A stretch of 64,000 nt of DNA, taken from contig JAJYRM010000004.1 of the NCBI GenBank assembly GCA_021794075.1, positions 8,838-72,837 on the forward strand, written 5' to 3'. Position numbers and translations under genes: made by a program. Within the stretch, counting starts at the first letter, position 1, and every line of letters begins with the position of its first letter. The notes under the pieces were generated by a model. The model made no database searches. It saw nothing but the letters and a program-made list of their open reading frames with translations, and was not told the origin of the DNA. Of the stretch, positions 1 to 64,000 are shown piece after piece. This DNA comes from Bacteroidota bacterium (GTDB taxonomy: Bacteria; Bacteroidota; Ignavibacteria; Kryptoniales; JAKASW01).

Positions 1-55
1 TACTCTCCTATTAACCCTCAGCAGAATTCCAAAACGTGATTTTCACAGCATAACC

Positions 56-1888
56 TCACTCCACCGTGACACTCTTCGCGAGGTTTCTCGGTTTGTCAAC
101 GTCACACCCTCGAAGAAGAGCGATATGATACGCGAGCAATTGAAGAGGGATGACGGAAAGGACGGGGTTAAGCGAATCGATCGTCTTGGGAATCGGGATT
201 ATGTATTCCGCCATCTTGTTAACGCGAGGGTCATCGTGGTCTACTATCGCGATGACTCTTCCCCCTCGTGCTTTTATTTCCTCCATATTGCCGACTACTT
301 TTCCATAGGTCTCGTCGCGCGGCGCAAGGAATACTACCGGCATTTCACTGTCAACTAGAGCGATCGGCCCATGTTTCATTTCGGCCGCGGGATATCCCTC
401 GGCATGTATGTACGAAATCTCCTTCAACTTTAACGCGCCTTCAAGCGCAACAGGGAAGTTGTATCCCCTTCCCAGGTAAAGAAAATTCCTCGACTCATAA
501 AAAGCTTCCGCAACCTCCCTGATGAAAGGATCAAGCTGCAATGCCTCCGACATAAGCCCCGGCAATTTTCGCAGCTCTGCGGAGATGGTTTTCAGATCCT
601 CGGATTCGGGGTTAAGGCCGCGTGTGACCGCGATCGTTAGCATACTAAGCGCCACAAGTTGGCACGTGAATGCCTTCGTGGAAGCGACTCCGATCTCAGG
701 GCCCGCGTGAATATAAATGCCCGCCTTGCTTTCGCGGGCGATGCTGCTTCCGACGACATTGCAAACCGCGAGGCAGGTGGCACCCTTCGCATTAGCCATC
801 CGAAGCGCGGCAAGAGTATCCGCCGTCTCGCCGCTCTGAGAAATCGCCACCACCACATCGCTATTGTCGACGACAGGGTCGCGATATCTGAATTCGGACG
901 CGTACTCGACTTCAACCGGAATTTTCGCGTATCTCTCAAGGAGGTATTTGCCGTAAAGGGCTGAGTGCCAAGACGTTCCGCATCCCGTGAGTATTATTCT
1001 CCTCGCCGACAATATTTTCGGCATGAGGTTCAGAAGTCCGCCCAATTTAACGCTGTCGTCATCGGTAGAGATTCTTCCTCGCATTACGTTTCCTAATGCT
1101 TCAGGCTGTTCGAAAATCTCCTTCTGCATGAAATGTTCGTAATTGCCTTTCCGTATATCGTCGGACACGAGAGTCAGCTGCTCCGACTGGCGGACTACCT
1201 CACGGTTCTCAAGGGTTCTGAGATCAATCCCCTCTTTCGAGATAAAAGCGATCTCTCCGTCAGAGAGGTGTATCACTTCCGAAGAGTAAGGAACAAGCGC
1301 CGCCTGATCTGATCCCACCATAAACTGCCCGTCTCCTATGCCGATCAGGAGCGGGCTTCCGTTTCTGGCGGCGACCAGACATCCCGGCGTTCCTGAATGT
1401 AAAATCGCCAGCCCGTAGGTTCCTTCCAGCTCGCCGAGCGCGGCAAGTACTGCCGCATCAATCGAGGCTTTTGTCTTCAGCTTCTCCTCGATGAGGTGGG
1501 ATATAACCTCCGAATCGGTCTCCGACGCGAACGTGTGTCCCTCTTCGACGAGTCGCTCCCGAAGGGAATAGTAGTTTTCGATTATCCCGTTGTGGACAAC
1601 CGCCACAGTTCCCGTGCAATCGAGATGCGGGTGTGCGTTGGAAACAGAAGGGACACCATGAGTCGCCCACCGCGTGTGAGCTATCCCAATATTCGAAGCC
1701 GGAAGCTTGCTTGCCGCCAACCTCGCGAGTCCGTCCACCTTCCCGGGACACTTTACGTCGTATATTTTCGAATCGCTAACTACAGCGACACCGGCCGAGT
1801 CATATCCGCGATACTCAAGATTGTAGAGTCCATTGACGAGAATCGGTATCGCCACCCTCTTACCTATGTAACCGACAATTCCACACAT
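56..1888 (-). CDS. glmS: Glutamine--fructose-6-phosphate aminotransferase (GlmS), canonical copy
   Basis: 610 aa. N-terminal MCGIVGYIG (Cys1 Ntn glutaminase) and HTRWATHG. Two SIS domains (CGTSWHSA, SQSGETADTL, VASTKAFT). Isomerase residues intact (ALKLKEIS, EMKHGP, C-terminal NLAKSVTVE stop). Confidence 0.95.
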   Translation of the reverse strand: MCGIVGYIGKRVAIPILVNGLYNLEYRGYDSAGVAVVSDSKIYDVKCPGKVDGLARLAASKLPASNIGIAHTRWATHGVPSVSNAHPHLDCTGTVAVVHNGIIENYYSLRERLVEEGHTFASETDSEVISHLIEEKLKTKASIDAAVLAALGELEGTYGLAILHSGTPGCLVAARNGSPLLIGIGDGQFMVGSDQAALVPYSSEVIHLSDGEIAFISKEGIDLRTLENREVVRQSEQLTLVSDDIRKGNYEHFMQKEIFEQPEALGNVMRGRISTDDDSVKLGGLLNLMPKILSARRIILTGCGTSWHSALYGKYLLERYAKIPVEVEYASEFRYRDPVVDNSDVVVAISQSGETADTLAALRMANAKGATCLAVCNVVGSSIARESKAGIYIHAGPEIGVASTKAFTCQLVALSMLTIAVTRGLNPESEDLKTISAELRKLPGLMSEALQLDPFIREVAEAFYESRNFLYLGRGYNFPVALEGALKLKEISYIHAEGYPAAEMKHGPIALVDSEMPVVFLAPRDETYGKVVGNMEEIKARGGRVIAIVDHDDPRVNKMAEYIIPIPKTIDSLNPVLSVIPLQLLAYHIALLRGCDVDKPRNLAKSVTVE

Positions 1889-1938
1889 AATAAACTATCC
1901 TCATTTTAATTTTGAGAAAACGTTAAGCTCCTTCTCAA

Positions 1939-2487
1939 CTACGGTCTACCTGGAGGAGCTGGAAAAGGTGAAGCCTGCGGAACGCCGGAATGCGCCCCAG
2001 TCAGGACGAAATAGGCTGCCGCCGCCGCGACAACCGCGACACCGGTACCCACTAGCGTAAGAAGCCCGACGCCGCCCTTCGGATTTACTTCGTTTGCCTT
2101 GACCACAAAATAGAAATCCGATCCAGGGAGACCTCCCGGAAGATCATTGTTGATCTCCCAGACAATTCTCCGACCAGTGCCCGCGAATTTTCCTACTCCT
2201 ACATCTCCGTGAATCGTCTTTGGGATGAATCTGAAATTCGGGTCGTCCCGTTTCCTCAATTCGACGCGCACCTTGTAAGTCTGGTCCGGTTTGCCCAGAA
2301 GGTTGTAACTTATATGCACTTCTCCGCCCTCCACCCCGAACCGGACATCGGTTACCTTAGTGTTCATTCGAAGGCTCGAAGCAACGGCACTCGAGGACAT
2401 TAATAACAGGACAATAGAGGCGCCCACTGCCAGAAGCACTGACTTAAGAAATCTGCCGCTCATCCGTATTGCCATTTTAGTTCTCAT
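1939..2487 (-). CDS. Hypothetical secreted/membrane-anchored protein
   Basis: 182 aa. N-terminal signal/anchor (LLAVGASIVLLLMSSSAVA), C-terminal TM (LLTLVGTGVAVVAAAAAYFVL) and Pro-rich tail. No family recognised. Packed between the FN3-repeat gene and glmS on the same strand. Confidence 0.5.
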   Translation of the reverse strand: MRTKMAIRMSGRFLKSVLLAVGASIVLLLMSSSAVASSLRMNTKVTDVRFGVEGGEVHISYNLLGKPDQTYKVRVELRKRDDPNFRFIPKTIHGDVGVGKFAGTGRRIVWEINNDLPGGLPGSDFYFVVKANEVNPKGGVGLLTLVGTGVAVVAAAAAYFVLTGAHSGVPQASPFPAPPGRP

Positions 2488-2498
2488 ACTTTCCTCTC

Positions 2499-5400
2499 TT
2501 ACTTAAGCAACACCATCTTGTGTACCACGCTCGCTCCGGCACTCGTGGTAGCACGGTAGAAGTAAACTCCGCTCGGAAGTTCCTGGCCATGCTCGTCACG
2601 ACCGTCCCACAGAAAGGAGTGGTTGCCGGCTTTCAAACTGCCGTCGAAGACCCTCGCCACTTCCTGCCCGATCACATTGAACACCGTAATCTCGACGTGG
2701 GCATCGCCAGACATGTATAACGGTATCATGGTTGATGGATTGAATGGGTTTGGATAATTTTGTCCAAGATAGAATGTCGACGGCCCATTCTGCCTGATTT
2801 TATCCTTTATTAACGAACCCTTGCCGACCAGTATATTGAAAGTCGTCGTCTTCGATACCGGAGTAAATGCCAGTTCCGGTGCCCTCCTAAGATTCGACCA
2901 GCTCTTCGAAACCGGATTGAACAGATAAACATCGAACCAGGACGGCACTCTATCGAGCCCTGAGAACCTGAGCTTTGCATTCATGAACGGAGCCGAATCG
3001 ACCGTCAACGCCCACTGGGATATATCGGTAAAATCGGGATGTATGTCGCTGGCATAATTGCTGTATTGCCTGTTCCAGTCCGGATGATGGAAATAAGTAG
3101 CCGGGACGTTGCCAATAGCTGTCGGCTTATGCACGTCGAGCGGGTTATGATCGCTTTGGACCGACGATGACACGCCGATCCAAGCCGCATCATCCGTTAC
3201 TTTGCCGGAGGTAAGCGATATGTTTACTGTCCAACCCGCAGACGCAAGCTGGTTCTCCCATAGTTCAGTTGAAGATGTGGCAGTCTGGCTACCCGGAGAG
3301 GGAATGCTCAGACGCCGCAAGCCGGTGGAATTGAAGAAGTAATATCCTTCCCCCGGCTGCAGCTCGGGAGAAATCTGGAATGCCCCATTGAAGCCATAGA
3401 GTGGTTCAGCGGTTGAATTCGCGACCTGAACGGCTCCCCAGGCCACTGAATCAGGCAACGGATCTGTAATTAGATTCCATCCGGCATGCAACGGAATATA
3501 AACCGACCCACTCGAATCCAGTGGAGCCGCCGCTACGCTGGTATCGACGACCAGAGGGCCGACGTTAATTATCCAGAACGCACGCCCGAGATAGAAATGG
3601 AACATGGAATCATCATTGGCCTGATTGAATTTCACGAAATAGTTCGACGGGTCTCCGTTGTCCCAGTAAGCTTCCCACGATACCCCCGGCGTGCCGCGAA
3701 GGACCGAAGTCACAGACAGGTTGCTGGCACCCGGCAAGCCGACCAATCTGTAGTCCAGGGCGGAGAAGCCGGAGGTATCGGAAGACTTTGGGAAGCCGAC
3801 ATCAACCGCCACGCCGACTCGGCCGGGCGAGACTTCCCGCACCGTGGAAAATTCCCAGGCGCCGCTGAAAGCGGTCCAGGTTCCGGAGTCCAGCTTCGCC
3901 CTCACGTGCCAGTAATACGAAGTTGCGGTGGCCAAAGAATCTATTGTTAAAGAAGTGGATGTAACCGTGGAATCGTTTGTGACAAACGTACTGAATGAGG
4001 AATCTAGCGCGACCTGGACATTGAACTGCGTCGCCCCTTGGATATTATTCCATGATAGGACGACGGAAGTCGGGAGACCGGTTGTCCCGTTGGCAGGGAC
4101 AGACAATGTCGGTCCGGACTTTTGCGCGCCAGAAGTTGTGAAGCTCCAAACCTGAGACCACTGACTCGGACCGACGGTGTCTAGCGCGTCTACCCTCCAC
4201 CAGTAAGTGACTCCAGCGGAGAGAGCGATTGTATTAACATATGATTTGGCAAGAGTCGTGTCCATCAGGATGGAAGAGGCAAGACTGCTGCTGGTTGAGA
4301 CTTCTACCCTGTATTCCTGCGCGTTGTCCGATGTTTTCCAGGTGAGGGTTTCTATTAAAGGCTGGTTGGTCGCGCCGTTCGCAGGCGACACGAGTACCGG
4401 CGTCGAAGGGACTGTGCTTGGAATCAAAGTCGTGAATTCCCATTTTGAAGACCACGCGCCCACGCCAAATGAGTTCACCGCCCTTACCTTCCAGTAGTAG
4501 TGAGTCCCCGAGTTAAGTGAGTTAACAACCAGGTAGTCGGCCGCTGAGGTAGAGTCCTGTACCACGTTCGAATCCAGAGAAGGATAGGTCGAAAAGGCGA
4601 CCTCGTAAGAGTTGGCGTGTGTTGAAGGGGCCCACCTCAAAGTGTCGTTGACAGGCTGGTTAGTGGCGCCGTTCGCCGGATACATGAGTGTTGGCGTGGC
4701 GGGCGGCGCGCCGGTTGTGAAAGTCCACGGCGACGACCAGCCGCTGACACCGGCGGTGTTGACCGCCTCCACCCGCCAGAAATATGTTGAGCCCGATGAA
4801 AGACCTGAGAGAATAAAAGAAGTCCCGCTCAGATCCGAATCATCCGCCACGAATGAAAGGAAGTCGGACGACAAGGCTACCTGAAGCCGGTAGTACTCGG
4901 CATTCCGGGATGGATTCCAGGTCAAAGTATCTGTCGTCCGCGTACTCGTCGCCCCGTTTGGAGGCGAAACCAGTTCCGGCACTGAAGGCGCCACGACTTG
5001 GCTCTTCGTTGTGAAGGTCAATGTGCCAGACCAGGAGCCGGTACCTGCGCTGCTCTTCGCCGCAACGCGCCAGAAGTACTCGTTTCCGGGAGCAAGCGTG
5101 GTTACATAGAGAGAAGTGTCGGTAAGCGAGCTGTCGTTGATTGTAAGAGTTGAGAATGAGCTGGATAGCGCGACCTGCAAATCATATTCTGACGCACCTG
5201 AAGCCGAGCGCCAAACGAAAGTCAGCGAGTCGCCTAGATTAGTCGCTCCGTTAGAAGGTGAAAGCGGCTGCGGCGCGGAAGGAAGCGCTGCGGTAGAAGT
5301 CGCGAAAGTCCAGGTACTCGACCACGAGCTTTGGCCGCCTGTGTTCGATGCGCTAACGTGCCAGTAGTATTCCGTGTTTTGCGAAAGTCCGCTTACCTCC

Positions 5401-6572
5401 GTTGATGTTCCGATGAGAGTATAATTGGAGTACACAATGTTGGAAAAAGTCAGATCCGTCGCGACCTGAATGTTATAATGCCCGCTATTGGAGACGGCGT
5501 TCCAGGTTAGCGTCAGCGTAGTCGGCTGGCCAGACGCGCCGTCAGAAGGTGAAGCCAATGTAGGGGCTGAGGAAGGCTGTACCTGCGCGGTAGCAGTCGT
5601 GAAGCTCCATACTGATGACCAGCTGCTTGATCCGGCCTGGTCCATCGCCTTGACACGCCAATAATACGTGGTAGAGGTTGATAAGTAATTGACCTGCTCC
5701 GAAGTGGATGTGATTGTCGAATCTCCGTACACTATCGAGGTAAAAGACTGGTCCGTCGCCACCTGGAGCCAGTATTTTGTGGCTCCCGATGACGCGCTCC
5801 AACTCAACACGATCGAAGTCGGTTCGCCGGTGGAGCCGTTGGAGGGCGATGCGAGCGAAGGGCTACCAGGCGGCGCCGATGTGGTTTGCGTGGCGAAACT
5901 CCAAACGGTTGACCATGAACTTGCGCCAGTGCTATTCACAGCTTGTACGCGCCAATAGTACGTCGTCCCACCGGATAGTCCGCTCACTTGTTGCGAAGTG
6001 CCGCCGATGCCGGTATTGCTCACGACGATACTTGAGAATGTGTTGTCCGTCGCGACCTCGATATTATAAGAGGCGGCTCCGGACGAGGCGTTCCAGCTCA
6101 GCGTCGGAGTCGTCGATAGCCCTGTGCTGCCGTCCGTCGGCGAGGCGAGCGACGGCGCTGACGGTGAAGGAGTTCCCGATGCAGTTGAAAAGCTCCAGGT
6201 CGACGACCAGCTACTGGTTAGGAGCAGCGTCGACGCCCTCACGCGCCAGTAGTACGTTGTTCCCTGCGACAGACCTGACGCTGTGTACGAAGTGCCCGAC
6301 TGCGTCTGATCTACAACCACATTGCTGAATGAGTTATCTGTCGCGACCTGTAATTCATAGGAGGTGGCCAGTGAGACGCCGCCCCATGATATCGTAACCG
6401 AAGTTGATTGACCGGTCGCGCCGTCGGCTGGAGAAGCCGGCGAAGGCGCCCCAACCTGTGCTGACGCCGGGACACTCCATGCCAGGAGCAACGCGACTGT
6501 GATTGCCCGCAGGGCAAATGGAACGATATGTCCTGCTTCATCAACCTGTTTATGTAAATGGCCTCTAGACAT
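2499..6572 (-). CDS. Giant T9SS-secreted surface protein with nine tandem FN3-like modules
   Basis: 1357 aa. Signal peptide (..LLLAWSVPASA). Nine modules of about 96 aa, each ending in a ..T(Y/E)YYWRV..A.....S.WS..W.FTT signature. About 370 aa of non-repeat region, then a Por/T9SS C-terminal sorting domain (QNYPNPFNPST...VVHKMVLLK). Confidence 0.85.
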   Translation of the reverse strand: MSRGHLHKQVDEAGHIVPFALRAITVALLLAWSVPASAQVGAPSPASPADGATGQSTSVTISWGGVSLATSYELQVATDNSFSNVVVDQTQSGTSYTASGLSQGTTYYWRVRASTLLLTSSWSSTWSFSTASGTPSPSAPSLASPTDGSTGLSTTPTLSWNASSGAASYNIEVATDNTFSSIVVSNTGIGGTSQQVSGLSGGTTYYWRVQAVNSTGASSWSTVWSFATQTTSAPPGSPSLASPSNGSTGEPTSIVLSWSASSGATKYWLQVATDQSFTSIVYGDSTITSTSEQVNYLSTSTTYYWRVKAMDQAGSSSWSSVWSFTTATAQVQPSSAPTLASPSDGASGQPTTLTLTWNAVSNSGHYNIQVATDLTFSNIVYSNYTLIGTSTEVSGLSQNTEYYWHVSASNTGGQSSWSSTWTFATSTAALPSAPQPLSPSNGATNLGDSLTFVWRSASGASEYDLQVALSSSFSTLTINDSSLTDTSLYVTTLAPGNEYFWRVAAKSSAGTGSWSGTLTFTTKSQVVAPSVPELVSPPNGATSTRTTDTLTWNPSRNAEYYRLQVALSSDFLSFVADDSDLSGTSFILSGLSSGSTYFWRVEAVNTAGVSGWSSPWTFTTGAPPATPTLMYPANGATNQPVNDTLRWAPSTHANSYEVAFSTYPSLDSNVVQDSTSAADYLVVNSLNSGTHYYWKVRAVNSFGVGAWSSKWEFTTLIPSTVPSTPVLVSPANGATNQPLIETLTWKTSDNAQEYRVEVSTSSSLASSILMDTTLAKSYVNTIALSAGVTYWWRVDALDTVGPSQWSQVWSFTTSGAQKSGPTLSVPANGTTGLPTSVVLSWNNIQGATQFNVQVALDSSFSTFVTNDSTVTSTSLTIDSLATATSYYWHVRAKLDSGTWTAFSGAWEFSTVREVSPGRVGVAVDVGFPKSSDTSGFSALDYRLVGLPGASNLSVTSVLRGTPGVSWEAYWDNGDPSNYFVKFNQANDDSMFHFYLGRAFWIINVGPLVVDTSVAAAPLDSSGSVYIPLHAGWNLITDPLPDSVAWGAVQVANSTAEPLYGFNGAFQISPELQPGEGYYFFNSTGLRRLSIPSPGSQTATSSTELWENQLASAGWTVNISLTSGKVTDDAAWIGVSSSVQSDHNPLDVHKPTAIGNVPATYFHHPDWNRQYSNYASDIHPDFTDISQWALTVDSAPFMNAKLRFSGLDRVPSWFDVYLFNPVSKSWSNLRRAPELAFTPVSKTTTFNILVGKGSLIKDKIRQNGPSTFYLGQNYPNPFNPSTMIPLYMSGDAHVEITVFNVIGQEVARVFDGSLKAGNHSFLWDGRDEHGQELPSGVYFYRATTSAGASVVHKMVLLK
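3840..6446 (-). repeat. Nine tandem coding repeats (about 290 nt / 96 aa) inside the FN3-like giant gene
   Basis: Protein residues about 43-911 repeat the pattern SP.(N/D)G(A/S)T......L.W......A..Y..QVA.D..FS......D......T......L...T.YYWRV.A......S.WS..W.FTT. Copies are diverged, not identical at DNA level. Confidence 0.8.
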
Positions 6573-6590
6573 TTTAGTCCTTCTCTATCT

Positions 6591-8549
6591 CTAAGCAGCT
6601 TTTGGAGTTAGACTTCCAGTTTTCGGCTTCCTTACTTCGCTGCGTATCTCTTCGTCCGAGTAAACGTCCACCGGTTCGAATCTCATCGCTGAGATCTTGA
6701 TGGGAACGTTGTGCCGGTCGGCGATTTTCTTAATGCGCTGAAAGACTTCCGAATCTATGTTTGGTTTCGCGAGGACTATCTCGCCGATATTCATCTTGTT
6801 CATCAGTCCTTCTAATTTCCAATGTCCTCCGAATACCGGATAGCCGTCAAGGTACTTCCCTTCCATCCGCGGGTCGTCATCGAGAAATCCCACAGGCACA
6901 AAAGACGACAAGCCGTGCTCGTCTTGCTGCTCACCCGCGAGAAGAGACTGCAACGCGATCAGTCCTTTTCCGTCGGCGCCATAGATGAGCGCCTTCTTCC
7001 CACCATCTACCACCTCGCGCCCAAACACATAGCTCAGGGCTCGGAAAGCCACCCTTGATCCGATCACCAGGGTCGAGAGGAAATAAAAATCAAGTATGGT
7101 GAACATGCCGACATTCGATCCGTTACGCACGACAGGAAGAATCAACAACGCGAAAGCCGCTATTGCGGCCCCACCAAGTGCGGCCTTCAACATTTGCAGG
7201 AAGTCGCCCAGCCCCATCAGAGTGATCGACCTTCTGTAAACGCCGCCCACAAGGAAAGCAAGAAGCTGGACCAAACAGACCGCTATCATGTAAAACGCCC
7301 AGATTCTCCAGCCGACGACATCAAAGCCCGCATGCGAGCTAAACGTCCACGCGAGGAAGAAAGAAATGAAAACCGCCGCCACATCCATGAGGACCAGCGA
7401 GATCACATGTTTCATAAATGCCTTCTTGTATATCCGAAGAAGGATTCCGTTCCTCAGCAGGGCCATTTCCCGATAACCAAGTTTCCGAACTGCCACAAAC
7501 GCCAGGACCCCAACGGCGCCAAGTATCAACGAGGCGTTAAGGCTACCCGCGGTAACCAAAAACGCGCAGATCCCGAACGCGCACGAGACCACATATAAAA
7601 CGAACACCGCGTCCCTTTGAGTCAATCCATGAGCAAGAAGCTGATGATGGATGTGCCTGCGATCGGGAAGGAACATCGAGTGCAACTTCTTAAGCGTCGT
7701 TGCCGGCAGGGACTGGCCCGGTAGAAAAGACCTGAGAATTCTCCTGAGCATGGCGAGTGACGTATCCATCACCGGAACGCCGAGCGCGAGGATAGGAACG
7801 ATCATTGAAAAGGCAGTCGTTCCTTTCGTAGAACTATTTATTGAAAGCACGGCAAGCATGAATCCGACGAAAAGACTCCCCGAATCACCCCAGAAGACCT
7901 TTGCCGGATTGAAATTATAGCGGAGAAATCCCAGGACGGCGCCTACAAGTATTGCCGCCACCTCAGCGGTTGTCTGATCACCATGAAGGAACGCGATTGC
8001 GCCTATCGTCAGGCCTGCAATTGCGGATATGCCAGCCGCTAGTCCATCGAGTCCATCGATCAGATTGAACGCGTTTGTAATTCCAACGACCCAGATAACC
8101 GTGATCGGCAGAGAGAACAATCCGAGTGAAAGTACCCCGCCGGTGAACGGATTTGTGACCGAGCTGATCTTGAAACCTGCGACATAAACGAGAGTACCCG
8201 CGAGAAATTGGACGAGGAATTTTTGTCCGGGCTTTAGTGTCCACAAGTCGTCGCAAGCGCCGAGGATCAGTATCGTCACGAGAGAAAAGGAAAGCCCCAG
8301 CCAGCTGAATTTCGTGAAGAAGGATCCCAACCCTGAGCCGGGCACAAAGAAATGTATGATCATAAGAGTGATCACGAAACTTCCGAATGTGGCCAGACCA
8401 CCGAGTCTCGGCGTCGGGTGTTTGTGAATCTTCCGTTCATCAGGTTTGTCGACGGCTCCAAGCTTGTAGGCAAGCTTTATTACCGGTGGAGTCAGCAACA
8501 ATGAAAAGCATACCGACACGGCGGCAGAGAATACCAGAATTTCTACCAT
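6591..8549 (-). CDS. Polyprenyl-phosphate HexNAc-1-phosphate transferase (WecA/MraY family) fused to an extra TM block and a WbaP-type Rossmann (CoA-binding-like) domain
   Basis: Motifs GACDD, NAFNLIDGLDGLAAG and HIHHQL. C-terminal half has 4 more TM helices, then KALIYGADGKG...VGFLDDDP...YPVFGG. Start set at ATG 8549 (MVEILVF) with AAGGAGG 5 nt upstream; the ORF stays open to 8606. Confidence 0.85.
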   Translation of the reverse strand: MVEILVFSAAVSVCFSLLLTPPVIKLAYKLGAVDKPDERKIHKHPTPRLGGLATFGSFVITLMIIHFFVPGSGLGSFFTKFSWLGLSFSLVTILILGACDDLWTLKPGQKFLVQFLAGTLVYVAGFKISSVTNPFTGGVLSLGLFSLPITVIWVVGITNAFNLIDGLDGLAAGISAIAGLTIGAIAFLHGDQTTAEVAAILVGAVLGFLRYNFNPAKVFWGDSGSLFVGFMLAVLSINSSTKGTTAFSMIVPILALGVPVMDTSLAMLRRILRSFLPGQSLPATTLKKLHSMFLPDRRHIHHQLLAHGLTQRDAVFVLYVVSCAFGICAFLVTAGSLNASLILGAVGVLAFVAVRKLGYREMALLRNGILLRIYKKAFMKHVISLVLMDVAAVFISFFLAWTFSSHAGFDVVGWRIWAFYMIAVCLVQLLAFLVGGVYRRSITLMGLGDFLQMLKAALGGAAIAAFALLILPVVRNGSNVGMFTILDFYFLSTLVIGSRVAFRALSYVFGREVVDGGKKALIYGADGKGLIALQSLLAGEQQDEHGLSSFVPVGFLDDDPRMEGKYLDGYPVFGGHWKLEGLMNKMNIGEIVLAKPNIDSEVFQRIKKIADRHNVPIKISAMRFEPVDVYSDEEIRSEVRKPKTGSLTPKAA

Positions 8550-8673
8550 AACATCCTCCTTGAATCTGAATATGAGTTTAATCTCGACATCGATCCCGCC
8601 TCGCAACTAGGCGCAAAATCAAATTCCGATTTAGCATTTGCGCATTTTTCTTCGCGGCATGAACTGTTCATTT

Positions 8674-9597
8674 TTACATTGCCATCGAAATCGAAAACTG
8701 TTGAATTAACGTCTTTGTACCCATTTCCGGGTAAACTGCGTATTGCAGTCCGAAAAATCCCTCCTTGATGCCGAGTCCGTACCGGGCAGCGGAAACCCCG
8801 GGACCGGACAAATACCCAACCCGGAGCTCGAGGAATTGTAACGGGCGAATTTCTATCCCTCCCATATAGTAGAGCCCTGTTATGCCGGCTATCTTCTCAT
8901 TCGCCAGTGACATTATGAAAAAGGGAGGCCTCAACGAAGCCTTTGACGGAAAAGTCATCGTCGCACCGATCTCAACAAATGTCGAAGTAGGCCTGCTTGC
9001 GGTTGTCATACCGATACCCATGGCATCCGGGAAAAAGGTCACATCGCGCCCGAGCCCTCCCCAAACAAAACTATAGCTTATGTCCGGAGTGGGCGCATAG
9101 TCCGCTCCCAAAGCGAAATAGGACCCCCAGGCCTGTGTTCCGTCGCCGGCTGTACCATGACGCAACGAAGCCGCCCCTCCAACGCTTAGGGTCGGCGTAA
9201 CGTCACCGGCAAACGCCAGATCGTATCCATACTCGAAAAATCGCTGGTCCGACGGGGCCGGGTTTCGAAAATAGCCGAAATGGTAGGCGTCAAGGCCCAG
9301 AGCAATCGACACAGGGCTTCTCAATACGACAGGGACGGTCAGGTTCTCCCTCATTCCAGAAGAACTATTTGCCTGTGAGTGGTTGAGGAGAATTGAGCCG
9401 TTGTCAAGGTACGCCAACGCGGCGGGGTTTTCGTACATCACGCTGGCATCGGATGACTCCGATATGTTAGCGTTTGCCATCGACGCATTTCGCGCTCCGA
9501 CTGAAGAACTAAGGACGCTCTCCTGTCCGTACGCGCTTCCTATCAGTAACAGAATCGCCGATGCCATTTGAATAACACTGAAAAGTAGAGTCTTCAT
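8674..9597 (-). CDS. Putative outer-membrane beta-barrel protein (unknown family)
   Basis: 307 aa. Clean signal peptide (MKTLLFSVIQMASAILLLIGSAYGQ). Alternating hydrophobic/Gly-Tyr-rich strands throughout. Sits between the Wza-like and WecA-like genes. Confidence 0.5.
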   Translation of the reverse strand: MKTLLFSVIQMASAILLLIGSAYGQESVLSSSVGARNASMANANISESSDASVMYENPAALAYLDNGSILLNHSQANSSSGMRENLTVPVVLRSPVSIALGLDAYHFGYFRNPAPSDQRFFEYGYDLAFAGDVTPTLSVGGAASLRHGTAGDGTQAWGSYFALGADYAPTPDISYSFVWGGLGRDVTFFPDAMGIGMTTASRPTSTFVEIGATMTFPSKASLRPPFFIMSLANEKIAGITGLYYMGGIEIRPLQFLELRVGYLSGPGVSAARYGLGIKEGFFGLQYAVYPEMGTKTLIQQFSISMAM

Positions 9598-9612
9598 TTC
9601 AACCGTCTTCCG

Positions 9613-10398
9613 TTAATGAACAAGAGCAAAAAAGCCGAAAAGCACGAGCATGTCTTCTCCGTATCGAGCCACCTGCCTGATGAGGTTTTGCTCGGCAGGG
9701 ACGAATACTGTGTCCCCCGCGCGTACCGAAGGGATGCTTGCGATGTTTCCGTTCTCGAGATAGCGCTGGAGATCGACCTCCACTGCGTCTTCATGGCTTC
9801 CCTGCCTGAATATCTTCACGTGTCGTAGATCGGCGTTCGTCGCCGTTCCTCCGGCTTCTGCGATGACCTCGACGAGCGACACTTCGCCGAGCGCCGGGTA
9901 ATTTCCCTGCTTGTTGACGGCACCCATCACGCTGATCCTTTTCCCTCGGCTTACGTGAGAGATTGTCACCCTAGCGTCTCCTTTCACATATTCCGACAAA
10001 CGTTCCTGAATCTCGCTGGCAAGCTGTCTCTCGGTCAGTCCCTCCGCAATGACATTTCCAACGAGCGGTATAGCTATCGTCCCGTAATTCTCCACCGTAG
10101 TTGTTGTATTGAACTTCGGGTATCCCCACACCATCACCTGGACCTGATCGCCCGGTTCGATTACGTTTTGAGGATCACTGGGAGGATCTGCAGTGGAGTC
10201 GCTCACATCAAGAGATCCCACATTGGATTCTGTGTCGTTCGATTGCGCGCTGGCAACCTCAATGTACTTGGAATGCTGACGCGCCAGCGGAACCTCCCCC
10301 GCGCATCCGGACACGACCATTGCTCCAGCAATCAGGACAATCGCCACGACAATTCTATGCAATAAGCCGATAGAGCGCTTCGTCGACAAAGATTTCAT
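9613..10398 (-). CDS. wza: Polysaccharide export protein, Wza family (Poly_export + SLBB), lipoprotein
   Basis: PGDQVQVMVWGYP...GTIAIPLVGNVIAEGLTERQLASEIQERL (Poly_export) and SLVEVIAEAGG...RAGDTVFVP (SLBB). Lipobox VVSGC. Start placed at MKSLSTKR (10398) so the signal peptide is N-terminal. The ORF is open to 10518, and Met codons at 10434 and 10458 are alternatives. Confidence 0.8.
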   Translation of the reverse strand: MKSLSTKRSIGLLHRIVVAIVLIAGAMVVSGCAGEVPLARQHSKYIEVASAQSNDTESNVGSLDVSDSTADPPSDPQNVIEPGDQVQVMVWGYPKFNTTTTVENYGTIAIPLVGNVIAEGLTERQLASEIQERLSEYVKGDARVTISHVSRGKRISVMGAVNKQGNYPALGEVSLVEVIAEAGGTATNADLRHVKIFRQGSHEDAVEVDLQRYLENGNIASIPSVRAGDTVFVPAEQNLIRQVARYGEDMLVLFGFFALVH

Positions 10399-10571
10399 TC
10401 CAGAAAGAATTGTAGACAAGCGGCTGGAAGACATCGCGTTGTTAGATTCGCGGGTCATCGACTCGAAGGACGGCTTACGATATTTCGTTTCGTAGGATGA
10501 CTGTCTAATCTGTAACAAGTTCTTAACCCTTCTTTCAAGTTTCCGTTCTTAAATGCTTGCAAGAAGAAAAG

Positions 10572-10587
10572 GTCAAGATGCGTGCCA
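10572..10587 (-). promoter_or_regulatory. sigma54-like -24/-12 element facing the wza-led operon
   Basis: Minus-strand reading tGGCACGcatcTTGAC. It has the GG/TTG spacing of TGGCACG-N4-TTGCW and lies about 50 nt upstream of the longest wza ORF start. Confidence 0.5.
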
Positions 10588-10823
10588 CGCGCAGAAGAGT
10601 GACTCCAATTTCGATTGTGACCTGAAAACAGCACCGATTGCGATAAATGGCAGCCCGGAATCGTTCGTTGCAGTTTTAAGACGATGATGCGCTGACGCCA
10701 TCATACACGCCGATACGAAGGTGACTGTCTCCTTCGTACACAAAAGGGCTGATGAAGCTCTTCAATGCATGATCGGAATCGCGAGTCCGAACGAATATTG
10801 CGGGAATTATCATCAAAGTTCCC

Positions 10824-10839
10824 CGGCACGCGCTTTGAG
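10824..10839 (+). promoter_or_regulatory. sigma54-like -24/-12 element facing the wzz-led operon
   Basis: cGGCACGcgctTTGAG, ending 27 nt before ATG 10867. A GAGAGGA Shine-Dalgarno lies between. Confidence 0.5.
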
Positions 10840-10866
10840 CTTCTAAGAGTGAGAGGAACTTAAAAC

Positions 10867-12222
10867 ATGAAGAATGCACAATTCGGTTTTGACCAGTTCT
10901 CCGCGATGATGAGGCGGAGGAAGATACCTTTTCTGATACCATTCATAATAATATTCGCCGCTTGCACCGTAGGCGCGTTTATCATGCAGAAGAAATACAA
11001 ATCCTCAACGACCATACTGGTACAGGGAGATGGCGTGTTGAATCCGCTTGTGAGCTACACAATGGCGGTCACTATGGCTTATGACGGTCAGCTTCACAAC
11101 TTTGACGAGATCATTTATAGCAGACCGGTTATAGAAGCGCTCATCGACAGCCTTGGTTTGCATAAACAGGAAGAGACCGCGGCCCAAAAGGAAGCGTTGA
11201 TAGCCGCCATAACAAAAAGCATAACCACAGACCGGAAGGGGACCGATATATTCACGATATCTTATTTCGCGCCAACTCCGGAGATGGCGCAGAGAGGCGT
11301 CGAGGTCCTGTCAGAATTGTACATTCGAAAGAGACTAACGATACAAAACAGCAAGAATGACTTTGCCGTCCAGTTTTTCACTCAAAGGCTGAACAGCCTG
11401 CGGAACAAATTCGAAAAGAGCCAGAATCAACTAGTGGGGATGATGAAACAACATATAAGTGCCATCCCGGAAAGCGACCGGGAGTTGTATACGCAAATCG
11501 GGGACTACAACAAACAAATCGACAAAATTCAAAGCACAATATCGAACTATCAACAGGCCCTGGCGATACTCAACAAGACAGACTTAGCCCACCCCAAGAC
11601 GATCGATCTTAAGACCCTGTATGAGATTCCGCTGCTCGGAGTCCCTTACGGAAAAGAACTCGAATCCGCGCTGGTCCAATACGATGGACTTCTCCACAAG
11701 TATACAGAGCACTACCCTGCCGTTGAAGACGCGAAGGCAAATCTGCTCCAGCTCCTTCAGCGGTCAAGATCGGTCACGCAGTCAGGTCTCGTCGCCAAAG
11801 AAAATCAAATATGGCAGATTGAAAAAAGTAGGAACAAGGAGATTGCCACCGTTCAACGCGCCACGGTGGCCTCGAGCCAGGACCAGGATGTCCGATCGAA
11901 TTTCAATATATACAAAGGATTGTACAACGACATGCAGGTGAAACTGGAGCAGGCGGAGACCAGCAGGGCTCTTGGAGAAAACGGGGCAAGAGAATTCGTT
12001 GTGCTTGACCCCCCCGCGCTTCCCACGCGACCGGCCAAGCCGAACAAGCCGCTCATGGTAGGCGCCGGCTTGATTTTGGGCCTGATTCTCGGCCTCCTCT
12101 CCGCAGGCCTTGCCGAGATTTTCGATTCGAGGGTAAGAACGCCGATGGACATCGATCTGTACAACAAACCAGTAATAGCGTTCCTTCCCGCCGTCGATGG
12201 CTATAGCAAACATGCCGATTAA
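10867..12222 (+). CDS. Polysaccharide co-polymerase / chain-length determinant (Wzz/GumC-like, PCP family)
   Basis: 451 aa. N-terminal TM after RRRKIPFLIPFIIIF, a Wzz-type start (KYKSSTTILVQ), a long coiled-coil periplasmic region and a C-terminal TM (PLMVGAGLILGLILGLLSAGL). Confidence 0.85.
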   Translation: MKNAQFGFDQFSAMMRRRKIPFLIPFIIIFAACTVGAFIMQKKYKSSTTILVQGDGVLNPLVSYTMAVTMAYDGQLHNFDEIIYSRPVIEALIDSLGLHKQEETAAQKEALIAAITKSITTDRKGTDIFTISYFAPTPEMAQRGVEVLSELYIRKRLTIQNSKNDFAVQFFTQRLNSLRNKFEKSQNQLVGMMKQHISAIPESDRELYTQIGDYNKQIDKIQSTISNYQQALAILNKTDLAHPKTIDLKTLYEIPLLGVPYGKELESALVQYDGLLHKYTEHYPAVEDAKANLLQLLQRSRSVTQSGLVAKENQIWQIEKSRNKEIATVQRATVASSQDQDVRSNFNIYKGLYNDMQVKLEQAETSRALGENGAREFVVLDPPALPTRPAKPNKPLMVGAGLILGLILGLLSAGLAEIFDSRVRTPMDIDLYNKPVIAFLPAVDGYSKHAD

Positions 12223-12239
12223 CTAAGAAATCAATATCA

Positions 12240-13016
12240 ATGAGCGTCTTCGACATTAACGATGCTGCCGATAATTCACGAAGCAGAGATAGCAGGAGAG
12301 AACAATCAATGTATGAAATGAGTGACGACTTGATAGAATCGCCATGGGGAAATGATGACAGGCAGGTTCAGAAGTATATCCGTCCTGTGAAAATAAGCGC
12401 AGTCGCGGGTGACATGGTTGACAAACGAGTTGTTTCCTATCAACTTTACAATTCGTTCAACTATTCCGCGATATACCCTTCCGGTCGATACTCGCCAAAA
12501 TTCAGTATAGGGGTAACGAGTCCTGGCCGCAGCGAAGGAAAGACAACCGCAGTTTGCAACCTCGCGGTAGCGCTCGCGATGGGAACGGGTAGAAAAACTG
12601 TCCTGGTGGACTTCAACATTATCAGGCCGAGTATCCACCAAATCTTCGGCATGTCCCCCGGTCCCGGACTTGCGGAAGCGCTAAGCGGCTCGGACATTTG
12701 TGTCGTTCCCACGCAGCTTGATAATCTCTTCGCACTTCCGGCCGGCGACAGGCGCTTGTTCACTCCGAGCAAATTGTCGTCCTTCCGGGAGGTGCTTTCT
12801 TCACTCAATAGCTCCTTTGAATTCGTACTGGTGGATCTTCCCCCGGCCGGTTCGCGCGCATTTCCCACGATAATCGTAAACCAACTCGGCGGGCTCCTTA
12901 TCGTGGTACGGCCCAAAATGACAAAGCGTCGGGAGGTTGGAAAGGTTTTCAGGAAACTGCATGACAAGAGCGTGCTCGGGTTCATTATGAACGGGGTTGA
13001 CGAAGATGACATCTGA
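12240..13016 (+). CDS. BY-kinase-like P-loop ATPase (CpsD/CapB/EpsG type), no C-terminal Tyr cluster
   Basis: 258 aa. Walker A region GVTSPGRSEGKTT, Walker A' VLVDFNIIRPS, Walker B FVLVDLPPA. The tail ..NGVDEDDI has no tyrosines. Confidence 0.8.
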   Translation: MSVFDINDAADNSRSRDSRREQSMYEMSDDLIESPWGNDDRQVQKYIRPVKISAVAGDMVDKRVVSYQLYNSFNYSAIYPSGRYSPKFSIGVTSPGRSEGKTTAVCNLAVALAMGTGRKTVLVDFNIIRPSIHQIFGMSPGPGLAEALSGSDICVVPTQLDNLFALPAGDRRLFTPSKLSSFREVLSSLNSSFEFVLVDLPPAGSRAFPTIIVNQLGGLLIVVRPKMTKRREVGKVFRKLHDKSVLGFIMNGVDEDDI

Positions 13017-13214
13017 ATCATGGAAGGATCTGGACAAAGAACTGGCGGAAGTTCTCCTGTTCGTATCAGGGACAGTTCTGGCAAAACTCATAATACGGCG
13101 CCTGATGCGATTGGGAATGTCATCGGATATTCCACTTGAGAGTGAGCAAGACGAATACGAAGAGATGTTGGGGATTTAAAACGAATAGAATGAAAGCGAG
13201 GTCAGCACAAATAC

Positions 13215-14441
13215 GTGAATCTCTATCCACAAACTAGGAAGGTCCGTGGGTTGGACCGGTATTTGAAATCGATCGGCATGGATGTTCGCCGATATGGGAA
13301 TGCCTCCCATGCGTTCAAAGACATACTTGTCTATCTCGGGAGAAAGTCCGGCGTTGAAAAGCCGAACGTCATAATGCCCGCGTATATCCCGGCTAAGCTC
13401 TACCGCACGGTGGTGACTGCCGGTTACGAGCCTAAGTTCTACGAAATCGGAAAGAGATGCGCTTTTAATCCCGAAGAGGTCGAGGGCCTCATCGACGATC
13501 GCACGACGTCGATCTTCGCGATTCATTACTTCGGGCATCCGGCGGATATCGAGCCGCTGTCGAACATTGCCGCGCGAAACCACATCGCGCTCATCGAAGA
13601 CTGTGCGCACGTTCTCCTCGGCTCATACAACGGGAAGGCTCTAGGGTCCTACGGCGACTTCGCGATTTTCAGCACCAGGAAGATGCTACAGTTGTCTGAT
13701 GGCGGTATGCTTGTCATGAACAGAAGCTGCCCCGACCTCAAAGCCAGTTACGGCCCAAGGGTCCGAAGCATTTACACTCTCGCTAACTTTCTGTCATCCA
13801 GGGTAAAACGCGGTTACATGCAGATTTCGGGCGGAAACGATTTTCTCCGTGTAACACGTCCGACCGAGGTCGGCTGGCTGGATCCGCGCAGGCCGCTCGA
13901 ACTCAATGTCAAGAAGATGTCTTTGTTCACCGCGCTCTACGGAAGGGCCATCGACTTAAACAAGATCTCAATGATCAGGAGAGAGAATTATATGAGGCTA
14001 ATTGAGAGGCTCAAGCCGTTCTCTTTTCTCGAGCCGATGTACGATGATCTTCCCGTTGCGTGGACTCCTTACAGTCTTCCGATGATGACTCGCGAACAGG
14101 ACCGGACCTTTCTTCAAGTTGAGCTTCTCCGGCGCGGCATCAGCTGCGGACTGGGCTGGCCGGAGTCACCTTTCGACGAGCGGCTGACCAGAACTCAAGC
14201 CCTCGCGAACACTGTTATCGAGTTCCCGACACATCCCCTTATGACATCGCGACAGTTTGACAGAATCATAGAGGCGTGCGAATCATTCGAGAGCGGCATT
14301 TCTTCACGAAAAGAAGAGGACGTACATCCCGATACAAGGTTATCCAAACAAGATTCCATTATGCCGGCGAGCGTGCCTCAGGCTCGGGGAACTAAACTCC
14401 TTCAGAAGGGTGCGGATGCGGCGAGCGCGGTTCGGTTATGA
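13215..14441 (+). CDS. DegT/DnrJ/EryC1/StrS-family PLP-dependent sugar aminotransferase
   Basis: 408 aa. IMPAYIPAKL...IFAIHYFGHPADIEPLSNIAARNHIALIEDCAHVLLGSYNGKALGSYGDFAIFSTRKML..SDGGMLV matches the family core, including the Lys-containing FS..K motif. GTG start as in the ORF track. Confidence 0.8.
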   Translation: MNLYPQTRKVRGLDRYLKSIGMDVRRYGNASHAFKDILVYLGRKSGVEKPNVIMPAYIPAKLYRTVVTAGYEPKFYEIGKRCAFNPEEVEGLIDDRTTSIFAIHYFGHPADIEPLSNIAARNHIALIEDCAHVLLGSYNGKALGSYGDFAIFSTRKMLQLSDGGMLVMNRSCPDLKASYGPRVRSIYTLANFLSSRVKRGYMQISGGNDFLRVTRPTEVGWLDPRRPLELNVKKMSLFTALYGRAIDLNKISMIRRENYMRLIERLKPFSFLEPMYDDLPVAWTPYSLPMMTREQDRTFLQVELLRRGISCGLGWPESPFDERLTRTQALANTVIEFPTHPLMTSRQFDRIIEACESFESGISSRKEEDVHPDTRLSKQDSIMPASVPQARGTKLLQKGADAASAVRL

Positions 14442-14513
14442 TGGTTTCGCATCAAGTTAAAGAATAGTTTTTTCAGGAATTACAATACAACGTAAACCAA
14501 ACGGAGAGCAAAA

Positions 14514-15341
14514 ATGAGTGGATTGAGAATTTCAAACGGAGCGCAGGTGAATACCGCGTTAAAAGAGATGGTACCGCTGACTTCACTATTCGATTCCCGG
14601 CCCAACCCTGAAACATTGCGGGAATGCCTAGAACAATTCAGCCAGCGCATTTCCGCAATCAGGGTGCTCATAGGGCATAACGAACACACTACCGTCGGCA
14701 CCACACGGCAATGCATCCAACTGGCCCACAGGTTCAACGTCCCCACGGTTACCCGCGTCGAATCTCCAAGGGTTGTCATCAATCGGGGAGTCCTCCCGAT
14801 CTACCTCGATCTCTGCGGAGAAACCGGTGTAAGCAGGATACAGTTTAGAAAGACGAGTCTTCAACACGGCATCAATCCCCGAGAGGTTGTTGCGCTTGCT
14901 GACGACAGGAACCTGGACATACAGTTTGAAATCACGGAGTGGTCTGCCACGAGAGGCCCGGAGAGCGAACAAGCTGAAATCAACGAGGGGATCGAATGGC
15001 TTGAAGCCGGCGCTTTAAATTTGGTCGCTAGCGTAACACGCCAGTCCGTTGTGAATGAGAACGGGCGTCAAAGCCAGATGAACATGCAATTTGCCGAAAG
15101 ACTGGCCAGGACATTTGGACTGCACGCTGTGATGTTCACGGCAGCGACCGAATCGGAGCAGACACCGCTGCTGAAAGCCTTCGGCGAGGAGACGCACATA
15201 TGCGATGTACCATTTGCCGATGTGGTCCGGGTGGAAAAGATGAGATCCGAAGTATCACTGGTTACATCCTTTTCAGCGGAAGTAGACTTCACCCTAGGTT
15301 ATCGCCGCAGCGACAATAGACCTGGGCAAAGGAATTACTGA
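14514..15341 (+). CDS. ComA-like (phosphosulfolactate synthase family, PF02679-like) TIM-barrel protein, divergent; paralog 1
   Basis: 275 aa. By-eye collinearity with archaeal ComA: I..I+...G; YLDLCGETGVSRIQF ~ FIEACKELGFEAVEI; LLKAFGEETHICDVPFADVVRVEKMR ~ ILKFGSSVNLANIAFDEVISLETLR. Clear paralog of 20973-21785. Coding confidence is high; the family call is tentative. Confidence 0.6.
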   Translation: MSGLRISNGAQVNTALKEMVPLTSLFDSRPNPETLRECLEQFSQRISAIRVLIGHNEHTTVGTTRQCIQLAHRFNVPTVTRVESPRVVINRGVLPIYLDLCGETGVSRIQFRKTSLQHGINPREVVALADDRNLDIQFEITEWSATRGPESEQAEINEGIEWLEAGALNLVASVTRQSVVNENGRQSQMNMQFAERLARTFGLHAVMFTAATESEQTPLLKAFGEETHICDVPFADVVRVEKMRSEVSLVTSFSAEVDFTLGYRRSDNRPGQRNY

Positions 15342-15345
15342 AATA

Positions 15346-16821
15346 TCATTTCAGGAGGAGCATCTTGATCGATAGTCTGGCAGAACTTGTCTGCAGCCTG
15401 CAAAGGTAGACGCCGCTCGGATAGGCATTTGCATCCCAGGATAACGCATGTTCCCCAGGCTGCAGAAACCCGCTGAAGAGGATGGCAACACGCTGCCCCA
15501 GGATATTGTACACGACCACTCTAACTCGTCCCGCTGAAGTGGTCCCGAACTTGATCGTCGTGGAAGGATTGAAAGGATTCGGATAGTTTTGGAGCAGATA
15601 GGGAGAGCTCGGCACGCCTGAAGGTGGTACGCTTACCACCGTTGTTGAAGTGTCAGCTTGGATATTCTTCACGGCTTCCATGAGAGGATAATTAGGACTT
15701 CCAGGAGGATACCCCCAGCCGAGTTCGTAGATTATCAGACCACCAAGATGATTCTTTCTTATATAGTTGAACTTCGCCGCGATAGAATTTGAGTCGTCGA
15801 ACGAAATAAAATAGCTGGGAGAAAGAAGCGAGAGAATGCCCGCGGGTATGCTGAGGTATCCGACTTGCGCCAGGGGATCCCAGTGGTAGTAAGCAGGGTT
15901 GAAGTATTTTTGCATGATGCCCGTTCCGCTTGAATTATAAAGCGGCACGTCGCTCGAAGATGAAAGAGTGACCGTGAGGGGTAGCACGTCCGGAAGGCTC
16001 GCGCCCTCCCAGACTGTTCCGGCAAACTCGCAGCCTATCCCTATTTTGGACGAATCGACGCCGGCCTTCTCGAACTGGCGCACAATGCTGTTCGCGTTTG
16101 GGAGAGGCTGACCGTCAAGAGAGTCACCGTCGCTGTAAAGCGCAGAATTGTACCAGGTGGGCCACCCACCATATTCCGCGGACAAATCATAGGTCATAAG
16201 ATTAATTTCGTTGAAGTATTTCTGAGTGTCCGCCATCAGACTCTGATTTCCGCCGCTGCTCGTCGACGTAAGAAGCATGCCGCTTCTCATCGCGTCGAGG
16301 CTATCCCGAAGCATATTGGCAAGATTAGTGAAATTTGGGTAATCCGATGTCGGTATTGGACCGGAGTAAGTCTCCCAGTCGATATCTACACCGTCGAAAT
16401 CATATTCCCTCACGAGCGCCATTATGTTGCTCACAAAGGTGCCTATGATGGCTGAGTCGGTAGCGCTTTCAAAGCCCGACTCGGTGTTCCAGCCGCCAAT
16501 CGAGACAAGGGCCTTCGCGCCTTTAGCATGGGCCGCTGCTGCAAGCAGTCTTGCCGCTTTGTAGTTCGCGTACGTGGTATCGATCGTGCCGTCGGGATTA
16601 GGTGAGAAACCGAAGTACGCCACAGCAGTCATGGACGAGAAGTCGACGGCGCTCAGCGGCGGAGTGCTGTTAGTGCTTCCGTTCCCAAGTTCCCATCCGG
16701 GGAAATAGCACATCACCCAAGGCTTCGCTTCGGCGCGCGGTGGAAGGATGATTAGCGCAAACACGAAAAGCGCGGCCAGCAGCGCCAGCCGCTTCTGTGA
16801 ATCGACAAGCCTCAACATCAT
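15346..16821 (-). CDS. GH18 chitinase-like glycoside hydrolase with T9SS C-terminal sorting domain (paralog 1)
   Basis: 491 aa. Signal peptide, WVMCYFPGWE, SIGGW, catalytic FDGVDIDWE (DxxDxDxE), MTYD, and CTD QNYPNPFNPST...SIKMLLLK. Confidence 0.9.
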   Translation of the reverse strand: MMLRLVDSQKRLALLAALFVFALIILPPRAEAKPWVMCYFPGWELGNGSTNSTPPLSAVDFSSMTAVAYFGFSPNPDGTIDTTYANYKAARLLAAAAHAKGAKALVSIGGWNTESGFESATDSAIIGTFVSNIMALVREYDFDGVDIDWETYSGPIPTSDYPNFTNLANMLRDSLDAMRSGMLLTSTSSGGNQSLMADTQKYFNEINLMTYDLSAEYGGWPTWYNSALYSDGDSLDGQPLPNANSIVRQFEKAGVDSSKIGIGCEFAGTVWEGASLPDVLPLTVTLSSSSDVPLYNSSGTGIMQKYFNPAYYHWDPLAQVGYLSIPAGILSLLSPSYFISFDDSNSIAAKFNYIRKNHLGGLIIYELGWGYPPGSPNYPLMEAVKNIQADTSTTVVSVPPSGVPSSPYLLQNYPNPFNPSTTIKFGTTSAGRVRVVVYNILGQRVAILFSGFLQPGEHALSWDANAYPSGVYLCRLQTSSARLSIKMLLLK

Positions 16822-17377
16822 GGCACATCACCGCACGCTGGTTCGTTGCGTATCCCTGACGCGTCTAAATGATGGTCCAATTGTGTGAAAGTATTACACA
16901 GTTCCGATTCCCCGTTCTCCCCCTTACGACTAAATTCTGTTCGTCCGTTCCATATTTCCTTGTGGAACTTCTCCGTGAAAAATCTCCTTCCGAAAAAATA
17001 TAGACCAGCTATAAGTCCGAGTCAACTCCTAAAACGATTTTTTGATCAAGAAAGAATATCACCGCAATCGGGCTCTGCCCGAACGAGTCGTAATTAATGC
17101 TTCGTCAGCGCCGTCGCGACCAAATGATATATCGATTCGTTTCGGCCACGGATTACAACGCGACGATTATCCTGGCGCGACGAATTTGCCCTGCGGCACT
17201 TACCGGTTCAGCCTGTCGCAACACAGACAATATCATGACTTTCGCAGACCCTCTTCCTGGAAGTAGCGGGAGCCGTTTCATCGCATTAACCATGCATACG
17301 GTATTCGTAGAGAGCGTGCTAACTTTGAAGCGCGCCTCAACATTCCATTTCTTTCGTTCGCTCATTAAAGCGGACTT

Positions 17378-19228
17378 TCAAATTTCTGGCGCAGTTTGTT
17401 CCACTGTTACAATCCTGGCAGGATTGCTCCGCTTGTCGACTTTGCATCCCCTGAGCAGCGCGATATGATATGCGAGGAGCTGAAGCGGGACGATTGAGAG
17501 AATCGGAGCAAGCATGTCAAGCGTCTTCGGGATCCTGACTGTATATTTCGAGATTTTACGGACCCGGTCATCTTCCTCATCTATAACGGAGATCAAGCTG
17601 GCTCCGCGCGCCTTCACTTCCGCCATGTTTCTAACCACTTTTTCGTAAGTCGAGTCTCGAGGCGCGATGAAGATAACAGGCATACCATTTCTAACTGGCA
17701 TGGTCTGGATATTCCTCATTTCTGCCGCGGGAAATCCCTCGGCATGGATGCCCGAAATCTCTTTCAGCTCCATTGCCCCTTCCAGAGCTACGGGATAGTT
17801 GAAGCCGCGGCCGAGGTAAAGGAAGTTTTCCGAATCGGAGAAATCGTCAGCGATCTCGCGGATGTAGGGCTCAAGTTGGAGAGTTTCAGTCACGAGATCG
17901 GGTAGCCTGCATAGTTGTTTAGTGATCTCCAGCCATTCTTTGAATTCCAGTTCACACCCGCGGGTAATAGAAAGCGTGAGAAGCACGAGTGTAGCCATCT
18001 GTGATGTGAACGTCTGCGTGGAAACGCCACCCAATCCAGAGTCTGCATTTATAAATACGCCGGCATCACATTCACGGGCGATGGAGCTTCCGCCCGTGCT
18101 GTTGATTGCCAATGTCGCCGATCCTTTAGACCTGGCGATCCGGATCGCCGCCAGAGTGTCCAGGGTCTCACCGCTATGACTTATTGCCACTACCACATCT
18201 TCCTTTCCGACGACAGGGTTCCTGTCAGTGAAATCGGAAGAACGCTCCACGTCTACAGGTATCCTTAGGTACCTCTCGAGGACATACTTTCCGTACAGCG
18301 CGGAGTGCCATGAAGTTCCGGATCCTGTTACAACTATTCGTCTCGCTGAGAGCAATCTCGGCATAACGCGGAGGAGGCCGCCTGCGTTGGCGGTTTTATC
18401 CTCTTCGGATATACACCCTCGCAAGACATTGATAAGCGCGAAGGGCTGTTCGAAAATTTCTTTTTGCATGAAGTGATTGTAGCCGCCTCGCTGAATCTCT
18501 TCGGCCGACCGACTAACGTCATCCATGTCGAGATGTATTTCGGAATTTTCAAGTGTCCTGATGCTCACCCCTTCTCTCGTGATGAAGGCCGCCTGGCCGT
18601 CTGAGAGATGCACCACCTTCCCCGCATAAGGCACCAGAACAGCTTCATCGGAAGCCACAATAAATTGTCCCTCCCCCACACCGACCATAAGAGGGCTTCC
18701 CTTCCGGGCGGCGATCAGCAGGTCCGGAGAGCCGGAGTGCACGATGGCCAGAGCATATGTACCTTCCAGATCTGCGAGGGCAGCAAGAACTGCAGCTTCT
18801 ATCGTCTTGTTGTGCTTCGATTTTTCTTCGATTAAATGAGAGATCACCTCAGTATCCGTTTCCGATTTGAAAGAATGACCGAGCTCCGCTAATGATTCCC
18901 GGAGCGACGGAGAATTTTCGATGACGCCGTTGTGAACCATCGCTATAGATTGCGAACAGTCAAACTGAGGATGTGCGTTCTGAACCGAAGGGCCTCCATG
19001 TGTTCCCCAGCGCGTGTGAGCTATGCCGAGATCTGAGTCAGGTAGCCTTCCCACAACCGCACGCGCAAGGAATTCCACCTTTCCTGGACACTTGACACAG
19101 TGAATCTTCGAATTACTTACGACCGCGACTCCGGCCGAATCGTATCCGCGATACTCAAGATTGTAAAGTCCGTTCACAAGTATTGGTATGGCAATTCTGT
19201 TACCTATATATCCGACGATTCCGCACAT
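17378..19228 (-). CDS. Divergent GlmS paralog (glutamine amidotransferase + 2 SIS) with substituted isomerase catalytic residues
   Basis: 616 aa from MCGIVGYIG at 19228. Cys must be residue 1 after Met removal, so the 42-codon upstream extension in the ORF track is rejected. The glutaminase domain is intact. AMELKE, EMRNIQTMP and the C-terminus NPARIVTVEQTAPEI replace ALKLKE, EMKHGPIAL and NLAKSVTVE. Confidence 0.9.
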   Translation of the reverse strand: MCGIVGYIGNRIAIPILVNGLYNLEYRGYDSAGVAVVSNSKIHCVKCPGKVEFLARAVVGRLPDSDLGIAHTRWGTHGGPSVQNAHPQFDCSQSIAMVHNGVIENSPSLRESLAELGHSFKSETDTEVISHLIEEKSKHNKTIEAAVLAALADLEGTYALAIVHSGSPDLLIAARKGSPLMVGVGEGQFIVASDEAVLVPYAGKVVHLSDGQAAFITREGVSIRTLENSEIHLDMDDVSRSAEEIQRGGYNHFMQKEIFEQPFALINVLRGCISEEDKTANAGGLLRVMPRLLSARRIVVTGSGTSWHSALYGKYVLERYLRIPVDVERSSDFTDRNPVVGKEDVVVAISHSGETLDTLAAIRIARSKGSATLAINSTGGSSIARECDAGVFINADSGLGGVSTQTFTSQMATLVLLTLSITRGCELEFKEWLEITKQLCRLPDLVTETLQLEPYIREIADDFSDSENFLYLGRGFNYPVALEGAMELKEISGIHAEGFPAAEMRNIQTMPVRNGMPVIFIAPRDSTYEKVVRNMAEVKARGASLISVIDEEDDRVRKISKYTVRIPKTLDMLAPILSIVPLQLLAYHIALLRGCKVDKRSNPARIVTVEQTAPEI

Positions 19229-19540
19229 AAGGTTACCCTTCCGGTATTTATGAAAATCAGGTTTATGATGCCGCTCTAGCCGCTTCGCGTCAAGTGCGAA
19301 CAAAGGAAACACAGGGACGCTCTCCTGATCGTACGCGCCGCCGATTTGGCGCAATTAAATCATGGACACTTCCATGCTCTTTTTGACGCGGGACGTATCG
19401 CCTAACGCTCGGTGGATTCCACGACCGCTGATGCGGTTTCTCATGCTGATCTCCTGCAAACAGGCGCTCACTTAACCTTTCGTGAATTCCGCCAGTTCAG
19501 CATCACCAGGTCGTGGAGGAATGCTCTTCGAATCAAGTAG

Positions 19541-19556
19541 CTCAAGATGCGTGCCG
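19541..19556 (-). promoter_or_regulatory. sigma54-like -24/-12 element facing the divergent glmS paralog
   Basis: Minus-strand reading cGGCACGcatcTTGAG. It implies a leader of about 300 nt before ATG 19228. Confidence 0.45.
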
Positions 19557-19803
19557 CACCGGACGTTAATCCGAATCGGCTCGAAATAACACGCTACGTC
19601 GCATTAACGCGAACCAAAACGTGCCGCGGGCTTGAGATATATCTTTCGGTTGGCGATAGGACTGTTTCTCTATTACACATCGATCTTCCGCGATATGGTT
19701 CCGGTGTACACATAACCAGATTAACCGCCGCGAGGCGACTCTTTCAGAGCGGATAAAACGTCATCCGAGCCGACATTTTGCCAAAGGTCAATCATCCACG
19801 AAG

Positions 19804-19819
19804 CGGCACGTGCTTTGAG
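19804..19819 (+). promoter_or_regulatory. sigma54-like -24/-12 element facing the CelD-like/ComA-like-2 unit
   Basis: cGGCACGtgctTTGAG, ending 8 nt before the first ATG of the ORF (19828). Confidence 0.45.
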
Positions 19820-19827
19820 CGACTACC

Positions 19828-20886
19828 ATGGAAAACACCTTGCATCCAAGTCTTTCTAATGAAAAGGAGAGTGGCACATTGGTTATGTATGTTGGGCAGA
19901 ACTGCAGCGACTCCGGAGAATACTGGAGTTCCGTATCACTGTACGCGGGCGCAGACATGCCCGAAGGGATGTCGATTCGCATTATCGACAGCATTGCCGA
20001 TCTCATGGCAATGAAGGACAGATGGGAACGGCTGTATGCCCAATCTCCAGAAGACACCAGCCTTTCATTTCAGGGACTGCTGAACTTCTGGAACGAAGTA
20101 GGTCGGGACAATGGGTACTCTCTTCACATCCTTCTTGTCTATTACGGCGGCAAAGTTATCGGTGGGATTCCAATGTATGCCATAGATGGAAACACCGTAG
20201 GTCTCACGAACCGCAAGACACTGCGACTGATGAAAAGCGATCCGAACCTCTCCGGGCATCGAGTGTCGTCTGAGATAAATGAACCGCGGAATGGATTGAG
20301 CGTACTTGCCGCAGCGGAAAACGGGCCCGCCGTAGTAAATGCCCTGGCCAGTTAGGTGCGATACTCATTTAAAACTTGCGAAACAGTCCAATTAAACAAT
20401 ACAACTTCTGTTAGCACACTCCCGACGGAGTCAGCTTCGATGCTCATTTCAGAAGAGTTCGGCTTTCAAGGCGGACCGGCGCCTTACTCTATGCAAGGAC
20501 ACTTCATTTATCAAATAGAATTGGTTAAAGAAAGGTTCGTGTCGTTGATGGACTCTGCTTGGCGCTCAATGAAAAGGACCAGAGAAAGAACGGAAAGTCA
20601 CGCCATCACTAAACGTCACATGGGGGTAGTATCCAAAGGTTTGGAATTAATTAAGCTTGCTAGCACCGCATTCGCTCATACGATAAAGGAATTCTACCGA
20701 AAGCCGATGGCGGACAAAATAGTCGGACAGACATTGCGGCGGTTGGGGTCGGGCATGCCTATCACAGCTCAGATTGCCGGAGCTGTTCCAACGCAGCGCC
20801 GACAATTACTTCGATTTGGCAGAGGCAAGCAACTTGTCGGGCATGCCTCGTCGCGGAATCAACTCAAAGAAGTCGAATTTCCCTAA
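19828..20886 (+). pseudogene. CelD/BcsL (FemAB-like GNAT) homolog interrupted by an in-frame TAG and lacking the C-terminal GNAT half
   Basis: ORFs 19828-20355 and 20356-20886 are in the same frame, separated only by TAG 20353-20355. Similarity to the intact paralogs (40788, 42313) runs through the stop: ALLQNRNRLWDEVEFQNL vs ALAS*VRYSFKTCETVQLNN. Total 352 codons against 397-497 in the intact copies. Confidence 0.55.
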
Positions 20887-20972
20887 CGTCGATCAGCGGA
20901 CAATGTCGCCGCGCAAATCGCCAAATCATTACATTAACAAAATGGAAAAGTAAACAATGAGGAGGTCAACAG

Positions 20973-21785
20973 ATGAAATCCGTGAAGATAGAAAATACCG
21001 CCCCGACGGGTTCAGCGGTTGAGGAAATGGCGCCGTTAACTTCCGTATTCGATCCCGACTCCACACCTAAAGCGATGGAAGAGTGCCTTGAGAACTACTT
21101 CAACCGCATTTCGGCGATAAGAGTCCTTATCGGTCGCAACGAGCACCACAGGACCCTTTCGCCAAGGCAGGCCATACTCGCGGCGCGCCGCTACGGCATC
21201 CCAACAATTACTCGCGTCGAGTCATCAAGTTTGAAACTCACGAAAGATTTGCTTGCGATATATCTGGACCTCTGCGCCGAGACTGGAGTGAAGGGGATTC
21301 AATTCCGGAGTGAGAGTCTGCATCCGGATGTCAGGCCTCGGGAGGTTGTGTCGCTGGCGAACAGCCGAGAGCTGGACGTGCAATTTGAGATTGAAGACGC
21401 GCGCTTCATCCCGTCAATGGCGAGCGAGGCGATGGATGTATTGATCGGCAATGCCACTGAATGGCTGGACGCCGGCGCGATCAATTTAGCGGCCGATATG
21501 ACAATGGTACGTCCGGACTTGCAGATAGACCTTAACATCGATCTGGCGGAGTATCTGGCGGGCGCTTTCGGGCTACGCACGATAATATTCAAAGCATCCT
21601 TCGAGTCAGTACACCAGGAATTGTTCGCCACGTTCGGCGACGAAGTCCATATCGGCGAGGTTCCTTTTGATCGCGTAGCGGCAGTTGAGAGCATGCGCAT
21701 GAATGCCGTGACGACATTCGCGTTTCCGTCGGATAGTTCCGATTCGTATTCGCACTGGCGCTGGTCCGACAACAGGCAAGGATGA
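20973..21785 (+). CDS. ComA-like (phosphosulfolactate synthase family-like) TIM-barrel protein, paralog 2
   Basis: 270 aa. Collinear with 14514-15341: EEMAPLTSVFDP...RISAIRVLIGRNEH...TITRVES...IYLDLCAETGVKGIQFRSESLH..RPREVVSLANSRELDVQFEIED. GAGGAGG Shine-Dalgarno upstream. Confidence 0.6.
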   Translation: MKSVKIENTAPTGSAVEEMAPLTSVFDPDSTPKAMEECLENYFNRISAIRVLIGRNEHHRTLSPRQAILAARRYGIPTITRVESSSLKLTKDLLAIYLDLCAETGVKGIQFRSESLHPDVRPREVVSLANSRELDVQFEIEDARFIPSMASEAMDVLIGNATEWLDAGAINLAADMTMVRPDLQIDLNIDLAEYLAGAFGLRTIIFKASFESVHQELFATFGDEVHIGEVPFDRVAAVESMRMNAVTTFAFPSDSSDSYSHWRWSDNRQG

Positions 21786-22035
21786 ATTGGAAAAAGCAAA
21801 AGGATCGATTCCACTTGATTATTTCGGGTTGCAAACTTCGGGAAGAGAAGTATGCGTGCTACTCTAGCTCTGCTCGAGGGGAGATAACTGCATTCGCGAG
21901 TTCCAAATGGTACTCCGCCACGCGGCTTGAAGCCACCAATGTTTAATAATTCCATGGAAGATCAGTTATCGTTACTTACAGAAACTATTCTCCGCTTGAA
22001 GGAGGCGTGTGCATTCGAGGATGATTCATTGAAAG

Positions 22036-23481
22036 TCATTCGATTAAGACTAACTTCGTACTGGCCCTAAGTCTTCCCATCATCAGTGTGCAGATGTAAA
22101 CTCCGCTCGCGTGACCAAAACCGCTCCAGCTCAAATCGTGAGTGCCTGCCTGTATGTAGCCGGAATAAAGCGTGGCGACCCTTTGGCCGAGGACGTTATA
22201 TACCTCCACGTCAACATCCCCGGCAACGTTAATCACGAGAGGAATTGTAACGCTGCGACTAAAAGGATTCGGGTAAGGCTGTTGGAACTTCGCCGCAATG
22301 GGTGGCGGTGGCGTCGGGGGCAATGGCTTGGCTAAGAACTTGCTGAACTGTTGCTTGACTGTCTTCAAAAGCGGATATGTTCCATTCCCAGGATATCCCA
22401 TTCCCAGTTCGTAGAGAATTATTCCGCCGAGGCCTTTCTCTTTTATGTATTCGGCTTTAGCCGCGATGGAATTCGAATCGTCATATGAAATGAACAGCGC
22501 GTCGACGGGAAGGAGTGAAGGTATGCTTAGATAGCACGCCTCGGTCTTTGCATCCCAGTGGTAATACGACGAGCGATAATATTTCTGCATTATTCCCGTA
22601 GTATCGGGAGAATAGAGCGGTACATCATACTGGACCGACAGGAGTCCGTTAAGCAACTGACCAGGAAGATCTATCCCTTGCCACACGGTTCCTCCGAATT
22701 CGGCTCCTATCCCGAGCTTCGCGGCAGGTACCCCGGCGGCCTCGTATTTTCTTACCTCATCGTCAATAGAAGGGACGTATTCCTGGGTGCCGGGGAAAGT
22801 AATCCCGTCGTTGTATATAGGGCTGTTGAACCAACTTACCCAGCCGGGGAAATCGCCGGACATATCATAAGTCATTATGTTGATCTGGTCGAGATACTTC
22901 TGCGCGCTTGCCATGACCGTGCTGGACCCTGCGGTCGAAGTCAACGTATAATTCGGCCCGACCGAATCCCTGAGAGTTTTCACGAGTGCCACGAATTGCG
23001 AGTCATCCCCTTGACTGAGCGGTTCCCAATCGATGTCTATCCCGTTATACCCTCCGGCCCTGGCGAAGGTCACAAGGTTCGACACAAATTTGTTCAATAT
23101 CGCAGGCGCCGTGGCAGCCAGAAAATCTTTTTCGGTCGCCCAACCACCGATGCAAATCAAGACATTAGCCCCGGCGGCATGAGCGGCTTTAACGAGAGCG
23201 GCCCCTCCCTCCTTTGTGATATCGTTGTCGGCAGTGTCCAGGGTCCCATCCGGATTCGGAACGAGCGCGAAATAGACAACGTCGGTCATCGCGCTGAAAT
23301 CGACATCGGACACAGGGAGATATCCGTCGCTCCCTGTACCTAATTCCCATCCGCCATAATACGCGGTCACCCAATGTTGTTGCAACGGGCCGGCAATCAA
23401 CGGGACGCCGTTGAAGGGCATGACAATCAGCGCGGAGACTACCAGGCTCCAGCATAAGCACACTTCGATCTTCTTCATCAT
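22036..23481 (-). CDS. GH18 chitinase-like hydrolase with T9SS CTD (paralog 2)
   Basis: 481 aa. WVTAYYGGWE, CIGGW, YNGIDIDWE, MTYD, C-terminal PYPNPFSRS...STKLVLIE. Confidence 0.9.
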   Translation of the reverse strand: MMKKIEVCLCWSLVVSALIVMPFNGVPLIAGPLQQHWVTAYYGGWELGTGSDGYLPVSDVDFSAMTDVVYFALVPNPDGTLDTADNDITKEGGAALVKAAHAAGANVLICIGGWATEKDFLAATAPAILNKFVSNLVTFARAGGYNGIDIDWEPLSQGDDSQFVALVKTLRDSVGPNYTLTSTAGSSTVMASAQKYLDQINIMTYDMSGDFPGWVSWFNSPIYNDGITFPGTQEYVPSIDDEVRKYEAAGVPAAKLGIGAEFGGTVWQGIDLPGQLLNGLLSVQYDVPLYSPDTTGIMQKYYRSSYYHWDAKTEACYLSIPSLLPVDALFISYDDSNSIAAKAEYIKEKGLGGIILYELGMGYPGNGTYPLLKTVKQQFSKFLAKPLPPTPPPPIAAKFQQPYPNPFSRSVTIPLVINVAGDVDVEVYNVLGQRVATLYSGYIQAGTHDLSWSGFGHASGVYICTLMMGRLRASTKLVLIE

Positions 23482-23514
23482 TTACGAAGTACCAGCTCAT
23501 CCCAGCGAGAGAGG

Positions 23515-24786
23515 CTAATCACGCTGCCCTGCGCTCATCCTGATTTTTTTCATCCCATGGATCATCGAAAGCCGTTCAAGTGACTTGCCGAAAGCGTTGC
23601 CGGCCGCTTCCAGCAGAGGGTATTTCCCATCGCCGGGATATCCCCAGCCAAGCTCATACAAGATGATGCCGCCGAGTTTTTTCTTCTTCACATAGGCCGC
23701 CTTCGCCGCAATCGACGCCGAGTCATCATATGAAACAAACATATCGCCGGAATTTTGCCCCGCATGAATGCTTAGATAAGGCACCTTGGCGACCGGATCC
23801 CAATGTTCGTCAGACTTCGAATAGTATTTTTGCATTATTCCAGATCCATCGTGCCAGTAAAGCGGAACATCGAAGCGAACGGAAGGAGGAGATATCCATT
23901 TCTGGTCGGGCCTGGTCACTCCTTTCCCATCCATCATCACCCCTCCACGCCAAACTGCGCCGGCTAACTCCGCTCCGATACCGAGCTTTGAAGCCGGGAC
24001 ACCAGCGTCCGTGAATTTCTTGACGATGTTGTCGCACGCCGGTACCGGCTTCGACCAGCCTACAGTTATCCCGTCGTCATACAAGGCGCTGTTGTACCAT
24101 GTTACCCATCCATCCGATGGAAACGACAAGTCGTAAGTCATTAGATTTATTTCATCGAAATATTCGGACAACGAGGCCATTAGATTTTGAGACCCCGAAC
24201 TCGTGGCTGCGGTCAGGATGTACGGATGAGGTAGAGCCGCTCTTAATGCCTTCGTCAGATTTGCGTAAGCAGAAAAGTCGGAGTTGGTTAACGGCTCCCA
24301 GTCGATGTCCACGCCGTCGTAGTGACTTTTCCTCACGAACTTCACGATATTTCTCACGAAAGTGTCGAGTTCGGCTGGACGGGTCGCTCCTTCAAACAGC
24401 TTCTGAGTCTGCCAGCCACCTATCCCCATTATAACCGCAGTTCCTGCCGCGTGCGCCTCGCGTACCAGGGCGTTTGATCCCTCGCTGCTCATGTTGTCCG
24501 ACGTATCGATCGCGCCATTCGGGTAAGGAGTGAAGCCGAAATAGACCACGGCAGTCATGGAAGAGAAGTTGACTACGTTGATCGGAGGATTGCTGTTTGT
24601 GCCGTTGCCGACCTCCCAGCCGGGATAGTAACATGTGACCCAGTGTCGCGCCTGCGCGAAACAGTCGGACGCGGAAGATATGGAGAATATGACAGCGGCT
24701 GCCACGTACAACCATTGAATATTCGTTACCCGGCGTGCCGGGCTGCTCAGGCTATTCGAGCGTGAACATTCTGATCGATATTTCAT
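23515..24786 (-). CDS. GH18 chitinase-like hydrolase without T9SS CTD (paralog 3)
   Basis: 423 aa. WVTCYYPGWE, GIGGW, YDGVDIDWE, MTYD. It ends just after the catalytic domain, so no sorting domain. Confidence 0.85.
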   Translation of the reverse strand: MKYRSECSRSNSLSSPARRVTNIQWLYVAAAVIFSISSASDCFAQARHWVTCYYPGWEVGNGTNSNPPINVVNFSSMTAVVYFGFTPYPNGAIDTSDNMSSEGSNALVREAHAAGTAVIMGIGGWQTQKLFEGATRPAELDTFVRNIVKFVRKSHYDGVDIDWEPLTNSDFSAYANLTKALRAALPHPYILTAATSSGSQNLMASLSEYFDEINLMTYDLSFPSDGWVTWYNSALYDDGITVGWSKPVPACDNIVKKFTDAGVPASKLGIGAELAGAVWRGGVMMDGKGVTRPDQKWISPPSVRFDVPLYWHDGSGIMQKYYSKSDEHWDPVAKVPYLSIHAGQNSGDMFVSYDDSASIAAKAAYVKKKKLGGIILYELGWGYPGDGKYPLLEAAGNAFGKSLERLSMIHGMKKIRMSAGQRD

Positions 24787-24863
24787 CTGAAATAATCCTT
24801 TCGAGTTATAGTTGAGGCGATATCCATGTGGTCTAGATACGACCTCTTCCCTACTTGACCTTC

Positions 24864-26351
24864 TTATTTGAGAAGGACCATCTTTCTCATAATTGATACA
24901 TTATTTATACGCAAAGTGAATAGGTACACGCCGCTCGCGTCTCCGCTCCCGTTCCACTCCCTGGAGTACGAACCGGGCAAAAGGTAACTATCGATCAGGG
25001 TAGCGATTCTCTCCCCGAGAATATTGTAGATGTCGAGCGTGACGTGCGCCGGCGTGTCAATCCGGAATGAGATTGCGGTTACTGGATTAAATGGGTTGGG
25101 ATAGTTCTGATAAAGGCTTCCGAAAAGGCCTACATTACCGCTCGTGATCGGGACGTAGTACAGGAAGTCCGACTTGATCGACTGCAAAAGTGGATAAGAT
25201 CCATGCCCCGGATATCCCATCCCAAGCTCGTAAATAATGATTCCGCCGAGACCTTCCTTCCTGATGAATCGCGCCTTTGCTTCGATCGACGCTGAATCGT
25301 CATACGAAACGAAGCAAGCTGGTTTTCCCCGCTGCTGCGGAATGCTGAGATAACCAACTTGCGCCAGTGAGTCCCAGTGATAGTAATAAGGCTTGTAGTA
25401 ATGCTGCATTATTCCGGTGCTGTCATGTGAGTAAAGTGGCACATCATACATAACAGAATTGAGCGAAAATAGCGATTCGTCCGGTTCAGTTACGCCCGTC
25501 CAGACTGTCCCGCCAAGTTCCGCCCCGATACCGATTTTATCCGGAGCGACCCCCGCCTTTTCGAAGTTGTCAACGACCGCCTTAATGGAAGGGAGATGCG
25601 TCTTCAACCCCGGAAATTTCAGGCCGCCGTCGTAGACAGGCGAATTGAACCAAACGACCCATCCGCCTGTTGGAAAGGACATCTCATACGTCATAATATT
25701 TACTTGTTCAAAGTAATTCTGATCGAGTGACATAATCTTCTTATTACCGGGACTGCATGTTGTAGTTAGAAAATCAGCTTTTGAAATCGCCTTGAGAGAA
25801 TCGTGGAGCGCTCTGGCGAGTGCTGTGAAGGGATAGTAATCCTGAGCGTTGATTGGTTCCCAGTCGATGTCTATTCCGTCGAATTTATTTACCCTGACGA
25901 AGTCGATAAGATTTCGGACGAACTCGCTGAGGTGCCCGGTATCGGTAGCGCGCTCGAAGTCTGTTCCGCTTCCGGCTCCTCCGACGCATATCAACACTTT
26001 CGCGGAGGCGGAGTGCGCCGCGCGAATGAGTTTCTCCGTCCCTTCACTAGTGATTCCATTTGTGGATGTATCAATCGTGCCGTCGGCGTTCGGCACAAGA
26101 GCGAAATCTATAACATCGGTGAAGGCGGAAAAGTCGACATCAGAAACAGGGAGATAACCGTTCGAGCCGTTACCGAGTTCCCAGGCTCCGTAATAAGCCG
26201 TTACCCAATGAGCCGGCTCAGCGTCACAGAATTTCGGTACACATAAGAACGATGACATCATTACAGAAACCAATGAAATGAAAGCCCGCGCAAGATCGCT
26301 TCGCGCGAGCATGGATAAATAGGAATCGGAGCCAACTGATGGTGTATTCAA
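24864..26351 (-). CDS. GH18 chitinase-like hydrolase with T9SS CTD (paralog 4)
   Basis: 495 aa. WVTAYYGAWE, CVGGA, FDGIDIDWE, MTYE, CTD QNYPNPFNPVT...MRKMVLLK. Confidence 0.9.
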   Translation of the reverse strand: MNTPSVGSDSYLSMLARSDLARAFISLVSVMMSSFLCVPKFCDAEPAHWVTAYYGAWELGNGSNGYLPVSDVDFSAFTDVIDFALVPNADGTIDTSTNGITSEGTEKLIRAAHSASAKVLICVGGAGSGTDFERATDTGHLSEFVRNLIDFVRVNKFDGIDIDWEPINAQDYYPFTALARALHDSLKAISKADFLTTTCSPGNKKIMSLDQNYFEQVNIMTYEMSFPTGGWVVWFNSPVYDGGLKFPGLKTHLPSIKAVVDNFEKAGVAPDKIGIGAELGGTVWTGVTEPDESLFSLNSVMYDVPLYSHDSTGIMQHYYKPYYYHWDSLAQVGYLSIPQQRGKPACFVSYDDSASIEAKARFIRKEGLGGIIIYELGMGYPGHGSYPLLQSIKSDFLYYVPITSGNVGLFGSLYQNYPNPFNPVTAISFRIDTPAHVTLDIYNILGERIATLIDSYLLPGSYSREWNGSGDASGVYLFTLRINNVSIMRKMVLLK

Positions 26352-26712
26352 TTTCCGCTACTCCAATGCAATGTCGTTAGCAGGCCCCGATGGTGGTGAT
26401 GCCCAGCCTGCCATCGCCGGATTTCACTCCTGATCGAGTTTAAAACCAGTCGGTTCGGTCAAGCTGGGTGAACTTACCGTGGACCCGCCCTCGCGAGCCG
26501 TCCGATAACTTGGCGGCTTGTTCATGACGGCCCCTCCTTCGACTTGGCTCCGTGGGACCTGGCAAGAATATATCATCAATCCTCAGGCCGGAAGATTCTG
26601 ACGATTATTCATCGAATCGCTGCAGGCCGCGTATATATTTTACACGCTCATTCCGGAGAATTGGTTAGGTGGTACACATTTACGGCGAACGAGGCGGCTC
26701 GTCGGGAGGTAC

Positions 26713-26745
26713 AAAAAAAAGGTCGCCCCATTTCTGAGGGCGACC
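26713..26745 (-). terminator. Rho-independent terminator after the large GH18 gene
   Basis: Minus strand: GGTCGCCC-tcagaaat-GGGCGACC followed by T8 (plus-strand A8 at 26713-20). A second 7-bp hairpin (gctcggc/gccgagc, 26770-26790) lies between it and the stop codon. Confidence 0.75.
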
Positions 26746-26806
26746 CCGCGAACATTTCAATTTATGGCAGCTCGGCAGAGTGAGCCGAGCCTGTCTCATC
26801 GAGTCG

Positions 26807-29800
26807 TCACTTTATTAGAATCATCTTCTTAATCATGGCTTTGTTGCCTGCCATCAGTCTGTAGAAATAAACTCCGCTCGCGCAACTCGAACCATTCCAC
26901 ACCGCAGAATGCATTCCAGCGCTCATGTAACTATCGACCAGCGTTGACACCTGCTGGCCGAGCGTGTTGTACACCTTGAGCGTAACATGCGCTGCTTCCG
27001 GTACAGAAAACATAATCGTTGTAGTCGGGTTGAAAGGATTCGGATAGTTTTGCTCCAGGGCAAACTTCGAGGGCGTTTGCACCGAGGCGACAGTATCTAT
27101 TCCGGTAGCCGTCAGCGAACTGGAGGCATTGTTCAATTGCAGATTGTCCAGATAGTATGTCTCGGTTTGGCTGCTGTTCTCCGAAATGTCGATCCGGTCA
27201 AATTGCTGATTAGACGGATTTAGACTGCTCATCGGTACCGTTATCAATGTCCATTTATTAGCGTGAACACTCCCGACAGAGACGGCCTGGAATGAGGTTC
27301 CCGCGTCGCTTTCAAGTCCAACTGTGAAGGACATCTTCGAGCTAGTGTAGACCTCGAACTGGACTGCGCTGTAAAGAGCCGGGTTTATGTACTCCCCGGA
27401 ATTCCACGCGCCATAATGGAGACTCGCCGCTCCCCATTCACCTTGTACAACTGAAATCGAGGAGCTTCCGCCGTAAACCGGGCTGGTGTTTGAGAAGTTG
27501 AGCGTGGCATTCCATGAGGCGTCCATCCACGGAGACTGGAGCGCATCCTGGTAAATTGCCAGGCCGGGAACGGAAGCCACCGAAGGTATTTTGAAGACCC
27601 AGGGGGAAGACCAATTGCTCGTCAAGCTGCCGGAGCTCGCGTCGGCGCGCCAGTAATACGTGTTTCCCGCCTGCAAATTGTTTACGGTAAGGGAATCCGT
27701 CGTCAGGTTGGCGCTATCGACAACGGTCGAAGAGAAAGTACTGTCCGTCGATACCTGTAGTCGGCAGGATGTGGCTCCCGAAGGTATTTTCCATGTCAAC
27801 GTCACCGGGGATGTGACAGTGGAATCAGCTTCGGCAGGTAGCAAGAGTGTCGGCGCCGGAATCGTGGTCAGCTGCAGATTATCGATATAGTAAGTTATTG
27901 GATTGCCGCTCGCGTCTTCGATTACAAGCATGGTGAAGACCTGGTTCGTCGGATCGAGCTCCGACATCGGAATAGTGATGCTTGTCCAGTGATCCGCGGA
28001 AACCGTGCCATAATTGACAGTCGGGAACGTGACTCCCGTCGGACCGCCCATAAGGAACACCGCAAGGTCGATAGAAGAAGCGGAATAGATGTCGAATGTA
28101 ACGTCGGAATACTGCGCCGGGTCAACATTCACCAACGCATTCCATCCTCCGGAAAGGAGCCTGAAACCGCCGGAAGCATTCTGTGCGACGCTAACGGACG
28201 CGGTGCATCCGCTGTAAACTATAGATGTGTTTGCGAAATCGTCAGTCACGTTCCACGAACCATCCGACCAGTTCGACGCCAGCTGGTTCTGGTAAATCCA
28301 AGTCCCCGAAGTGCTGGCTGCGCTAGAGGCGACGGTATTAGAGACCGTTACCGTTACTGAACTGGTTGCTGTGTTACCTGCCGCGTCGCTCGCAACCGCT
28401 GATATCGTGTGGGTGCCGTTTGACAGACCGGATGTGGCCAATGTAGTGGTGTACGGCGAGGTAGTAATAGCGCTTCCATAATTCGTTCCGTCGATCTTAA
28501 ATTGCACGCCAGTTACGCCGACATTGTCGCTGGCGTTTGCTGAAAGCGATATGGTCCCGGACACGGTCGATCCGCTCGAGGGCGACGTGACAGAAACAGT
28601 CGGCGCGGTTGTATCCTTGGTCGAGAGGATGTTTGAAACATTCACGGTGATCGACGCAGTCGAAGAATTGCCCGCGGCGTCCGTTGCCGTCGCGCTTATC
28701 GTGTGCGTGCCGTTAGTTAGCGTCGTAGTGAGAAGGCTTGCTGTAAACGGAGCAACACTGATTGTCGATCCGATCAAACTGCCATCCACTTTGAACGTAA
28801 CGCCTGTAACTCCGACGTTATCGGAAGCGTTAGCCGAAATTGACAGAGTGCCGGACACCGTCGCGCCGTTCGTCGGCGAGGAAATCGAAATAGAGGGAGG
28901 AATCGTGTCGGTCGGCACCGCTGTAGTACCGCCGCCCATCTCTTTCTTCACGTACGCCAGCAAGGGATAAGTGCCGTTGCCCGGGTATCCCATGCCGAGA
29001 GAATAGATGATCAATCCGCCGAGTCCCTTGCTGTTTATGTAGTTAAACTTGGCATTGACATCGCTCGTGTCTTCAAAGCTTATGAAGTAATCGCTGGAGT
29101 TGGTCGAGCCGGTCGTGCTGAGGTAAGACGCCTGGGCCTGACTGTCCCAGTGATAGTCCTGGGCATTGTAATATTTTTGCATGATTCCGGAGCCGTCCGA
29201 CGCATAAAGGGGCACGTCTTCCTGTACGGTGGGAGCTGTTGACCATGCCTGGTTTGGTCCGGTTACACCGGCGCCGTTCGTCATCGTGCCGCCGTTCCAC
29301 ACTGTCCCGGCGAACTCGGAGCCTATGCCGAGTTTAGATGCGGACACACCGGCGCTTTCATAACTGGCAACCTGTGAATTGACGTTGGATGAAGCTTCCG
29401 ACCCGTTTGTTGAGGCCGTGCCGTAAGAATATACAGAGCTGTTGTACCATGACACCCATCCCTGCCACGGGCCGGCCATATCGTATGTCATGATATTTAT
29501 CTGGTTAACTTCCGACTGGACGGCCGCCATCGCGGTAGGATCTCCGGCAGTCGTCGTAATCAGATAGGAGCTCCCCAGCGCGGAGCGAAGAGCCTTAATC
29601 AGCGCCTCGTACTGCGCGTCGTCGGTTGAGGCTTCCGGTTCCCAGTCGATATCTACGCCGTCCATATTATTGTTCTTTACAAAAGCGACGATGTTAGAGA
29701 CGAACGTGTTAAGGTTCGTCGAGTTCGTGGCGCCCTGGAATCCGCTCTCGGTATTCCATCCGCCAACGCAGATAAGCACTTTGGTGCCGCTGGCATGCGC

Positions 29801-30082
29801 CGCTGTGGTAAGCGCCGTGGCACCGGTTGTCGAAATGCCGTTGCTCGCTAAATCGAGCGATCCGTCCGCGTTAGGCACGATCGCGAAATAGACAACGTCG
29901 GTCATCGCGCTAAAATCGACATCTGCGACCGGCATGTACCCGTTTGATCCATCTCCTAACTCCCACCCGCAATAATAAGCAGTCACCCACGGCTTGGCCT
30001 GTACTTTCGCTGCCGCAATCGACATGAGAAATATCAGCGCCGCGGTCAACAAACCTCGGTATCTATTCTCGAACTTTTTCAT
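26807..30082 (-). CDS. Multidomain GH18 (paralog 5): GH18 + 2 Ig-like + CBM-like + FN3-like + CBM-like + T9SS CTD
   Basis: 1091 aa. WVTAYYCGWE, CVGGW, MDGVDIDWE, MTYD. Two repeats ..SGT(L/I)S(I/L)SANASDNVGVTGV.FK(V/I)DG... One YYWRADAS FN3-like module of the same type as in 2499-6572. CTD QNYPNPFNPTT...IKKMILIK. AAGGAG Shine-Dalgarno. Confidence 0.9.
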   Translation of the reverse strand: MKKFENRYRGLLTAALIFLMSIAAAKVQAKPWVTAYYCGWELGDGSNGYMPVADVDFSAMTDVVYFAIVPNADGSLDLASNGISTTGATALTTAAHASGTKVLICVGGWNTESGFQGATNSTNLNTFVSNIVAFVKNNNMDGVDIDWEPEASTDDAQYEALIKALRSALGSSYLITTTAGDPTAMAAVQSEVNQINIMTYDMAGPWQGWVSWYNSSVYSYGTASTNGSEASSNVNSQVASYESAGVSASKLGIGSEFAGTVWNGGTMTNGAGVTGPNQAWSTAPTVQEDVPLYASDGSGIMQKYYNAQDYHWDSQAQASYLSTTGSTNSSDYFISFEDTSDVNAKFNYINSKGLGGLIIYSLGMGYPGNGTYPLLAYVKKEMGGGTTAVPTDTIPPSISISSPTNGATVSGTLSISANASDNVGVTGVTFKVDGSLIGSTISVAPFTASLLTTTLTNGTHTISATATDAAGNSSTASITVNVSNILSTKDTTAPTVSVTSPSSGSTVSGTISLSANASDNVGVTGVQFKIDGTNYGSAITTSPYTTTLATSGLSNGTHTISAVASDAAGNTATSSVTVTVSNTVASSAASTSGTWIYQNQLASNWSDGSWNVTDDFANTSIVYSGCTASVSVAQNASGGFRLLSGGWNALVNVDPAQYSDVTFDIYSASSIDLAVFLMGGPTGVTFPTVNYGTVSADHWTSITIPMSELDPTNQVFTMLVIEDASGNPITYYIDNLQLTTIPAPTLLLPAEADSTVTSPVTLTWKIPSGATSCRLQVSTDSTFSSTVVDSANLTTDSLTVNNLQAGNTYYWRADASSGSLTSNWSSPWVFKIPSVASVPGLAIYQDALQSPWMDASWNATLNFSNTSPVYGGSSSISVVQGEWGAASLHYGAWNSGEYINPALYSAVQFEVYTSSKMSFTVGLESDAGTSFQAVSVGSVHANKWTLITVPMSSLNPSNQQFDRIDISENSSQTETYYLDNLQLNNASSSLTATGIDTVASVQTPSKFALEQNYPNPFNPTTTIMFSVPEAAHVTLKVYNTLGQQVSTLVDSYMSAGMHSAVWNGSSCASGVYFYRLMAGNKAMIKKMILIK

Positions 30083-30537
30083 TTGTTCTCCTTGCTTTGT
30101 AATCCGTTGCTCGAAGCATCATTAACGGAATCGATGTTGTTCTTGACAGCCTTCTCATAGGAGAGAGCCGTCAGGCAATCGATGAATTGGTTCAGTTGAG
30201 TCGTGAGGCTGAATACGAATGTGGCGCCCGCTTCCTTCCAGACTTCCTCTCCCGCCGAGTTGAACGGCAGAGTCAGCACTACAATAATCACATCCGGATT
30301 GATTCGCCGGATTACCGGGACCACGCCTGTTCCCAGGCGTCCGAATTTCGGGAGCACTACGACTACCACATCTGGACAAGTTGATAGGACTTCGCACACG
30401 ACGTTGACTTCATCAGCTACGTCGCTTACGCATTCGACATTCGGGATTTCCGAAATGATCGCTCGAAGTTTCGGGCGCATTATCTCCGAATCGGTGGCTA
30501 GTAAAATTCTCATCATATTCTCACGCCTGTTTTTCAT
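30079..30537 (-). CDS. Stand-alone receiver-fold protein lacking the phospho-acceptor Asp (pseudo-receiver)
   Basis: 152 aa. CheY-like layout (RILLATDS...PDVVVVVLPKFG...IIVVLTLP...FVFSL), but the D57-equivalent is Val/Leu and the K109-equivalent is Ser. The stop overlaps the GH18 start in an ATGA (30079-30082). Confidence 0.65.
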   Translation of the reverse strand: MKNRRENMMRILLATDSEIMRPKLRAIISEIPNVECVSDVADEVNVVCEVLSTCPDVVVVVLPKFGRLGTGVVPVIRRINPDVIIVVLTLPFNSAGEEVWKEAGATFVFSLTTQLNQFIDCLTALSYEKAVKNNIDSVNDASSNGLQSKENK

Positions 30538-30692
30538 TTTTTGCGTTAGAAAATTAGCAGGGAGCGAAAAGGGCGGGTATCGGTAAATGCCCGATTTTCA
30601 AGTAGGATAGGGGGATAGCCGGGTGTGGGAATAAAGGAAACAACCTTGTAGCGAAAAGTACTACAAGGACGAGTCGGGGGAGGATAAATTAA

Positions 30693-30796
30693 CGGAATGG
30701 TGGAATAATGGAAGCTTGGATTGATGGAACTATGGAATAGGCAGAGCGAATTAGTGGGGATCGCTTGAACATTGGATTGTTGGATTGGTGGATTAA
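30693..30796 (+). repeat. Phased octanucleotide repeat tract (YGGAnnnn)
   Basis: 13 consecutive in-phase 8-mers. Nine begin YGGA: cggaatgg tggaataa tggaagct tggattga tggaacta tggaatag at 30693-30740, then tggattgt tggattgg tggattaa at 30773-30796. A tenth begins GGGA. The strand is very C-poor. Confidence 0.7.
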
Positions 30797-31097
30797 GCCG
30801 GGGATGGTTGAATAGAAGTTGGGTTCGAAAAGGAAGAGGGTCAGATGTTTTGGGGATGAGGATAGAGCTCTGTGCAGTTATGCCAAGTATAGTATCGCGA
30901 CTTTCGACTCAACGGAGTTGAGCAACAGAAACCCGATACTAACCACCATGCTCTGTGGCGCTTTCCCGACTACGAAGTAAACGGCGATGAGCGGGCACTG
31001 ACACTGTCTTACTCAGCGAGACTTTCACCTCCGCGGCGAGGCGGCTTCGATCACGCAATCCTGGCCTCGTTTCGCGCGCCTCTCGGCCGCGCTGTGG

Positions 31098-31113
31098 TGG
31101 CACAGGGTTTGAG
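31098..31113 (+). promoter_or_regulatory. sigma54-like -24/-12 element upstream of the BNR/FN3 T9SS cargo gene
   Basis: tGGCACAgggtTTGAG. It follows the same pattern as the six paired copies and lies about 245 nt upstream of ATG 31360. Confidence 0.4.
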
Positions 31114-31210
31114 TTTGTTGTCATCAATCCGGTACTCTGGTTTCACCATTTCAGGGTGTCGCAACAGACGCCGCAGACTCTCTTGAAACGGAAAGGTTTC
31201 AGTATGCAAG

Positions 31211-31272
31211 ACCTCTACAGGCTCATCGCAGGTGATCACATTTTCCTGAAGAACATATTGCTGGTGAAATAA
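31211..31272 (+). repeat. Orphan copy of the last 62 nt (T9SS CTD end + stop) of gene 31360-33402
   Basis: 31211-31253 is identical over 43 nt to 33341-33383. The remaining 19 nt have 5 mismatches. It encodes ..LYRLIAGDHIFLKNILLVK* against ..LYRLIAGDHIFLKKMMLVK*. There is no similarity 5' of the repeat. Confidence 0.85.
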
Positions 31273-31359
31273 CCATCGCATAATAAACACGCCGCTTCGG
31301 TGGGCGGTCCGCACGTAGGATTGTACTGCCGCTCCGGCCATAACTAACAAGAGGCTAAC

Positions 31360-33402
31360 ATGAAAAATATAATCAAGATACCGATGCTCGTCGCACCAAT
31401 CTTCTTTCTCTCTACCTTCTTCACAAGCGCTGCCTTTGCGCAGCAGGGATGGGTACCCGAGAAGAGCGGAACGTCAAATAATCTCTACGCCGTCTCTTTT
31501 CCCGATACAATGACTGCATACGTCGTCGGCGCCGGCGGCGCAATACTAAAGAGCACAGACGGAGGAGTGACCTGGACAAGCCAGACGAGCGGAACAACTC
31601 AGTCCCTGCTGGGGATTACTTTCACAAATGTCGACACCGGAACCGTTGTCGGCGGCGGCGGAACGATTCTACACACCACAAATGGCGGAGTGACGTGGCT
31701 GAAACAAACCAGCGGCACAGGTACCAACCTCCGTGCGGTTTCCTTCTTCCACGGCAACAACGGTATGGCAGTGGGAGACGGAGGAACAATACTCTACACA
31801 AGCGACGGTGGTACGACATGGAATAGGCAGAACAGTGGAGTAACAAACAAACTGACGGGCGTCTCATCCGTAAATGACAGCACATGGGTAGCAGTAGGAG
31901 TCGGGACACCTTTTGGCGGTTCCAGCGGCGAAGCTCCCGTTCTACGCACAACAAATGCGGGAAGTACCTGGAATCAGGTAACCAATATATACAGGTTGCA
32001 AACAAGACAACTGGAGACGCTAAATGCTGTCTCCTTTAGAAGTAATCTTGGACTTGCCGCTGGATACTCTGAAGGGCAAACCGGATTAACGGGACCTATC
32101 GAATTCATCACCAGCGACGGAGGCGCCTCCTGGAACGAGAAGAGCGAAGGCGCATCACTTCATGGCTGCTCCTATGCGGAGGCATCAGCATGGTATGCAG
32201 TCGGATATCCGGGGATGATCGTTCGAAACGGCGCCGTCCAAACTCTCGGAAGAGCTAATCAATACGCTACGTTGAATGCCGTGGCATTTGCGAACGGCGC
32301 TAAAGGTATTGTTCTAGCAGGGAACACAATCCTTAGAACAACCGACGGCGGGATTGCCCCTCCGTATGCTCCCGCATTAGCTGTGCCCGCAAACGGTACA
32401 ACAAATTCTCCTACAAATCCATCTTTCAAGTCTACAGATTCATGCTGGGTAACCGGCTCACGCATACAAATATCGCCGGACAGCAGTTTCCTGTCAGTAG
32501 TCTATGATACTTCGCACGGACCTGGCGCATACGGCAGTGTTCAAGTGTACCAGGCGCAGGGGCTCGCACAAGGTACCACTTACTATTGGAGAGTCAGAAC
32601 AAGCAATGCTTACGGGAACAGCCCGTGGTCTCAAGTCTGGCACTTCACGACTCAAGGTAATCCTGATCTGGCGGTCTACGACTCGACTCTCCAGTCTCCA
32701 TGGACCGATGTGTCGTGGGGAGCTTCCGTTACCTACACCGACTCCAACGCCATCAGCGTAAATGCCGACGCATGGGGAGCCCTGAGTCTGCTCGACGGTT
32801 CCTGGAGCACTCAGGACTCGGTCAACCCTTCCATGTACACCAGCTTCAACTTCTCCTTCATGGGCACACAGGAGTTCGGCGTCTTCCTCCAGACCGATTC
32901 AGGACAGTCCCTTCCCTGCGTCGATACCACGCTTACAGAATCAGGGTGGGTAAATGTATCCATTCCGGTGAGCCAACTCGACCCCAACGGCACAAAATTC
33001 AGCAGGCTGACATTCCAGTCCGATGAGGCATCTGCCTACCGGTTCTATGTAAGAGACTTGAGGTTTGTCGGACTCGGGCAGTCATCCAAGGCATTCAGAC
33101 AATTGTCTCCTTTGGCCGGAGTCGGTACGGAAGTTCCAAAATCATTCAGCCTCGCACAGAACTATCCCAACCCGTTCAATCCCACAACGACGATCGACTA
33201 TCAGATCCGCAACCCGAGCCACGTCTCGCTGACCGTCTATGATGTACTCGGCAGAGTTGTTCAAACGCTGGTCAACACAAACCAGCAGGCTGGATCGTAT
33301 TCAGTCTCCTTCAACGCTTCCGGCCTTGCCAGCGGTGTGTACCTCTACAGGCTCATCGCAGGTGATCACATTTTCCTGAAGAAAATGATGTTGGTGAAAT
33401 AG
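31360..33402 (+). CDS. T9SS-secreted protein: BNR/Asp-box (Ycf48-like) propeller + FN3-like + CBM-like + CTD
   Basis: 680 aa. Signal peptide. Five Asp-boxes (STDGGVTW, TTNGGVTW, TSDGGTTW, TTNAGSTW, TSDGGASW). One TTYYWRVRTS module. CTD QNYPNPFNPTT...LKKMMLVK. Confidence 0.9.
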   Translation: MKNIIKIPMLVAPIFFLSTFFTSAAFAQQGWVPEKSGTSNNLYAVSFPDTMTAYVVGAGGAILKSTDGGVTWTSQTSGTTQSLLGITFTNVDTGTVVGGGGTILHTTNGGVTWLKQTSGTGTNLRAVSFFHGNNGMAVGDGGTILYTSDGGTTWNRQNSGVTNKLTGVSSVNDSTWVAVGVGTPFGGSSGEAPVLRTTNAGSTWNQVTNIYRLQTRQLETLNAVSFRSNLGLAAGYSEGQTGLTGPIEFITSDGGASWNEKSEGASLHGCSYAEASAWYAVGYPGMIVRNGAVQTLGRANQYATLNAVAFANGAKGIVLAGNTILRTTDGGIAPPYAPALAVPANGTTNSPTNPSFKSTDSCWVTGSRIQISPDSSFLSVVYDTSHGPGAYGSVQVYQAQGLAQGTTYYWRVRTSNAYGNSPWSQVWHFTTQGNPDLAVYDSTLQSPWTDVSWGASVTYTDSNAISVNADAWGALSLLDGSWSTQDSVNPSMYTSFNFSFMGTQEFGVFLQTDSGQSLPCVDTTLTESGWVNVSIPVSQLDPNGTKFSRLTFQSDEASAYRFYVRDLRFVGLGQSSKAFRQLSPLAGVGTEVPKSFSLAQNYPNPFNPTTTIDYQIRNPSHVSLTVYDVLGRVVQTLVNTNQQAGSYSVSFNASGLASGVYLYRLIAGDHIFLKKMMLVK

Positions 33403-33436
33403 AGAGGAAAGGTCGTACCACAGCCCAACACAAAAA

Positions 33437-33475
33437 AGCCCCGTCGTTAACTTCACGGCGGGGCTTCTTTCTTCT
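33437..33475. terminator. Bidirectional Rho-independent terminator between convergent genes
   Basis: AGCCCCGTCG-ttaacttca-CGGCGGGGCT (10 bp, one G-U pair). It is flanked by A6 upstream and TCTTTCTTCT downstream. Confidence 0.7.
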
Positions 33476-33545
33476 GGTTGGTAGTTGGGGCTACCTCAGG
33501 TTTTTTCCATTCGACCGGAGAACTATGAGTAACACGCCCTGACAC

Positions 33546-34361
33546 CTATTGTGCGAACCAGTAGCTGTAGTTGGTCTTTTCGAATTCTAAATGTTTTCTT
33601 TCTTTGACCACCCTTGCTGGGTTCCCGCCGACAATAGAGTATTGTGGAACATCCTTGACGACCACCGATCCAGGAAGGACAACGGCCCCTTTCCCGATCG
33701 TTACGCCAGGCATGACAAGAGCGTTAGAGAACACGAACACGTCGTCCTCAATAACAACAGGCCTCCCGATCAGATGCAGATCCGGGGAATTCACGTCGTG
33801 TCCGAGAGTATAGATTTTTGTTCCGTGTGCTATGTTGACGTTGTTCCCGATGCGTATCCCGCTTCTGTTGTCAAGGTAACAATGAGGATTCACAGTCACA
33901 TTGTCTCCGACTACGAGATTCCTGCGTGAGAAGAACTTCACCGGGATGTGGATGTATGTCTGTTTGCCAATCTGAAAGCCAGCAGCTTTCATGAATAGCT
34001 TTTTCAATCTGAAGAATGGGGCGGCATTGTAAAGGAAGTTGAAACAGAGGACCGCCACAAAATAGATCTCATTTCTCAGCCACTCCTTCCTACCTTCACG
34101 GCGGCTAATTTTGCCCGCCGAAGGGGGACCGACAAACCGCGTCGTGTCGCCAAGATTGTCCGGCGCATCCCGTCCTGGAAGGACGCCCTCTATCTGAAAG
34201 TTCGCCATCTGTGGAATCTCCATTCTCCCTGTCTCAGCATGAGAGCCGGGTCTGTATTGCATAGTCATCTTCCGCCACCTTTCTGAATTTTCGATATCTG
34301 TTACTCGTGACTCGATCCACCAGTTGTTATCCGATAACCGATTTATCCAGTAATCACCCAA
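33546..34361 (-). CDS. Hexapeptide-repeat (LbH) O-acyltransferase, WcaF-like, with long N-terminal extension
   Basis: The C-terminal 170 aa show the LbH pattern (IGKQTYIH..VVGDNVTVNPHCYLDN.SGIRIGNNVNIAHG...PVVIEDDVFVFSNALVMPGVTIGKGAVVLPGSVVVKDVPQYSIVGGNPARV). The true start is uncertain (internal Met codons). Confidence 0.75.
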   Translation of the reverse strand: MGDYWINRLSDNNWWIESRVTDIENSERWRKMTMQYRPGSHAETGRMEIPQMANFQIEGVLPGRDAPDNLGDTTRFVGPPSAGKISRREGRKEWLRNEIYFVAVLCFNFLYNAAPFFRLKKLFMKAAGFQIGKQTYIHIPVKFFSRRNLVVGDNVTVNPHCYLDNRSGIRIGNNVNIAHGTKIYTLGHDVNSPDLHLIGRPVVIEDDVFVFSNALVMPGVTIGKGAVVLPGSVVVKDVPQYSIVGGNPARVVKERKHLEFEKTNYSYWFAQ

Positions 34362-34409
34362 ACTCTTGCCTCCTTAATCCAAGTTTCCATGATTCCGTTT
34401 CCCAATTGT

Positions 34410-35054
34410 TCACTCTATCAGATGTTTTTCGATCGCGTACATGGTGAGCTCAGTGACGCTTTTCATATTCATTTTTTCCATAACTCTCGATTTGTAAGTG
34501 TTGACGGTATGGATACTAATGGAAAGTTCGTCGGCGATTTCCTTGACCTTCTTCCCCTGGGCGAGTGCTCGCATTATTTGGAACTCCCTGTTCGAGAGGA
34601 CCTCGTGCGGCTGCTTCTCGAGATCTCTATCGAGTTCGGAAGCAAGCTGTTCGGCCAGCGAACCCGTAATGTATTTTTTCTTTTTCGCCAGGGTGCGGAC
34701 AGCCGCGATGATTTCCTCGGGGGCGGTCTCTTTCGTCAGATAGCCTGATGCTCCTGACTTCAAAGCGCGAACGGCGAAGCGTTCCTCCGGGTGCATTGTC
34801 AATACAAGGATGGGAAGCTTCGGATAGCGATGCTTCAGGTCGCCCAGAAGGCTCAGAGTTCCTTTGCCCGGCATCGAGAGGTCAGTTATAAGCACATCGG
34901 GTTCGGCCTTCTCGACCCCGTCAAGGAGTTCCTGTTCGTTGGACCCCTCGCCTATCACCTTGAGATCGCCTTCCGCCTCGAGGATTTCCCTGAGTCCTTT
35001 CCTGACCAGCGGATGATCGTCGGCAATAAAAAGTCTAATCATGTGTTCATTCAA
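34410..35054 (-). CDS. NarL/LuxR-family response regulator (REC + HTH)
   Basis: 214 aa. IADDHPLV, PDVLITDLSMPG, VLVLTMH, GYLTKE. HTH LSNREFQIMRALAQGKKVKEIADELSISIHTVNTYKSRVMEKM. Confidence 0.9.
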   Translation of the reverse strand: MNEHMIRLFIADDHPLVRKGLREILEAEGDLKVIGEGSNEQELLDGVEKAEPDVLITDLSMPGKGTLSLLGDLKHRYPKLPILVLTMHPEERFAVRALKSGASGYLTKETAPEEIIAAVRTLAKKKKYITGSLAEQLASELDRDLEKQPHEVLSNREFQIMRALAQGKKVKEIADELSISIHTVNTYKSRVMEKMNMKSVTELTMYAIEKHLIE

Positions 35055-35074
35055 GTATGTATACAGATGGATAG

Positions 35075-35090
35075 CTCAACATCTGTGCCA
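35075..35090 (-). promoter_or_regulatory. sigma54-like -24/-12 element facing the response-regulator gene
   Basis: Minus-strand reading tGGCACAgatgTTGAG, ending 20 nt before ATG 35054. Confidence 0.4.
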
Positions 35091-35313
35091 TCACGCTTCG
35101 AGGGTTCACCCCCGCAAATTCTCATTGTATTACGGCAAAATCATAGAGACAGGGTTAGTCAGCCGCCTGAGTGTGTATTTTGGATACTTGCCCAAAGCCA
35201 TCGGTGGTGCCGATGCACACACCAGATTCCAATTTATTGCGACTCACAATTCGGCACATGCGGATTCAAGCCTCAATTGCGAAGTCAGCGCGAGATTTCC
35301 CGGGTAATCCTCA

Positions 35314-35329
35314 CGGCATGTCCTTTGAG
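35314..35329 (+). promoter_or_regulatory. sigma54-like -24/-12 element facing the 12-kb Wzy-to-acetyltransferase operon
   Basis: cGGCATGtcctTTGAG, 88 nt upstream of a 55-codon ORF (35418) and 263 nt upstream of ATG 35593. Confidence 0.45.
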
Positions 35330-35417
35330 TTAATACTCAGGAGAAGTTCAACAGAAAAGAAATGGAATCGATGACGCAGGCACACAAAATAACATTTCAA
35401 ATTTCTTCGGCAAATCA

Positions 35418-35585
35418 ATGCTCCCAGAGATAACGATATTAATTCTGATCGGCATCGTCATAATGCTCGCTCAGCATGAGGAGCGAGGCGGTATACGGAA
35501 GTACGTGATCATCGGGACGATCGCACTTCTTCAGACCGTGCTCGTTGTTCTGGAAATGTACATCATGAAAGTTCCGAAGTTATAG
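35418..35585 (+). CDS. Possible small two-TM membrane protein (55 aa, below ORF-track cutoff)
   Basis: ATG 35418 to TAG 35585: MLPEITILILIGIVIMLAQHEERGGIRKYVIIGTIALLQTVLVVLEMYIMKVPKL. Two hydrophobic helices. It ends 7 nt before the Wzy-like gene. No homology evidence. Confidence 0.3.
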   Translation: MLPEITILILIGIVIMLAQHEERGGIRKYVIIGTIALLQTVLVVLEMYIMKVPKL

Positions 35586-35592
35586 GGCCTAA

Positions 35593-37158
35593 ATGGATTT
35601 CATGACCGAGACAACACCGTGGAGACGTGATAAGACAGGGAAATTTGTTCCCGGCCTTCCGTTCGACTTGACCGTCCTTTACCTCGTGATAGTTTGTATT
35701 TCGCTACTCTTCGCGTTCGTGCTCCTGAAGACATACGGCAACATCGAGGCGTCCGTTGCCCTTCTGGTAGTATTCATGGTCCTGTTTCTGTCATTCTACA
35801 GGGTTGATCTCGCGTTCGACCTCTTCGTGGCGATGGTTCTGTTCTTCGACCAATTCATCGTCGTGCCCGGGGACCCGATAACCGAGAAGGTGGGATATTT
35901 CGATAATCTCAAGCAAAATCCGCTCCTCCCACCGACTTCAATCGGAGTAATGAATCCGCTGGAGATACAACTTTTCCTGATGATGTTTGGACTTTTCCTC
36001 GCAATGTGCGCGAGGAAGAATGCGAAATTCCAACGTGTGCCTGTTTGGGGATTGGCCCTACTGTTCACAACGGCGATGATCCTATCGCTGGCTCATGGGC
36101 TCGCGACCGGCGGCATCTTTCTAAGGTCGCTCTGGGAGATCAGGGCACTCTTCTATTTCCTCCTGCTGTATTTCCTGGTCCCGCAAATCATACAGACCAA
36201 AGAACAGATCTATACGCTCCTCTGGATTTTTGTCGTCATGATTGCCGTGAAAGATTTCCAGGGTGCATTAAGGTTCGCGGTGCTCGGTTTTCATTTCAGG
36301 GGTAATCTCTGTCTTACCAATCATGAAGATCCGGTTTTCACCGTTGACCTCTTCATACTCCTGTTCGGTCTTCTCCTTTTCGGTGTGAAGATGAAGCAGC
36401 GTACCGCGATCCTGGCACTGATGCCCATATTCTTACTGGGGTTCTACGCCGGAAAGCGAAGGGCGGCTTACGCGGGCTTCATCGTCTGCGTGATAGTATT
36501 CATGCTTATGTTGAACAAGAAAGAGAGGGCTGTTTTTTACAAATACTTCATCCCAGCCCTGGTGTTAGTCGCGATATATTCGGCGATTTTCTGGAACTCA
36601 CACGGCAGGCTCGGCGCGCCGGTCCGGATGATAAAATCGGGCCTCATCGAAAGCAAGAAAGCGGATGGGTCGCACTACTCTTCCAACCTCTACCGGATAG
36701 TTGAAAGGTATGACCTGGCCGCGACAGTTAAACACTCGCCGATAATCGGGATCGGATTCGGCAAGAAGTACCTTCAGCCTCTGCCGCTCGTAAAGATAGA
36801 CTTTCCCTTGCAGGACTGGATACCTCATGATGAAATACTCTGGCTGCTCGTGAAAATGGGAGCCGTAGGCTTCTTCACGTTCTGGCTTTTCATCGATGGG
36901 CTGCTCTTTGAAACCGTATCCATTACGAAGATTGTGAAGGACCCATTTCTGAAGGCGATGTGCCTGATGATCGCGGCAGCAATAGTCAATCAGATGGTCG
37001 TCTCGTATTTCGATCTGCAGCTGACCTACTACAGGGACATGGTATTCCTCAGCACTCTATGCGGCCTTCTTCCGACTATTAAAGCGCTGCACAGCGCGCA
37101 GATTTCCGAGGAGAACGCTCCGGCGCCCCCGCCGCTCTCGGATGGAGATCGGCAGTGA
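35593..37158 (+). CDS. O-antigen polymerase/ligase-like (Wzy_C-type) integral membrane protein
   Basis: 521 aa with at least 10 TM helices. It has a large loop with ...GKRRAAYAGFIV... and a periplasmic segment before the final TMs, typical of Wzy/WaaL-like proteins. Confidence 0.75.
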   Translation: MDFMTETTPWRRDKTGKFVPGLPFDLTVLYLVIVCISLLFAFVLLKTYGNIEASVALLVVFMVLFLSFYRVDLAFDLFVAMVLFFDQFIVVPGDPITEKVGYFDNLKQNPLLPPTSIGVMNPLEIQLFLMMFGLFLAMCARKNAKFQRVPVWGLALLFTTAMILSLAHGLATGGIFLRSLWEIRALFYFLLLYFLVPQIIQTKEQIYTLLWIFVVMIAVKDFQGALRFAVLGFHFRGNLCLTNHEDPVFTVDLFILLFGLLLFGVKMKQRTAILALMPIFLLGFYAGKRRAAYAGFIVCVIVFMLMLNKKERAVFYKYFIPALVLVAIYSAIFWNSHGRLGAPVRMIKSGLIESKKADGSHYSSNLYRIVERYDLAATVKHSPIIGIGFGKKYLQPLPLVKIDFPLQDWIPHDEILWLLVKMGAVGFFTFWLFIDGLLFETVSITKIVKDPFLKAMCLMIAAAIVNQMVVSYFDLQLTYYRDMVFLSTLCGLLPTIKALHSAQISEENAPAPPPLSDGDRQ

Positions 37159-37198
37159 AAATGAAAGTGAACGTCAAAACTAGACAAGAATGGTTTAA

Positions 37199-38698
37199 AT
37201 GGCTTACTCGATAGCAAAATCCTTGTTTAAGAACAGTGCGCTGATGATGATGGCACAGGCCGCGACATGGGTATCAGGACTCGTTCTCCTGATGGTCGTA
37301 GCGCGTTACCTCGGCAGCGCGGACTATGGATACTTGTACCTTGCGCTTTCCATTCAGACTATTTGCCAGTGGGTCATCGATTACGGCGGCCAGAATTACA
37401 TACCGAAAGAAGTCTCGCGGAAGAAGACAGATTCGTCCGACCTCATGACGCAGTCTATGCTCCTCAGAATGGGGCTATGGGTGCTCTCGATGATCGTTAC
37501 CTTCGCTCTTTGCCTGGTAGCCAACTATTCGACCCGAGTCATAATACTGATCATGGTTCTGGTGTTCTCTAACCTGTGGGTTAATCTGACGCTCCTGCTC
37601 CGTTCCGGGTACCAAGGGTTTGAAGACATGAAATACCCGTCACTTGCGACGGTAGTCGATCGAGGCCTGCTTACAATTACCGTAGTCCCCGCCCTTCTGC
37701 TCGGGCTGCGGGTAACGTCGGTCGCCATACTAATGGCGCTCACGCCGTTCGTCAACTTCCTGATCTGCTTAAGGTTTTCCAAGAAGATGTTCCGGCTGAA
37801 CATCTCTTTACAGATGGACAAGTTCAAGCTGCTGTTGAAAGAGGGATTTCCCTATTTCCTGTGGTCCCTCTTCGGTGTCGTCTACTATCGAATCAATGCG
37901 ATAATGCTTTCGCTGATGACTCCGGCTTCGGTTGTCGGTTGGTATGGAGCGGCTTTCAGATTCTTCGGCATACTCATGTTTCTCCCCGCGATATATTCAG
38001 CGGCCCTTTATCCCATACTCACAAGGCTGAGCCGGTCCGAGGCGCCCTCAATGATTAGCACGTCTCAAAAAAGCATCTCGTTCCTACTCCTTGCGGGGAT
38101 ACCGATAGCGGTCGGCTTGATCTTCTTCTCGCGGTTTATCGTTCAGCTCCTGTTCGGCTTGAAGGAATTCGGACCCTCCGCAGTCATTATCCAGCTTTTC
38201 TCCGCGGGGATGCTCCTGACATATGTCGATTTCGTGTTCGGCGGAATCGTTCTCGCCATTGATAAACAGAAACAGTGGGCAATGATCGCTTTCGGAGCGA
38301 TGGTAGTAAACATCGGGATGAATTACCTACTAATCCCTTACTTCCAGACCCTTTCGGGAAACGGCGGAATGGGCGCGGCAATCGCGACAGACCTGACGGA
38401 ATTATTCGTAATGATATCGGCCCTGTTTCTGATGCCGAGTAAACTCTTCTCACGGAAGCTTCTGGCAACTTGCGGGAAAGGTGTCGCAGCAGGGGTAGTG
38501 ATGGCGTTATCGATAGCGGGCGCGGAGTCGATCGGCTTCCCTTACCTCACGCTTCCCGTGATTGGGCTCGTCGCTTACGTGATCGCATTACTGGCAACAG
38601 CTACATTCAACGTTTCACAATTAAGACATCTGCTTGCCGAGATTTCAATTCCCGGCTTTCTCAAAACATTTTCAGAAAAAAGGAGAGCGAGCGCATGA
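37199..38698 (+). CDS. wzx: Wzx-type polysaccharide flippase (MOP superfamily)
   Basis: 499 aa, about 14 TM. N-terminus SLFKNSALMMMAQAATWVSGLVLLMVVARYLGSADYGYLYLALS is typical of the Polysacc_synt family. Confidence 0.85.
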   Translation: MAYSIAKSLFKNSALMMMAQAATWVSGLVLLMVVARYLGSADYGYLYLALSIQTICQWVIDYGGQNYIPKEVSRKKTDSSDLMTQSMLLRMGLWVLSMIVTFALCLVANYSTRVIILIMVLVFSNLWVNLTLLLRSGYQGFEDMKYPSLATVVDRGLLTITVVPALLLGLRVTSVAILMALTPFVNFLICLRFSKKMFRLNISLQMDKFKLLLKEGFPYFLWSLFGVVYYRINAIMLSLMTPASVVGWYGAAFRFFGILMFLPAIYSAALYPILTRLSRSEAPSMISTSQKSISFLLLAGIPIAVGLIFFSRFIVQLLFGLKEFGPSAVIIQLFSAGMLLTYVDFVFGGIVLAIDKQKQWAMIAFGAMVVNIGMNYLLIPYFQTLSGNGGMGAAIATDLTELFVMISALFLMPSKLFSRKLLATCGKGVAAGVVMALSIAGAESIGFPYLTLPVIGLVAYVIALLATATFNVSQLRHLLAEISIPGFLKTFSEKRRASA

Positions 38699-40791
38699 AG
38701 ATCCTGCACGTAACACCTTACTCCCCCGTCCCCCCAACATTCGGAGCTGCGCTGCGGATGTACCACATTCTCCGCGGGCTCGCACAGCTGCATGAAGTTA
38801 CGTTCGTCACTTTCGGGACAAAGAAGGATCTTGAAGGACTTAGATCTGCTTTCGGAGATTCGCTCGACAGCATTCACGTGGTGCCGCCAAACTTCCTCGC
38901 CCGCAGGCACCCGTGGCTCAGGTTATTGGCCGCCTTCCGAAGAAGCGAAAGTTTTTATACTCAATACACTAACGGCACGGAAATGCAGGCCGTTCTCGAC
39001 AGGCTCTATGAAAACAGCCATTATGATTTCACCATAGTCGAATTTCCGCACATGGGAAAATTCAAATTCGGCGCGGACACGATCAGCATTCTGGATGAGC
39101 ACAATGTCGAGTATTCAAATTTCGAGAGGATGTACAAGAACATTCATTCCCCCGCCAGGAAGCTGTTGTACTTCAGGGAACACAAGAAGACTTATCAGGA
39201 GGAGTTGAAAGCGTGCAAAAGCGTAGACGCGATTTTCACAACATCGATAAACGACAGCCAAATCCTTGATCGCGAAGTTCCGAGGAAGCCAAAATACGTC
39301 ATACCTAACGGCGTGGACACCGGATACTTCGTGCCATCCAAGGCCGAGCCCGAACCGTATTCGATGGTTTTTACAGGGACAATGGATTACGTGCCGAATC
39401 AGGATGGCGTGTTGTACTTCCTTGATGAAATATTCCCGCTCATAAAACAAGTTTTGCCTCAATCGAAGGTATACATAGTAGGAAAGAATCCGCCGAAGGC
39501 GATTACGCGAAGAGCGAACGTAGACACTATCGTGACAGGTTTCGTGGAAGACGTAAGGCCTTATACCTGGAAGGCCTCTGTGTACGTGGTGCCGCTGAGA
39601 ATGGGTAGCGGGACAAGACTGAAAATACTCGAGGGACTAGCCATGAAAAAACCGATCGTTAGCACAAGCATAGGCTGTGAAGGAATTGAAGTCAGGAATG
39701 GGACAGATCTCGTCGTGGCCGACAGCCCGGCCAAGTTCGCCGCGGAGGTGGTCGATCTGTTCTTGAACAGAGTGAGAGCGATAAGTCTTGGCGAGAATGG
39801 TTACGAACTCGTGAAGTCGCGATACGATTGGAGCGCTGTCGTCTCAAAAATGGATGACGCTTTAACGTCACTGTACAAAAAGAAGTACGGAAACGACAGA
39901 GATATCGGTTCTATCCAGATGAAAGAATCTCACAGCATCCCTGAACACCACGCGCAGGCGCAATACGAAGAACAGCACACTGTAAAAGTGCTTATGTATC
40001 ATCGTGTCGTCAACGACGAAACGCACATTGATCAGTATTCATGGAATGTGACCGTCTCTCAGCTCAGGAGACACCTTGAGCTCCTCGGCAAGTGGGGATA
40101 CACCTGCATTAACTTCGAGGATTACGCCCTTTTCCAACGGGGGAAGCTCAATCTTCCCAAGAAGCCCGTCATAATGACTTTCGACGACGGATACGACGAG
40201 ATGCACCGGAACGCTCTACCGATCATGAAAGAATTCGGCGCTCGCGCCACGGCATTCATACTTGGCGACCGCTCGATTAAATCGAACACATGGGATGTGG
40301 AATCGGGATTCGAAGGAGCGACGCTGATGGACGACGATCAGATACTTGAGATGAAAGACGCGGGGTTTGAGATAGGTTCACATTCCATGACACATCCGGA
40401 TCTCACCCGACTTTCCGAGCGCCGTGCCAGAAAAGAGATCTTTCAATCGAAGGAAATCCTGGAAGACTTGCTAGATTCTCCGGTCATCTCTTTCGCCTAC
40501 CCTTTCGGTTCCGCGAACAGCCTGATGGAAAGACTTGTGAAAGAAGCGGGGTACGATTACGGCTGCGGAGTATACTCGGGTCCTCCGAGATTCGCCCACG
40601 ACAAGTACGATATTCGCCGCATTCCCATAACTAGAAAGACGAACGCCGTCGATTTCGCATTGAAGATCCTGACCCCTTACGAGTATTATGAATGGATCAG
40701 ATGGGAAACTGGACGCATGATTCGCGGTAGCAAAGTCACCGTCGGCGTTCAGAGTGGAGCATCCGACGACGGAGAGGAAGGGACAATATGA
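38695..40791 (+). CDS. Fusion: GT4 (GT-B) glycosyltransferase + CE4/NodB polysaccharide deacetylase
   Basis: 699 aa from MKILHVTPYSP. The ATG overlaps the wzx TGA (ATGA at 38695-38698). GT4 core: FTGTMDYVPNQDGV...VVPLRMGSGTRLKILEGLAMKKPIVST. CE4 motifs: MTFDDGYDE, GSHSMTHPDL, FAYPFGS. No signal peptide. Confidence 0.85.
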   Translation: MKILHVTPYSPVPPTFGAALRMYHILRGLAQLHEVTFVTFGTKKDLEGLRSAFGDSLDSIHVVPPNFLARRHPWLRLLAAFRRSESFYTQYTNGTEMQAVLDRLYENSHYDFTIVEFPHMGKFKFGADTISILDEHNVEYSNFERMYKNIHSPARKLLYFREHKKTYQEELKACKSVDAIFTTSINDSQILDREVPRKPKYVIPNGVDTGYFVPSKAEPEPYSMVFTGTMDYVPNQDGVLYFLDEIFPLIKQVLPQSKVYIVGKNPPKAITRRANVDTIVTGFVEDVRPYTWKASVYVVPLRMGSGTRLKILEGLAMKKPIVSTSIGCEGIEVRNGTDLVVADSPAKFAAEVVDLFLNRVRAISLGENGYELVKSRYDWSAVVSKMDDALTSLYKKKYGNDRDIGSIQMKESHSIPEHHAQAQYEEQHTVKVLMYHRVVNDETHIDQYSWNVTVSQLRRHLELLGKWGYTCINFEDYALFQRGKLNLPKKPVIMTFDDGYDEMHRNALPIMKEFGARATAFILGDRSIKSNTWDVESGFEGATLMDDDQILEMKDAGFEIGSHSMTHPDLTRLSERRARKEIFQSKEILEDLLDSPVISFAYPFGSANSLMERLVKEAGYDYGCGVYSGPPRFAHDKYDIRRIPITRKTNAVDFALKILTPYEYYEWIRWETGRMIRGSKVTVGVQSGASDDGEEGTI

Positions 40792-42281
40792 TCGAGATGC
40801 CAACGGCATATTGGGACGTACCCTCCCCCGCTACCGAGATCATCGACAGGAAGCGCCCCGGCAACACTATAACCGTGCAACTTGTGACCGATATGTCGTC
40901 GTTTGCCGCGCTGGAGGGTGAATGGGACACGCTTGTATCAGATAGTTCAACGACAATCTTTCAAACTTTCGCCTGGCAATTTCTTTGGTGGAAACATTTC
41001 GGCTCACGTCCCGAGAATCATCTCTACATAGTGCTATTCAGAAGCAGTGAGAAGCTGATCGGCATTGCACCGTTGTTCATAAAGACTCTCTCACTATTTC
41101 ACTTCAGAATTAACAGGAAGCTCCTCCTCCTCGGCTCCGGCCTTGCCTCTCCGCATTCACCGGTACTCTCGCTCGAGAAGCAGGGTCCGCTCGATTATCT
41201 CGACATAATTTCCGCCCGAGGTTCCGAAGACCTTGTAGCGGATGCTTTTATAGCGCTTCTCCAGAACAGGAATAGGCTCTGGGACGAAGTCGAGTTCCAG
41301 AATCTTCGCGAGGACGGGACCGTCATGACGCATCTCTTGCTCAAATGCAAAGACCGCGATTTCTCTATCATCATGGAACACGAGGACACCTGTCCATTTG
41401 TCGGTTTGCCTGATAGTCTGGACAAGTTTCTCTACTCGATGAAACGGAGTGTCAGGCGTAATCTGCGCTACGTACAAAGGGGATTCCTCGAAAATCCTGA
41501 ATACAGTGTCGAGGACGCGGCGGCAAATGGAAACGCCGACGGCGCCCTTCAATTGTTGTCCCAACTTCATCAGAAGCGTTGGAATGAAATCGGATATCCC
41601 GGTCTTTTTGCGGATTCCCGCTTCGGAGCCCTTATCAAAGACATTTCGAAATCCCTCAAGCAAAATGGAAGGTTGTGGTTGAAGGTTTTGCGACACGAAG
41701 GCAAGGCGATCGCGGTGAACCTTTGCTTCAAATTCAACGGCACAATGTACACGTACGCCAGCGGTTTCGATCGTGATTCAGCTGCTGCGGGAACTTCTGG
41801 AGCAGGCTCTGCCCTGGTCTTCCAAAACATCATAGACTCAATAGAGTCACGATGCAGCGTAATCGACATGGGACGCGGGACGGAATCTTACAAATTTCAG
41901 TTCACCTCAAATACGCGCCAGAGCTGGCGGTTGAGATTGAAGCTCAGTGAAGAATCGAGCGCCGCGATCCGGGCCTACGTCTACCGAATTTATACTTTAT
42001 GGAACCGGGCGCTTTCAAGGTTCACCTGCGAGGTAACGATCGCAAGAGTTCTCATTAAAGGTAAAGGCGCCGTCCGCGGCATATCCGGATATATCTCGCA
42101 CCTCAGGGTCCGTCTGTTCGCAAAAATGGGAAGCTTCAGTAGATCGAAACCGGAAGGAGAGTCAAGATCTACCGGCGATGATAACAGTGCGGACGACGAA
42201 CGCTCTTCCCAAAAGGGATCGCCTCATCCGAAGAAAGGCAATGGAGTCGAGGATGCAGCCGAAACCGCCGGCGATAAATGA
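40788..42281 (+). CDS. CelD/BcsL-like GNAT (FemAB-like, Acetyltransf_6-type) protein 1
   Basis: 497 aa. FQTFAWQFLWWKHFG...LIGIAPLF; SMKRSVRRNLR; C-terminal GNAT half AVNLCFKFNGTMYTYASGFD. Acidic low-complexity tail. ATGA overlap with the upstream gene. Confidence 0.75.
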   Translation: MIEMPTAYWDVPSPATEIIDRKRPGNTITVQLVTDMSSFAALEGEWDTLVSDSSTTIFQTFAWQFLWWKHFGSRPENHLYIVLFRSSEKLIGIAPLFIKTLSLFHFRINRKLLLLGSGLASPHSPVLSLEKQGPLDYLDIISARGSEDLVADAFIALLQNRNRLWDEVEFQNLREDGTVMTHLLLKCKDRDFSIIMEHEDTCPFVGLPDSLDKFLYSMKRSVRRNLRYVQRGFLENPEYSVEDAAANGNADGALQLLSQLHQKRWNEIGYPGLFADSRFGALIKDISKSLKQNGRLWLKVLRHEGKAIAVNLCFKFNGTMYTYASGFDRDSAAAGTSGAGSALVFQNIIDSIESRCSVIDMGRGTESYKFQFTSNTRQSWRLRLKLSEESSAAIRAYVYRIYTLWNRALSRFTCEVTIARVLIKGKGAVRGISGYISHLRVRLFAKMGSFSRSKPEGESRSTGDDNSADDERSSQKGSPHPKKGNGVEDAAETAGDK

Positions 42282-42312
42282 TAATGTCAGCCATTAACAA
42301 AACTGGAGGATT

Positions 42313-43506
42313 ATGACCAGCCACGTTAACGCATTCGTGAACACGGAAGCGACCGCCCCGCAAGATATACAATTCCCGGAGACAGTCCACTTCCCGGCCG
42401 AAACAATTGTGGAATACGTTGATGACCTCGAGATGCTGCAGCAGATCCGAAGTGAGTGGGAGGGCCTGTCGTCATCATTTAACACACCGCTTCTCAGTCA
42501 TAACTGGTTCGCGTCTTGCGCGCACGCGTTCGGTTCCCATGAGCAGCCCGAAATTCTCATCATTCGGAGGCGCGGCGAGATCGAGGCGATTGCCCCGCTA
42601 GCCTTCAAGGGACATTTTCAAAAGAGGCTGGAAGTTATGGGAAGCTTCGTCACGAATGAACCAGGCGGAGTTATCTTTGCAGACCAGCGTTCTCTCGCGC
42701 AACTATGGGAAGCCGTGTGCGATCTACAAAAGACGGTTTTCCTGAAAGGATTCCGATTCGGTTCTCCGGAAGCTCAAGCATTGGAAAGCCTGCTCCACTC
42801 AAGACGAATCAAGTTCCTGGCGAGAGAAGAGCAACTCCCCTGGGTCAACACAAGGGGCGAATGGAAGGACTTCGAGAAGACCATCTCGTCCAGTCGGCGC
42901 TCAAGTTTCCGCAGGCTTCGCAAGCTTGCGGAGTCGAAGGGACAACTCGTTTTCGAAGAAGTGATTCCCACGCCCGAGAATGTCCAAGGTTATCTTGAAG
43001 AGCTTTTCAAAGTGGAGGCCGCGGGTTGGAAAGGAAGGACGGGAACCGCCATGAGGTCGTTTAAAGAGCTCGGCGAATTCTTCAGGACCTATTCGAGGCT
43101 GGAGGCTGAGGAAGGAAGGCTCAGGCTGTTCTTCCTCAAAGTCGGCGGACAGACTATCGCCGGCCAGCTTACCGTCGTTCGCGCAAACAGGCTCTGGATA
43201 TTCAAGATAGGCCATGATGAATCCTGGTCATGGTGCTCACCGGGGATTCTTCTCATGAACGAAGTGATCAAATATTGCTTCGACACGAAACTGGAAGGCT
43301 GCGAGATGCTCGGGAGCGACGAGCCATGGCTTCACATCTGGACCAACGAATGCCATACCGTGGTAACATACAGGATATATCCCAACGTTATTGCCGCGAT
43401 GTCGGATCTCCTGACAGATTTTGCTTACGTCGTGTCAAATAAAATAGCCACAAAGTTTGCGAAACAGAGAGGGGCGAGGCCTGCGAATGCTCACAAAAAT
43501 GCGTAA
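42313..43506 (+). CDS. CelD/BcsL-like GNAT protein 2
   Basis: 397 aa. LLSHNWFASCAHAFG...IEAIAPLAF; SSSRRSSFRRLRKL; IAGQLTVVRANRLWIFKIGHDESW. Confidence 0.75.
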   Translation: MTSHVNAFVNTEATAPQDIQFPETVHFPAETIVEYVDDLEMLQQIRSEWEGLSSSFNTPLLSHNWFASCAHAFGSHEQPEILIIRRRGEIEAIAPLAFKGHFQKRLEVMGSFVTNEPGGVIFADQRSLAQLWEAVCDLQKTVFLKGFRFGSPEAQALESLLHSRRIKFLAREEQLPWVNTRGEWKDFEKTISSSRRSSFRRLRKLAESKGQLVFEEVIPTPENVQGYLEELFKVEAAGWKGRTGTAMRSFKELGEFFRTYSRLEAEEGRLRLFFLKVGGQTIAGQLTVVRANRLWIFKIGHDESWSWCSPGILLMNEVIKYCFDTKLEGCEMLGSDEPWLHIWTNECHTVVTYRIYPNVIAAMSDLLTDFAYVVSNKIATKFAKQRGARPANAHKNA

Positions 43507-44335
43507 TAGAGTCACGAGCGCCATTGCTTCCCGGCATGTTGCCGGACATAAGCTGAGCGATGCCTTGCTGATATGCCGGTGGGCCGAATCGGAAGGGTTT
43601 AGAACCGTTATCTCTCCGTGGGCCGGAGCCCTCGATACCCCGCGCGACATGTTCAGCCGTTATGCAGCGGCTATCGAGGCCGTCACGGAGAAAAACGATG
43701 CCAGGTATGTTTCGATGAAGCTTGATTCGATCAACTACGACGGTGGATTATTCGATGATCTAGTACACCTCGCACGGGCAAGCCACGCACAGCTCCACAT
43801 CGATTCACTCGGTCCTGAAACGGCTGATGCTGCCCTCAGCTTCGTAGAAAGAGCCGTCACGTCAGGATACTATATCGGCTATACAATGGCTTCCAGGTGG
43901 CGGAGAAGTCTCACGGATGCGGAAAGAGTCGCAGACCTCGGCGTCCCAGTTCGGATTGTCAAAGGACAATGGCCCGACCCTTCCGGCCGGGCCATAAACT
44001 GCAGGAAGAACTTCACTGAAATCGCCGCTACGCTTTCGAAAAGGTGCCGCCGCATCGGTGTGGCGACACATGATGTGGTCCTCGCCAGAGAAGTCTTGAC
44101 GCGTTTCGTGGTTCAAAATGCCAACATCGAGTTGGAACAATTCTTCAGTCTTCCTCTCAACGGCGTGGCGCTCGCCAAAGAATTTGATCGGCCGTACCGG
44201 CTTTATATTTCTTACGGCCAACCGGGAATTCCGTACAACATCAGGTTCACGTTGACGCGGCCGAGGATCGCGGCGTGGGTGCTCGCTGATTTTGCCATCC
44301 ACGCGAGAAAGCCATGGGCTCAAAATCCTACTTGA
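43487..44335 (+). CDS. Proline dehydrogenase-family (PRODH-like) TIM-barrel protein
   Basis: Collinear with short bacterial PRODH: SRHVAGHKLSDAL..AESEGF; YVSMKLDSI; VRIVKGQWPDP; IGVATHDVVLAREV; YRLYISYGQPGIPYNIRFTLTRP. The start is uncertain (ATG 43487 or 43499; the ORF is open from 43457). Confidence 0.65.
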   Translation: MLTKMRNRVTSAIASRHVAGHKLSDALLICRWAESEGFRTVISPWAGALDTPRDMFSRYAAAIEAVTEKNDARYVSMKLDSINYDGGLFDDLVHLARASHAQLHIDSLGPETADAALSFVERAVTSGYYIGYTMASRWRRSLTDAERVADLGVPVRIVKGQWPDPSGRAINCRKNFTEIAATLSKRCRRIGVATHDVVLAREVLTRFVVQNANIELEQFFSLPLNGVALAKEFDRPYRLYISYGQPGIPYNIRFTLTRPRIAAWVLADFAIHARKPWAQNPT

Positions 44336-44408
44336 CCAGCTTCCTTCAATTTATGCTAGACAAATCCAAGCACCTTAAATGAATATCAAACTGGAGCGGA
44401 GTTAAAGA

Positions 44409-46571
44409 ATGAAATTAGTATTCATGGTCGTCAACCTCCTTTTCCTTGTGCCGGCATTAATCTTCTCGTCATACCTGGCTGTACTTACGATTGCCGCGGC
44501 GCTTAAGGGAAAACAATTCAAAGTGGCATCCGCAAAGTCTCAAAGGAGGTTTGCCATACTCGTCCCTTCGCACGACGAGGAGGCTGTAATTGAAAACACG
44601 CTCGCCAGCCTGGGGGACTTAGATTACCCGCGAGACAGGTACGACGTGATCGTTATCGCTGATAATTGCTCGGACAAGACGGCGGATATCGCCCGGTCGC
44701 ACGGCGACGTCGTCTTCGAAAGGTTCGATGACACGAACAAGGGAAAGGGACAAGCGCTGAGGTGGTGCCTAGACAGGTTAAAGAGCGAGGGAGCCGCATA
44801 CGACGCCTTCGTAATCATCGATGCCGACACAGTGGCCTCTTCAAATCTTCTCACGGTCATGAACGACTATCTTGAAGAAGGCGCTATGTGCATCCAGTGC
44901 AGTACGCTGGTCACCCCGCAGCCAGGCGCCTGGAGCCCGGAAATGACGCGGATCGGTTTCTTGCTTCACAATTATACCAGGCCGCTCGGCAAGAAGGCTC
45001 TGGGACTGAGCATGGGACTGAATGGAAACGGGATGTGTCTGTCGTCAAATCTACTCTCATCAATCCCCTGGTCGGCTTACTCACGCGTCGAAGACCTGGA
45101 GCACGCGCTGAAACTGGCAATTGAAGGCGTTCGCGTCATTTTTGCTCCTGAAGCCTACGTTCACGCCATTATGCCGACAGATTCCCGGCTCGCTGAGTCT
45201 CAGCGCCGTAGATGGGAACTAGCAAGGTTTTCAATAATTAAGAATTACACCTGGACGTTGCTTTCCGCCGCTATTCGAAAAAGATCTCTCGTAATCTTCG
45301 ATATGTTAATGGACCTCATCACCCCCGCCTTCGTGAACCTCTTTGTGTTGACAGTGGCGGGACTATTAGTTAATGCCGCCGGAACAGTCGTCCTGGGAGC
45401 GCCTTCCGCTCTGCTGTGGATGATGCCCGCCTATTTTGGCGCTCTCCTTCTTGAGACCTTCCACGTCGTCGGCGGGCTTAAGGTAGCGAACGCCGACCGA
45501 GGCGCCTACCGGACCTTAATGAGCACGCCGAAATATGCCTTGTGGAAATTTAAACTCTATATAAGGACAATAATAAAGGGCGACGATAAATTATGGCTAA
45601 GGACGGAGAGGGAGCGTTCTCTTCCCACGGGGAGCGCCGGGGAATCGACTGACACGTCGCGGAGAACCGACCGGAGCTCACATCGAGATGAGGGGTCTAC
45701 TCGCGGTGAGGAAAATATCAGATTTCCATTTCAACCAAGGGTAATGTCGGTACGGATTGACACTTTGAACGCTGAAGAAGTAATGAAAAAGATCGGACAG
45801 TTCCTGAAAGATTCGAAGCTCCATACTATTGCCACAGTTAATCCGGAGTTTGTGATGACCGCGCGGAAAGACAGGGAGTTTCTGCGGATTCTAAATCACG
45901 CTGATCTAAACATCGCCGATGGCATCGGTGTTCAACTTGCCATGAAGATGATGTATGGAGAAGTGTGCGAGAGGATTACCGGAGTCGATCTGACCTGGCG
46001 ACTTACTGGGCTTGCCGCCGAGCAAGGCTATTCTATTTTTCTGCTGGGAGCCGCGGAAGGAGTTGCCCGCGACGCTGCAGCGAAGATGAAAGAGAGATAT
46101 CCGGCGCTTAAAATCGCCGGATACTATTCGGGGAGACCCGACGAAGAAGGCCTGGTCGAATGCATCAATCTGACCAATCCCGACATACTCCTCGTCGCGT
46201 TCGGCGCTCCGAAACAGGAGAAGTTTATATTTAAGAACGCGAAAACTCTTAACGCGAAGATTGCGATGGGCGTGGGCGGGACATTTGATTATATAGCCGG
46301 AGTTGTTCCACGGGCGCCCGCCTGGATGAGACGACTCGGGATGGAATGGCTCTATCGACTCGCGAACCAGCCCGAACGAATAGGGAGAATTCTAACCGCA
46401 ACGGTGCGCTACCCTATCGCGATGTACTTTTACAAATCCTCAAAATCGTCGGTATCGAGAAAAGTCCTCGGCGAGTCACTCAATGAGTTGAAGTCAACGA
46501 TCGAAGCTCCATCGTCCCCCGCTCCCAGGGCGAATCTTGTTCATTCCAATTCGCGGGCAGTCGAGGTATAG
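44409..46571 (+). CDS. Fusion: membrane-embedded processive GT2 synthase (D,DxD,ED,QRRRW) + GT26 WecG/TagA/CpsF-family transferase
   Basis: 720 aa in a single ORF. N-terminal TM. FAILVPSHDEE, IADNCSDKT, VIIDADT, RVEDLEHAL, QRRRW. Four C-terminal TMs and a charged linker. Then VNPEFVMTARKD...ADLNIADGIGV...LLGAAEGV...LLVAFGAPKQEKF...GVGGTFDYIAG...RAPAWMRRLGMEWLYRL. Confidence 0.85.
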   Translation: MKLVFMVVNLLFLVPALIFSSYLAVLTIAAALKGKQFKVASAKSQRRFAILVPSHDEEAVIENTLASLGDLDYPRDRYDVIVIADNCSDKTADIARSHGDVVFERFDDTNKGKGQALRWCLDRLKSEGAAYDAFVIIDADTVASSNLLTVMNDYLEEGAMCIQCSTLVTPQPGAWSPEMTRIGFLLHNYTRPLGKKALGLSMGLNGNGMCLSSNLLSSIPWSAYSRVEDLEHALKLAIEGVRVIFAPEAYVHAIMPTDSRLAESQRRRWELARFSIIKNYTWTLLSAAIRKRSLVIFDMLMDLITPAFVNLFVLTVAGLLVNAAGTVVLGAPSALLWMMPAYFGALLLETFHVVGGLKVANADRGAYRTLMSTPKYALWKFKLYIRTIIKGDDKLWLRTERERSLPTGSAGESTDTSRRTDRSSHRDEGSTRGEENIRFPFQPRVMSVRIDTLNAEEVMKKIGQFLKDSKLHTIATVNPEFVMTARKDREFLRILNHADLNIADGIGVQLAMKMMYGEVCERITGVDLTWRLTGLAAEQGYSIFLLGAAEGVARDAAAKMKERYPALKIAGYYSGRPDEEGLVECINLTNPDILLVAFGAPKQEKFIFKNAKTLNAKIAMGVGGTFDYIAGVVPRAPAWMRRLGMEWLYRLANQPERIGRILTATVRYPIAMYFYKSSKSSVSRKVLGESLNELKSTIEAPSSPAPRANLVHSNSRAVEV

Positions 46572-46606
46572 CGGCGGGGTTGTAATATGTCAATCAGTAG
46601 GGGATC

Positions 46607-47245
46607 ATGGAACTCGCCGAAGACTCATTGACGTTTCACAGGTTGAGCGAAGTCAGCCGTCGCACAAGACTGCGTTTGCGGAAATATTCTCTCATCTCTC
46701 ACATGAGGGGGTTGTGGTTCGCGAGAAAGCTGACGCGTCACGGGATCGTCGTCGTGACGGGAAGATACCCCGCGCCAAGAGTGCTGAATCGCGGAGGCAT
46801 AATCGATGTGAAGAACTGTGAATTCTACGAAGGCGTCAGGCTGGAGGTTTACAAGGGGGGCATTCTTACGATCGGCAACGGGACATACCTAAACAGGAAC
46901 GCGGTTGTGATAGCGGTCGGCAGAGTCGAGATAGGAAACGACTGTCGTATCGGCTGGGATGTCGTCGTAATGGATTCCGACCTGCATCCGGTAGACGCGA
47001 ACGATCAGCCGATAGAAAGCTCGCCGGTGATTATCGAGGACGATGTATGGATCGGATGTCGATCCATAATCTTAAAGGGGGTAAAGATAGGCAGACGTTC
47101 AGTCGTCGCGGCCGGTTCGATAGTCACAAAAGACATCCCTCCGAACAGTATAGCCGCCGGGGTCCCGGCGCGCGTCATCTCGAACAATCCGGAAAAAGCC
47201 GAATTCTTCCTCAAGAAAATCAAATCAGTACCGACCTCCGACTGA
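46607..47245 (+). CDS. Hexapeptide-repeat (LbH) acetyltransferase (maltose/galactoside O-acetyltransferase-like)
   Basis: 212 aa. IGNDCRIGWDVVVMDSDLHP...PVIIEDDVWIGCRSIILKGVKIGRRSVVAAGSIVTKDIPPNSIAAGVPARVI. Confidence 0.85.
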   Translation: MELAEDSLTFHRLSEVSRRTRLRLRKYSLISHMRGLWFARKLTRHGIVVVTGRYPAPRVLNRGGIIDVKNCEFYEGVRLEVYKGGILTIGNGTYLNRNAVVIAVGRVEIGNDCRIGWDVVVMDSDLHPVDANDQPIESSPVIIEDDVWIGCRSIILKGVKIGRRSVVAAGSIVTKDIPPNSIAAGVPARVISNNPEKAEFFLKKIKSVPTSD

Positions 47246-47255
47246 CCCAGCGGTG

Positions 47256-50129
47256 TTACGAAAGATCCTTGCGTTTTAAGAGAGCAAGGAGTCTTTTGTG
47301 TAACGGAAAATCGGCGATCGTGAGAAGCCTGACCACGAGCTGCTGCAGTGAATCCGGCGGATAAGACAGGATAAAATCACTTTTAAGGCCGTCCATGTCC
47401 ACCTTCAGCAGCGACGCGACGGCATCCAGCAATCCTGTTTGGCCCGCTCCCGAGAGGACCGTGCAGCCTAATTTTCTTTCCAGCCTGCGAATTTCACTCG
47501 AGCAATTGGACGGCGCGTATGGATATCGGACCATCTTCAACATCGGAATGTCTTCTTTCGAATCCCCGATAGCGGCTGTATTATCGCCTGAAAAACCAGC
47601 GAACATTTTGAATGGTTCGATGGCACTTCCCTTATCGACATTTCTGCACATGAAGTAAGTGTCGGCTTTCCTGGAAATCACCTTTAGCCTCTCGAACTCG
47701 TTTCTTTCCAAAAACTCCTCAGCCTCCTGATTCGTCAGTCCTCGCGTCCCTCCCGGCACATAACGGTAGGCCCTTACCGCGTAATGGTACGCGGGATCGA
47801 TAAAGACGCCATTCATTTCTCGCAAAGACTTCCGGCAGCGACCAAGCTCATCCAGAGTTTCGTTGTCGACCAGGGAGAGTTCGGTGCCGGTCTTCATATT
47901 AAGCATCGCGCTTCCATATTCTGCGATACCGCCGATAAACCCGAAGTTCCGGCAGTAATCACGGACATGCTCGATGCTTCTGCCAGTGTTGGGTACAACT
48001 TTATACCCAGCCGCTCCAAGTAGAGAAATAGCCTCGAGTCCTCGCGCCGTGGTATGTGGGAATCCCATGATTTCGGAATCGAACACGCCGTCGAGGTCCA
48101 TAAAGAAGAGGCCTGATTTTGCCTCGCCCGCGTCCACGCGGCGGAGCAACGAAGACGAAAACCTGTTCATGGTGTAAACGCGAAAATTCCAGGACCATAG
48201 ACGCCTTTCACTCAACTGGTCGCTGTCCACTTTCTTGTCACCCTTCATAATTCTGTGAAACGCTCGCTCAGATTCCGACGTCGCATATAGCAGCTTGTGC
48301 ACGAATATTCTTTCCCTGAGTGTTTCTACATCGCCGCTTCGAGCCGAATAATTTTCCACCAGTCGATCTTCGCTAGCCTCGTCCAAATGAAATTCGAATA
48401 CCGTTGCGGCGATGTCATATGCCGGGTCCACGACATCGAGCTCAGGCGCGCCGAAGCAGTGCTGCTCGAAATCGATCTTGACGAGCCCGCCGTCACTTCT
48501 AATCCACTCGCCGGGTCTCATCCTTCCGTCTATCAGTGTCGGCCGGAACTTCAGCGCCATCTTAAGCCTATCCAATAGCGCCGGATACTTCAGATAGCCG
48601 AGAAGCCGATTGTAAACGCTCCTCAGGATACTCAGAATCTCAAGCCATCCCCAGCCGAGGTAAGGAATGTTTCCCTTCGGATCTTCGGCAAGCGCGAGCG
48701 TCTCCCGCCTGCGGGCGAGATAGGAAGACATCTTCTCGATGATCTCGTCCGTGACTTCAGAATCCGTCAATGCGGCGCCTTCGATCCATTCCATGATAAG
48801 AATCCCTTCCCTGAATCCGAGAACCTCCGGCACGAATCCCTTCAGAGCCCGTCCGGCGATATAAGCATGATAACCGAGCCAGCCGAATCCGACGCTCTTG
48901 GCGATAATCTTCTTTCGATTTTCTGTCCCATCCTCATACCTGAGTACTGCGTCGTAGACACGTTTGAGTCGAGCCTGAAAGCTGGCTGGATAATGAGACC
49001 AAAGGCGTCCGTTCACTTCGTCGGTCCATTCGTTTTCAATCATTACCGCGCTTCGGACTCCCGATTCAGAGAGCACATCGCAGATCATTCGCTCCATGGA
49101 GGCAGGCTCGAGCATTTCCGCGACGCGAAGGTCCTTAAGATGGACAGTAACCAAACCGGCCTTGTTGTGAGCCTTCTCCTGTATCTCGACGGACAAATCA
49201 ACGCCTGCCGCCGGATGCACGGGTACAAGCATCATGATTCGACCCGGGTCTGCTCCAAAATCAAGGACGCACTTTTCGAGCATCCGAACAGTCTTTCCAG
49301 TGTTCGAGTAATCATCCGACAACAGGACATTCACGTCTTGCCGAAGAAGCATTTTCAGCCTCTTCGCTTCCATGCCGTGAGCTCCGTATCGAGGTCTCAG
49401 CGTGATCCAATTAACATTCTTGACTCCGTGTTCCTGCAAGTAAATCTTGAGCAACGGGGCAAAGTAGCTTCCAGCGGTCCTGGCGCCAACTATCACATAT
49501 TCAGCATCCTTGTCAGGATTCGTGTCGAGAAAGCGCTTTCCAAGCGTCATTATATCGTCGGCGTGCAGATCCTGGCAAACATATCCTTCGTTCAGCCTCA
49601 TCCGCGCTTTCATAAAATCAGGAGGGAAGACTCCCGCTCTCACATTCCCGAACGAGCGAGAGAGCTCAGCAATTTCAGACTCGGCCGGTTCACCATCGTT
49701 CACCAGGGACCTGCAAGTCATTTCGGTAAACCGATCAAGCTCCTCTTTCCATCTCCATATTGCGCGTAGCCTAACGGACGACCTGAATTGCAGCGGATAG
49801 TTCAAAACATTTTCAACCAGATGAATGAGCTTGCCAAAGTGTGGAAAGATCCGGGCCAACGGCATGATATGCCACCTGCGCCGGGACAGATAATCGTCGG
49901 CCGTGCAACTCATCGCGCAGGCGAAGATGTAAAGATTGACCATCATCTCGCTTCGCTGCCACTGAACTGTGCACTTCCGGCAACGTTCCAGTTCATCGCC
50001 TGTTCTCGCGATAAGCTCCCTGATGGTGAGAAACGGATTTGTAGACCACAGATAATTATTGAAGAAGTCCCGCTGACCTTGCACGGCAACCGATTCGCCT
50101 GCATCCTCGATCAAATGTTTTGTTTCCAT
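47256..50129 (-). CDS. Tri-domain fusion: unknown N-domain + PRTase-like + APH/choline-kinase-like + HAD-IIB phosphatase
   Basis: 957 aa. PRPP-type loop YVIVGARTAGSYFAPLL...VLLSDDYSNTGKTV. Kinase-like IDGRMRPGEWIR..GLVKIDFEQ. HAD motifs FFMDLDGVF, VPNTGRS, VDKGSA, AIGDSKEDIPML. Confidence 0.8.
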   Translation of the reverse strand: METKHLIEDAGESVAVQGQRDFFNNYLWSTNPFLTIRELIARTGDELERCRKCTVQWQRSEMMVNLYIFACAMSCTADDYLSRRRWHIMPLARIFPHFGKLIHLVENVLNYPLQFRSSVRLRAIWRWKEELDRFTEMTCRSLVNDGEPAESEIAELSRSFGNVRAGVFPPDFMKARMRLNEGYVCQDLHADDIMTLGKRFLDTNPDKDAEYVIVGARTAGSYFAPLLKIYLQEHGVKNVNWITLRPRYGAHGMEAKRLKMLLRQDVNVLLSDDYSNTGKTVRMLEKCVLDFGADPGRIMMLVPVHPAAGVDLSVEIQEKAHNKAGLVTVHLKDLRVAEMLEPASMERMICDVLSESGVRSAVMIENEWTDEVNGRLWSHYPASFQARLKRVYDAVLRYEDGTENRKKIIAKSVGFGWLGYHAYIAGRALKGFVPEVLGFREGILIMEWIEGAALTDSEVTDEIIEKMSSYLARRRETLALAEDPKGNIPYLGWGWLEILSILRSVYNRLLGYLKYPALLDRLKMALKFRPTLIDGRMRPGEWIRSDGGLVKIDFEQHCFGAPELDVVDPAYDIAATVFEFHLDEASEDRLVENYSARSGDVETLRERIFVHKLLYATSESERAFHRIMKGDKKVDSDQLSERRLWSWNFRVYTMNRFSSSLLRRVDAGEAKSGLFFMDLDGVFDSEIMGFPHTTARGLEAISLLGAAGYKVVPNTGRSIEHVRDYCRNFGFIGGIAEYGSAMLNMKTGTELSLVDNETLDELGRCRKSLREMNGVFIDPAYHYAVRAYRYVPGGTRGLTNQEAEEFLERNEFERLKVISRKADTYFMCRNVDKGSAIEPFKMFAGFSGDNTAAIGDSKEDIPMLKMVRYPYAPSNCSSEIRRLERKLGCTVLSGAGQTGLLDAVASLLKVDMDGLKSDFILSYPPDSLQQLVVRLLTIADFPLHKRLLALLKRKDLS

Positions 50130-50507
50130 ACTCCTTATCCGCTCAAACGGCGTGTGACGCAGGCGACTACCCCGCCTTGCGCGCCGCCAATTTACCGATT
50201 TATCCCTGAAAGCTATCTCTCACGATGGCACATTATCGGAGTAGATATTAAGATAACACGGTACACTTGTCCGCGGTTCCGCATGCAGCGTTGGCGACTA
50301 ATATTTGACAACATTTACCGAACGTATATGGTGGTACAGCACGCGTGTACTTCATACACACAATCGAGCTCAACCGAAAGTATCCAAGAAATAATCAAAA
50401 TAAGTATTGCATCTACTCGAACTATTGCCTATTCTACGTTTGGTAGAATACAGATAGGGACACCCGGTATTTCGTGTTGGCAATCTTAAACAAACACCTG
50501 GGCGTCC

Positions 50508-51383
50508 ATGGGAAAAAGAGCGCATTCGATATATGTAGGTTCATTCTTCGTCGTAGGAGTGTTGTCAACTCTCCTACTAGCGATAAACGGGTATCAATAC
50601 TACACCACCCCGCTGGTCGATAGATTCTTCAACGCGCAGAATTCGCTCCTTGAGCCAAGCGGCTTCATCGGCGAAGGGCTCGGCGTATTGGGAAGCCTCA
50701 TGATGATAGTCGGTGTCGCAATCTACATGCTCAGGAAAAGAGTCAAGGCGTTCCTGCACATCGGCTACCTGAAAAACTGGCTGGAGCTTCACATCTTCCT
50801 CTGCACGCTCGGGCCGGTCTTCGTTTTGTTTCACACATCCTTTAAGTTCGGCGGCATAGTTGCCGTTAGTTTCTGGAGCATGACAGCGGTCGTGCTGAGC
50901 GGCGTAGTCGGGCGTTTTCTTTACGTGCGAATCCCCAAAACGATCCAGGGTCAGATACTCGGTGTCCGCGAGCTGGACGAGCTGGGGCGAGTCTATTCCC
51001 GGAAGCTCCAGACAGATTATCACGTCGATGACAAGCTCATTCGAATGATAGAGACGGCGTCCGACTATACTCAACTGAAGAAGGAGACGCTCCACAACAG
51101 CATCGTCTTCCTAATGAAGGACGCGACACACATGCGGCGTACTCTGCGCATCTTCGGAAAGCAGCTGAAGGCGGCTGGACTATCGCACGCGGAAATAATA
51201 AGGACCAAACGAGTCGCCAAGTCGCGGATGATCTTGGCAAGAAGGATTCGTCTGCTCAACGTGATGCACCGGTTTTTCCGGCACTGGCATATCGTCCATC
51301 TCCCCTTCGCGATAATCATGTTCCTGATAATGTTTATTCACATCGGCGTCGTCTTCGCGTTCGGCTACAGATGGATATTTTAA
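50508..51383 (+). CDS. Integral membrane protein with conserved-looking TM histidines (possible b-type heme/electron-entry subunit)
   Basis: 291 aa, about 5 TM. His in helices (LELHIFLC..VLFHTSF; RHWHIVHLPFAIIMFLIMFIHIG). It overlaps the next gene by 13 nt. Confidence 0.6.
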   Translation: MGKRAHSIYVGSFFVVGVLSTLLLAINGYQYYTTPLVDRFFNAQNSLLEPSGFIGEGLGVLGSLMMIVGVAIYMLRKRVKAFLHIGYLKNWLELHIFLCTLGPVFVLFHTSFKFGGIVAVSFWSMTAVVLSGVVGRFLYVRIPKTIQGQILGVRELDELGRVYSRKLQTDYHVDDKLIRMIETASDYTQLKKETLHNSIVFLMKDATHMRRTLRIFGKQLKAAGLSHAEIIRTKRVAKSRMILARRIRLLNVMHRFFRHWHIVHLPFAIIMFLIMFIHIGVVFAFGYRWIF

Positions 51384-52762
51384 CGATATACTCACTAGCT
51401 AACGAGGAAACATACTTGAGCGAAATATATCTGGACAATCTGATCACGTATGGGTCAGTGACCCTGGTCTCGCTTGTCGTGATTCTCATTTACCTCTGGG
51501 CGAAACGCAGGACATCCGTAAGAAATATTTCGAAGCTCCGTTTCGCGGCGGAAATGGGACTTCACGAACCAGTATCGCTCCATCCGGTTGTCAACCAGGA
51601 CACTTGCATCGGCAGCGGCGCGTGCATAACCGCCTGTCCGGAGAAGGATATTCTTGGAATAGTAGAAGGCAAGGCGCATGTCATCAACGCCGCCAGATGC
51701 GTCGGCCACGGGGCGTGTTTCCACGCCTGCCCCGTTCATGCGATCGCCCTGTGCATCGGCACGGAGAAGCGCGGCGTTGAACTCCCCCATGTCAGCCAAG
51801 AATTCGAGACAAATATTCCGGGCCTCTTCATCGCGGGCGAACTCGGCGGAATGGCACTCATCAAGAACGCCGTCGAACAGGGTAAGCAGTCGGTACAGTT
51901 CTTCCTGAAGAAAATGAAAAGAAACGTTAATTCAGAATATGACCTCGTGATAGTCGGCGCGGGACCCGCCGGTATTTCCGCGACCCTTGAAGCGGCACGG
52001 AACAAGCTCAGGTGCGTGACAATCGAGCAAGATACATTAGGTGGAACGGTCTTCAGCTTTCCGAGGCAGAAAGTAGTGATGACTTCCCCTATGGATTTAC
52101 CGCTTTACGGACAAGTAAAAGTGAGACAAACTTCGAAGACCGGACTGCTTGAAATATGGAAGCTCGTCCTCAATCAAAATGAAATCCTAATCAATGAGAA
52201 CGAGCGAGTCGAGCATATTGAAAAGAACGGCGATGTTTTCAGCGTGACCACTACGAAGGACGTATATACTTCGAAAGGAGTCATCCTCGCGATCGGAAGA
52301 CGCGGCTCGCCTCGCAAGCTCGGAGTGCCGGGTGAGGAAAAGGAAAAGGTTGCCTACCGGCTCCTGGAACCCGAATTAATATCTGGCAAAAACGTTTTGG
52401 TGGTAGGCGGCGGGGATTCCGCCATAGAGAGCGCAGTCATGATCGCCGACGCGCACGACACTAACAGGGTCACCATATCGTACCGCGGTGAAACATTCTC
52501 CAGGATCAAGACTGAAAACGCCGAGAGAATTTCGATAATGGCAGCGAACAACCGGATCCGCCTGATCTTCAATTCAAATGTGCAAGCGATTACGGACAAC
52601 AAAGTGATACTGTCCGTCAAAGATAAGCCGATTCCTGTGGAGATTGAGAACGACCTTGTCTACATATTTGCCGGCGGGACGCTTCCTACCGCCTTTCTAC
52701 AAAAAATCGGCATAACGGTTACCGAGAAACGCGGAGAAGCTATTCTCAAACATGACGACTGA
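51371..52762 (+). CDS. Membrane-anchored 2x[4Fe-4S] ferredoxin domain fused to FAD/NAD(P)-dependent oxidoreductase
   Basis: 463 aa. N-terminal TM. CIGSGACITACP and CVGHGACFHACP. YDLVIVGAGPAGISA and VLVVGGGDSAIESA dinucleotide folds. Confidence 0.85.
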   Translation: MDILTIYSLANEETYLSEIYLDNLITYGSVTLVSLVVILIYLWAKRRTSVRNISKLRFAAEMGLHEPVSLHPVVNQDTCIGSGACITACPEKDILGIVEGKAHVINAARCVGHGACFHACPVHAIALCIGTEKRGVELPHVSQEFETNIPGLFIAGELGGMALIKNAVEQGKQSVQFFLKKMKRNVNSEYDLVIVGAGPAGISATLEAARNKLRCVTIEQDTLGGTVFSFPRQKVVMTSPMDLPLYGQVKVRQTSKTGLLEIWKLVLNQNEILINENERVEHIEKNGDVFSVTTTKDVYTSKGVILAIGRRGSPRKLGVPGEEKEKVAYRLLEPELISGKNVLVVGGGDSAIESAVMIADAHDTNRVTISYRGETFSRIKTENAERISIMAANNRIRLIFNSNVQAITDNKVILSVKDKPIPVEIENDLVYIFAGGTLPTAFLQKIGITVTEKRGEAILKHDD

Positions 52763-54371
52763 AAGAAAATGGCATACCGTATATCTGCTTATAGTAATTA
52801 TAAACTTTGTTATGGCAACTAGCGCACTTGCTCAAATATCGCCCGGCCCGTTAACGACAGCGCACGCAAACCTTGAAGGATTGAGCAACTGCACAAAGTG
52901 CCACGTACTCGGGAAGAGGGCCGAGAATTTCAAGTGCCTCGCCTGCCATCAAGAGATTCAGACGCTGCTTAACGAAGACCGCGGCTACCACGCAAACCCC
53001 ACTGTAAAGAATCAGTATTGCTCGAACTGTCACAGCGAACATCACGGAAGACAATTCCAGATAATTCATTTCGATACGGCCACATTTAACCACGCATTGA
53101 CGGGCTATCCTCTTGAAGGGGTGCATGCGACGCTCAAATGCGACGCTTGTCACCAGCCGAAGTTCATTACAAATCCGTTGTTCGAAAGAAGGAATGGGAC
53201 TTTCCTTGGCCTGAGCGCGAACTGCGCCTCCTGCCACGAGGACCCTCATCAGGGCACGCTTGGCAGAAACTGCGCATCATGCCATGATGAAACCAGCTTC
53301 AAGCCGGCGGCAAAATTCAACCACGATAAAACCGTGTTCGAGCTTTCGGGAGCTCATAAGAGAGTCAAATGCTCGCAATGCCATGCGAATGAGATTAGAA
53401 ACGGAAAGCCATTCGTGAAATATGCTGGGGTGAAGTTCCTGAACTGCGTCCCTTGCCATCGCGACGTTCACAACGGACGATTCGGAGAAATCTGCGAGCG
53501 GTGCCACACAACCGTCTCCTTCGCTTTCATAGATGATCATACATTCAATCATGACATTACCGGCTATCCACTCAGAGGCAAGCATGCCGAGGTTGCTTGC
53601 AAGGATTGTCACGGGAATAACTTGAACTCGCGGCCGAAGCACGCGCTTTGCACGGATTGCCATAAAGACTTTCATCATGGGGACTTCAGGGTAGACGATG
53701 CCGTCGAGAATTGCGCCGACTGCCATACTGTAGAAGGGTTCAGAATGACGACCTTCACAATAGCGATGCACAATCGGAGCACATTCCAACTGACAGGCTC
53801 CCACCTTGCCGTGCCGTGCGAAGCCTGCCATTTCAATTCAGGTAAATGGCATTTCAAAACTCTCGGCACGCGATGCGCAAGTTGCCACAAGAACGTTCAC
53901 GGCAACCAGCTGACGGCGACATTTCTCCCGCACGATAATTGCGCCAGCTGTCACAATACTGATTCGTGGGAAGCAATCAGCTTCAATCACGACCTTACCG
54001 GCTTCAAACTGAATGGGAAGCATGCTGATGTGTCGTGCAGAAACTGCCATTACAGAAAGAACTCAGAAGGGACCGAAGTGTCGGTCTTCCGCTCCCTCAG
54101 CCCAAATTGCCAAACATGCCATCGCGATGTGCATTTCGGACAGTTCGCGGTTCAAACGAACAATGGGAAGGTAACATACTGTCAAAAGTGCCACACGACC
54201 AATAATTGGCAGCCGACAAAATTCAATCACCAGAAGACGAGATTTCCGCTGACCGGAGCGCACGCCAAGCTCAAGTGCATTGAGTGTCACAAAGAGCAGA
54301 CAGTCAACGGAGATAGTTTCATACAATATAAACTGAAGGATTTCAGATGCGCCGCTTGTCACTCGTCTTGA
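52752..54371 (+). CDS. Multiheme cytochrome c, 20 CxxCH motifs
   Basis: 539 aa. Signal peptide (..VMATSALAQ). I count 20 CxxCH motifs at regular spacing of about 25 aa (paired-CXXCH type). Confidence 0.9.
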   Translation: MTTERKWHTVYLLIVIINFVMATSALAQISPGPLTTAHANLEGLSNCTKCHVLGKRAENFKCLACHQEIQTLLNEDRGYHANPTVKNQYCSNCHSEHHGRQFQIIHFDTATFNHALTGYPLEGVHATLKCDACHQPKFITNPLFERRNGTFLGLSANCASCHEDPHQGTLGRNCASCHDETSFKPAAKFNHDKTVFELSGAHKRVKCSQCHANEIRNGKPFVKYAGVKFLNCVPCHRDVHNGRFGEICERCHTTVSFAFIDDHTFNHDITGYPLRGKHAEVACKDCHGNNLNSRPKHALCTDCHKDFHHGDFRVDDAVENCADCHTVEGFRMTTFTIAMHNRSTFQLTGSHLAVPCEACHFNSGKWHFKTLGTRCASCHKNVHGNQLTATFLPHDNCASCHNTDSWEAISFNHDLTGFKLNGKHADVSCRNCHYRKNSEGTEVSVFRSLSPNCQTCHRDVHFGQFAVQTNNGKVTYCQKCHTTNNWQPTKFNHQKTRFPLTGAHAKLKCIECHKEQTVNGDSFIQYKLKDFRCAACHSS

Positions 54372-56239
54372 TAATGACGCTAGCCGCGTCGAGTGCCCTG
54401 GCACAATCGCCGCACGGTAGCCAACTGAAGATAGACTGCTCGTCTTGCCACGTACCAACTTCTTGGAAGATCGATTTGAGCAAGATGACGTTCAATCACA
54501 ACACAGAGACTTCATTCAAGCTCACCGGGCAGCATGCGTCCCTCCAGTGCGTCGATTGCCATAAGAGCCTCGTTTTCTCAAACGCGAAACCGAGCTGCAA
54601 CTCCTGCCATCGGGATGTGCACCAGGGAAGCCTCGGACCTAACTGCGCAAGTTGCCATAACACCAAGTCGTGGCTCATAGTAAACGTGGCGCTGATCCAC
54701 GAGCGGTCAAGGTTCCCGCTCGTCGGCGCTCACCAGAACGTCGACTGCGCCAGCTGTCACTCCGGTTATTCTCGGCTGTACTTCCCTCCCATTACTGTGG
54801 CATGCATAACCTGCCACTCGACGCAATATTACGCGACCACGTCGCCTAACCATGTTCAGGCGGGATTCTCGACTCAATGCCAGGACTGCCACAACGTGGT
54901 CGATGTCAGCTGGGGCCCGACAAATTTCAATCATGACTTCTTCCCTCTTGTTGCAGGTCATGCTATCTCGAACTGTTTCGCGTGTCATAGACAGGGCACA
55001 ACCAATTTCGGCGGCCTCTCGACAAGCTGTTACAGCTGCCACAAGGCTGATTACATGAACGTCTCCTTCCCCAATCACGTGGCGGGTAATTTCTCGACGA
55101 ACTGTCAAACATGTCACACGATAAACGGATGGGCCCAGGCCTCTTTTGATCACTCCACTACCGGCTTCCCGTTGACAGGCGCGCATGTATCATTGCAATG
55201 CGCTTCCTGTCATAAGAATGGAGTGGAAAAGCTGAGCACGAATTGCTATTCGTGCCATAGCAACGATTTCGCTTCAACGACAGACCCGAGCCATACTAAG
55301 CTCGGGTTCCCAACAAACTGCGCCCAATGCCATAACACCACAGATTGGACGAATGCCACGTTCGACCACAACACCACGGGTTTCCCGCTTACGGGCGCTC
55401 ACGCGTCTGTTCAGTGCGCCCAATGCCACACCAACGGCTACCAGACTCCGCCACCGACTAACTGTTACTCGTGCCATAGCAAGGATTTCAATAACACAAC
55501 AGATCCGAATCACGTCCAGCAGGGCTTTCCGACAAATTGTGCCCAGTGCCATAATACAACCGACTGGACGAATGTCACATTTGACCATAACACGACAGGC
55601 TTCCCGTTGACGGGCGCGCATGCAACGGTGGCTTGCGCCCAATGCCATACGAACGGCTACCAGACTCCGCCGCCGACGGACTGCTATTCGTGTCACAGCA
55701 CCGATTACAACAACACCACGGACCCGAATCATGCGCAGCTCGGGTTCCCGCACAATTGCGCTCAGTGCCATAGCACAACCAATTGGGATAACGCGACCTT
55801 TGACCATAGCACGACTGGTTTCCCGCTGACAGGCGCACACACCACTGTCGCGTGCGCTCAGTGCCACACGAACGGCTACACGACTCCGCCACCGACGGAT
55901 TGCTATTCCTGTCACACAAAGGATTACAACAGCACAACTGACCCCAATCACATACAGATGGGATATCCGACCGACTGCACGCAATGTCACACCACTTCGA
56001 GCTGGGACAACGCAAACTTCGACCACACAGCATTCCCGATCACATCGGGGAATCACGCTTCGCCGCCTCTGACCTGTTCTCAGTGCCACACGACATCATC
56101 GAATTTCGCGATCTTCTCATGCACTACAAGCGGATGCCACACTCAATCGGAGACCGATCCTCATCATACCGGCGTAAGCGGCTATGTCTACAGCCCGACA
56201 TCGTGCTACTCCTGCCACCCCACTGGGAAAGGAGATTAA
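54347..56239 (+). CDS. Multiheme cytochrome c, 24 CxxCH + 1 CxxxxCH, with tandem triheme modules
   Basis: 630 aa. Signal peptide (MRRLSLVLIMTLAASSALAQ). 24 CxxCH plus CTTSGCH. Start overlaps the upstream stop by 25 nt. Confidence 0.9.
   Translation: MRRLSLVLIMTLAASSALAQSPHGSQLKIDCSSCHVPTSWKIDLSKMTFNHNTETSFKLTGQHASLQCVDCHKSLVFSNAKPSCNSCHRDVHQGSLGPNCASCHNTKSWLIVNVALIHERSRFPLVGAHQNVDCASCHSGYSRLYFPPITVACITCHSTQYYATTSPNHVQAGFSTQCQDCHNVVDVSWGPTNFNHDFFPLVAGHAISNCFACHRQGTTNFGGLSTSCYSCHKADYMNVSFPNHVAGNFSTNCQTCHTINGWAQASFDHSTTGFPLTGAHVSLQCASCHKNGVEKLSTNCYSCHSNDFASTTDPSHTKLGFPTNCAQCHNTTDWTNATFDHNTTGFPLTGAHASVQCAQCHTNGYQTPPPTNCYSCHSKDFNNTTDPNHVQQGFPTNCAQCHNTTDWTNVTFDHNTTGFPLTGAHATVACAQCHTNGYQTPPPTDCYSCHSTDYNNTTDPNHAQLGFPHNCAQCHSTTNWDNATFDHSTTGFPLTGAHTTVACAQCHTNGYTTPPPTDCYSCHTKDYNSTTDPNHIQMGYPTDCTQCHTTSSWDNANFDHTAFPITSGNHASPPLTCSQCHTTSSNFAIFSCTTSGCHTQSETDPHHTGVSGYVYSPTSCYSCHPTGKGD
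55022..56095 (+). repeat. Tandem coding repeats, period 219 nt (73 aa, 3 hemes each), about 4.9 copies
   Basis: Units start at residues 226, 298, 371, 444 and 517: T(N/D)CYSCH..D(F/Y)..TTDP.H.Q.GFP..C.QCH.TT.W.N.TFDH.TTGFPLTGAH..V.CAQCHTNGY.TPPP. Confidence 0.85.
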
Positions 56240-56242
56240 TCG

Positions 56243-57892
56243 GTGAACCGTAAAGCCTCGAATATGATCGCGTTCATTTTCCTTTCGCTTGTGGCGACAC
56301 TATGTACGAAAGCCGCGGTCCGAAAACGCGAGCTTGAGAAAAAGAGCGGTTCAATTATCTACATAACCCCCTTGAATATATATGTCAGTTTCAACGACAC
56401 GAAAGGCATAAAAGCTGGCGACACTCTTTTTATCGAACGTCTCGGGATAGCGACTCCCGCCATTACCGTGAAATACGAATCGTCTTCATCCGTGGCAGGA
56501 CCGGTTATCGGAAAACCGTCCTTGAGAGTGGGAGAGAGAGTCTTCGCCATGGTAATTCAGACCGCGAGACCGAGCAGACAAACTCCCGTCGCCGGACATG
56601 AGGTCGACACATTGCTTGCAAAGGAGTCTACACAAAGCACTCCGATAACGGTTACTACCACGACCGATTCGACGACTGTCATACCGGGCGTTTACGGCGC
56701 GTTTACCGCCAACTCTCTTTCGAATTTCTCGAACTACCCTGGCGCCTCCGGAATAGAACGATGGAACTACAATTTCAGTCTTAATGCCGACCGGATATAT
56801 GGATCCCGTTTTTCATTTTCGAATTACATGTACTTGAGCTATCTCGGAACTCAATGGAAGCAAGTCATGGCAAGCCCGTTCACGCAACTCCGCGTCTACA
56901 ACATGGCGCTGTCGTTCAAAACACGCGACGTCAAGCTTTGGGCGGGACGTTACGTGAACAACGACATATCAGGCGTCGGCCCGATCGATGGACTGCAAGC
57001 CGAAGAACGATTCGGGAACTTGACCGCCGGAGAAATTGCAGGCTCGCGACCAGGTTTCTATTCTCTTGGGTACAGGCCTAACCTGATCCAGTTTGGCGGA
57101 TTCATTTCCGACTCGGATACGATGGGCGCCGGTCTAATGAGAAATACATTATGCGTCCTCCAGGAGAATGATGGCTCAAACACAGACCGGCGCTTCATCT
57201 ATTTTCAGCATACCAGCAACCCGATAACAAACGTCGACATATACGCGTCAGGCGAAATAGATATCTTCAAACTCCATGATGGAAGACCTATGAACGACTT
57301 CTCGCTTACCAATCTCTATTTTTCGGCCGCGTATTTTCCCTTAAACCTTATTTCGCTGAACCTTTCGTACGACGCACAGCGGAACGTAATATATTATCAG
57401 AGTTTCGGTCCGACGATCGACAGTCTCCTTGAAAGCGAGAATCAGCTTAGAAATGACTTGCGGTTTGAGACGGACTTGCGGCCGTTTACCAACACCTTTA
57501 TCGCCTTCGGAGGAGGGTACAGCTTCCAGCAGGGAGACATAAGTCCTACCAGAGATGCCAATATTTCACTCACCGAATCGGGCATACCGCTTCTCGAGAT
57601 ATCGACAACGCTCTCTTACAGCCGGATCATTAGCGATTACCTTGACGGAACAGTATTCGGCGTGACAGTATCCAAATATATACCGATAAACTCGACCGAC
57701 ATAACCGTCGAGTATTCCAAGCTCAACTACGCTTTCGATAACGGTGCATTGACCATGATTCAAACACAACCCAGCGCCCAGATTACGACTAGGCTGATCG
57801 GGAATATTTTTCTGAATCTTTACTATCAGGGTACATATAGCGGTCCAAATAGTTACGGAATGTTTATGGGAGGTGTCACCGAGCGTTTCTGA
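56243..57892 (+). CDS. Putative outer-membrane beta-barrel (porin-like partner of the cytochromes)
   Basis: 549 aa. GTG start 7 nt after AAGGAG. Signal-like N-terminus. Long alternating-strand region rich in Y/G/N/S. C-terminal ..GGVTERF (terminal Phe OMP signature). Confidence 0.65.
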   Translation: MNRKASNMIAFIFLSLVATLCTKAAVRKRELEKKSGSIIYITPLNIYVSFNDTKGIKAGDTLFIERLGIATPAITVKYESSSSVAGPVIGKPSLRVGERVFAMVIQTARPSRQTPVAGHEVDTLLAKESTQSTPITVTTTTDSTTVIPGVYGAFTANSLSNFSNYPGASGIERWNYNFSLNADRIYGSRFSFSNYMYLSYLGTQWKQVMASPFTQLRVYNMALSFKTRDVKLWAGRYVNNDISGVGPIDGLQAEERFGNLTAGEIAGSRPGFYSLGYRPNLIQFGGFISDSDTMGAGLMRNTLCVLQENDGSNTDRRFIYFQHTSNPITNVDIYASGEIDIFKLHDGRPMNDFSLTNLYFSAAYFPLNLISLNLSYDAQRNVIYYQSFGPTIDSLLESENQLRNDLRFETDLRPFTNTFIAFGGGYSFQQGDISPTRDANISLTESGIPLLEISTTLSYSRIISDYLDGTVFGVTVSKYIPINSTDITVEYSKLNYAFDNGALTMIQTQPSAQITTRLIGNIFLNLYYQGTYSGPNSYGMFMGGVTERF

Positions 57893-57961
57893 TGAATGCC
57901 GCGACGGCTGGAAAAGTCTGCGAATATAGCGCGGCTGACATATTGAACAAAGACAACAAAC

Positions 57962-58369
57962 ATGGAGGAAAGGAAAATGAGCTCGAAACAAAAATACATC
58001 GCGGTGGGAATCACCGTTGCGCTGATCAGTCTGCTTGGCGCGGCCACGTTCATGCCGGTCGGCATTCCTCGTTTAACTGCAAGACCGGTTGAAACTTCAG
58101 CCAGGGTCATCGATGCGAAAGCATGCCCCGCTGGACAAACCTGCCCATACGCCGAGTGCCCATACCTCGCGCATCTTCATCAGATGGACGCGACGAATGG
58201 TTCGGCAAGCAACGGGGCTTCCGGAGTGTGCCCTTACGAATCACGCACACAAAGGGCAACAGCGCAGGAGCCGACGGCCCGGAAAGACATCATAGCCGTG
58301 AAGACCACCGCGCCTAAATACAACCAGAAGTACAAAATCAAGAACGTCGCGCTTCTGGAGAGCAAGTAA
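57962..58369 (+). CDS. Small membrane-anchored Cys-containing protein, unknown function
   Basis: 135 aa. TM (YIAVGITVALISLLGAATF), then CPAGQTCPYAECPY and a further CPY. Sits directly upstream of the CcmF-like gene. Confidence 0.45.
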   Translation: MEERKMSSKQKYIAVGITVALISLLGAATFMPVGIPRLTARPVETSARVIDAKACPAGQTCPYAECPYLAHLHQMDATNGSASNGASGVCPYESRTQRATAQEPTARKDIIAVKTTAPKYNQKYKIKNVALLESK

Positions 58370-58411
58370 AGCTCTCTTGCGCACGAGAACAATCGAGGGG
58401 AGGAGATTACT

Positions 58412-60802
58412 ATGATCGGCAGAGCCCTTGTCGTCGTCGCTTTCGGCGGAATGCTGACAGCGACTATCGCATACATGTACGGATTCTTCAAAGATGATGA
58501 TCGCGCCGTCAGGATAGCCAGAGGAGGATTCCACGTCGGCGCAGTCGCCGTCATTCTGACGGCCGGTTACTTCATGAACCTTATCCTGACTCACCAGTTC
58601 CAGTATACCTATGTATGGAGTTACAGTTCCTACGAACTTCACCCACCGCTGCTCATCTCCACATTTTACGTCGGACAGCAGGGGAGCTTCATGCTATGGA
58701 CCATGTATACAAGCATTATCGGACTGATACTGATGGTATACGCGCGGAAGCATAACTACGAAGCATCTGTAATGGGGATTTATTCCGCGATCGCCACCTT
58801 TCTTGTGCTTCTCGCAATCGTGAAGAGTCCGTTCGAGCATGTTTGGCAGACATGGCCGAAGGATGTTCACGCGGGCTTCATGCCCAACGACGGCAGAGGG
58901 CTCAATCCCCTTCTCGAGAATCTTTGGATAGTCATCCATCCGCCTATTCTGTTTCTTGGATTCGCTTCGACCGCGGTTCCGTTCGCGCATGCGTTTTCCG
59001 GAATGCTTAGAAAAGACTATGACAGGTGGACTAAGGTGGCAGTCCCATGGACTCTCTTCACCTGTGCGGTTCTCGGTTTCGGCATAACGCTTGGCGGTTT
59101 CTGGGCCTATGAAACGCTTGGCTGGGGAGGATTCTGGGGCTGGGATCCGGTAGAGAACTCGTCTTTCATTCCCTGGCTGTTCGCCGTCGCGTCGGTGCAC
59201 ACGCTCCTAGTTCAGCGACGCACCGGCGGTTTCAAACGCGCCAACATGGTGATGGGGATGCTCCCGTTCCTCCTTGTTCTCTACAGCACGTTTCTTACCC
59301 GAAGCGGCGTCCTCGGCGACACATCGGTCCATAGTTTCGAAAAGCCTGGTATGTGGGTCTATGTCTACCTCGTAATGCTGATCGCGTTCTTTGTAATTCT
59401 CGGGACTGCGTTGTTCCTGTTCCGCATAAAGGAAATTCCTCATGTAAAGATTCATTACTCGCTGACTTCAAGGGAGTTTGCCCTTTTCCTCGGCGCGGCT
59501 TCCCTTGTCGCGGTAGCGTGCTTCACCCTTATCGGTACCAGCGCGCCGCTCATAACCAACATTCTAAAGGGAAAACCGAGCGCCATAGATCCGAGCTATT
59601 ACATAAAGACAAACCTTCCCCTGGCTATCTTCATGGCCGCGATGATCGGACTGGGACAGCTCTTCTGGTGGAAGAAAACCAATTCACAAACACTCTCAAA
59701 AACGGCAAGTCTTCCGGCAGCAGCAGCTGCCTTGCTGACTGCGATAGTCATCCTTGCCGGCATGCGCAACATCTGGATGGTCCTTTTCTTCCTCGCCAGT
59801 GCGTTCGCACTCTTCGTCAACCTTCAGATCGCGTACAAGATCGCCCGCGGAAACCCGAAATTTCTCGGCGCGTCATTGGCACACATCGGGATAGCGGTAC
59901 TCTTTATCGGAATCATCGCCTCGACTCACTACGACAAACAGGTAGTGCTCACGCTCCCACGCGATGAGCCCGCCAACGCTTTCGGCTACAAGCTTACTTA
60001 TGTCGGCACTTCACAGCTAAGCCTCGGAAGGACGGCTTATAACGTCGTGGTGAGCGACGGATCGAGCAAATTCGTCGCGCCGCTCGTGATGTACTCGAGC
60101 ATGTATGAGGGGGGAGCTATCATTCGCAACCCGTACATCTTCAGCCTCGTGAACTACAAAGCTTTCACGCACCCCGCTCTTCTCGCATTCATCGGGCGCA
60201 ACATGCTGACTCGGGATTTGTATCTCTCGCCTCAGTCCGTCGAGGAAGAAGGCGTCCGAAAAGCAAATTCTCCGCGGATCTCCTCAAATGGGATTTTCGT
60301 ACCGCTTTCCATAAATGAACCGGTCACCGTTGGGAAATACACGTTCACGTTCGAAGGCTTCAATGTCGCGGAGGATCAGAAGGTTGCCATGATGAGTGGT
60401 GAAGCGTTCAAATTAAGTTCCATGATATTGCTCCGGCGAAAGGGCGGTCACGCCCCTCGGACGATAACTCTTACGAACAAAATTAACCCCGGCGGTCAGA
60501 ATCAGGCGGGCACCGTGGCGACTCCGTCGGGCGACCGATTCAAGGTGATGAAGATACACGTGAACAATAAAACCAACCAGACTGGTGTCCTGTTGGACTA
60601 TCTCCCGGCAAAGAATTCATCGGATGCGGCCATGATGGCAAAATCCTCAGGCTGGGAGGCACCGGGGAAACAGGTTTTGATTTTACAAGCGACAATCAAG
60701 CCGTTCATAAATCTTGTTTGGGGCGGGGTCATTATCATGGTCATCGGTTTTATCGTAACTTGGAGACGAAGGAGAGAAGATCTGGCCGTTCTCCGCAAAT
60801 GA
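58412..60802 (+). CDS. ccmF: CcmF/NrfE-family cytochrome c heme lyase (heme-handling WWD protein), long form
   Basis: 796 aa. N-terminus QFQYTYVWSYSS...FYVGQQGSFMLW. WWD motif WGGFWGWDPVENSSFIPWL. Many TM helices. GGAGGAG Shine-Dalgarno. Confidence 0.85.
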   Translation: MIGRALVVVAFGGMLTATIAYMYGFFKDDDRAVRIARGGFHVGAVAVILTAGYFMNLILTHQFQYTYVWSYSSYELHPPLLISTFYVGQQGSFMLWTMYTSIIGLILMVYARKHNYEASVMGIYSAIATFLVLLAIVKSPFEHVWQTWPKDVHAGFMPNDGRGLNPLLENLWIVIHPPILFLGFASTAVPFAHAFSGMLRKDYDRWTKVAVPWTLFTCAVLGFGITLGGFWAYETLGWGGFWGWDPVENSSFIPWLFAVASVHTLLVQRRTGGFKRANMVMGMLPFLLVLYSTFLTRSGVLGDTSVHSFEKPGMWVYVYLVMLIAFFVILGTALFLFRIKEIPHVKIHYSLTSREFALFLGAASLVAVACFTLIGTSAPLITNILKGKPSAIDPSYYIKTNLPLAIFMAAMIGLGQLFWWKKTNSQTLSKTASLPAAAAALLTAIVILAGMRNIWMVLFFLASAFALFVNLQIAYKIARGNPKFLGASLAHIGIAVLFIGIIASTHYDKQVVLTLPRDEPANAFGYKLTYVGTSQLSLGRTAYNVVVSDGSSKFVAPLVMYSSMYEGGAIIRNPYIFSLVNYKAFTHPALLAFIGRNMLTRDLYLSPQSVEEEGVRKANSPRISSNGIFVPLSINEPVTVGKYTFTFEGFNVAEDQKVAMMSGEAFKLSSMILLRRKGGHAPRTITLTNKINPGGQNQAGTVATPSGDRFKVMKIHVNNKTNQTGVLLDYLPAKNSSDAAMMAKSSGWEAPGKQVLILQATIKPFINLVWGGVIIMVIGFIVTWRRRREDLAVLRK

Positions 60803-60893
60803 AAGTGCGCCGGTAAATCAATCACTGGGAGCTGAATCTCTCTGAATGTTCTGGCAAGGATGATGCACTAGACACAAACAAAAGGAGAAAACA

Positions 60894-61478
60894 ATGAGAA
60901 GCAAAATGATAATCTTCTTATCAATTATCGCCGTATCGACGGCGACTGAAGTTAGCGCCCAAACCCTGAACGTGGCACAGCAGGGAGACAAGGCAGTGCT
61001 TTTCAATTTTGTCGGCTTAAGCGCCTTGAATTTGAACGCTTACCAGGGTGGAATCGGAGGAAAGTACTTCATCTCAAATGGTATGGCCCTCCGCGGTATG
61101 CTACTGTTCGGGTTGGATAACAGGACGACAAGCGGTACGCCGCAGTTCACAGACAACTCACTATCCATCGGTATCGCGGCCGGTCTCGAATATCACCTTC
61201 CGCTCGCATCGCAGGTCAGCCCGTATGTGGGAGGCCAACTTTCATTCCTGAACACCGCCGAAACCACCAACCCTGGAGCGAACAGGACGAGCTCAACTAC
61301 TTTCGGCCTGGGCGCAATCGGAGGAATCGAGTATTTCTTCAATAGCAATCTAAGTCTGAGCGCTGAATACCAGTTCGGAGTGACGAGCACACAGACCTCC
61401 GCCAGCGGCGCACCTGACCGAAGTGAGCTAAAACTTGGATTCCAAACCGCCGGATTGACAATGGCAGCCTACTTTTGA
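60894..61478 (+). CDS. Small outer-membrane beta-barrel protein (OmpW/OMP_b-brl-like)
   Basis: 194 aa. Signal peptide (..AVSTATEVSAQ). 8-10 amphipathic strands. C-terminal ..LTMAAYF. AAGGAG Shine-Dalgarno. Confidence 0.75.
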   Translation: MRSKMIIFLSIIAVSTATEVSAQTLNVAQQGDKAVLFNFVGLSALNLNAYQGGIGGKYFISNGMALRGMLLFGLDNRTTSGTPQFTDNSLSIGIAAGLEYHLPLASQVSPYVGGQLSFLNTAETTNPGANRTSSTTFGLGAIGGIEYFFNSNLSLSAEYQFGVTSTQTSASGAPDRSELKLGFQTAGLTMAAYF

Positions 61479-61578
61479 GTCACTCACGTCGCTGCGCGCG
61501 ACGAGTTCGCTCCAAAGAGACATCACGGAGCAATTTGGGGAGAACAGTTTATTATCACAAGAAAGTGAAGTATTGTGC

Positions 61579-61603
61579 AAAAGAGCCGGCACTTTGCCGG
61601 CTC
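61579..61603 (-). terminator. Probable intrinsic terminator for the Ser/Thr kinase gene
   Basis: GAGCCGGC-acttt-GCCGGCTC (61583-61603). On the minus strand the hairpin is followed by TTTTG. It lies about 110 nt past the stop at 61713. Confidence 0.5.
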
Positions 61604-61712
61604 CCTCTCCCCTTTTCTTGATTGGGTACCGGGGAAGCGCTCTTCCCTCCATCTTCAGAGCCAGAAAAGTATCCCCTATGGCTGGGCGTAAGTATATATC
61701 TCCGATCGAACT

Positions 61713-64000
61713 TTATTTACCATCGATTGTCTTTTCCCAATCCGAGACAATCGTTACTGTTGGAGGAACAGGATTCCCAGTGCTTACTCCCACGAGGACC
61801 TTTCGGCCATCCGAGTTGATATAGTATACTTCTTCTCCTTTGATTCCCTTGGCCGCTGAATAGAGCGGGTACGGTTTACTGAATATCAATGATTTGCCAG
61901 AACCGCGCACCTTCACTCCCATTATGACATTCTCAGGAGAAAGAAAATATATCCGTCTCCCACCCTTTCCCCATCTTGACCATTTGCCCCCATCATCGCT
62001 GACCTGCCATTTGCTTCCACCACCTTTGACGGCAGCGACGTAAATCTGTCTTTTTCCAGACTCATCCGAGGTATACATCACCCATTTCGAGTTCGGCGAT
62101 ATGCTCCCGTCTTCCTCGTCATATTTAGTGCCGATAAGGACAATCGGTTTCCGCCCTTTCTCCTCAGGGAGTAACAAAAGATCCCAGCCGCTGTTCTTTC
62201 CCACATAGTCCATCGCCTGTGCCAGTATATATTTACCGTTGTCCAGCCACTGATCCGCAATTACGTCGTTATCGAATCTGAAGAACGGCTTCGATTGCCC
62301 CGATCCATCCACATTTCTTATGTAAAGGTTGAGATTTCCGCTCAACCCTCGATTCGAGCTGAACACAATTTCCTTCCCGTCGGGGGCCCAACACGGATAA
62401 AGGTCCGCATCGCGGTCTAGAGTGAGCCTGGTCGCCACATTTCTCGATATATCATACGTCCAGATGTCATAATTCTTGTCCCCCGAATCATAGGAATCGA
62501 AGGCCACGCTCTTCCCATTCGGCGACAGCCGGGCATCATGGAACACCGGCATATCTACAAGTGTGTCAGATTTCACCCCGCGAGTTTCGGTGAGTATAAC
62601 CTTCTTCACGGGAATTCGCTCACGTTGAAAAATGAGGATGCCACTTTTCGAAGTCGAATAGCTCCCACTGATATCAATGTCGGAGTACTGTACGTCGCTC
62701 TCGACCGGCTCGATATGTCCGTCGAGGGCTTCGGCATCCGGCTCAAACCGGCGGGCAAAGAGAACCGATCGCCGCATGAAAAAGAGGTGACCGTCGGAAT
62801 ACTGGGCGTTCGACGAAGCCGTAAGTAACGGCTTCACATCTTGGGTGGCTTTAATTGAAGAGACATATATCTCATCGTTGTTTTCGGCAGTAACATTGGA
62901 CGACTGCACGGTGAACAAGAAATGATTTCCGTCTGGAAGAAAGTAAGGCCATCTCAAGCTGATCTGATTCTTGACGGTATCCGGCGACAATAGCTTTACC
63001 GGTTTTCCGCCGGAAGAAGCCACTTTGAAAAGGCTTCCCGTCGAGGATTCAGAAAAAACGATGACGCCTTTCGTGCCCCAGGTGCCGCCGTTACCGCCCT
63101 GCGCCCTGCAGATGATTACCGGTACGCCGCCGTCAAATGGAATGCTCAACAGCTTCCCCTGCCGGAAATAAGCGATGGATTTACCATCCGGAGACCAGAA
63201 CGGATAAGCCTTGTTGTCAGCCTTCACAAGCAATTTTGAAGACATTGAACCAAGCTTTCTGATGTAAAGCCCACTGTTGCCGGCGGAATCGTCACCGATA
63301 AACGCGAGGTACAATCCATTCGGGGAAATCGATAAATTGTTGCCGGCAGAATTATCAAAGTTCACGCCGGCTGGGGCAAGTATCGATGCCTCGATGACCG
63401 GATGCCCCCCTTCTGCCGCCCTGGTGAAAAAGGCTGTCAAATAAATCGCGGCCGCAAGTGACCCGAGCGCGACTAATAGGAAAATAATCCTTCGAAAAAA
63501 GGCCCCACGTAGCGGTGATCTATTGGGGCTCGCATCGCTATTTGCCGAATGATGATCGCTACTTGCAACGTCACTCGGGACTCCATCTTCCCCTTTCTCG
63601 TCGGAAGGTTTACGGCTGCGGCCAGATGGCATCTTCACGACGGGTAGTCTCTTCCTTTCGAATTGACGGTGAAGCCGTCTCAGCTCCTTGGTTACTTCTA
63701 GCGCAGACTGGTATCTTTCCTCCTTTCTCTTCTGCAGGCATTCGGCGATGATGTTCATCATTTCATTTTCTATGCCATCATTCACCGAGTGAAGAAGTGG
63801 AGGATCGACATGGATAATTTCATATTCGACCGCGGCCCTGTGCCATCCCTTGAACGGCGGTTCACCTGCCACCAGCTCGTAAAGGACCACCCCCAGCGAG
63901 AATATGTCGCTCCGAAAATCAACGTCCCATCCCTGAATTTGTTCCGGAGACATATATGGATACGAGCCTGCTGTCAGGTCATGAGTCGCATCGTCGTTCA
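61713..64000 (-). CDS. Ser/Thr protein kinase (C-lobe only in window) + TM + TolB-like WD40/PD40 beta-propeller repeats; 5' end outside window
   Basis: The frame stays open to 64000 (..NDDATHDLTAGSYPYMSPEQ..DIFSLGVVLYELVAGEPPF). One TM (IIFLLVALGSLAAAIYLTAFF). Repeated ..SP(D/N)GK.(I/V)(A/V)F.. propeller blades. Confidence 0.85.
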   Translation of the reverse strand, partial: NDDATHDLTAGSYPYMSPEQIQGWDVDFRSDIFSLGVVLYELVAGEPPFKGWHRAAVEYEIIHVDPPLLHSVNDGIENEMMNIIAECLQKRKEERYQSALEVTKELRRLHRQFERKRLPVVKMPSGRSRKPSDEKGEDGVPSDVASSDHHSANSDASPNRSPLRGAFFRRIIFLLVALGSLAAAIYLTAFFTRAAEGGHPVIEASILAPAGVNFDNSAGNNLSISPNGLYLAFIGDDSAGNSGLYIRKLGSMSSKLLVKADNKAYPFWSPDGKSIAYFRQGKLLSIPFDGGVPVIICRAQGGNGGTWGTKGVIVFSESSTGSLFKVASSGGKPVKLLSPDTVKNQISLRWPYFLPDGNHFLFTVQSSNVTAENNDEIYVSSIKATQDVKPLLTASSNAQYSDGHLFFMRRSVLFARRFEPDAEALDGHIEPVESDVQYSDIDISGSYSTSKSGILIFQRERIPVKKVILTETRGVKSDTLVDMPVFHDARLSPNGKSVAFDSYDSGDKNYDIWTYDISRNVATRLTLDRDADLYPCWAPDGKEIVFSSNRGLSGNLNLYIRNVDGSGQSKPFFRFDNDVIADQWLDNGKYILAQAMDYVGKNSGWDLLLLPEEKGRKPIVLIGTKYDEEDGSISPNSKWVMYTSDESGKRQIYVAAVKGGGSKWQVSDDGGKWSRWGKGGRRIYFLSPENVIMGVKVRGSGKSLIFSKPYPLYSAAKGIKGEEVYYINSDGRKVLVGVSTGNPVPPTVTIVSDWEKTIDGK

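Follow-up and report, generated by a model that had tools for sequence, protein, structure and literature searches.

Divergent pairs of sigma-54 promoters that share one enhancer are known from the zraP/zraSR and hyc/hyp regions of E. coli. The C of the -12 GC is nearly invariant in sigma-54 promoters, and mutations in the -12 region can loosen their dependence on an activator. That sigma-54 can govern exopolysaccharide genes is well established (PMC3162934), and the sigma-54 regulon predicted for the Myxococcia is enriched in proteins for polysaccharide export (PMC12316311). Among described systems the sigma-54 regulatory region of proteobacterial PEP-CTERM/EpsH loci appears, by analogy of design, to be the closest to the locus described here. 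In these PEP-CTERM/EpsH (XrtA) loci a 17-nt motif ending TTTACA, sometimes repeated, is followed by a sigma-54 motif, and the loci combine a Fis-type sigma-54 activator, PrsR, and PrsK with a link to exopolysaccharide (Haft et al., 2006; PMC1569441). The motif was reported from Proteobacteria only (PMC1569441). [quoted passage not shown]

We examined a 64-kb stretch of DNA (the window, meaning the whole stretch analysed) in which a sequence-only reading had pointed out seven copies of a 16-mer resembling a sigma-54 -24/-12 element. These seven 16-mers are very probably sigma-54 (RpoN) promoters, with which the bacterium, a Kryptoniota-like member of the FCB group, would control an exopolysaccharide regulon. 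We favour this reading because the sites are orthologous to canonical promoter pairs in other lineages, A and C interchange at -12 between orthologous arms, an activator with an intact GAFTGA loop is linked to the locus, and conserved enhancer-like sites lie about 104-162 bp from the promoters.

The window has a GC content of 52% and carries a polysaccharide locus with many secreted proteins bearing type IX secretion (T9SS) sorting domains. The wza operon runs on the minus strand from 10518 down to 56 and encodes Wza, a PorV-like protein, a WecA fusion, a giant fn3/T9SS protein, a 182-aa protein and a second GlmS. Genes for Wzz, a tyrosine kinase, an aminotransferase and ComA-like proteins follow on the plus strand from 10867, and the window further encodes GlmS, four GH18 proteins, a NarL/GerE-type response regulator, Wzy, Wzx, glycosyltransferases and a deacetylase. 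Homologues are labelled Candidatus Kryptoniota, and in the species collection the nearest genome is that of 'Bacteroidetes bacterium MAS4.bin38' (locus L001), with protein identities of 81-93%. Genome scans with single proteins returned one to three close relatives apiece, and a Wzz scan of the JGI metagenomes gave no match. Two glmS paralogues are present, one at the end of the wza operon (56-1888, minus strand) and one with its own motif (17378-19228, minus strand). An ORF at 61713-63953 (minus strand) starts in the middle of a protein-kinase domain (positions 164-253 of the Pkinase model align to residues 1-82), and its start may be miscalled or the gene disrupted. No Rfam family reached the gathering threshold over the window.

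A scan of both strands of the 64-kb window with the pattern GGCAYR-N4-TTGAS (GGCAYRNNNNTTGAS) returned exactly seven matches, the same seven that the sequence-only reading had listed. Shuffled sequence is expected to hold 0.20 matches and none of 100 shuffles reached seven, which agrees with the earlier estimate of less than one occurrence by chance. The motif is sharply bounded, since tolerating one mismatch added only two sites, a chance-level yield. With a weight matrix trained on the relatives' sites only, the seven sites scored 16.4-25.6 bits and the next best match in the window 10.0. No canonical TGGCAC-N5-TTGC site was found in the window. Only 8.5% of the window is non-coding on the gene map of this analysis, and all seven sites are intergenic and face the adjacent gene (about 3e-8 under random placement), as had been described; the window holds no copy inside coding sequence or in random orientation. 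Three of the five divergent intergenic regions in the window are each filled by one inverted motif pair, as the sequence-only reading had it, with arms about 225-250 bp apart (240-262 bp in that reading). Of the other two regions, one has just the unpaired site at 31099, and one, which lies at 50130-50507 and beyond the polysaccharide genes, has no site. The GGCA(C/T) block with its GG, the -24 element, is present at 7/7 window sites and in all arms in relatives, and exactly five bases separate GGCAY from TTG at every window site and in 63 related loci. In the -12 element TTG is invariant and the C is replaced by A at all seven sites, so none reads TTGC(W); both the RpoN spacing and the unusual -12 base were thus correctly seen at the outset. 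The proposal that the motif drives almost every transcription unit of the locus stood in part: about 7 of the roughly 10 units in 1-47 kb carry it, but the GH18 operon (22036-30537) and the gene at 47256-50129 do not. The seven putative promoters are as follows.

10572-10587 (pattern match 10572-10586), minus strand: promoter facing the wza operon, tGGCACGcatcTTGAC, 25.6 bits
10824-10839 (pattern match 10825-10839), plus strand: promoter of wzz, cGGCACGcgctTTGAG, 23.0 bits, kept in relatives
19541-19556 (pattern match 19541-19555), minus strand: promoter of glmS, 24.6 bits, kept in L001
19804-19819 (pattern match 19805-19819), plus strand: promoter of two hypothetical genes and a ComA-like gene, 22.4 bits, kept in L001
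31098-31113 (pattern match 31099-31113), plus strand: unpaired promoter of a BNR/T9SS gene (31360-33402), 16.4 bits, the weakest match
35075-35090 (pattern match 35075-35089), minus strand: promoter of the NarL/GerE-type response regulator (34410-35042, ATG at 35042) and an acetyltransferase, 21.8 bits, kept in L164 and L165
35314-35329 (pattern match 35315-35329), plus strand: promoter of a 55-aa ORF and of the wzy, wzx, glycosyltransferase and deacetylase genes to about 47245, 22.6 bits

The wzz promoter ends 27 nt before the ATG (wzz start 10867). The glmS reading frame truly begins at 19228, so that about 312 nt of leader separate it from its promoter. This leader contains no glmS ribozyme or other Rfam family (one Rfam match was at chance level) and folds no better than shuffled sequence (z = -1.07). 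Behind the promoter at 19804 the likely start codon is at 19885, with AAGGAG ahead of it. An eighth copy of the motif (TGGCACAGCTGTTGAGT, of the TTGAG type) is found outside the window, about 9 kb to its left (L161 position 20780), ahead of a gene for a PAS protein.

Three further observations concern the DNA just downstream of these sites. At about 10500-10570, immediately downstream of the wza promoter (in the 5' leader or first codons), identity to the relative is about 90%, higher than in the adjoining coding sequence, and this stretch may hold an extra regulatory signal. Between the 31099 promoter and its gene, 61 nt at 31211-31271 are 93% identical to 33341-33401, which is the 3' end (the T9SS sorting-domain tail) of the gene at 31360-33402; apparently an upstream paralogue was deleted here, and its promoter and this fragment stayed in place. 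An unannotated 55-aa ORF (35418-35585, plus strand; MLPEITILILIGIVIM...) lies between the promoter and wzy. Two hydrophobic segments are predicted in this putative membrane peptide, which is kept in two other Kryptoniota genomes with codon-like variation and has no Pfam match.

An alignment query with Wzz yielded 79 loci from Kryptoniota, Ignavibacteria, Balneolales, Latescibacterota and others. A back-to-back (T/C)GGCA(C/T)-N5-TTGN pair was found at the same relative positions in the wza/wzz divergent region of 63 of the 75 loci examined, and these 63 span Kryptoniota, Ignavibacteria, Balneolales and Latescibacterota. Comparison of orthologous loci, which the sequence-only reading had suggested, found the arms retained, with interiors that share two short elements. 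Textbook TGGCAC-N5-TTGCA (TGGCACATCAATTGCA) occurs in many of the distant arms, including many from Ignavibacteria and Balneolales. The glmS pair is kept in MAS4.bin38 and the wzy pair in two further Kryptoniota genomes (L164 and L165). When other Kryptoniota loci were scanned with a promoter matrix whose -12 and -11 columns had been neutralised, few sites apart from the wza/wzz pair emerged.

The base that follows TTG was A in 22, T in 5 and C in 3 of 30 Kryptoniota-like arms, against C in 50, T in 44, A in 11 and G in 3 of 108 arms from other lineages. The interchange is visible within a single promoter: the wza arm reads TTGAC in the window (GGCACGCATCTTGAC) and TTGCG in an 85%-identical relative (GGCACGCATGTTGCG in L081/L082). 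Because many orthologous arms elsewhere are canonical and the -12 C is not fixed in the wider group, the -12 A appears to be a lineage trait of otherwise orthologous sigma-54 promoters and not evidence against sigma-54. One possible explanation, which we offer tentatively, is that sigma-54 in Kryptoniota, and less markedly in Ignavibacteria and Balneolales, reads the -12 element with relaxed or shifted specificity and accepts TTGA or TTGT for TTGC. Either the helix-turn-helix that reads -12 would have co-evolved, or the fork-junction 'lock' would work without a conserved C. If true, this would be a natural, lineage-wide variant of an element regarded as nearly invariant.

A gene for a 344-aa enhancer-binding protein was located 2-3 kb left of window position 1 (L161 13847-14881, minus strand), on the same contigs as the leftmost gene of the window. 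The protein consists of Sigma54_activat, AAA_lid_14 and HTH_8 (Fis-type HTH) domains with an intact GAFTGA loop (ELFGHERGAFTGA), and it matches the structures of NtrC1, ZraR and PspF with E values down to 4e-86. Domain-model alignments to the protein begin at residue 32-36, with no N-terminal sensory domain ahead of them, so its activity is presumably set in trans. The sequence-only reading had found no enhancer-binding AAA+ activator encoded in the window, and there is none within it; such a gene, whose presence in the genome it had proposed to confirm, adjoins the locus just past the left end. Orthologues with 68-89% identity are apparently linked to Wzz orthologues in about six Kryptoniota-like assemblies, where the contigs reported for the two have the same lengths. 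In seven loci that are more distant, Balneolaceae for the most part, orthologues with 46-56% identity lie less than 10 kb from wzz. Next to a second wza operon (L167) there is a paralogue with 72% identity. Searches for GAFTGA/ESELFGH in the window, L001 and L081-L160 returned activators in the non-Kryptoniota loci only. The activator gene itself has no motif ahead of its start. A search of the window and of the related loci L001 and L081-L160 gave no RpoN box, and no rpoN-like gene is among the annotated window genes; the intact GAFTGA loop of the activators suggests that the genome has one.

The neighbours of the activator gene form a dense regulatory island at L161 12486-21750, about 0.6-10 kb left of window position 1. 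Two PAS histidine kinases are encoded there, one of the PAS-HisKA_3 and one of the RsbU_N-PAS type, together with a GerE-type regulator, a SpoIIE phosphatase, an RsbW-like kinase, two STAS proteins and the PAS protein whose own TTGAG-type motif is at 20780. The trio of kinase, regulator and activator is repeated beside the second wza operon in L167. In this paralogous locus a good motif match (CGGCATATCCTTTGACC; L167 12344, minus strand) lies inside a histidine-kinase coding region, about 330 nt upstream of a GerE-type regulator gene, and may be an internal promoter or a chance occurrence. A second Sigma54_activat protein, in which the GAFTGA loop is replaced, occurs in many loci of Ignavibacteria, Balneolales and related groups (for example L158 7176-7919 and L140 6923-7810, both minus strand, L104, L097, L106, L109 and about 25 others). 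It is encoded on the wza-operon side, 2-3 kb upstream of wzz, and has a Fis-type HTH in some loci and not in others. These proteins recall GAFTGA-less regulators such as VpsR; the window encodes none.

The pair interiors, which the sequence-only reading had called unconserved, indeed show no overall homology, but they contain two conserved elements of 17-19 bp at fixed positions. Footprinting in an alignment of 16 Kryptoniota-like wza/wzz regions identified two central elements, cTGt-N11-ACA, ending TACACA. Across 64 pair interiors TGT-N11-ACA occurred 50 times, against none for the N10 and four for the N12 spacing, and the full element is a palindrome, TGTGT-N9-ACACA. The candidate upstream activator sites (UAS) in the window are listed below.

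10692-10710, plus strand: candidate UAS of the wza/wzz pair, CTGACGCCATCATACACGC, form TGn-N11-AC(A/G), from footprint, matrix and geometry
10725-10743, plus strand: second candidate UAS of the wza/wzz pair, CTGTCTCCTTCGTACACAA, same form and evidence
19662-19680, plus strand: candidate UAS of the glmS pair, CTGTTTCTCTATTACACAT, kept in L001
19695-19713, plus strand: second candidate UAS of the glmS pair, ATGGTTCCGGTGTACACAT, kept in L001
35171-35189, unstranded: candidate UAS of the third pair, an inverted TACACA site, from geometry
35204-35222, unstranded: second candidate UAS of the third pair, GTGGTGCCGATGCACACAC, from geometry

The two sites are spaced 33 bp apart in each pair. Measured from the site centres, the wzz -12 base is 137 and 104 bp away and the wza -12 base 128 and 161 bp. 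For the glmS pair the distances are 147 and 114 bp to the right-hand -12 base and 129 and 162 bp to the left-hand one, and for the third pair they are 104 and 137 bp to the left promoter and 148 and 115 bp to the right one. The distances are therefore discrete (104/137, 114/147 and 128/161 bp) across three non-homologous regions and their orthologues. At the unpaired 31099 promoter only weak UAS-like matches were found (30966-30984 and 30998-31016), at the expected 137 and 105 bp. The central TGT-N11-ACA sites are probably a shared enhancer, judging from their conservation and geometry. The neighbouring activator is a plausible binder, and the nearby GerE-type response regulators are alternative candidates. 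The UAS matrix also matched sites with no sigma-54 motif near, namely a pair 32 bp apart between GH18 genes (26629-26647 and 26661-26679) and a palindromic site (50343-50361) in the divergent region 50130-50507. These may be chance matches, or the same regulator may act at other promoters.

From this arrangement we infer sigma-54 binding, the transcription starts, the binder of the central sites and co-induction, in the following scheme. Six of the seven sites form three divergent cassettes of about 270 bp. In each, the two central sites, 33 bp apart, are flanked by promoters, one about 104-128 bp from site 1 and the other about 104-115 bp from site 2. Sigma-54 RNA polymerase would occupy each arm as a closed complex. 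A hexamer of the activator would attach by its Fis-type HTH to the two central TGT-N11-ACA sites and then, by looping the DNA and hydrolysing ATP, open both outward-facing promoters. Co-induced in this way would be wza for export, wzz and the tyrosine-kinase gene for chain-length control, glmS for precursor supply, wzy and wzx for polymerase and flippase, and the response-regulator gene, and the adjacent kinases, response regulator and partner-switching genes may set the activity of the activator in trans.

Three other accounts of the 16-mers were weighed against this scheme. The best of them, which we nevertheless consider unlikely, accepts that the sites descend from sigma-54 promoters and holds that the -12 A weakens the 'lock', so that the promoters are weak, leaky or partly independent of the activator, or that another promoter type nearby is dominant. 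The A at 7/7 window sites and in 22/30 arms in relatives fits such a weakening, mutations in the -12 region being able to loosen activator dependence, and the strongly conserved stretch just downstream of the wza arm could hold other signals. Against it, the -24 element, the spacing and the TTG are under strong purifying selection across genera, and the retention of an intact GAFTGA activator together with conserved enhancer-like sites would make little sense if activation were dispensable. Decidedly less probable is that the 16-mers are operators of an unrelated DNA-binding protein or are read by another sigma factor (an ECF sigma or the Bacteroidota -33/-7 type), with a coincidental likeness to sigma-54 elements. 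Such a factor would account for the missing -12 C and for the lack of an rpoN gene in the window and the related loci scanned. It is difficult to reconcile with blocks only five bases apart, where elements of the sigma-70 family are separated by about 16-19, with sites that are orientation-specific relative to genes, with orthologous sites in other lineages that are perfect sigma-54 consensus, or with a sigma-54 activator linked to the locus. That the three inverted pairs, about 225-250 bp apart, are terminal repeats of a small mobile element (MITE) or the closing stem of a long RNA can be dismissed, as the sequence-only reading had already done, since the interiors are non-homologous bar the two short sites and the pairs keep fixed orthologous positions across several FCB lineages; the arms moreover are only about 16 bp long, two copies are unpaired (31099 in the window and 20780 in L161) and there is no Rfam match.

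The sigma-54 reading supplies a testable regulatory model for a polysaccharide (biofilm matrix) in an uncultured lineage, naming its promoters, enhancer sites, activator and operons. The divergent cassette is common to several FCB lineages, and one experiment could thus inform many genomes. As a tentative, subsidiary proposal, the fixed-geometry divergent cassette with its dedicated domain-less activator would be an ancient regulatory module of FCB polysaccharide loci. The natural C-to-A and C-to-T changes at -12 could be used to study how sigma-54 recognises the -12 fork junction and locks it. Scans for sigma-54 regulons that demand TTGC would miss these promoters, and a matrix-based sigma-54 survey itself notes the limitation of missing non-TTGC promoters (PMC12316311).

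With canonical sigma-54 promoters (TGGCACG-N4-TTGCW) the sites have in common the GGCA(C/T) block and its exact distance from TTG, a gene-facing upstream position, an AAA+ activator with GAFTGA whose gene is linked, and candidate enhancer sites at 100-160 bp upstream. They differ in having A at -12 in all window copies and in about 73% of the arms in Kryptoniota relatives, in having G or C instead of A or T after the -12 base, and in a first T that is often C. Arms from Ignavibacteria and Balneolales carry C or T at -12 in about equal numbers, in contrast to the canonical C. Like zraP/zraSR and hyc/hyp, the cassettes place two outward-facing sigma-54 promoters around central activator sites; unlike them, the geometry is reused at least three times in one locus and kept across several FCB lineages. 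The activator resembles PspF and HrpR/HrpS in consisting of an AAA+ domain and a C-terminal HTH with no N-terminal sensory domain. It is, however, not a PspF orthologue (277 bits, below the cut-off of 443.55), and no PspA- or HrpV-like partner was identified. Its neighbours encode histidine kinases, a GerE-type regulator and an RsbU/RsbW/STAS-type module.

The resemblance to PEP-CTERM/EpsH loci may extend to the regulatory DNA: the motif there ends TTTACA by its published description, and the sites here end TACACA (TTTACACA in Balneolaceae). XrtA-system models are also the best match of the window Wza, Wzz and kinase, but below their cut-offs. In PEP-CTERM loci the promoters drive single PEP-CTERM genes, whereas here divergent pairs drive biosynthesis and export operons. 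No PEP-CTERM protein or exosortase EpsH/XrtA is encoded within the window, and the secreted proteins carry T9SS sorting domains instead. The locus is a relative by design of the PEP-CTERM/EpsH system and not a member, because its activator falls short of the PrsR model (TIGR02915; 307 bits against a cut-off of 502.6, with only model positions 140-443 aligned), lacks a receiver domain, and T9SS sorting takes the place of PEP-CTERM sorting. In mechanism these promoters appear, from their sequence features, to be of the ordinary sigma-54 type. What seems to set them apart is the consistent -12 A, the reuse of a divergent cassette of fixed geometry, and the conservation of this cassette with a dedicated, domain-less activator across several FCB lineages.

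Follow-up and report, generated by a model that had tools for sequence, protein, structure and literature searches.

A GlmS-like paralogue with a canonical glutaminase domain and a dismantled isomerase site in an uncultured Kryptoniota-related bacterium

Introduction

Few amidotransferases are as conserved or as well understood as GlmS, which gates all amino-sugar synthesis; the known controls of hexosamine synthesis include the glmS ribozyme, GlmY/GlmZ/RapZ and GlmR. In the dimeric E. coli enzyme, each subunit supplies His504 to the site of its neighbour. Rhizobial NodM is an extra, pathway-dedicated GlmS paralogue that stands beside the housekeeping enzyme near glycan-related genes, and NodM-type paralogues are known as catalytically canonical glucosamine-6-phosphate (GlcN6P) synthases. 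In another family, the HisRS paralogue HisZ is catalytically inactive and regulates ATP-phosphoribosyltransferase. The GlmS-type double-SIS unit has also been recruited for other sugar-phosphate chemistry in NagB-II, GlmD and FrlB, all of which are devoid of a glutaminase domain.

Glu488, His504 and Lys603 are the highly conserved ISOM catalytic residues of GlmS (review, PMC9272926). Lys485 is treated together with Glu488 as a key ISOM residue, and the His loop and the C-terminal tail close the sugar site and form the ammonia channel (PMC7948480).

Here we analyse a second GlmS-like gene (copy 2) that lies in the same stretch of DNA as a canonical glmS (copy 1). Compared with canonical GlmS/GFAT (TIGR01135; PDB 2j6h, 4amv), copy 2 has the same architecture and about the same length, and keeps the glutaminase residues, Glu488 and the phosphate-binding Ser/Thr, whereas it has other residues in place of Lys485, His504, Lys603, Gln348, Val399 and Lys403, a rewritten His loop and an altered, extended C-terminal tail. 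It differs from NodM in having no isomerase catalytic residues. The parallel with HisZ, which is an analogy only, is that of a duplicated enzyme in which catalytic residues were lost while purifying selection stays; unlike HisZ, copy 2 is only a candidate regulator, and one of its two active sites, the glutaminase, still looks competent.

Results

Copy 2 is a lineage-specific GlmS paralogue

The window, meaning the whole 64-kb stretch of DNA analysed, carries the two genes and the domains of copy 2 at the following positions.

56..1888, minus strand: copy 1, canonical GlmS of 610 aa, adjoining EPS genes (TIGR01135, 798 bits; NF001484, 816 bits; all catalytic residues canonical)
17378..19228, minus strand: copy 2, GlmS-like paralogue CDS, 616 aa plus stop (ORF list, TIGR01135 and NF001484 scores, Pfam)
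18509..19228, minus strand: Ntn glutaminase domain of copy 2, residues 1-240, fully canonical (site residues, column counts, dN/dS)
17399..18484, minus strand: two-SIS "isomerase" domain of copy 2, residues ~249-610, fold kept and active site dismantled (column counts, dN/dS, model)

Copy 1 is the textbook GlmS that the original prediction took it for, and its syntenic orthologue P0006 is 89% identical. Copy 2 begins with MCGIVGYIG behind a GGAAGG Shine-Dalgarno-like motif and passes both GlmS (EC 2.6.1.16) profiles, TIGR01135 with 653 bits (cut-off 418) and NF001484 with 662.5 bits (cut-off 381); Pfam recovered GATase_6/7 and two SIS domains, which is the GlmS architecture. It shares ~40% identity with E. 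coli GlmS and 62% with its genome's own GlmS. In phmmer alignments with the E. coli GlmS structures 4amv/2j6h, residues 1-610 were aligned and the critical sites were free of gaps (E = 5e-137). Near-identical copies of the gene were found in three independent ENA assemblies and seven public DNA runs, and copy 2 is therefore no assembly artefact. It is a lineage-specific GlmS paralogue in an uncultured Kryptoniota-related bacterium from mine drainage, and its origin is a duplication inside that Kryptoniota-related lineage. In a search for segmental duplication, the 88-aa and 131-aa ORFs flanking copy 2 in the MAG showed no similarity to the flanks of copy 1, and no Rfam family, whether glmS ribozyme or other leader RNA, reached its gathering score anywhere in the 64-kb window.

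We also considered an identity as a SIS-type GlcN6P deaminase. Copy 2 has a weak HMM likeness to the double-SIS families, with 98.5 bits for NagB-II (NF046059; cut-off 430), 91.7 bits for GlmD (NF041128; cut-off 580) and 27 bits for the fructoselysine-6-P deglycase FrlB profile (cut-off 430), and it scores lower there than copy 1 does. These values below the cut-offs, and a glutaminase domain in place of an SIS-only organisation, led us to reject this identity.

The sugar site is dismantled while the glutaminase site is canonical

The original prediction described a second GlmS with an intact glutaminase domain and replaced isomerase Lys/His residues, with the Glu488 equivalent retained. The phmmer and MAFFT alignments agree in this, and rigorous alignment left Lys/His unrestored at 485, 504 and 603. 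The replaced positions and the tail extension map as follows.

17768..17770, minus strand: Glu487 codon (E. coli Lys485 to Glu), with the kept Glu (E. coli Glu488) three codons downstream (alignments)
17711..17713, minus strand: Asn506 codon (E. coli His504 to Asn), within the rewritten His loop RNIQTMPVR (alignments)
17414..17416, minus strand: Arg605 codon AGG (E. coli Lys603 to Arg), GGG (Gly) in the orthologue (alignments)
17378..17398, minus strand: six-codon C-terminal extension QTAPEI plus stop (the canonical stop is CAA here and TAG in the orthologue)

In the phmmer alignment, ALKLKE is changed to AMELKE (K485E, with E488 kept), ELKHGPLALI to EMRNIQTMPV (H504N) and NLAKSVTVE to NPARIVTVE plus QTAPEI (K603R). 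The C-terminal lid RNLAKSVTVE accordingly reads SNPARIVTVE plus QTAPEI, departing from the canonical lid; the six-residue extension had been noticed in the original prediction, and its cause is stop loss. Further active-site changes are C300S, Q348H, V399G, A400V, K403Q, L484M, K503R, L601P and S604I, part of which the original prediction had already noted, with VASTKAFT altered to GVSTQTFT. The phosphate-binding Ser/Thr residues (T302, S303, S347, S349 and T352) are kept. Alignment of 120 homologues by MAFFT showed K485, E488, H504 and K603 to be invariant in all canonical close homologues (118/118), and 146 of the 149 other cluster representatives keep the isomerase catalytic residues; copy 2 retains Glu488 alone among the four. 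With Lys485, His504, Lys603, the His loop and the lid lost, copy 2 would not be a GlcN6P synthase and has almost certainly ceased to produce glucosamine-6-phosphate.

The glutaminase residues C1, R26, R73, W74, T76, H77, N98, G99 and D123 are all kept in the same MAFFT alignment, and the Cys1 nucleophile directly follows Met. When columns with a conservation of 98% or more among canonical GlmS sequences were counted as near-invariant, 33 of 123 were changed in the isomerase domain of copy 2 as opposed to 2 of 61 in the glutaminase domain (Fisher p = 4e-5). By this count the change in copy 2 is real, non-random and much broader than three residues, and the earlier statement that the flanking sequence is well conserved is true only in part.

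An AF2 model of copy 2 had a pLDDT of 85, and its top Foldseek matches were GlmS/GFAT proteins. Superposition with solved GlmS/GFAT isomerase domains gave TM scores of 0.91-0.96 and rmsd values of 1.6-2.5 Å; in this predicted model the two-SIS fold is retained. Residues, Pfam and model all agree with the earlier claim that the glutaminase half and two SIS folds are kept. The His loop and C-terminal tail of copy 2 had pLDDT below 50, and the canonical copy 1 control was nearly the same (mean of 60 for 501-510; below 50 for 603-610). Low pLDDT was consequently discarded as a sign of lid loss in copy 2, and the model was used for the fold only.

Selection on copy 2 and its orthologue

An orthologue of copy 2, P0002, is encoded by MAG MAS4.bin38. 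The two proteins are 81% identical, the gene order is the same and most substitutions are common to both; P0002 has E/N/G at 485/504/603. A canonical GlmS gene was found in both genomes that carry the copy 2-type gene. Overall dN/dS between copy 2 and P0002 is 0.098 at dS ~1.1, the ORFs (610-616 codons) are intact in both species, and the strain polymorphisms in copy 2 number 6-9, with only 2 of them non-synonymous. Neither a disrupted ORF nor a dN/dS near 1, as used to recognise pseudogenes, was found. Judged by these sequence measures, copy 2 is kept by selection and is no pseudogene, in line with the original view that the gene is not decaying.

The constraint is distributed unevenly over the two domains. 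For the glutaminase domain, dN/dS in the variant pair is 0.06-0.08 versus 0.08 in copy 1, and a distance ratio of 1.0-1.2 indicates no rate acceleration; on these rates, the glutaminase machinery of copy 2 is under the same purifying selection as that of a true GlmS. For the isomerase domain, dN/dS is 0.10-0.14 in the variant pair versus 0.025-0.04 in copy 1, a 3-5 times relaxation, and the distance ratio of 1.5-1.95 shows it to evolve faster than in copy 1.

Comparison of the orthologues bears on the sugar site itself. Nine site residues are replaced, of which six (S300, H348, M484, E485, N504 and P601) are identical in both, and so are the Q403 and R503 replacements. Residue 603 is Arg in copy 2 and Gly in P0002, residue 74 is Trp in copy 2 and Ser in P0002 (W74S), the two proteins also differ at 349, 399, 402, 505-506 and 604, and the tail extension is found in copy 2 only. 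Copy 1 and E. coli GlmS are identical at 20/20 residues of the sugar site (p = 3e-7 when compared with the remainder of the domain), whereas the variant orthologues share 16/20, equal to the domain background of 78%, site-level statistics from two orthologues being weak. Since the site is no better conserved than its background, site-specific constraint is gone. The sugar site thus looks like one released from catalytic constraint, which fits these comparisons better than a newly fixed catalytic constellation. The proposal that the sugar site had undergone directed remodelling for a new acceptor is, in that form, not supported by this site average or by the differences between orthologues at 603, 74, 349, 399, the His loop and the C-terminal tail.

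Rarity of GlmS-like proteins with a dead isomerase site

Among ~366 homologues examined, 2-4 cases of dead-isomerase variants were found. In an exhaustive phmmer search of 1.84 billion representatives, the best 150 matches contained just two further dead-isomerase proteins, P0121 and P0191. Both keep Cys1 and the other glutaminase residues, and both adjoin polysaccharide export genes. P0121 (GCA_046705025.1) has G485, R504 and G603; P0191, from a Logan contig and another lineage, has E488Q, H504D and K603G with Lys485 kept. P0002 alone is a clear orthologue of copy 2, and the replacement residues are not common to these proteins. A homologue search with P0121 as the query returned it as a singleton; it sits at the syntenic position of copy 1 and lies equally far from the two copies (49-51% identity). 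Neighbour-joining trees of both domains group it with copy 2, a placement in which long-branch attraction is possible. P0002, P0121 and P0191 are either unannotated or annotated as GlmS.

At the DNA level, the E485 pattern had a sole match in 185,579 GTDB species genomes, a Variovorax glmS that is otherwise canonical, and the E485+G491 pattern had no match in JGI metagenome contigs. In the literature searched, we found no description of a selection-kept GlmS paralogue with an intact glutaminase and without isomerase catalytic residues. The known range of such proteins is limited to two closely related uncultured species and two isolated, dissimilar cases.

Copy 2 lies among chitinase-type genes

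The surroundings of copy 2 are listed below.

15346..16821, minus strand: chitinase-type (GH18) gene that carries a T9SS sorting domain, located downstream of copy 2 (Pfam; DGVDIDWE intact; orthologue 81% identical)
16883..17030, minus strand: conserved non-coding block with a promoter-like site before the GH18 gene (78% identity over ~150 nt with the MAS4.bin38 locus)
19828..20886, plus strand: divergent 352-aa gene with no family assigned, interrupted by TAG in the window (ORF)
20973..21785, plus strand: ComA-like (PF02679) gene, a conserved neighbour (Pfam; conserved gene order; orthologue 75% identical)
22036..30082, minus strand: four further GH18 paralogues, three with T9SS tails (catalytic motifs intact)

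Copy 2 is thus located among five secreted GH18 genes with intact catalytic motifs, outside the EPS export module; the three orthologues recovered for the further paralogues (b, c and d) are 90-92% identical. The block before the downstream GH18 gene contains a promoter-like TTGACT-17-TATATT site at 17025-16997, an arrangement which suggests that copy 2 is transcribed on its own; copy 2 probably has its own promoter. The supposed dedication of copy 2 to the EPS locus finds no support in gene position, as it is copy 1 that adjoins the EPS genes, copy 2 standing between GH18 genes of which the downstream one has its own promoter-like block. The neighbouring 352/377-aa gene had no match in Pfam or NCBIfam, carries a nonsense polymorphism and diverges fast. 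With this neighbour lacking a family and the ComA-like genes scoring far below the equivalog cut-off, the context gives no pathway. Three metatranscriptome runs from the same study, searched as assembled contigs only, yielded just spurious 20-45-nt matches, which speak neither for nor against expression.

Discussion

The reading that we favour, and to which we give about even chances, is that copy 2 is a pseudo-GlmS kept by selection, non-isomerising but with glutamine binding or hydrolysis retained. Ring opening of fructose-6-phosphate (Fru6P), Schiff-base formation with it and its ketose-aldose isomerisation would all be beyond such a protein. Selection would keep glutamine binding or hydrolysis by the N-terminal domain on a non-catalytic SIS scaffold, which may still bind a phosphorylated ligand. 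Its most likely role would be that of a glutamine- or ligand-responsive regulator or an uncoupled glutaminase and not that of a new sugar-aminating enzyme. The GH18 surroundings suggest a link to amino-sugar supply, the weakest step of this proposal. The term "regulatory pseudo-enzyme" used in the original prediction comes broadly to the same reading, to which the loss of site-specific constraint is now added, a regulatory role being one among the options.

Some features speak against a pseudo-GlmS: a glutaminase domain as constrained as in a real GlmS would also be expected if ammonia still reached an acceptor, and the kept Glu488 and phosphate loop, with six shared replacements after dS ~1.1, could mark a new site. 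These lead to the rather unlikely alternative, the main idea of the original prediction, that copy 2 is a neofunctionalised amidotransferase, whose SIS domain still receives glutamine-derived ammonia through the channel and aminates a different phosphorylated keto compound. A candidate acceptor would be an acyclic keto-sugar phosphate, needing no ring-opening His504 and using Glu488 as the base. The glutaminase domain constrained like that of true GlmS, the retention of Glu488 and of the phosphate-binding T302, S303, S347 and T352, the replacements H348, Q403, E485, R503, N504 and P601 common to both orthologues, and the location of P0121 and P0191 beside polysaccharide export genes are all consistent with it. 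However, the two orthologues carry different residues at 603 (Arg and Gly), P0002 has Ser in place of the channel-gating Trp74, and the His loop and C-terminal tail, which serve site closure and the ammonia channel (PMC7948480), differ between the orthologues, one tail having been lengthened by stop loss. Conservation of the site does not exceed the domain background, P0121 carries yet another residue set, and the link between the variants and EPS may be inherited, as canonical copy 1 also lies by EPS genes. A special case of the pseudo-enzyme reading, and by itself an improbable one, is a dominant-negative or regulatory partner of canonical GlmS. His504 being donated across the dimer, a copy 1/copy 2 heterodimer would have two crippled sites, and expression of copy 2 would, in the presence of amino sugars from chitin, shut off GlcN6P synthesis de novo. 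The coexistence of both copies in both genomes, the position among five GH18 genes and the conservation of the general fold and of the greater part of the SIS domain agree with such a partner, but the His loop, which belongs to the dimer contact, has been rewritten and is not the same in the two orthologues, and the kept glutaminase catalytic residues are left unexplained.

That copy 2 is still a GlcN6P synthase, a spare isozyme with reduced or altered kinetics, is very unlikely. It passes the curated GlmS cut-offs, keeps Glu488 and, with Arg at 603, a positive charge, and K485E does occur in the otherwise canonical Variovorax glmS. Nevertheless, of the three named catalytic residues only Glu488 is left, Lys485, Gln348, Val399 and the His loop are gone as well, and these lost positions are invariant in ~360 homologues; Arg cannot form a Schiff base, and the orthologue has Gly there; and the isomerase domain evolves 1.5-2 times faster than in copy 1. 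Slighter still is the probability of a functionless relic, a pseudogene in progress. The relaxed isomerase constraint, the lost canonical stop codon and the fast-diverging neighbour with its nonsense polymorphism would suit a relic, but the inactivating changes are older than the species split, and since then the 610-616-codon ORFs have stayed intact in two species at dS ~1.1 with dN/dS of 0.10 (0.06-0.08 for the N-terminal domain) and mostly synonymous polymorphism.

As copy 2 passes the GlmS HMM thresholds, annotation pipelines will label it "glutamine--fructose-6-phosphate transaminase" and metabolic reconstructions will include it as a GlmS. We tentatively suggest that copy 2 may be the first recognised member of a small GlmS-derived class that combines a working glutaminase with a non-catalytic or differently catalytic isomerase module. 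Its members could act either as regulators that sense glutamine or a phospho-sugar and, with amino sugars from chitin in plenty, poison or tune canonical GlmS by forming heterodimers, or as amidotransferases for a new acceptor, possibly an acyclic keto-phosphate. If there is such a class, P0121 and P0191 near polysaccharide export genes would represent a recurrent evolutionary outcome and not noise. If copy 2 regulates hexosamine synthesis, it would add a new control mechanism to the glmS ribozyme, GlmY/GlmZ/RapZ and GlmR; an amidotransferase acting on a new acceptor would indicate a new route to amino sugars.

A GlmS paralogue intact in its glutaminase half and altered in its isomerase half

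The window encodes a canonical GlmS (copy 1) and a GlmS-like paralogue (copy 2):

56-1888, minus strand, copy 1, the other GlmS gene of the window, 610 codons
17378-19228, minus strand, copy 2, 616 codons, N-terminus MCGIVGYIG, GGAAGG ribosome-binding motif upstream

Domain search found GATase_6/7 and two SIS domains in both proteins alike, and both score above the TIGR01135 cut-off of 418 bits (copy 1, 798; copy 2, 653); annotation pipelines would label copy 2 GlmS. The two proteins are 62% identical over their whole length, with 66% for the glutaminase and 60% for the isomerase (ISOM) domain. A 123-aa ORF on the plus strand (17097-17468), antisense to copy 2 and overlapping its 3′ end, is very likely a spurious shadow ORF.

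A phmmer search of solved structures gave an end-to-end alignment of copy 2 to E. coli GlmS (4amv/2j6h; E ~1e-137) that is gap-free around the critical residues. The changes listed in the original prediction, namely K485E, H504N, K603R and VASTKAFT to GVSTQTFT with Glu488 kept (E. coli numbering), were all reproduced. According to a review (PMC9272926), the ISOM catalytic residues are Glu488, His504 and Lys603, all highly conserved. When copy 2 was aligned by MAFFT with 120 database homologues, 118 of them canonical, K485, E488, H504 and K603 proved invariant in 118/118 canonical sequences and Q348, V399 and K403 nearly invariant. Copy 2 further carries Q348H, V399G, A400V, K403Q, K503R, L601P and S604I, and its glutaminase residues C1, R26, R73, W74, T76, H77, N98, G99 and D123 are all canonical. 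Among near-invariant columns (conserved in at least 98% of canonical GlmS), 2 of 61 are altered in the glutaminase domain (A75G and G157A) versus 33 of 123 in the isomerase domain (Fisher p = 4e-5). The predicted three-residue remodelling was thus correct in its substitutions and too narrow in extent: the changes exceed three residues and lie strictly within the isomerase half. The 6-aa C-terminal extension was also borne out and originates from read-through of the canonical stop position, which is CAA in the window and TAG in the orthologue. In GlmS the sealed ammonia channel is built from Trp74 and the C-tail (PMC7948480).

Copy 2 is under purifying selection

A search of 5.8 billion proteins returned one other variant only, P0002, 81% identical to copy 2 and encoded by the MAG 'Bacteroidetes bacterium MAS4.bin38' (GCA_021811615.1). 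Its locus shares the gene order of the window: three GH18 genes (four in the window), a ComA-like gene, an unknown-family gene, the GlmS-like gene and a GH18 gene. The same MAG carries a canonical GlmS (P0006) at the syntenic position, 89% identical to copy 1; the other orthologues are 90-92% (GH18 b-d), 81% (GH18a) and 75% (ComA-like) identical. Eight substitutions (Q348H, K403Q, K485E, K503R, H504N, L601P, C300S and L484M) are common to copy 2 and P0002 and are therefore older than the species split.

Codon-level comparison of the two species gave a dS of ~1.1-1.4 for the canonical and variant genes alike, and a dN/dS of 0.098 for the variant pair and 0.045 for the canonical pair. By domain, variant versus canonical dN/dS was 0.06-0.08 versus 0.08 in the glutaminase, 0.10-0.11 versus 0.03-0.04 in SIS1, and 0.12-0.14 versus 0.025-0.03 in SIS2 plus the tail. 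Measured against eight outgroups, the glutaminase domain is not accelerated (distance ratio 1.0-1.2), and the isomerase domain has a 1.35-1.95-fold distance excess (1.5-1.95 with seven FCB-group outgroups, 1.35 with E. coli). Copy 2 differs from three other assemblies of the window's population by 6-9 nt, with only two differences non-synonymous. Copy 2 is under purifying selection, its N-domain being as constrained as in real GlmS. These results rule out a pseudogene.

Probable loss of constraint at the sugar site

To follow the sugar site, we used 20 residues drawn from ISOM contacts named in the literature and classical knowledge of E. coli GlmS (C300, G301, T302, S303, S347, Q348, S349, T352, V399, S401, L484, K485, K487, E488, H504, L601, A602, K603, S604 and V605). 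Copy 1 matches E. coli at 20/20 of these versus 45% in the rest of the domain (p = 3e-7), and copy 2 at 11/20. Copy 2 and P0002 share 16/20 of the site residues, a level that cannot be told apart from the 78% identity in the rest of the domain. The two disagree at residue 603 (Arg, AGG; Gly, GGG), at 349 (S/G), 399 (G/N), 604 (I/M) and 402 (T/I), in the His loop (RNIQTMPVR; RNAATAPVR) and at the channel-gating Trp74 (W; S); the tail extension is limited to the window lineage and absent from P0002. Copy 2 keeps the phosphate-binding set T302, S303, S347, S349 and T352 as well as Glu488. Site identity at the domain background and the disagreements between the two orthologues are suggestive, for two sequences, of a loss of active-site-level constraint, with the fold and possibly phosphate binding kept.

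An AlphaFold2 model of copy 2 (51-sequence alignment) reached a mean pLDDT of 85 and retrieved GlmS/GFAT as top Foldseek matches; its isomerase domain superimposed on solved ones with TM 0.91-0.96 and rmsd 1.6-2.5 Å. The lid elements 505-509 and 601-616 fell below pLDDT 50, nearly as in the control model of canonical copy 1 (block 501-510 averaging 60; 603-610 below 50), so these low values do not set copy 2 apart.

Origin and rarity

In NJ trees of either domain, copy 2 and P0002 fall within the Kryptoniota-like GlmS clade that holds copy 1, a placement that makes copy 2 a lineage-specific duplication and no transfer. Of the named relatives, a Candidatus Kryptoniota GlmS is the closest (72%). 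Copy 2 sequence is present in mine-drainage, tailings, sediment and wastewater metagenomes, and the variant-specific DNA pattern had no match in JGI metagenomes.

When 1.84 billion cluster representatives were searched exhaustively with phmmer, only P0002, P0121 and P0191 among the best 150 proved to keep Cys1 with ISOM catalytic residues lost, and the same few dead-site cases recur across all 366 collected homologues. P0121, a singleton, is strongly degenerate (G485, R504, G603, a rewritten EFRYR motif and a C-terminal extension). It occupies the copy 1-syntenic position on one contig of GCA_046705025.1, and on a second contig of this MAG the order of the genes is the same and the GlmS, P0010, is canonical. 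Coordinates within these diverged syntenic blocks are:

L091, 10001-11857
L174, 3050-4882

Both blocks contain GlmS, a 138-aa gene, a PAS-HisKA_3 kinase, a sigma54 activator and RsbU/SpoIIE/STAS genes. Between the two contigs, identity is 46-80% for the flanking genes, with one STAS gene standing out at 99%, and 67-74% for the DNA; the blocks are either co-binned relatives or organisms, or an old segmental duplication. P0191 (L093, 578-2401) is an unrelated GlmS-like protein with Q488, D504, G603 and intact Cys1, directly upstream of a Poly_export (Wza-like) gene on a 3.4-kb contig.

The K485E DNA pattern, searched in 185,579 species genomes, matched only an otherwise canonical glmS of Variovorax sp. 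UC74_104 (NZ_CP171978.1; L090, 2177-4057; ALELKE); the change may be tolerated, it may stem from a sequencing error, or the copy may be inactive. The converse pattern, Cys1 to Ser with isomerase residues intact, occurs in the database homologues P0189 and P0214, which could be glutaminase-dead, ammonia-dependent or isomerase-only forms, or gene-start errors.

Genomic context

Copy 1 adjoins a polysaccharide (EPS) module comprising a 1357-aa Ig/fn3 protein, a GT4 phosphoglycosyl transferase, an outer-membrane protein, Wza-like Poly_export, Wzz/GNVR, a ParA-like kinase, a DegT aminotransferase followed by a ComA-like gene. One GH18 gene stands between this module and copy 2. Beyond copy 2 come the fast-evolving 352-aa gene, the second ComA-like gene and another four GH18 genes:

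14514-15341 and 20973-21785, plus strand, ComA-like paralogues (PF02679, phosphosulfolactate-synthase family)
15346-16821, 22036-23481, 23515-24786, 24864-26351 and 26807-30082, all minus strand, GH18 paralogues
19828-20886, plus strand, 352-aa gene divergent from copy 2, in-frame TAG at 20353-20355
40788-42281 and 42313-43506, plus strand, Acetyltransf_6 relatives in a second glycan-type cluster at ~35-47 kb

The GH18 proteins are 44-51% identical among themselves; all five have an intact DxDxDWE catalytic motif, four have T9SS C-terminal sorting domains, and one, of 1091 aa, has Big_7 Ig domains. Together they make up a large secreted chitinase-type arsenal beside the EPS module. The ComA-like proteins are ~44% identical to each other and score 25-31 bits against the archaeal ComA equivalog cut-off of 280. 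Neither Pfam nor NCBIfam has a family matching the 352-aa gene, which shares only 39% identity with its MAS4.bin38 orthologue; the TAG position is Tyr in another assembly of the same population (L005), and the gene is either decaying or fast-evolving. A FemAB/GNAT-like (Acetyltransf_6) 361-aa gene lies in the MAS4.bin38 GlmS2 locus and is absent there in the window, where relatives of it lie in the second glycan-type cluster.

A conserved 150-nt block before the downstream GH18 gene holds a 10/12 promoter-like site, and copy 2 is therefore probably monocistronic. An Rfam scan found no riboswitch or ribozyme within the whole window, and metatranscriptome runs of the same study, available as assembled contigs, gave no usable coverage.

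Possible functions of copy 2

The analysis shows copy 2 to be a selected, expressed-looking, full-length GlmS paralogue whose glutaminase half is intact and whose isomerase site is dismantled, coexisting with a canonical GlmS. We infer that it makes no GlcN6P. What selection would maintain is the SIS scaffold together with the binding or hydrolysis of glutamine, and the former sugar pocket would no longer be catalytic. For these reasons we favour, at about even probability, a non-isomerising pseudo-GlmS, whose role would be that of a regulator or sensor, or of an uncoupled glutaminase. An attractive special case would be dominant-negative action on copy 1 through heterodimers.

The amidotransferase for a new acceptor put forward in the original prediction is a serious rival, possible at a clearly lower probability, because constraint on the glutaminase domain equals that in a coupled enzyme and both orthologues share Glu488, the phosphate loop and several replacement residues. 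The pattern at the site in these two sequences is suggestive of something unlike a new catalytic constellation fixed there. Residual GlmS activity is unlikely given the lost catalytic residues, as is plain decay of a gene under such constraint.

The literature searched contained no description of a selected GlmS paralogue that combines an intact glutaminase with a dismantled isomerase site. Copy 2 is a variant form of a very well-known enzyme, with solid evolutionary evidence for functionality and a known distribution that is very narrow.

What the first reader, a model, noticed from the sequence alone, without database searches (positions are those of the whole stretch)
22036..30082. Array of four GH18 chitinase-like genes (a fifth at 15346-16821) inside an EPS biosynthesis locus, mostly T9SS-secreted
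All five paralogs keep the GH18 catalytic DG(V/I)DIDWE and MTY(D/E) motifs. Four end in Por/T9SS sorting domains, and one (23515-24786) has none. The largest adds 2 Ig-like, an FN3-like and 2 CBM-like modules. EPS loci usually carry a single polymer-trimming hydrolase. Five diverged GH18s sit next to a QRRRW-type synthase, a CE4 deacetylase and two GlmS genes. This points to a GlcNAc-rich (chitin/PNAG-like) self-made polymer that is processed extracellularly, rather than a chitin-foraging locus, since no SusC/D or transporter genes are present.
Basis: partly seen in the sequence, partly recalled or inferred. Interest (0 to 1): 0.65.

Follow-up and report, generated by a model that had tools for sequence, protein, structure and literature searches.

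The report
Chitinase-like gene array inside polysaccharide locus
Five diverged chitinase-family (GH18) genes sit inside a conserved surface-polysaccharide biosynthesis locus of an uncultured Kryptoniota bacterium from mine drainage, and they most likely cut the cell's own N-acetylglucosamine-containing polymer rather than forage chitin, though no experiment has tested this.

Summary
All five ORFs are GH18 (Pfam E 1e-39 to 1e-48). Four carry type-A T9SS sorting domains and one has only a signal peptide. The largest adds two Big_7 domains, a weak FN3 and two 148-aa modules that fold like type-B CBMs. One copy reads NGIDIDWE, not DG(V/I)DIDWE.

The locus is a Wzx/Wzy-dependent repeat-unit pathway, not a chitin/PNAG-type synthase system. 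Its QRRRW GT2 domain is fused to a GT26 domain and is closest to Myxococcus EpsU/EpsA.

The GH18 array lies in the same locus in at least five other Kryptoniota-type genomes. Paralog-by-paralog orthologs show the duplications are old. Every member of this clade replaces the canonical -1 subsite Trp with Tyr, and the beta7 Tyr with Gly/Ala/Ser. A 38%-identical relative that keeps Trp/Tyr sits beside GH20, NagB and a sugar transporter, which is a catabolic setting.

The locus logic (GlcNAc-1-P transferase, CE4 deacetylase, FemX-like acyltransferases, extra GlmS) parallels the chitinase-sensitive Caulobacter holdfast.

Best reading: a signal-regulated set of periplasmic and cell-surface glycanases that remodel the cell's own polymer (confidence about 0.5). 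Chitin foraging remains a live rival. No expression or biochemical data exist.

The parts
15346..16821 (-). GH18_a: signal peptide + GH18 catalytic domain + type-A T9SS C-terminal sorting domain (491 aa)
   Evidence: PF00704 E 6e-45, Por_Secre_tail E 2.8e-8. TIGR04183. FDGVDIDWE, MTYD, IIYELGWGY.
22036..23481 (-). GH18_b: GH18 + T9SS sorting domain (481 aa). The first Asp of DxxDxDxE is Asn (YNGIDIDWE).
   Evidence: Its ortholog in L005 keeps Asp. It has a 1:1 ortholog in L002.
23515..24786 (-). GH18_c: signal peptide + GH18 only, no sorting domain (423 aa). Predicted to stay in the periplasm.
   Evidence: PF00704 E 2.7e-48 and no Por tail. AF2 pLDDT 90.6, chitinase-type fold. A member without a sorting domain is present in every related array.
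24864..26312 (-). GH18_d: GH18 + T9SS sorting domain. It has MTYE, and CVGGAG lacks the +1 Trp. The likely start is the ATG at 26312; the ORF as listed begins at the TTG at 26351.
   Evidence: Called at 482 aa in the 99.7%-identical strain L084. The ortholog in L002 shares CIGGAG.
26807..30082 (-). GH18_e: GH18 + 2x Big_7 + CBM-like module 1 (27860-28309) + FN3-like + CBM-like module 2 (27128-27571) + T9SS sorting domain (1091 aa)
   Evidence: Orthologs with the same architecture occur in L001, L002, L092 (72% id), L007, L008, L010, L012, L090.
30079..30537 (-). 152-aa receiver-like protein without a recognisable phospho-acceptor Asp. It overlaps the GH18_e start by 4 bp.
   Evidence: No Pfam hit. 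A conserved 131-152 aa gene lies upstream of the large GH18 in L001, L002, L010/L086, L014, L049, L054, L092. The L090 ortholog hits PF00072. The degenerate motifs were read by eye.
26719..26747 (-). Terminator-like hairpin (11-bp stem, T run) after GH18_e. It separates the hyp152-GH18_e unit from the GH18_d-c-b unit.
   Evidence: consensus scan only.
31360..33402 (+). BNR/Ycf48-like beta-propeller T9SS protein that carries one copy of the same CBM-like module (residues 436-568)
   Evidence: hmmsearch with the module profile gave E 1.1e-22. Ortholog in L092.
33546..35054 (-). WcaF-like hexapeptide O-acetyltransferase (33546-34361) and NarL/GerE-type response regulator (34410-35054)
   Evidence: The regulator is 71-85% identical and syntenic in L001, L002, L091, L092.
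35593..47245 (+). Assembly module: Wzy, Wzx, GT4-CE4 fusion, two FemX-like Acetyltransf_6 proteins, ProDH-like protein, GT2(QRRRW)-GT26 fusion, hexapeptide acetyltransferase
   Evidence: Collinear at 55-93% identity in L091, L092, L093.
6591..14441 (.). Initiation and export module: WecA-type HexNAc-1-P transferase, PorV/PorQ-like barrel, short OPX (Wza), PCP (Wzz), kinase-like ATPase, DegT aminotransferase
   Evidence: Syntenic in L001, L002, L006, L014, L084.
14514..15341 (+). ComA-like (PF02679) paralog 1, convergent with GH18_a
   Evidence: 59.6 bits. Far below the NCBIfam ComA cut-off.
17378..19228 (-). GlmS2, a second glutamine-fructose-6-P aminotransferase inside the locus. The true start is near 19228.
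   Evidence: TIGR01135 652 bits, aligned from residue 44. Called at 616 aa in L084.
20973..21785 (+). ComA-like paralog 2, convergent with GH18_b
   Evidence: 55.4 bits.
56..6572 (-). GlmS1 (56-1888), 182-aa membrane protein, and a 1357-aa FN3-repeat T9SS surface protein (2499-6572)
   Evidence: The FN3 giant plus the 182-aa gene accompany the GH18 module in L014, L049, L090.

Best explanation
The window holds a conserved Kryptoniota locus for a Wzx/Wzy-made surface heteropolysaccharide that contains HexNAc.

Inferred assembly route:
- A WecA-type transferase starts the repeat unit with a HexNAc-1-phosphate.
- GT26, GT2 and GT4 domains extend it.
- A cytoplasmic CE4 domain removes N-acetyl groups.
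- FemX-like acyltransferases and hexapeptide acetyltransferases re-decorate it.
- Wzx, Wzy, PCP and OPX, plus a barrel protein, flip, polymerise and export it.

Five old GH18 paralogs are embedded in this locus. One stays in the periplasm. Four are taken by the T9SS to the cell surface, and one of those carries two type-B-like carbohydrate-binding modules. They use the GH18 substrate-assisted mechanism to cut beta-HexNAc linkages of this polymer. The effect would be to trim, size, release or remodel it, under control of a NarL-type response regulator and a pseudo-receiver.

Shown: gene content, domain architecture, intact catalytic D-x-D-x-E/Tyr, conserved synteny, old duplications, and the clade-specific change of the -1 subsite.

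Inferred: the polymer's composition, that it is the substrate, and the biological role of the cutting.
For: 1. Synteny. The GH18 array lies between the Wzy/Wzx/GT module and the PCP/OPX/PGT module in L001 and L002, where GH18 identity to the window is only 46-61%. The same holds in Kryptoniota Bin_42 (L092, L006, L083). In L039 it lies next to the GT2-GT26 fusion. Local rearrangements have kept the GH18s inside the locus.
2. Old, retained paralogs. GH18_b, d and e have 1:1 orthologs in L002. Paralog-specific active-site variants are shared with those orthologs: GGAG in d, YSLG in e.
3. Derived active site. The -1 Trp (SmChiA W539 = ChiW W905; PMC5132251, alignment) is Tyr in all five. The beta7 Tyr is Gly/Ala/Ser. 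The two changes are coupled: 69 sequences carry both and 130 are canonical.
4. Contrast. The canonical relative P0103 (38% id) sits with GH20, an MFS sugar transporter, PIG-L and NagB. No such gene is in the window or in the syntenic loci.
5. No CBM5/12, CBM2, CBM73 or LysM was found. The accessory module instead resembles chain-binding CBM8/29/11/22. It is shared with the neighbouring BNR protein.
6. HexNAc supply and modification. There are two GlmS, a WecA-type PGT (TIGR02380 E 1.5e-38), CE4 with intact motifs, and FemX-like proteins. This is the same logic as the wzy-type, chitinase-sensitive Caulobacter holdfast with HfsH and HfsK (PMC6372794, PMC5362036).
7. Wzy is 78-81% identical across Kryptoniota MAGs. 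That implies a conserved repeat unit to which dedicated enzymes could adapt.
8. Precedents. ExoK/ExsH cut nascent succinoglycan (PMC4916376). A predicted hydrolase, EpsB, sits in the Myxococcus Wzx/Wzy eps cluster (PMC7484181). Francisella GH18 chitinases modulate that organism's own biofilm (PMC3963990).
Against: - No biochemical, compositional or expression evidence exists. Metatranscriptomes of the source study contain nothing from the locus.
- The fold and the -3, +1 and +2 aromatic residues are those of ordinary chitinases. Chitin or chito-oligosaccharides may still be substrates.
- One Kryptoniota MAG has at least 12 GH18 genes of this clade on several contigs. Some arrays are flanked by sensor kinases and sigma-54 activators rather than EPS genes. 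That pattern is also what substrate-induced catabolic systems look like.
- T9SS is the usual export route for foraging glycosidases in this superphylum.
- Whole-genome content (NagA, NagB, NagK, GH20) could not be checked.
- The structural meaning of the Trp-to-Tyr and Tyr-to-Gly/Ala changes is inferred from alignment only.
Confidence: 0.5

Rival explanations
1. Chitin or chito-oligosaccharide foraging, for example on fungal cell walls in mine-drainage biofilms. The GH18s would be ordinary secreted and periplasmic chitinases. They would sit next to the polysaccharide genes only because attachment and matrix production are co-regulated with chitin degradation, or through inherited gene order.
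For: - The fold is a chitinase-type GH18 with an insertion domain.
- The closest solved relatives are true chitinases, ChiW and ChiD.
- The catalytic D-x-D-x-E and MxYD motifs are intact, and the -3, +1 and +2 aromatic residues are kept.
- A periplasmic-plus-secreted division of labour is typical of chitinolytic systems.
- Large paralog expansion and dedicated two-component and sigma-54 regulators flank some arrays.
- Canonical relatives are in catabolic loci.
Against: - No transporter, GH20 or NagA/B/K was found in 64 kb here or in any syntenic locus.
- No chitin-specific CBM was found.
- The -1 Trp and the beta7 Tyr are replaced throughout the clade.
- An anabolic GlmS is interleaved with the GH18 genes.
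- The position inside the locus is retained across rearrangements.
Confidence: 0.3
2. Surface-coat co-localisation. The locus would make the glycan to which type-A T9SS cargo is anchored, or a coat in which the cargo sits. The T9SS cargo genes (FN3 giant, BNR protein, four GH18s) would cluster with it as cargo plus anchor, not enzyme plus substrate. The GH18s could then act on some third substrate, or mainly as lectins or adhesins.
For: - Six T9SS-tailed proteins lie in or next to the locus.
- A weak PorV/PorQ-family barrel sits between the OPX and the PGT (33 bits).
- The PF04932 family of the 'Wzy' protein also contains O-antigen ligases.
- FemAB-like and DegT genes recall the genes for the P. 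gingivalis A-LPS linking sugar. That comparison is from my own knowledge and was not tested.
Against: - The PCP, kinase-like ATPase and OPX indicate an exported capsule or EPS rather than an LPS-linked glycan.
- GH18_c has no sorting domain yet is a constant member of the array.
- The catalytic residues are under clear conservation in all paralogs and orthologs, which argues for enzymes rather than lectins.
Confidence: 0.1
3. The five genes are decaying or non-catalytic chitinase-like pseudo-enzymes left over from a former chitin-degrading lifestyle.
For: Canonical -1 subsite residues are lost. One copy has D-to-N at the first Asp, and one has MTYE and no +1 Trp.
Against: - All reading frames are intact.
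- The D-x-D-x-E glutamate and the catalytic Tyr are invariant across 69 clade members.
- Paralog-specific variants are conserved between genomes.
- Full-length orthologs at 46-72% identity indicate purifying selection.
Confidence: 0.04

Closest known systems
Family GH18 chitinases with an insertion domain (Paenibacillus ChiW, Serratia ChiD/ChiA/ChiB)
   Same: - (beta/alpha)8 barrel plus insertion domain (Foldseek E 1e-24).
- Best sequence match is ChiW at E 1e-33.
- The DxDxE and MxYD motifs and the -3, +1 and +2 aromatic residues are kept.
- The enzymes are displayed on the cell surface, as ChiW is.
   Different: - The -1 subsite Trp is Tyr, and the beta7 Tyr(/Arg) is Gly/Ala/Ser in the whole clade.
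- There is no chitin-binding CBM.
- The genomic setting is biosynthetic, not catabolic.
Glycanases encoded with Wzx/Wzy-dependent EPS pathways: Sinorhizobium ExoK/ExsH (succinoglycan) and the Myxococcus predicted hydrolase EpsB
   Same: - Secreted hydrolases are encoded with the biosynthetic genes of a repeat-unit EPS.
- ExoK and ExsH cut the cell's own polymer to lower molecular weight (PMC4916376).
- EpsB sits in the eps cluster (PMC7484181).
- The GT2-GT26 fusion here is closest to Myxococcus EpsU and EpsA.
   Different: - The hydrolase family differs (GH18, versus GH16/RTX-type for ExoK/ExsH).
- There are five paralogs instead of one or two.
- Delivery is by T9SS.
- Action on the cell's own polymer is not shown here.
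Caulobacter holdfast (Hfs) pathway
   Same: It is a wzy-type pathway. Its polymer contains GlcNAc and is sensitive to chitinase and lysozyme. It has a CE4 deacetylase (HfsH) and a FemX-like tandem-GNAT acyltransferase (HfsK) (PMC6372794, PMC5362036). The window has the same enzyme classes.
   Different: - To my knowledge, no GH18 is encoded in the hfs locus.
- The initiating transferase class differs.
- The organism and the export partners differ.
- The homology is at family level only (HfsH model 23.7 bits).
Synthase-dependent systems with one periplasmic or secreted hydrolase (PgaB, BcsZ, PelA, PslG, AlgL)
   Same: The concept is the same: a hydrolase is co-encoded with the polymer it cleaves. 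A periplasmic member (GH18_c) could clear or size polymer in transit.
   Different: This is not a synthase-dependent locus. PgaC/IcaA and PgaB equivalog scores are far below cut-off. There is no PgaA/BcsC-type porin.
Francisella novicida chitinases ChiA/ChiB
   Same: GH18 chitinases whose loss or addition changes the producer's own surface properties and biofilm (PMC3963990).
   Different: They are not part of a polysaccharide biosynthesis locus and are not T9SS cargo.

Membership tests
CAZy GH18 (chitinase-type) | (beta/alpha)8 barrel, here with an alpha+beta insertion domain | tested here: met
   PF00704 in 5/5. AF2 model of GH18_c has pLDDT 90.6. Foldseek top 50 are all GH18 chitinases or chitinase-like proteins, E about 1e-24.
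CAZy GH18 (chitinase-type) | DxxDxDxE motif with the catalytic Glu | tested here: met
   D-x-D-x-E in 5/5. The first Asp is Asn in 22036-23481 only.
CAZy GH18 (chitinase-type) | MxYD Tyr/Asp that position the 2-acetamido group | tested here: met
   MTYD in 4 and MTYE in 24864-26351.
CAZy GH18 (chitinase-type) | Trp flooring the -1 subsite (SmChiA W539 / ChiW W905) | tested here: not met
   Tyr in 5/5 and in all 69 clade members. Trp in 130 canonical relatives and in the solved chitinases aligned (residue roles from PMC5132251).
CAZy GH18 (chitinase-type) | Hydrolysis of chitin or chito-oligosaccharides | not testable with these tools
   Needs an enzyme assay.
T9SS type-A cargo | C-terminal TIGR04183/PF18962 sorting domain plus an N-terminal signal peptide | tested here: met
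   Sorting domain in 4/5 GH18s, the BNR protein and the FN3 giant. Signal peptides were read by eye. The T9SS machinery itself was not looked for.
Wzx/Wzy-dependent polysaccharide locus | Initiating phosphoglycosyl transferase, Wzx flippase, Wzy polymerase, PCP and OPX | tested here: met
   PF00953/TIGR02380, PF01943, PF04932, PF02706+PF13807, PF02563+SLBB. PF04932 does not distinguish a polymerase from a ligase.
Synthase-dependent chitin/PNAG-like system (PgaABCD, NodC-type) | PgaC/IcaA- or NodC-type processive synthase as the sole polymerising enzyme, with PgaB and PgaA partners | tested here: not met
   The GT2 domain has QRRRW but scores 60 bits against TIGR03937 (cut-off 422). The PgaB model scores 85.6 bits (cut-off 322). 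No PgaA was found, and Wzx/Wzy are present.
Chitin utilisation (foraging) locus | GH18 together with an uptake system (SusC/D, MFS or ABC) and GH20/NagA/NagB/NagK | tested here: not met
   None in the 64-kb window or in syntenic loci L001, L002, L083, L092. Present around the canonical relative in L088. The rest of the genome was not examined.
EPS-locus-encoded self-glycanase | Hydrolase gene conserved inside the biosynthetic locus and exported | tested here: met
EPS-locus-encoded self-glycanase | Cleaves the polymer made by the same locus | not testable with these tools
   Needs the polymer and the enzymes.

The most novel reading that the evidence does not exclude
The Kryptoniota GH18 clade has rebuilt the pocket under the -1 sugar (Trp to Tyr, Tyr to Gly/Ala/Ser). 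The rebuilt pocket would accept a HexNAc whose N-acyl group or ring has been altered by the locus's own enzymes: CE4, FemX-like acyltransferases, DegT and ComA-like proteins. The five conserved paralogs would then be a graded toolkit, one periplasmic and four surface-displayed. Each would be tuned to a different modification state of one lineage-wide polymer, and all would be switched by a NarL-type regulator and a pseudo-receiver to remodel or shed the matrix. This would be the first GH18 subfamily dedicated to a non-chitin bacterial exopolysaccharide.
Probability: 0.25. Interest if true: 0.7.

Novelty: new variant of a known kind. Interest (0 to 1): 0.5.

Why it matters
If the array acts on the cell's own polymer, three things follow:
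- The substrate range of GH18, one of the best-studied glycosidase families, would extend to a bacterial Wzx/Wzy exopolysaccharide.
- It would be a natural example of active-site retuning: coupled Trp-to-Tyr and Tyr-to-Gly changes at the -1 subsite.
- It would show how an uncultured phylum in metal-rich mine waters builds and remodels its matrix with T9SS-displayed enzymes.

It also matters for annotation. Genes like these are currently called 'chitinase' and counted as chitin-degradation potential in metagenome surveys. For this clade that inference may be wrong.

Tried and rejected
- Expression. Only DNA runs hold the locus (mine drainage and tailings). Three metatranscriptomes of the same study gave only spurious matches of about 35 nt. 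There are no co-expression data.
- Rfam. The window has no hit at gathering threshold.
- Pfam on the two CBM-like modules, the 152-aa gene and the split 352-aa gene found nothing, even at E 10.
- The word-indexed homolog search with the CBM-like module returned only two proteins. The exhaustive HMMER search was needed.
- Literature. Searches for GH18+exopolysaccharide+Wzy and for Kryptonia/Kryptoniota+chitin(ase) found nothing relevant.
- ENGase or peptidoglycan-hydrolase readings were rejected. There are only sub-threshold EndoS TIM-barrel hits (below 21 bits, cut-off 27) and no LysM. The fold matches are chitinases.
- The PNAG/chitin-synthase reading was rejected.
- I first took the split gene at 19828-20886 for a FemAB-like gene. 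It has only weak pairwise similarity to the N-terminal part of 40788-42281 (E 1.5e-5) and no Pfam hit, so I leave it as unknown.
The position of the substituted residues in the pocket therefore rests on alignment to ChiW and SmChiA, not on geometry.
Full report
**Observation**

The window has five minus-strand ORFs that hit Pfam Glyco_hydro_18 with E-values from 6e-39 to 3e-48. They lie at 15346-16821, 22036-23481, 23515-24786, 24864-26351 and 26807-30082.
- Their catalytic domains are 44-52% identical to one another.
- Four end in a type-A T9SS sorting domain (PF18962/TIGR04183). 23515-24786 has none. All five begin with a signal-peptide-like N-terminus, read by eye.
- The 1091-aa protein adds two Big_7 domains and a weak FN3 (22 bits, below the cut-off).
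- It also adds two 148-aa modules that are 45% identical to each other and match no Pfam family.
- An AlphaFold model of one of these modules (pLDDT 82, shallow alignment) matches CBM8 (TM 0.78), CBM29, CBM11 and CBM22. 'CBM-like' is therefore justified at fold level.

- 22036-23481 reads YNGIDIDWE.
- 24864-26351 reads MTYE and lacks the Trp after GG.
- The TTG start of 24864-26351 is probably 13 codons too early.

**The neighbourhood**

The surrounding genes form a Wzx/Wzy-dependent polysaccharide locus.
- Initiation and export: a WecA-type HexNAc-1-P transferase, a short OPX lipoprotein with a weak PorV/PorQ-like barrel beside it, a PCP, and a kinase-like ATPase without a Tyr tail.
- Assembly: Wzy and Wzx.
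- Glycosyltransferases and modification: a GT4-CE4 fusion with intact TFDD and HSMTH motifs, two FemX-like Acetyltransf_6 proteins, a GT2-GT26 fusion that carries QRRRW, DegT, two hexapeptide acetyltransferases, two ComA-like proteins, and two GlmS genes.

The QRRRW GT2 domain is not a PNAG or chitin synthase ortholog. It scores 60 bits against the PgaC/IcaA model, whose cut-off is 422. It is closest to Myxococcus EpsU, and its C-terminal half is closest to EpsA/WecG. Both are glycosyltransferases of a Wzx/Wzy EPS pathway (PMC7484181). No SusC/D, importer, GH20 or Nag gene was found in any ORF scanned.

**Source organism**

Near-identical DNA occurs in mine-drainage and tailings metagenomes. 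A 99.7%-identical strain is GCA_027320265.1. Relatives are MAGs labelled Candidatus Kryptoniota or 'Bacteroidetes bacterium'.

**Conservation of the arrangement**

- L001 and L002 have GH18s only 46-61% identical to the window's. Even so, an array of three to four GH18 genes lies between Wzx-Wzy-regulator-acetyltransferase-small receiver-like gene on one side and kinase-PCP-OPX-barrel-PGT on the other.
- Kryptoniota Bin_42 has a collinear copy. It runs GH18_d, GH18_e (72% id), receiver-like gene, BNR protein, acetyltransferase, regulator, Wzy (78% id), Wzx, GT4-CE4, Fem1, Fem2, ProDH-like, GT2-GT26 (L092). It also has further GH18 arrays next to the PGT/OPX genes (L006, L083).
- L039 has a GH18 pair 4 kb from the GT2-GT26 fusion.
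- A neighbour-joining tree places window paralogs b, d and e each with a single L002 gene, and a and c with L001/L005 genes. The duplications therefore predate these lineages.
- Paralog-specific active-site variants are shared with the orthologs: GGAG in d and YSLG in e.
- Each array contains one member without a sorting domain and one giant multi-domain member.
- Wzy, usually a very variable protein, is 78-81% identical across Kryptoniota MAGs. This points to a conserved repeat unit.

**Active site**

The model of GH18_c (pLDDT 90.6) is a chitinase-type barrel with an insertion domain. Its best matches are insect, mammalian and Serratia chitinases. By sequence, the nearest solved structures are Paenibacillus ChiW and Serratia ChiD-type enzymes. 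The following are kept:
- the catalytic D-x-D-x-E;
- the MxYD Tyr;
- the Trp of the YYxxW motif (-3 subsite);
- the Trp after GG (+1 subsite, in four of the five);
- a Trp after MTYD.

The Trp that floors the -1 subsite is SmChiA W539, equal to ChiW W905 (PMC5132251). I placed it by counting in the alignment. It is Tyr in all five proteins. The beta7 F-Y-x-R motif is (F/L)-(A/G/S)-G-x.

Across 228 aligned relatives, 69 carry Tyr plus Gly/Ala/Ser and 130 carry the canonical Trp plus Tyr. The derived state defines the Kryptoniota-type clade. Solved active chitinases aligned over this segment have Trp. The non-enzymatic IDGF-2 has Phe. That these residues shape the pocket for the sugar and its N-acyl group is an inference from alignment and from my recollection of GH18 structures. 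It was not measured on the model.

**A control**

The canonical relative P0103 (38% identity, Trp/Tyr kept) lies beside GH20, an MFS sugar transporter, a PIG-L deacetylase, glucosamine-6-P isomerase and a GerE regulator. That is a typical catabolic setting. The derived clade lies in biosynthetic or regulatory settings.

Ignavibacteria-type relatives that still have Trp/Tyr already carry three associated features:
- the regulator plus small receiver plus giant GH18 module;
- the FN3 giant;
- in L014, the OPX/PGT genes.

The association with this locus therefore seems older than the active-site change.

**The accessory module**

An exhaustive HMMER search found 1246 representative clusters with the 148-aa module. 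Of 61 sampled carriers:
- 30 have GH18;
- 30 have Big_7;
- 22 have a T9SS tail;
- 3 have GH5;
- 4 have a Ycf48/BNR propeller;
- 2 each hit CBM_11 and CIA30.

The neighbouring BNR/T9SS protein at 31360-33402 carries one copy (E 1e-22). Two adjacent secreted proteins therefore probably bind the same ligand. The fold relatives are chain-binding (type B) modules, not the flat crystalline-chitin binders.

**Mechanism proposed**

GH18 enzymes need a 2-acylamido group on the -1 sugar. Any substrate must therefore contain a beta-linked HexNAc-type residue. The locus starts its repeat unit with a HexNAc-1-P, has an extra GlmS, and has deacetylase and acyltransferase functions.

The same enzyme logic makes the Caulobacter holdfast. 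That polymer is a wzy-type product, it is sensitive to chitinase and lysozyme, and it is modified by the CE4 enzyme HfsH and the FemX-like HfsK (PMC6372794, PMC5362036).

I therefore think the most likely role of the array is to cut the cell's own polymer. One enzyme would act in the periplasm and four on the surface. They fall into two transcription units, hyp152-GH18_e and GH18_d-c-b, separated by a terminator-like hairpin at 26719-26747. Control would come from the NarL-type regulator and the pseudo-receiver.

Precedents for the concept:
- ExoK/ExsH (PMC4916376);
- EpsB (PMC7484181);
- the Francisella chitinases (PMC3963990).

I put this reading at about 0.5.

**Rivals**

- Foraging on exogenous chitin, about 0.3. 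It is favoured by the ordinary chitinase fold, the retained outer subsites, the paralog expansion (at least 12 in one MAG) and the sensor-rich flanks of some arrays.
- A 'cargo plus anchor glycan' co-localisation, about 0.1.
- Decay to pseudo-enzymes, below 0.05. The conservation pattern argues against it.

**Novelty and limits**

I found no description of GH18 arrays in Wzx/Wzy loci, or of this clade, in the searchable literature. The enzymes are new members of GH18. The arrangement is a new variant of the known theme of locus-encoded self-glycanases.

Everything about the substrate is inference. There are no expression data, no polymer chemistry and no whole-genome inventory.

Noticed in passing
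window 19828-20886 (+): A 352-aa gene of unknown function is split by an in-frame TAG at 20353-20355. The codon is Tyr and the gene is intact in the 99.7%-identical strain L084 (GCA_027320265.1). It has weak pairwise similarity to the N-terminal part of the FemX-like protein at 40788-42281 (E 1.5e-5) and no Pfam hit.
   Followed up: partly
window 14514-15341 and 20973-21785 (+); L002 15707-16603: Two paralogs of the phosphosulfolactate synthase (ComA, PF02679) family score 55-60 bits, far below the NCBIfam equivalog cut-off. Each is convergent with a GH18 gene. In L002 the single copy sits in a DegT/CE4/Acetyltransf_6 operon. Their role in a polysaccharide locus is unexplained. One possibility is that they supply an unusual acyl or sulfonated substituent.
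   Followed up: no
window 8674-9597 (-): A 307-aa protein with a signal peptide and a weak PorV/PorQ-family hit (33 bits) lies between the short OPX (301 aa, no long C-terminal helix) and the PGT. It is conserved there in L001, L006, L014 and L084. It may be the outer-membrane barrel partner of the OPX.
   Followed up: partly
window 30079-30537 (-): A 152-aa receiver-like protein appears to lack the phospho-acceptor Asp and the conserved Lys (read by eye). Its reading frame overlaps the GH18_e start by 4 bp, which suggests translational coupling. It is conserved upstream of the giant GH18 in many genomes. The L090 ortholog still hits PF00072.
   Followed up: partly
window 27128-27571, 27860-28309 (-), 32665-33063 (+): An uncurated CBM-like module family of about 148 aa forms 1246 representative clusters at E <= 1e-3 and has no Pfam model. 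About half of sampled carriers are GH18 proteins. It also occurs with GH5 and BNR propellers.
   Followed up: yes
window 35593-37158 (+); L091, L092, L093: The Wzy-family protein is unusually conserved: 78-93% identity across Kryptoniota MAGs. It is more conserved than the GH18 genes beside it.
   Followed up: partly
window 12240-13016 (+): The kinase-like ATPase next to the PCP has a Walker A motif but no C-terminal tyrosine cluster. It resembles tyrosine pseudokinases such as Myxococcus EcpK.
   Followed up: no
window 51371-60802 (+): Downstream of the polysaccharide locus lies a cluster with a Fe-S/flavin oxidoreductase, two large multihaem c-type cytochromes (c7/MtrC-like domains) and a CcmF/ResB-like cytochrome assembly protein. 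This suggests extracellular or metal-linked electron transfer in a mine-drainage organism.
   Followed up: no
L006-L009, L083, L092 (Kryptoniota Bin_42): One MAG carries at least 12 GH18 genes of this clade on five contigs. Some arrays are flanked by PAS-HisKA_3 kinases, GerE regulators, sigma-54 activators and a Methyltransf_21 gene rather than by EPS genes.
   Followed up: partly
window 47256-50129 (-): A 957-aa protein has only a C-terminal HAD-IIB (Cof-type) phosphatase hit. Its N-terminal two thirds are unassigned.
   Followed up: no

Follow-up and report, generated by a model that had tools for sequence, protein, structure and literature searches.

A GT4-CE4 fusion protein of Kryptoniota with a predicted cytoplasmic role in Wzx/Wzy exopolysaccharide assembly

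Described transferases and deacetylases

WahA of Aeromonas, also found in Vibrio, is described in PMC5372535 (citing Jimenez et al. 2009 JBC) as a characterised bifunctional GlcNAc transferase-deacetylase of the LPS core. Its chemistry is given there as transfer followed by deacetylation and, like the protein reported here (P0001), it is one cytoplasmic chain with an N-terminal GT4 and a C-terminal PF01522 deacetylase. Transfer followed by de-N-acetylation, as considered for P0001, is also known from Klebsiella, where WabH (GlcNAc transferase) and WabN (LPS-GlcNAc deacetylase) yield GlcN in two steps (PMC8552709); these are, however, encoded by separate genes and act on LPS core.

For exopolysaccharides (EPS), a sequence-only reading of the locus had started from the premise that known de-N-acetylases act outside the cytoplasm. 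This premise fails: HfsH, the deacetylase of the Caulobacter crescentus holdfast, is reported to be cytosolic in PMC5362036, which already proposes deacetylation by HfsH followed by acylation by the Fem-like GNAT HfsK. The HfsH/HfsK system resembles that of P0001: in both, a CE4 without export signal belongs to a lipid-linked EPS pathway, with GNATs as proposed acylators of the amine. HfsH differs in being a stand-alone protein and is only distantly related (P0001 scores 23.9 bits on the HfsH model NF050820, cut-off 400), and neither a holdfast anchor nor c-di-GMP control is indicated for P0001.

The CE4 half of P0001 shares with PplD (6DQ3), PgaB, IcaB and BA0330 a permuted barrel, an N-terminal VLMYH motif, a D-H-H triad, no MT4 and a displaced Arg (PMC8807736, PMC10967932). 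PplD, PgaB and IcaB, at about 25% identity, act outside the cytoplasm on finished polymers, unlike the predicted role of P0001, and none of the four is fused to a GT4. The family closest to the N-terminal half comprises the TIGR03087 (stp1) glycosyltransferases of PEP-CTERM/XrtA systems and PslH-labelled GT4s, which are normally unfused. A literature search for a described GT-CE4-Wzx fusion, and for WavL, found nothing.

The fusion gene and its cluster

The window, that is the whole stretch of DNA analysed (64,000 nucleotides), contains the following genes around the fusion.

6591..8606, minus strand: WecA/MraY-family priming transferase (PF00953), usually beside the cluster in relatives
9613..10518, minus strand: Wza-like export protein (by match to the relatives' Poly_export genes)
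10867..13016, plus strand: split Wzc, co-polymerase and tyrosine-kinase-like ATPase (relatives' loci)
13215..15341, plus strand: DegT-like aminotransferase and ComA-like gene, in the same cluster in relatives (relatives' loci)
35593..37158, plus strand: Wzy-like polymerase (PF04932; score on the Wzy_EPS model below its cut-off)
37199..38698, plus strand: Wzx flippase (PF01943), stop overlapping the start of the fusion
38695..40791, plus strand: GT4-CE4 fusion gene, 698 aa, P0001 (ORF call, Pfam, homologue alignment)
40788..42281, plus strand: GNAT 1 (PF13480), start overlapping the stop of the fusion
42313..43506, plus strand: GNAT 2 (PF13480)
43457..44335, plus strand: proline-dehydrogenase-fold (PRODH-fold) protein, kept in the cluster (annotation, relatives' loci)
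44409..46571, plus strand: GT2 (EpsU-like) fused to WecG/TagA, a HexNAc-type transferase (Pfam, family models)
46607..47245, plus strand: hexapeptide-repeat O-acetyltransferase (Pfam, family models)

P0001 is encoded by a single ORF of 698 codons, with the ATG at 38695 overlapping the wzx stop codon (ATGA) and the stop at 40791. The protein is divided as follows.

38695..39888, plus strand: GT4/GT-B domain, residues 1-398 (Pfam, TIGR03087 stp1, AlphaFold)
39889..39978, plus strand: variable linker, predicted to be disordered, residues 399-428 (pLDDT <50; 0-30% identity among orthologues)
39979..40728, plus strand: CE4 deacetylase domain of permuted NodB2 (PplD/PgaB/IcaB) topology, residues 429-678 (Pfam, alignment, fold match)

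The fusion of a GT4 transferase to a CE4 deacetylase had been proposed from the sequence alone, with a survey of the architecture as a check. The proposal stood: both Pfam GT4 and PF01522 match the one ORF, and 22 further clusters at 52-83% identity (one fragment identical to the P0001 gene left out) have the same fusion. In these the two domains are conserved, while the linker varies. Since so many other clusters carry the fusion, it is not an artefact of assembly or read-through. On the sequence evidence, P0001 is a genuine merger of two neighbouring surface-polysaccharide genes, one predicted to add a sugar and the other to remove the acetyl group of an amino sugar.

An upstream TTG start (38470) with a cryptic signal was ruled out: the extension is polar, it overlaps with wzx, and the MKIL-type start is the same in nearly all full-length homologues. 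A promoter scan yielded hits at chance level only. The highest 19-residue hydropathy in P0001 is 1.27, with no signal or transmembrane segment. In the AlphaFold model (mean pLDDT 81, pTM 0.56) residue 1 is the start of the first Rossmann strand, so that a signal peptide has no room. Hydropathy detected no transmembrane or signal stretch in the other fusions or in stand-alone CE4 orthologues; a hydrophobic peak (1.6-1.7 over 19 residues) at residue 339 of two homologues corresponds to a strand and a helix inside the GT-B domain. These data agree with the earlier prediction that the protein lacks a signal peptide, reveal no cryptic signal or membrane segment that would place the CE4 half outside the cell, and support a cytoplasmic P0001.

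The surroundings likewise support a role of P0001 in a lipid-linked (Wzx/Wzy) polysaccharide pathway, as judged by gene content. Since the cluster contains WecA and WecG and the window two glmS genes, HexNAc substrates fit. The GT2-WecG gene is fused in the window and in locus L150, whereas L001 and L004 have its two parts as separate genes. The linkage to adjacent GNATs, pointed out earlier for this locus, recurs elsewhere, with a PF13480 GNAT directly downstream in 11 of the 12 other fused loci. An export signal or membrane anchor and a synthase-type pga/ica operon, sought for P0001, were not found, the cluster being of the Wzx/Wzy type. The neighbours are wzy, wzx, the GNATs and GT2-WecG, not hldD or an O-antigen ligase.

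Active sites and relatives of the two halves

Pfam GT4 models cover residues 166-371 (PF13692, E 6.6e-25, 88.5 bits vs 27), and residues 1-397 of the AlphaFold model match GT-B enzymes (MshA: Z 32.8, rmsd 3.5, 352 aligned). The best full-length family model is TIGR03087 stp1 with 232.2 bits, below the curated cut-off of 316.65; some homologues of this half carry the PslH label (JGI). In the EX7E motif the second Glu (E313) is invariant, and the first position is Ser or Gly throughout the aligned orthologues. The GT4 half is only 11-19% identical to solved GT4s and the donor is hence not predictable.

PF01522 covers residues 486-622 of the CE4 half (E 2.8e-30; 105.3 bits vs a gathering score of 23.1). 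The predicted active site comprises:

39988..40002, plus strand: MT5 VLMYH, permuted N-terminal motif, H436 predicted to be catalytic (alignment to PplD)
40177..40191, plus strand: MT1 TFDDG (residues 495-499), predicted catalytic D497 and metal-binding D498 (alignment to PplD)
40381..40395, plus strand: MT2 HSMTH (residues 563-567), predicted metal ligands H563 and H567 (alignment to PplD)
40495..40509, plus strand: MT3 AYPFG (residues 601-605), oxyanion-hole backbone (motif alignment)
40618..40620, plus strand: R642, displaced Arg pairing with the catalytic Asp (alignment to PplD)

In the HMM alignment to 6DQ3, H436, D497, D498, H563, H567, F604 and R642 fall on H105, D167, D168, H223, H227, S264 and R302 of PplD. 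H436, D497, D498, H563, H567 and R642, which make up the full set of PplD catalytic and metal residues, are invariant across the 23 aligned fusions. All 24 fused CE4 domains have a complete PplD-type active site, except that one has Met in place of Pro in MT3. The TFDDG, H-S-x-x-H and YPFG motifs, the metal triad and the catalytic Asp noted in the sequence-only reading are thus confirmed, and misalignment of the metal or acid/base residues, which would have spoken against it, was not seen. PplD is the best structural match to residues 425-660 of the AlphaFold model (Z 27.5, rmsd 2.7, 225 aligned), in which a permuted (beta/alpha)7 barrel is seen (TM 0.84 by target, PplD); a single-sequence model of this half (pLDDT 44) was set aside. 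The PgaB and IcaB equivalog models scored below their cut-offs (86 vs 322 and 45 vs 248). We consider the CE4 half a predicted metal-dependent de-N-acetylase of NodB2 (PplD/PgaB/IcaB) topology.

An N-x-W-D motif marks the CE4 subgroup of P0001. To compare it with WahA, we inferred the WahA family from architecture and the gene order hldD-gene-O-antigen ligase. The CE4 halves of these hldD-linked fusions are 34-43% identical to that of P0001, have the same motifs including N-x-W-D, and form one clade with it in a quick CE4 tree (SH-aLRT 99). The GT halves, in contrast, have no significant BLAST match to each other and fall into separate clades. P0001 differs from WahA thus inferred in its stp1/PslH-like GT4 subfamily, an independent fusion event and a long disordered linker. 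Its genetic setting also differs, being a Wzx/Wzy EPS cluster that includes GNATs and not a cluster for LPS core. The design of the enzyme and its proposed chemistry both have published precedents; what appears to be new, by sequence comparison, is the different GT4 subfamily and the EPS setting.

Among characterised CE4 fusions the nearest one works on LPS core, and this lineage readily fuses neighbouring genes, as with GT2-WecG. P0001 might accordingly act on LPS core, or be a neutral fusion of operon neighbours whose CE4 plays no part in the polysaccharide pathway. We regard either as very improbable. No LPS-core genes (hldD, waaF) turned up in the annotated loci, and bacteria of the same taxonomic order carry separate WahA-type genes. 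Against neutrality, the catalytic residues do not vary, and among fused orthologues the two halves are equally conserved while the linker diverges.

Origin and proposed function

The fusion was found in eight of 25 same-genus genomes searched and is conserved in one clade of uncultured Kryptoniota. In a GT4 tree, 21 fusions form one clade (SH-aLRT 99) with two split forms nested inside; the GT4 and CE4 trees are quick and midpoint-rooted, and the order of fusion and fission that they give is suggestive only. Distant relatives have the GT4 and a signal-less CE4 as adjacent separate genes, and in the four unfused GT4 orthologues examined (4/4) the CE4 gene lies immediately downstream, in a wza-wzc-wzy cluster. 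Because distant relatives keep the two genes side by side, we infer an origin of the fusion from adjacent genes in one Kryptoniota lineage.

The loci are kin, and all counts of them overstate their independence. Some CE4 orthologues occur in other arrangements. Those of L121, L123, L124 and L126 are nested within the fused clade and lie directly after wzx or wzy; the P0001-type GT4 is lost, with wzx/wzy and a GNAT still adjoining. The CE4 of L148 has another GT4 as its fusion partner, encoded downstream, and lies in a Wzx/Wzy cluster with no GNAT within 10 kb. Same-genus orthologues in L122, L125, L127 and L128 are orphans, away from any gene of the cluster, and one fused locus (L003/L118) has no wzy, full wzx or GNATs nearby. 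An apparent CE4-GNAT fusion (P0203) was rejected as Rosetta-stone evidence, being a singleton on one short contig without MT5, MT1 and the Arg.

We propose, with a probability of roughly two in three, that P0001 works in the cytoplasm as a bifunctional enzyme of Wzx/Wzy exopolysaccharide assembly and arose by adjacent-gene fusion in one Kryptoniota lineage. WecA would prime undecaprenyl phosphate with HexNAc-1-P, and the repeat unit would be extended at the inner membrane face by WecG, GT2 and the GT4 of P0001, a retaining transferase. The tethered metal-dependent CE4 would de-N-acetylate one HexNAc of the Und-PP-linked unit before the Wzx flip, in line with the proposal for Caulobacter HfsH. 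The freed amine may stay as a charge or be acylated by the PF13480 GNATs, in line with the proposal for HfsK. By gene content the GNAT step is not obligatory, because L003/L118 and L148 have no GNAT nearby. The orphan CE4 orthologues of the same genus speak against the proposal. The fusion would chiefly bring together two enzymes of a single assembly line and would be optional. That the deacetylated residue is the one added by the GT4, as in WahA, has somewhat less than an even chance; one placed by WecA, WecG or GT2 is roughly as likely or more so.

Under a strict WahA-type coupling, which corresponds to the sequence-only reading, the GT4 would add GlcNAc from UDP-GlcNAc, the CE4 would immediately deacetylate that very residue, and re-acylation by the GNATs would follow. 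The CE4 clade and N-x-W-D motif common to P0001 and the inferred WahA family, the maintenance of the fusion across 52-83% identity and the GT4-CE4 gene order in distant relatives are consistent with this. We nevertheless find it doubtful, given the different GT4 subfamily, the CE4s which remain beside wzx/wzy and a GNAT after losing the P0001-type GT4, and the L148 fusion; the disordered linker and the pTM of 0.56 do not indicate a fixed channel. Channelling, in which the CE4 would take the residue that its own GT4 has just transferred, is unproven, since close orthologues of the CE4 also occur where the P0001-type GT4 is absent or where a different GT4 is the fusion partner.

The order of reactions could also be reversed. 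Cytoplasmic deformylases and deacetylases exist in O-antigen pathways (ArnD, WbmS), and DegT, ComA, PRODH-fold and GNAT genes often directly follow the CE4 (L008, L010, L123, L129). Together with these, the CE4 half might act on a nucleotide-sugar or another soluble intermediate, giving an unusual N-acyl donor then used by the GT4. This is distinctly unlikely, as the closest characterised relatives (PplD, PgaB, IcaB, WahA) use HexNAc already in a glycan, and the accessory genes vary while the link of CE4 and cluster is constant.

The significance of the proposed bifunctional enzyme is modest, and the fusion itself is unsurprising because one enzyme of GT-CE4 architecture has already been characterised and the architecture is found again across many phyla. 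The proposal would extend cytoplasmic de-N-acetylation of lipid-linked EPS precursors beyond Caulobacter, to a cluster that has not been characterised and that occurs in Kryptoniota, Ignavibacteria, Balneolota and related groups. The comparison also shows that the CE4 subgroup with the N-x-W-D motif has at least three different GT4s as fusion partners, and a soluble two-domain enzyme adjoining candidate acyltransferases is a convenient assay target. More speculatively, and probably not, WahA-like transfer and deacetylation on the Und-PP-linked unit might be the entry to an undescribed tailoring route, in which an unusual N-acyl or aminoacyl group is made and attached by the PF13480 GNATs together with the PRODH-fold protein and the DegT/ComA-like enzymes. 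Such a route, if true, would be a compact soluble system for testing the unproven deacetylate-reacylate model of HfsH and HfsK.

The fusion protein and its predicted cytoplasmic location

The GT4-CE4 fusion protein P0001 is real, intact and conserved. Its gene overlaps both neighbours, the wzx stop codon with its ATG and the start of the first GNAT gene with its own stop codon.

38695-40791, + strand: GT4-CE4 fusion ORF (P0001), 698 residues
In the window, all on one strand: wzy, wzx, the fusion, two PF13480 GNAT genes, a proline-dehydrogenase-fold (PRODH-fold) gene, GT2-WecG and an O-acetyltransferase gene

Pfam GT4 models match P0001 within residues 1-400, and PF01522 matches at 486-622. In the AlphaFold model (input of 23 homologues; mean pLDDT 81, pTM 0.56), a GT-B domain reaching residue 398 is followed by a low-confidence linker (400-426) and the CE4 barrel. 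By structure comparison of this model, the GT4 half resembles MshA-type GT4s (Z 32.8) and the CE4 half streptococcal PplD (Z 27.5, rmsd 2.7, 225 residues). Among the fusion homologues compared, linker identity is 0–30%, and the two domains are conserved to an equal degree.

The sequence-only reading had described P0001 as lacking a signal peptide. This was confirmed: peak 19-residue hydropathy is 1.27, the first Rossmann strand starts at residue 1, and neither a lipobox nor a twin-arginine motif was found in homologues. Hydropathy and structure, rather than a dedicated predictor, are the basis of the cytoplasmic assignment. Stand-alone CE4 orthologues have short, polar N-termini, indicating that the CE4 domain was already cytoplasmic prior to fusion, an event that caused no relocation.

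The CE4 motifs claimed earlier are present as TFDDG (495-499), HSMTH (563-567) and AYPFG (601-605). The topology of the domain is of the permuted NodB2 type: MT5 (VLMYH) is placed first, MT4 is missing and the Arg is supplied from later in the chain (PMC10967932). H436/D497/D498/H563/H567/F604/R642 align with H105/D167/D168/H223/H227/S264/R302 of PplD, where zinc binding and catalysis were demonstrated (PMC8807736). Since all 24 of the fused CE4 domains that were examined keep the Arg and the five His/Asp residues, the description ‘catalytically complete’ holds, at sequence level only.

Proposed function and relation to known systems

Most likely, the GT4 domain would add one sugar of the Und-PP-linked repeat unit that the CE4 domain deacetylates, and the latter would strip the N-acetyl group from one HexNAc of this unit, possibly the sugar that GT4 had added, at the cytoplasmic face, before flipping. 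The presence of WecA and WecG, with two glmS genes nearby, makes HexNAc substrates plausible. The freed amine would plausibly be acylated by the PF13480 GNATs, as gene linkage suggests; the deacetylation and re-acylation proposed by the sequence-only reading is the model put forward for Caulobacter HfsH/HfsK (PMC5362036).

In Aeromonas WahA, the glycosyltransferase domain puts GlcNAc on the LPS core and the esterase domain turns it to GlcN (PMC5372535); Klebsiella achieves the same with WabH and WabN (PMC8552709). When the CE4 half was used as query, 87 of the 96 further proteins beyond orthologues belonged to a second GT4-CE4 family. Members lie in LPS-core clusters, and for several the gene order is the one described for wahA, hldD-gene-O-antigen ligase; from this we infer the family to be that of WahA. 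In a supported clade, the CE4 halves of this family group with that of P0001, with which they also have an N-x-W-D motif in common, but the GT halves come from another subfamily. P0001 is thus WahA-like in design, HfsH-like in pathway and an orthologue of neither.

Among WahA-type fusions, a Vibrionaceae example (L033:4001-6325) has a further domain, a hexapeptide acetyltransferase, at its C-terminus, making a three-enzyme chain. In P0170, P0174 and related 418–430 aa proteins (Thioglobus, other marine Gammaproteobacteria), the GT-B fold before CE4 is reduced to its C-terminal half; a separate gene may encode the N-terminal half.

Distribution and origin of the fusion

The architecture recurs in 22 further 90% clusters (52–83% identity to P0001). 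Two carry the name Candidatus Kryptoniota, one having coordinates identical to a match in a same-genus genome. Among the 25 same-genus genomes searched, 8 encode full-length fusions and one more has a split adjacent pair; the search of other families turned up no orthologous fusion. One same-genus MAG (G008, L112-L116) has five fusion loci, 56–72% identical to P0001, to be explained either by paralogy of EPS clusters or by mixed binning.

For unfused GT4 orthologues, a CE4 gene lies directly 3′ within a wza-wzc-wzy cluster in all four looked up, one being Gracilimonas. In a quick GT4 tree, 21 fusions group in a single clade, inside which two split forms are nested, and P0121 falls outside, probably a separate fusion event. 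Together with that gene order, these quick trees fit an origin by fusion of adjacent genes with occasional re-splitting.

The surrounding EPS cluster

A GNAT gene lies directly downstream of the fusion in 11 of 12 other loci, which are kin. At one fused locus, wzy and the GNATs have been lost. Four CE4 orthologues that nest within the fused group come after wzx or wzy and have no GT4 of this kind before them, and in L148 the fusion partner of CE4 is the GT4 next in line downstream, with no GNAT within 10 kb. Links of the fusion to cluster genes are not obligatory, and CE4 tracks the EPS cluster more closely than this particular GT4. In the window, wecA, wza, wzc, DegT-like and ComA-like genes lie 20–30 kb upstream; in many relatives they are contiguous with the remainder of the cluster.

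Other genes of the window
43457-44335: PRODH-fold gene, conserved across most of these EPS clusters
44409-46571: EpsU-like GT2 fused to WecG/TagA, a second fusion in the operon; L150, the closest relative, shares it, and L001 and L004 have the two parts split
47256-50129, - strand: 957-aa multidomain protein whose C-terminal domain is of the HAD type; its gene is linked with the cluster in L001, L007, L009, L112 and L150
56-1888 and 17378-19354: glmS-like genes, the second apparently divergent in the isomerase half
14514-15341 and 20973-21785: ComA-like genes
15346-16821, 22036-23481, 23515-24786, 24864-26351 and 26807-30082: secreted GH18 chitinase-like genes
52752-56239: two large c-type cytochromes, both multiheme and rich in CxxCH motifs
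58412-60802: cytochrome c maturation gene, following these cytochromes

The glmS-like and ComA-like pairs, which lie around the cluster, suggest local duplication. The five GH18 genes, with a visible DxxDxDxE motif and mostly a C-terminal sorting tail, sit between the two halves of the cluster, which GH18 genes also flank in L001 and L006; their products possibly act on a HexNAc-containing polymer. The PRODH-fold gene is not known to have a role in EPS clusters.

Both the proposed chemistry and the architecture of P0001 have known precedents, of which the protein is a variant. The accessory set (GNATs, PRODH-fold, DegT and ComA) poses a more intriguing question than the fusion and constitutes a separate finding.
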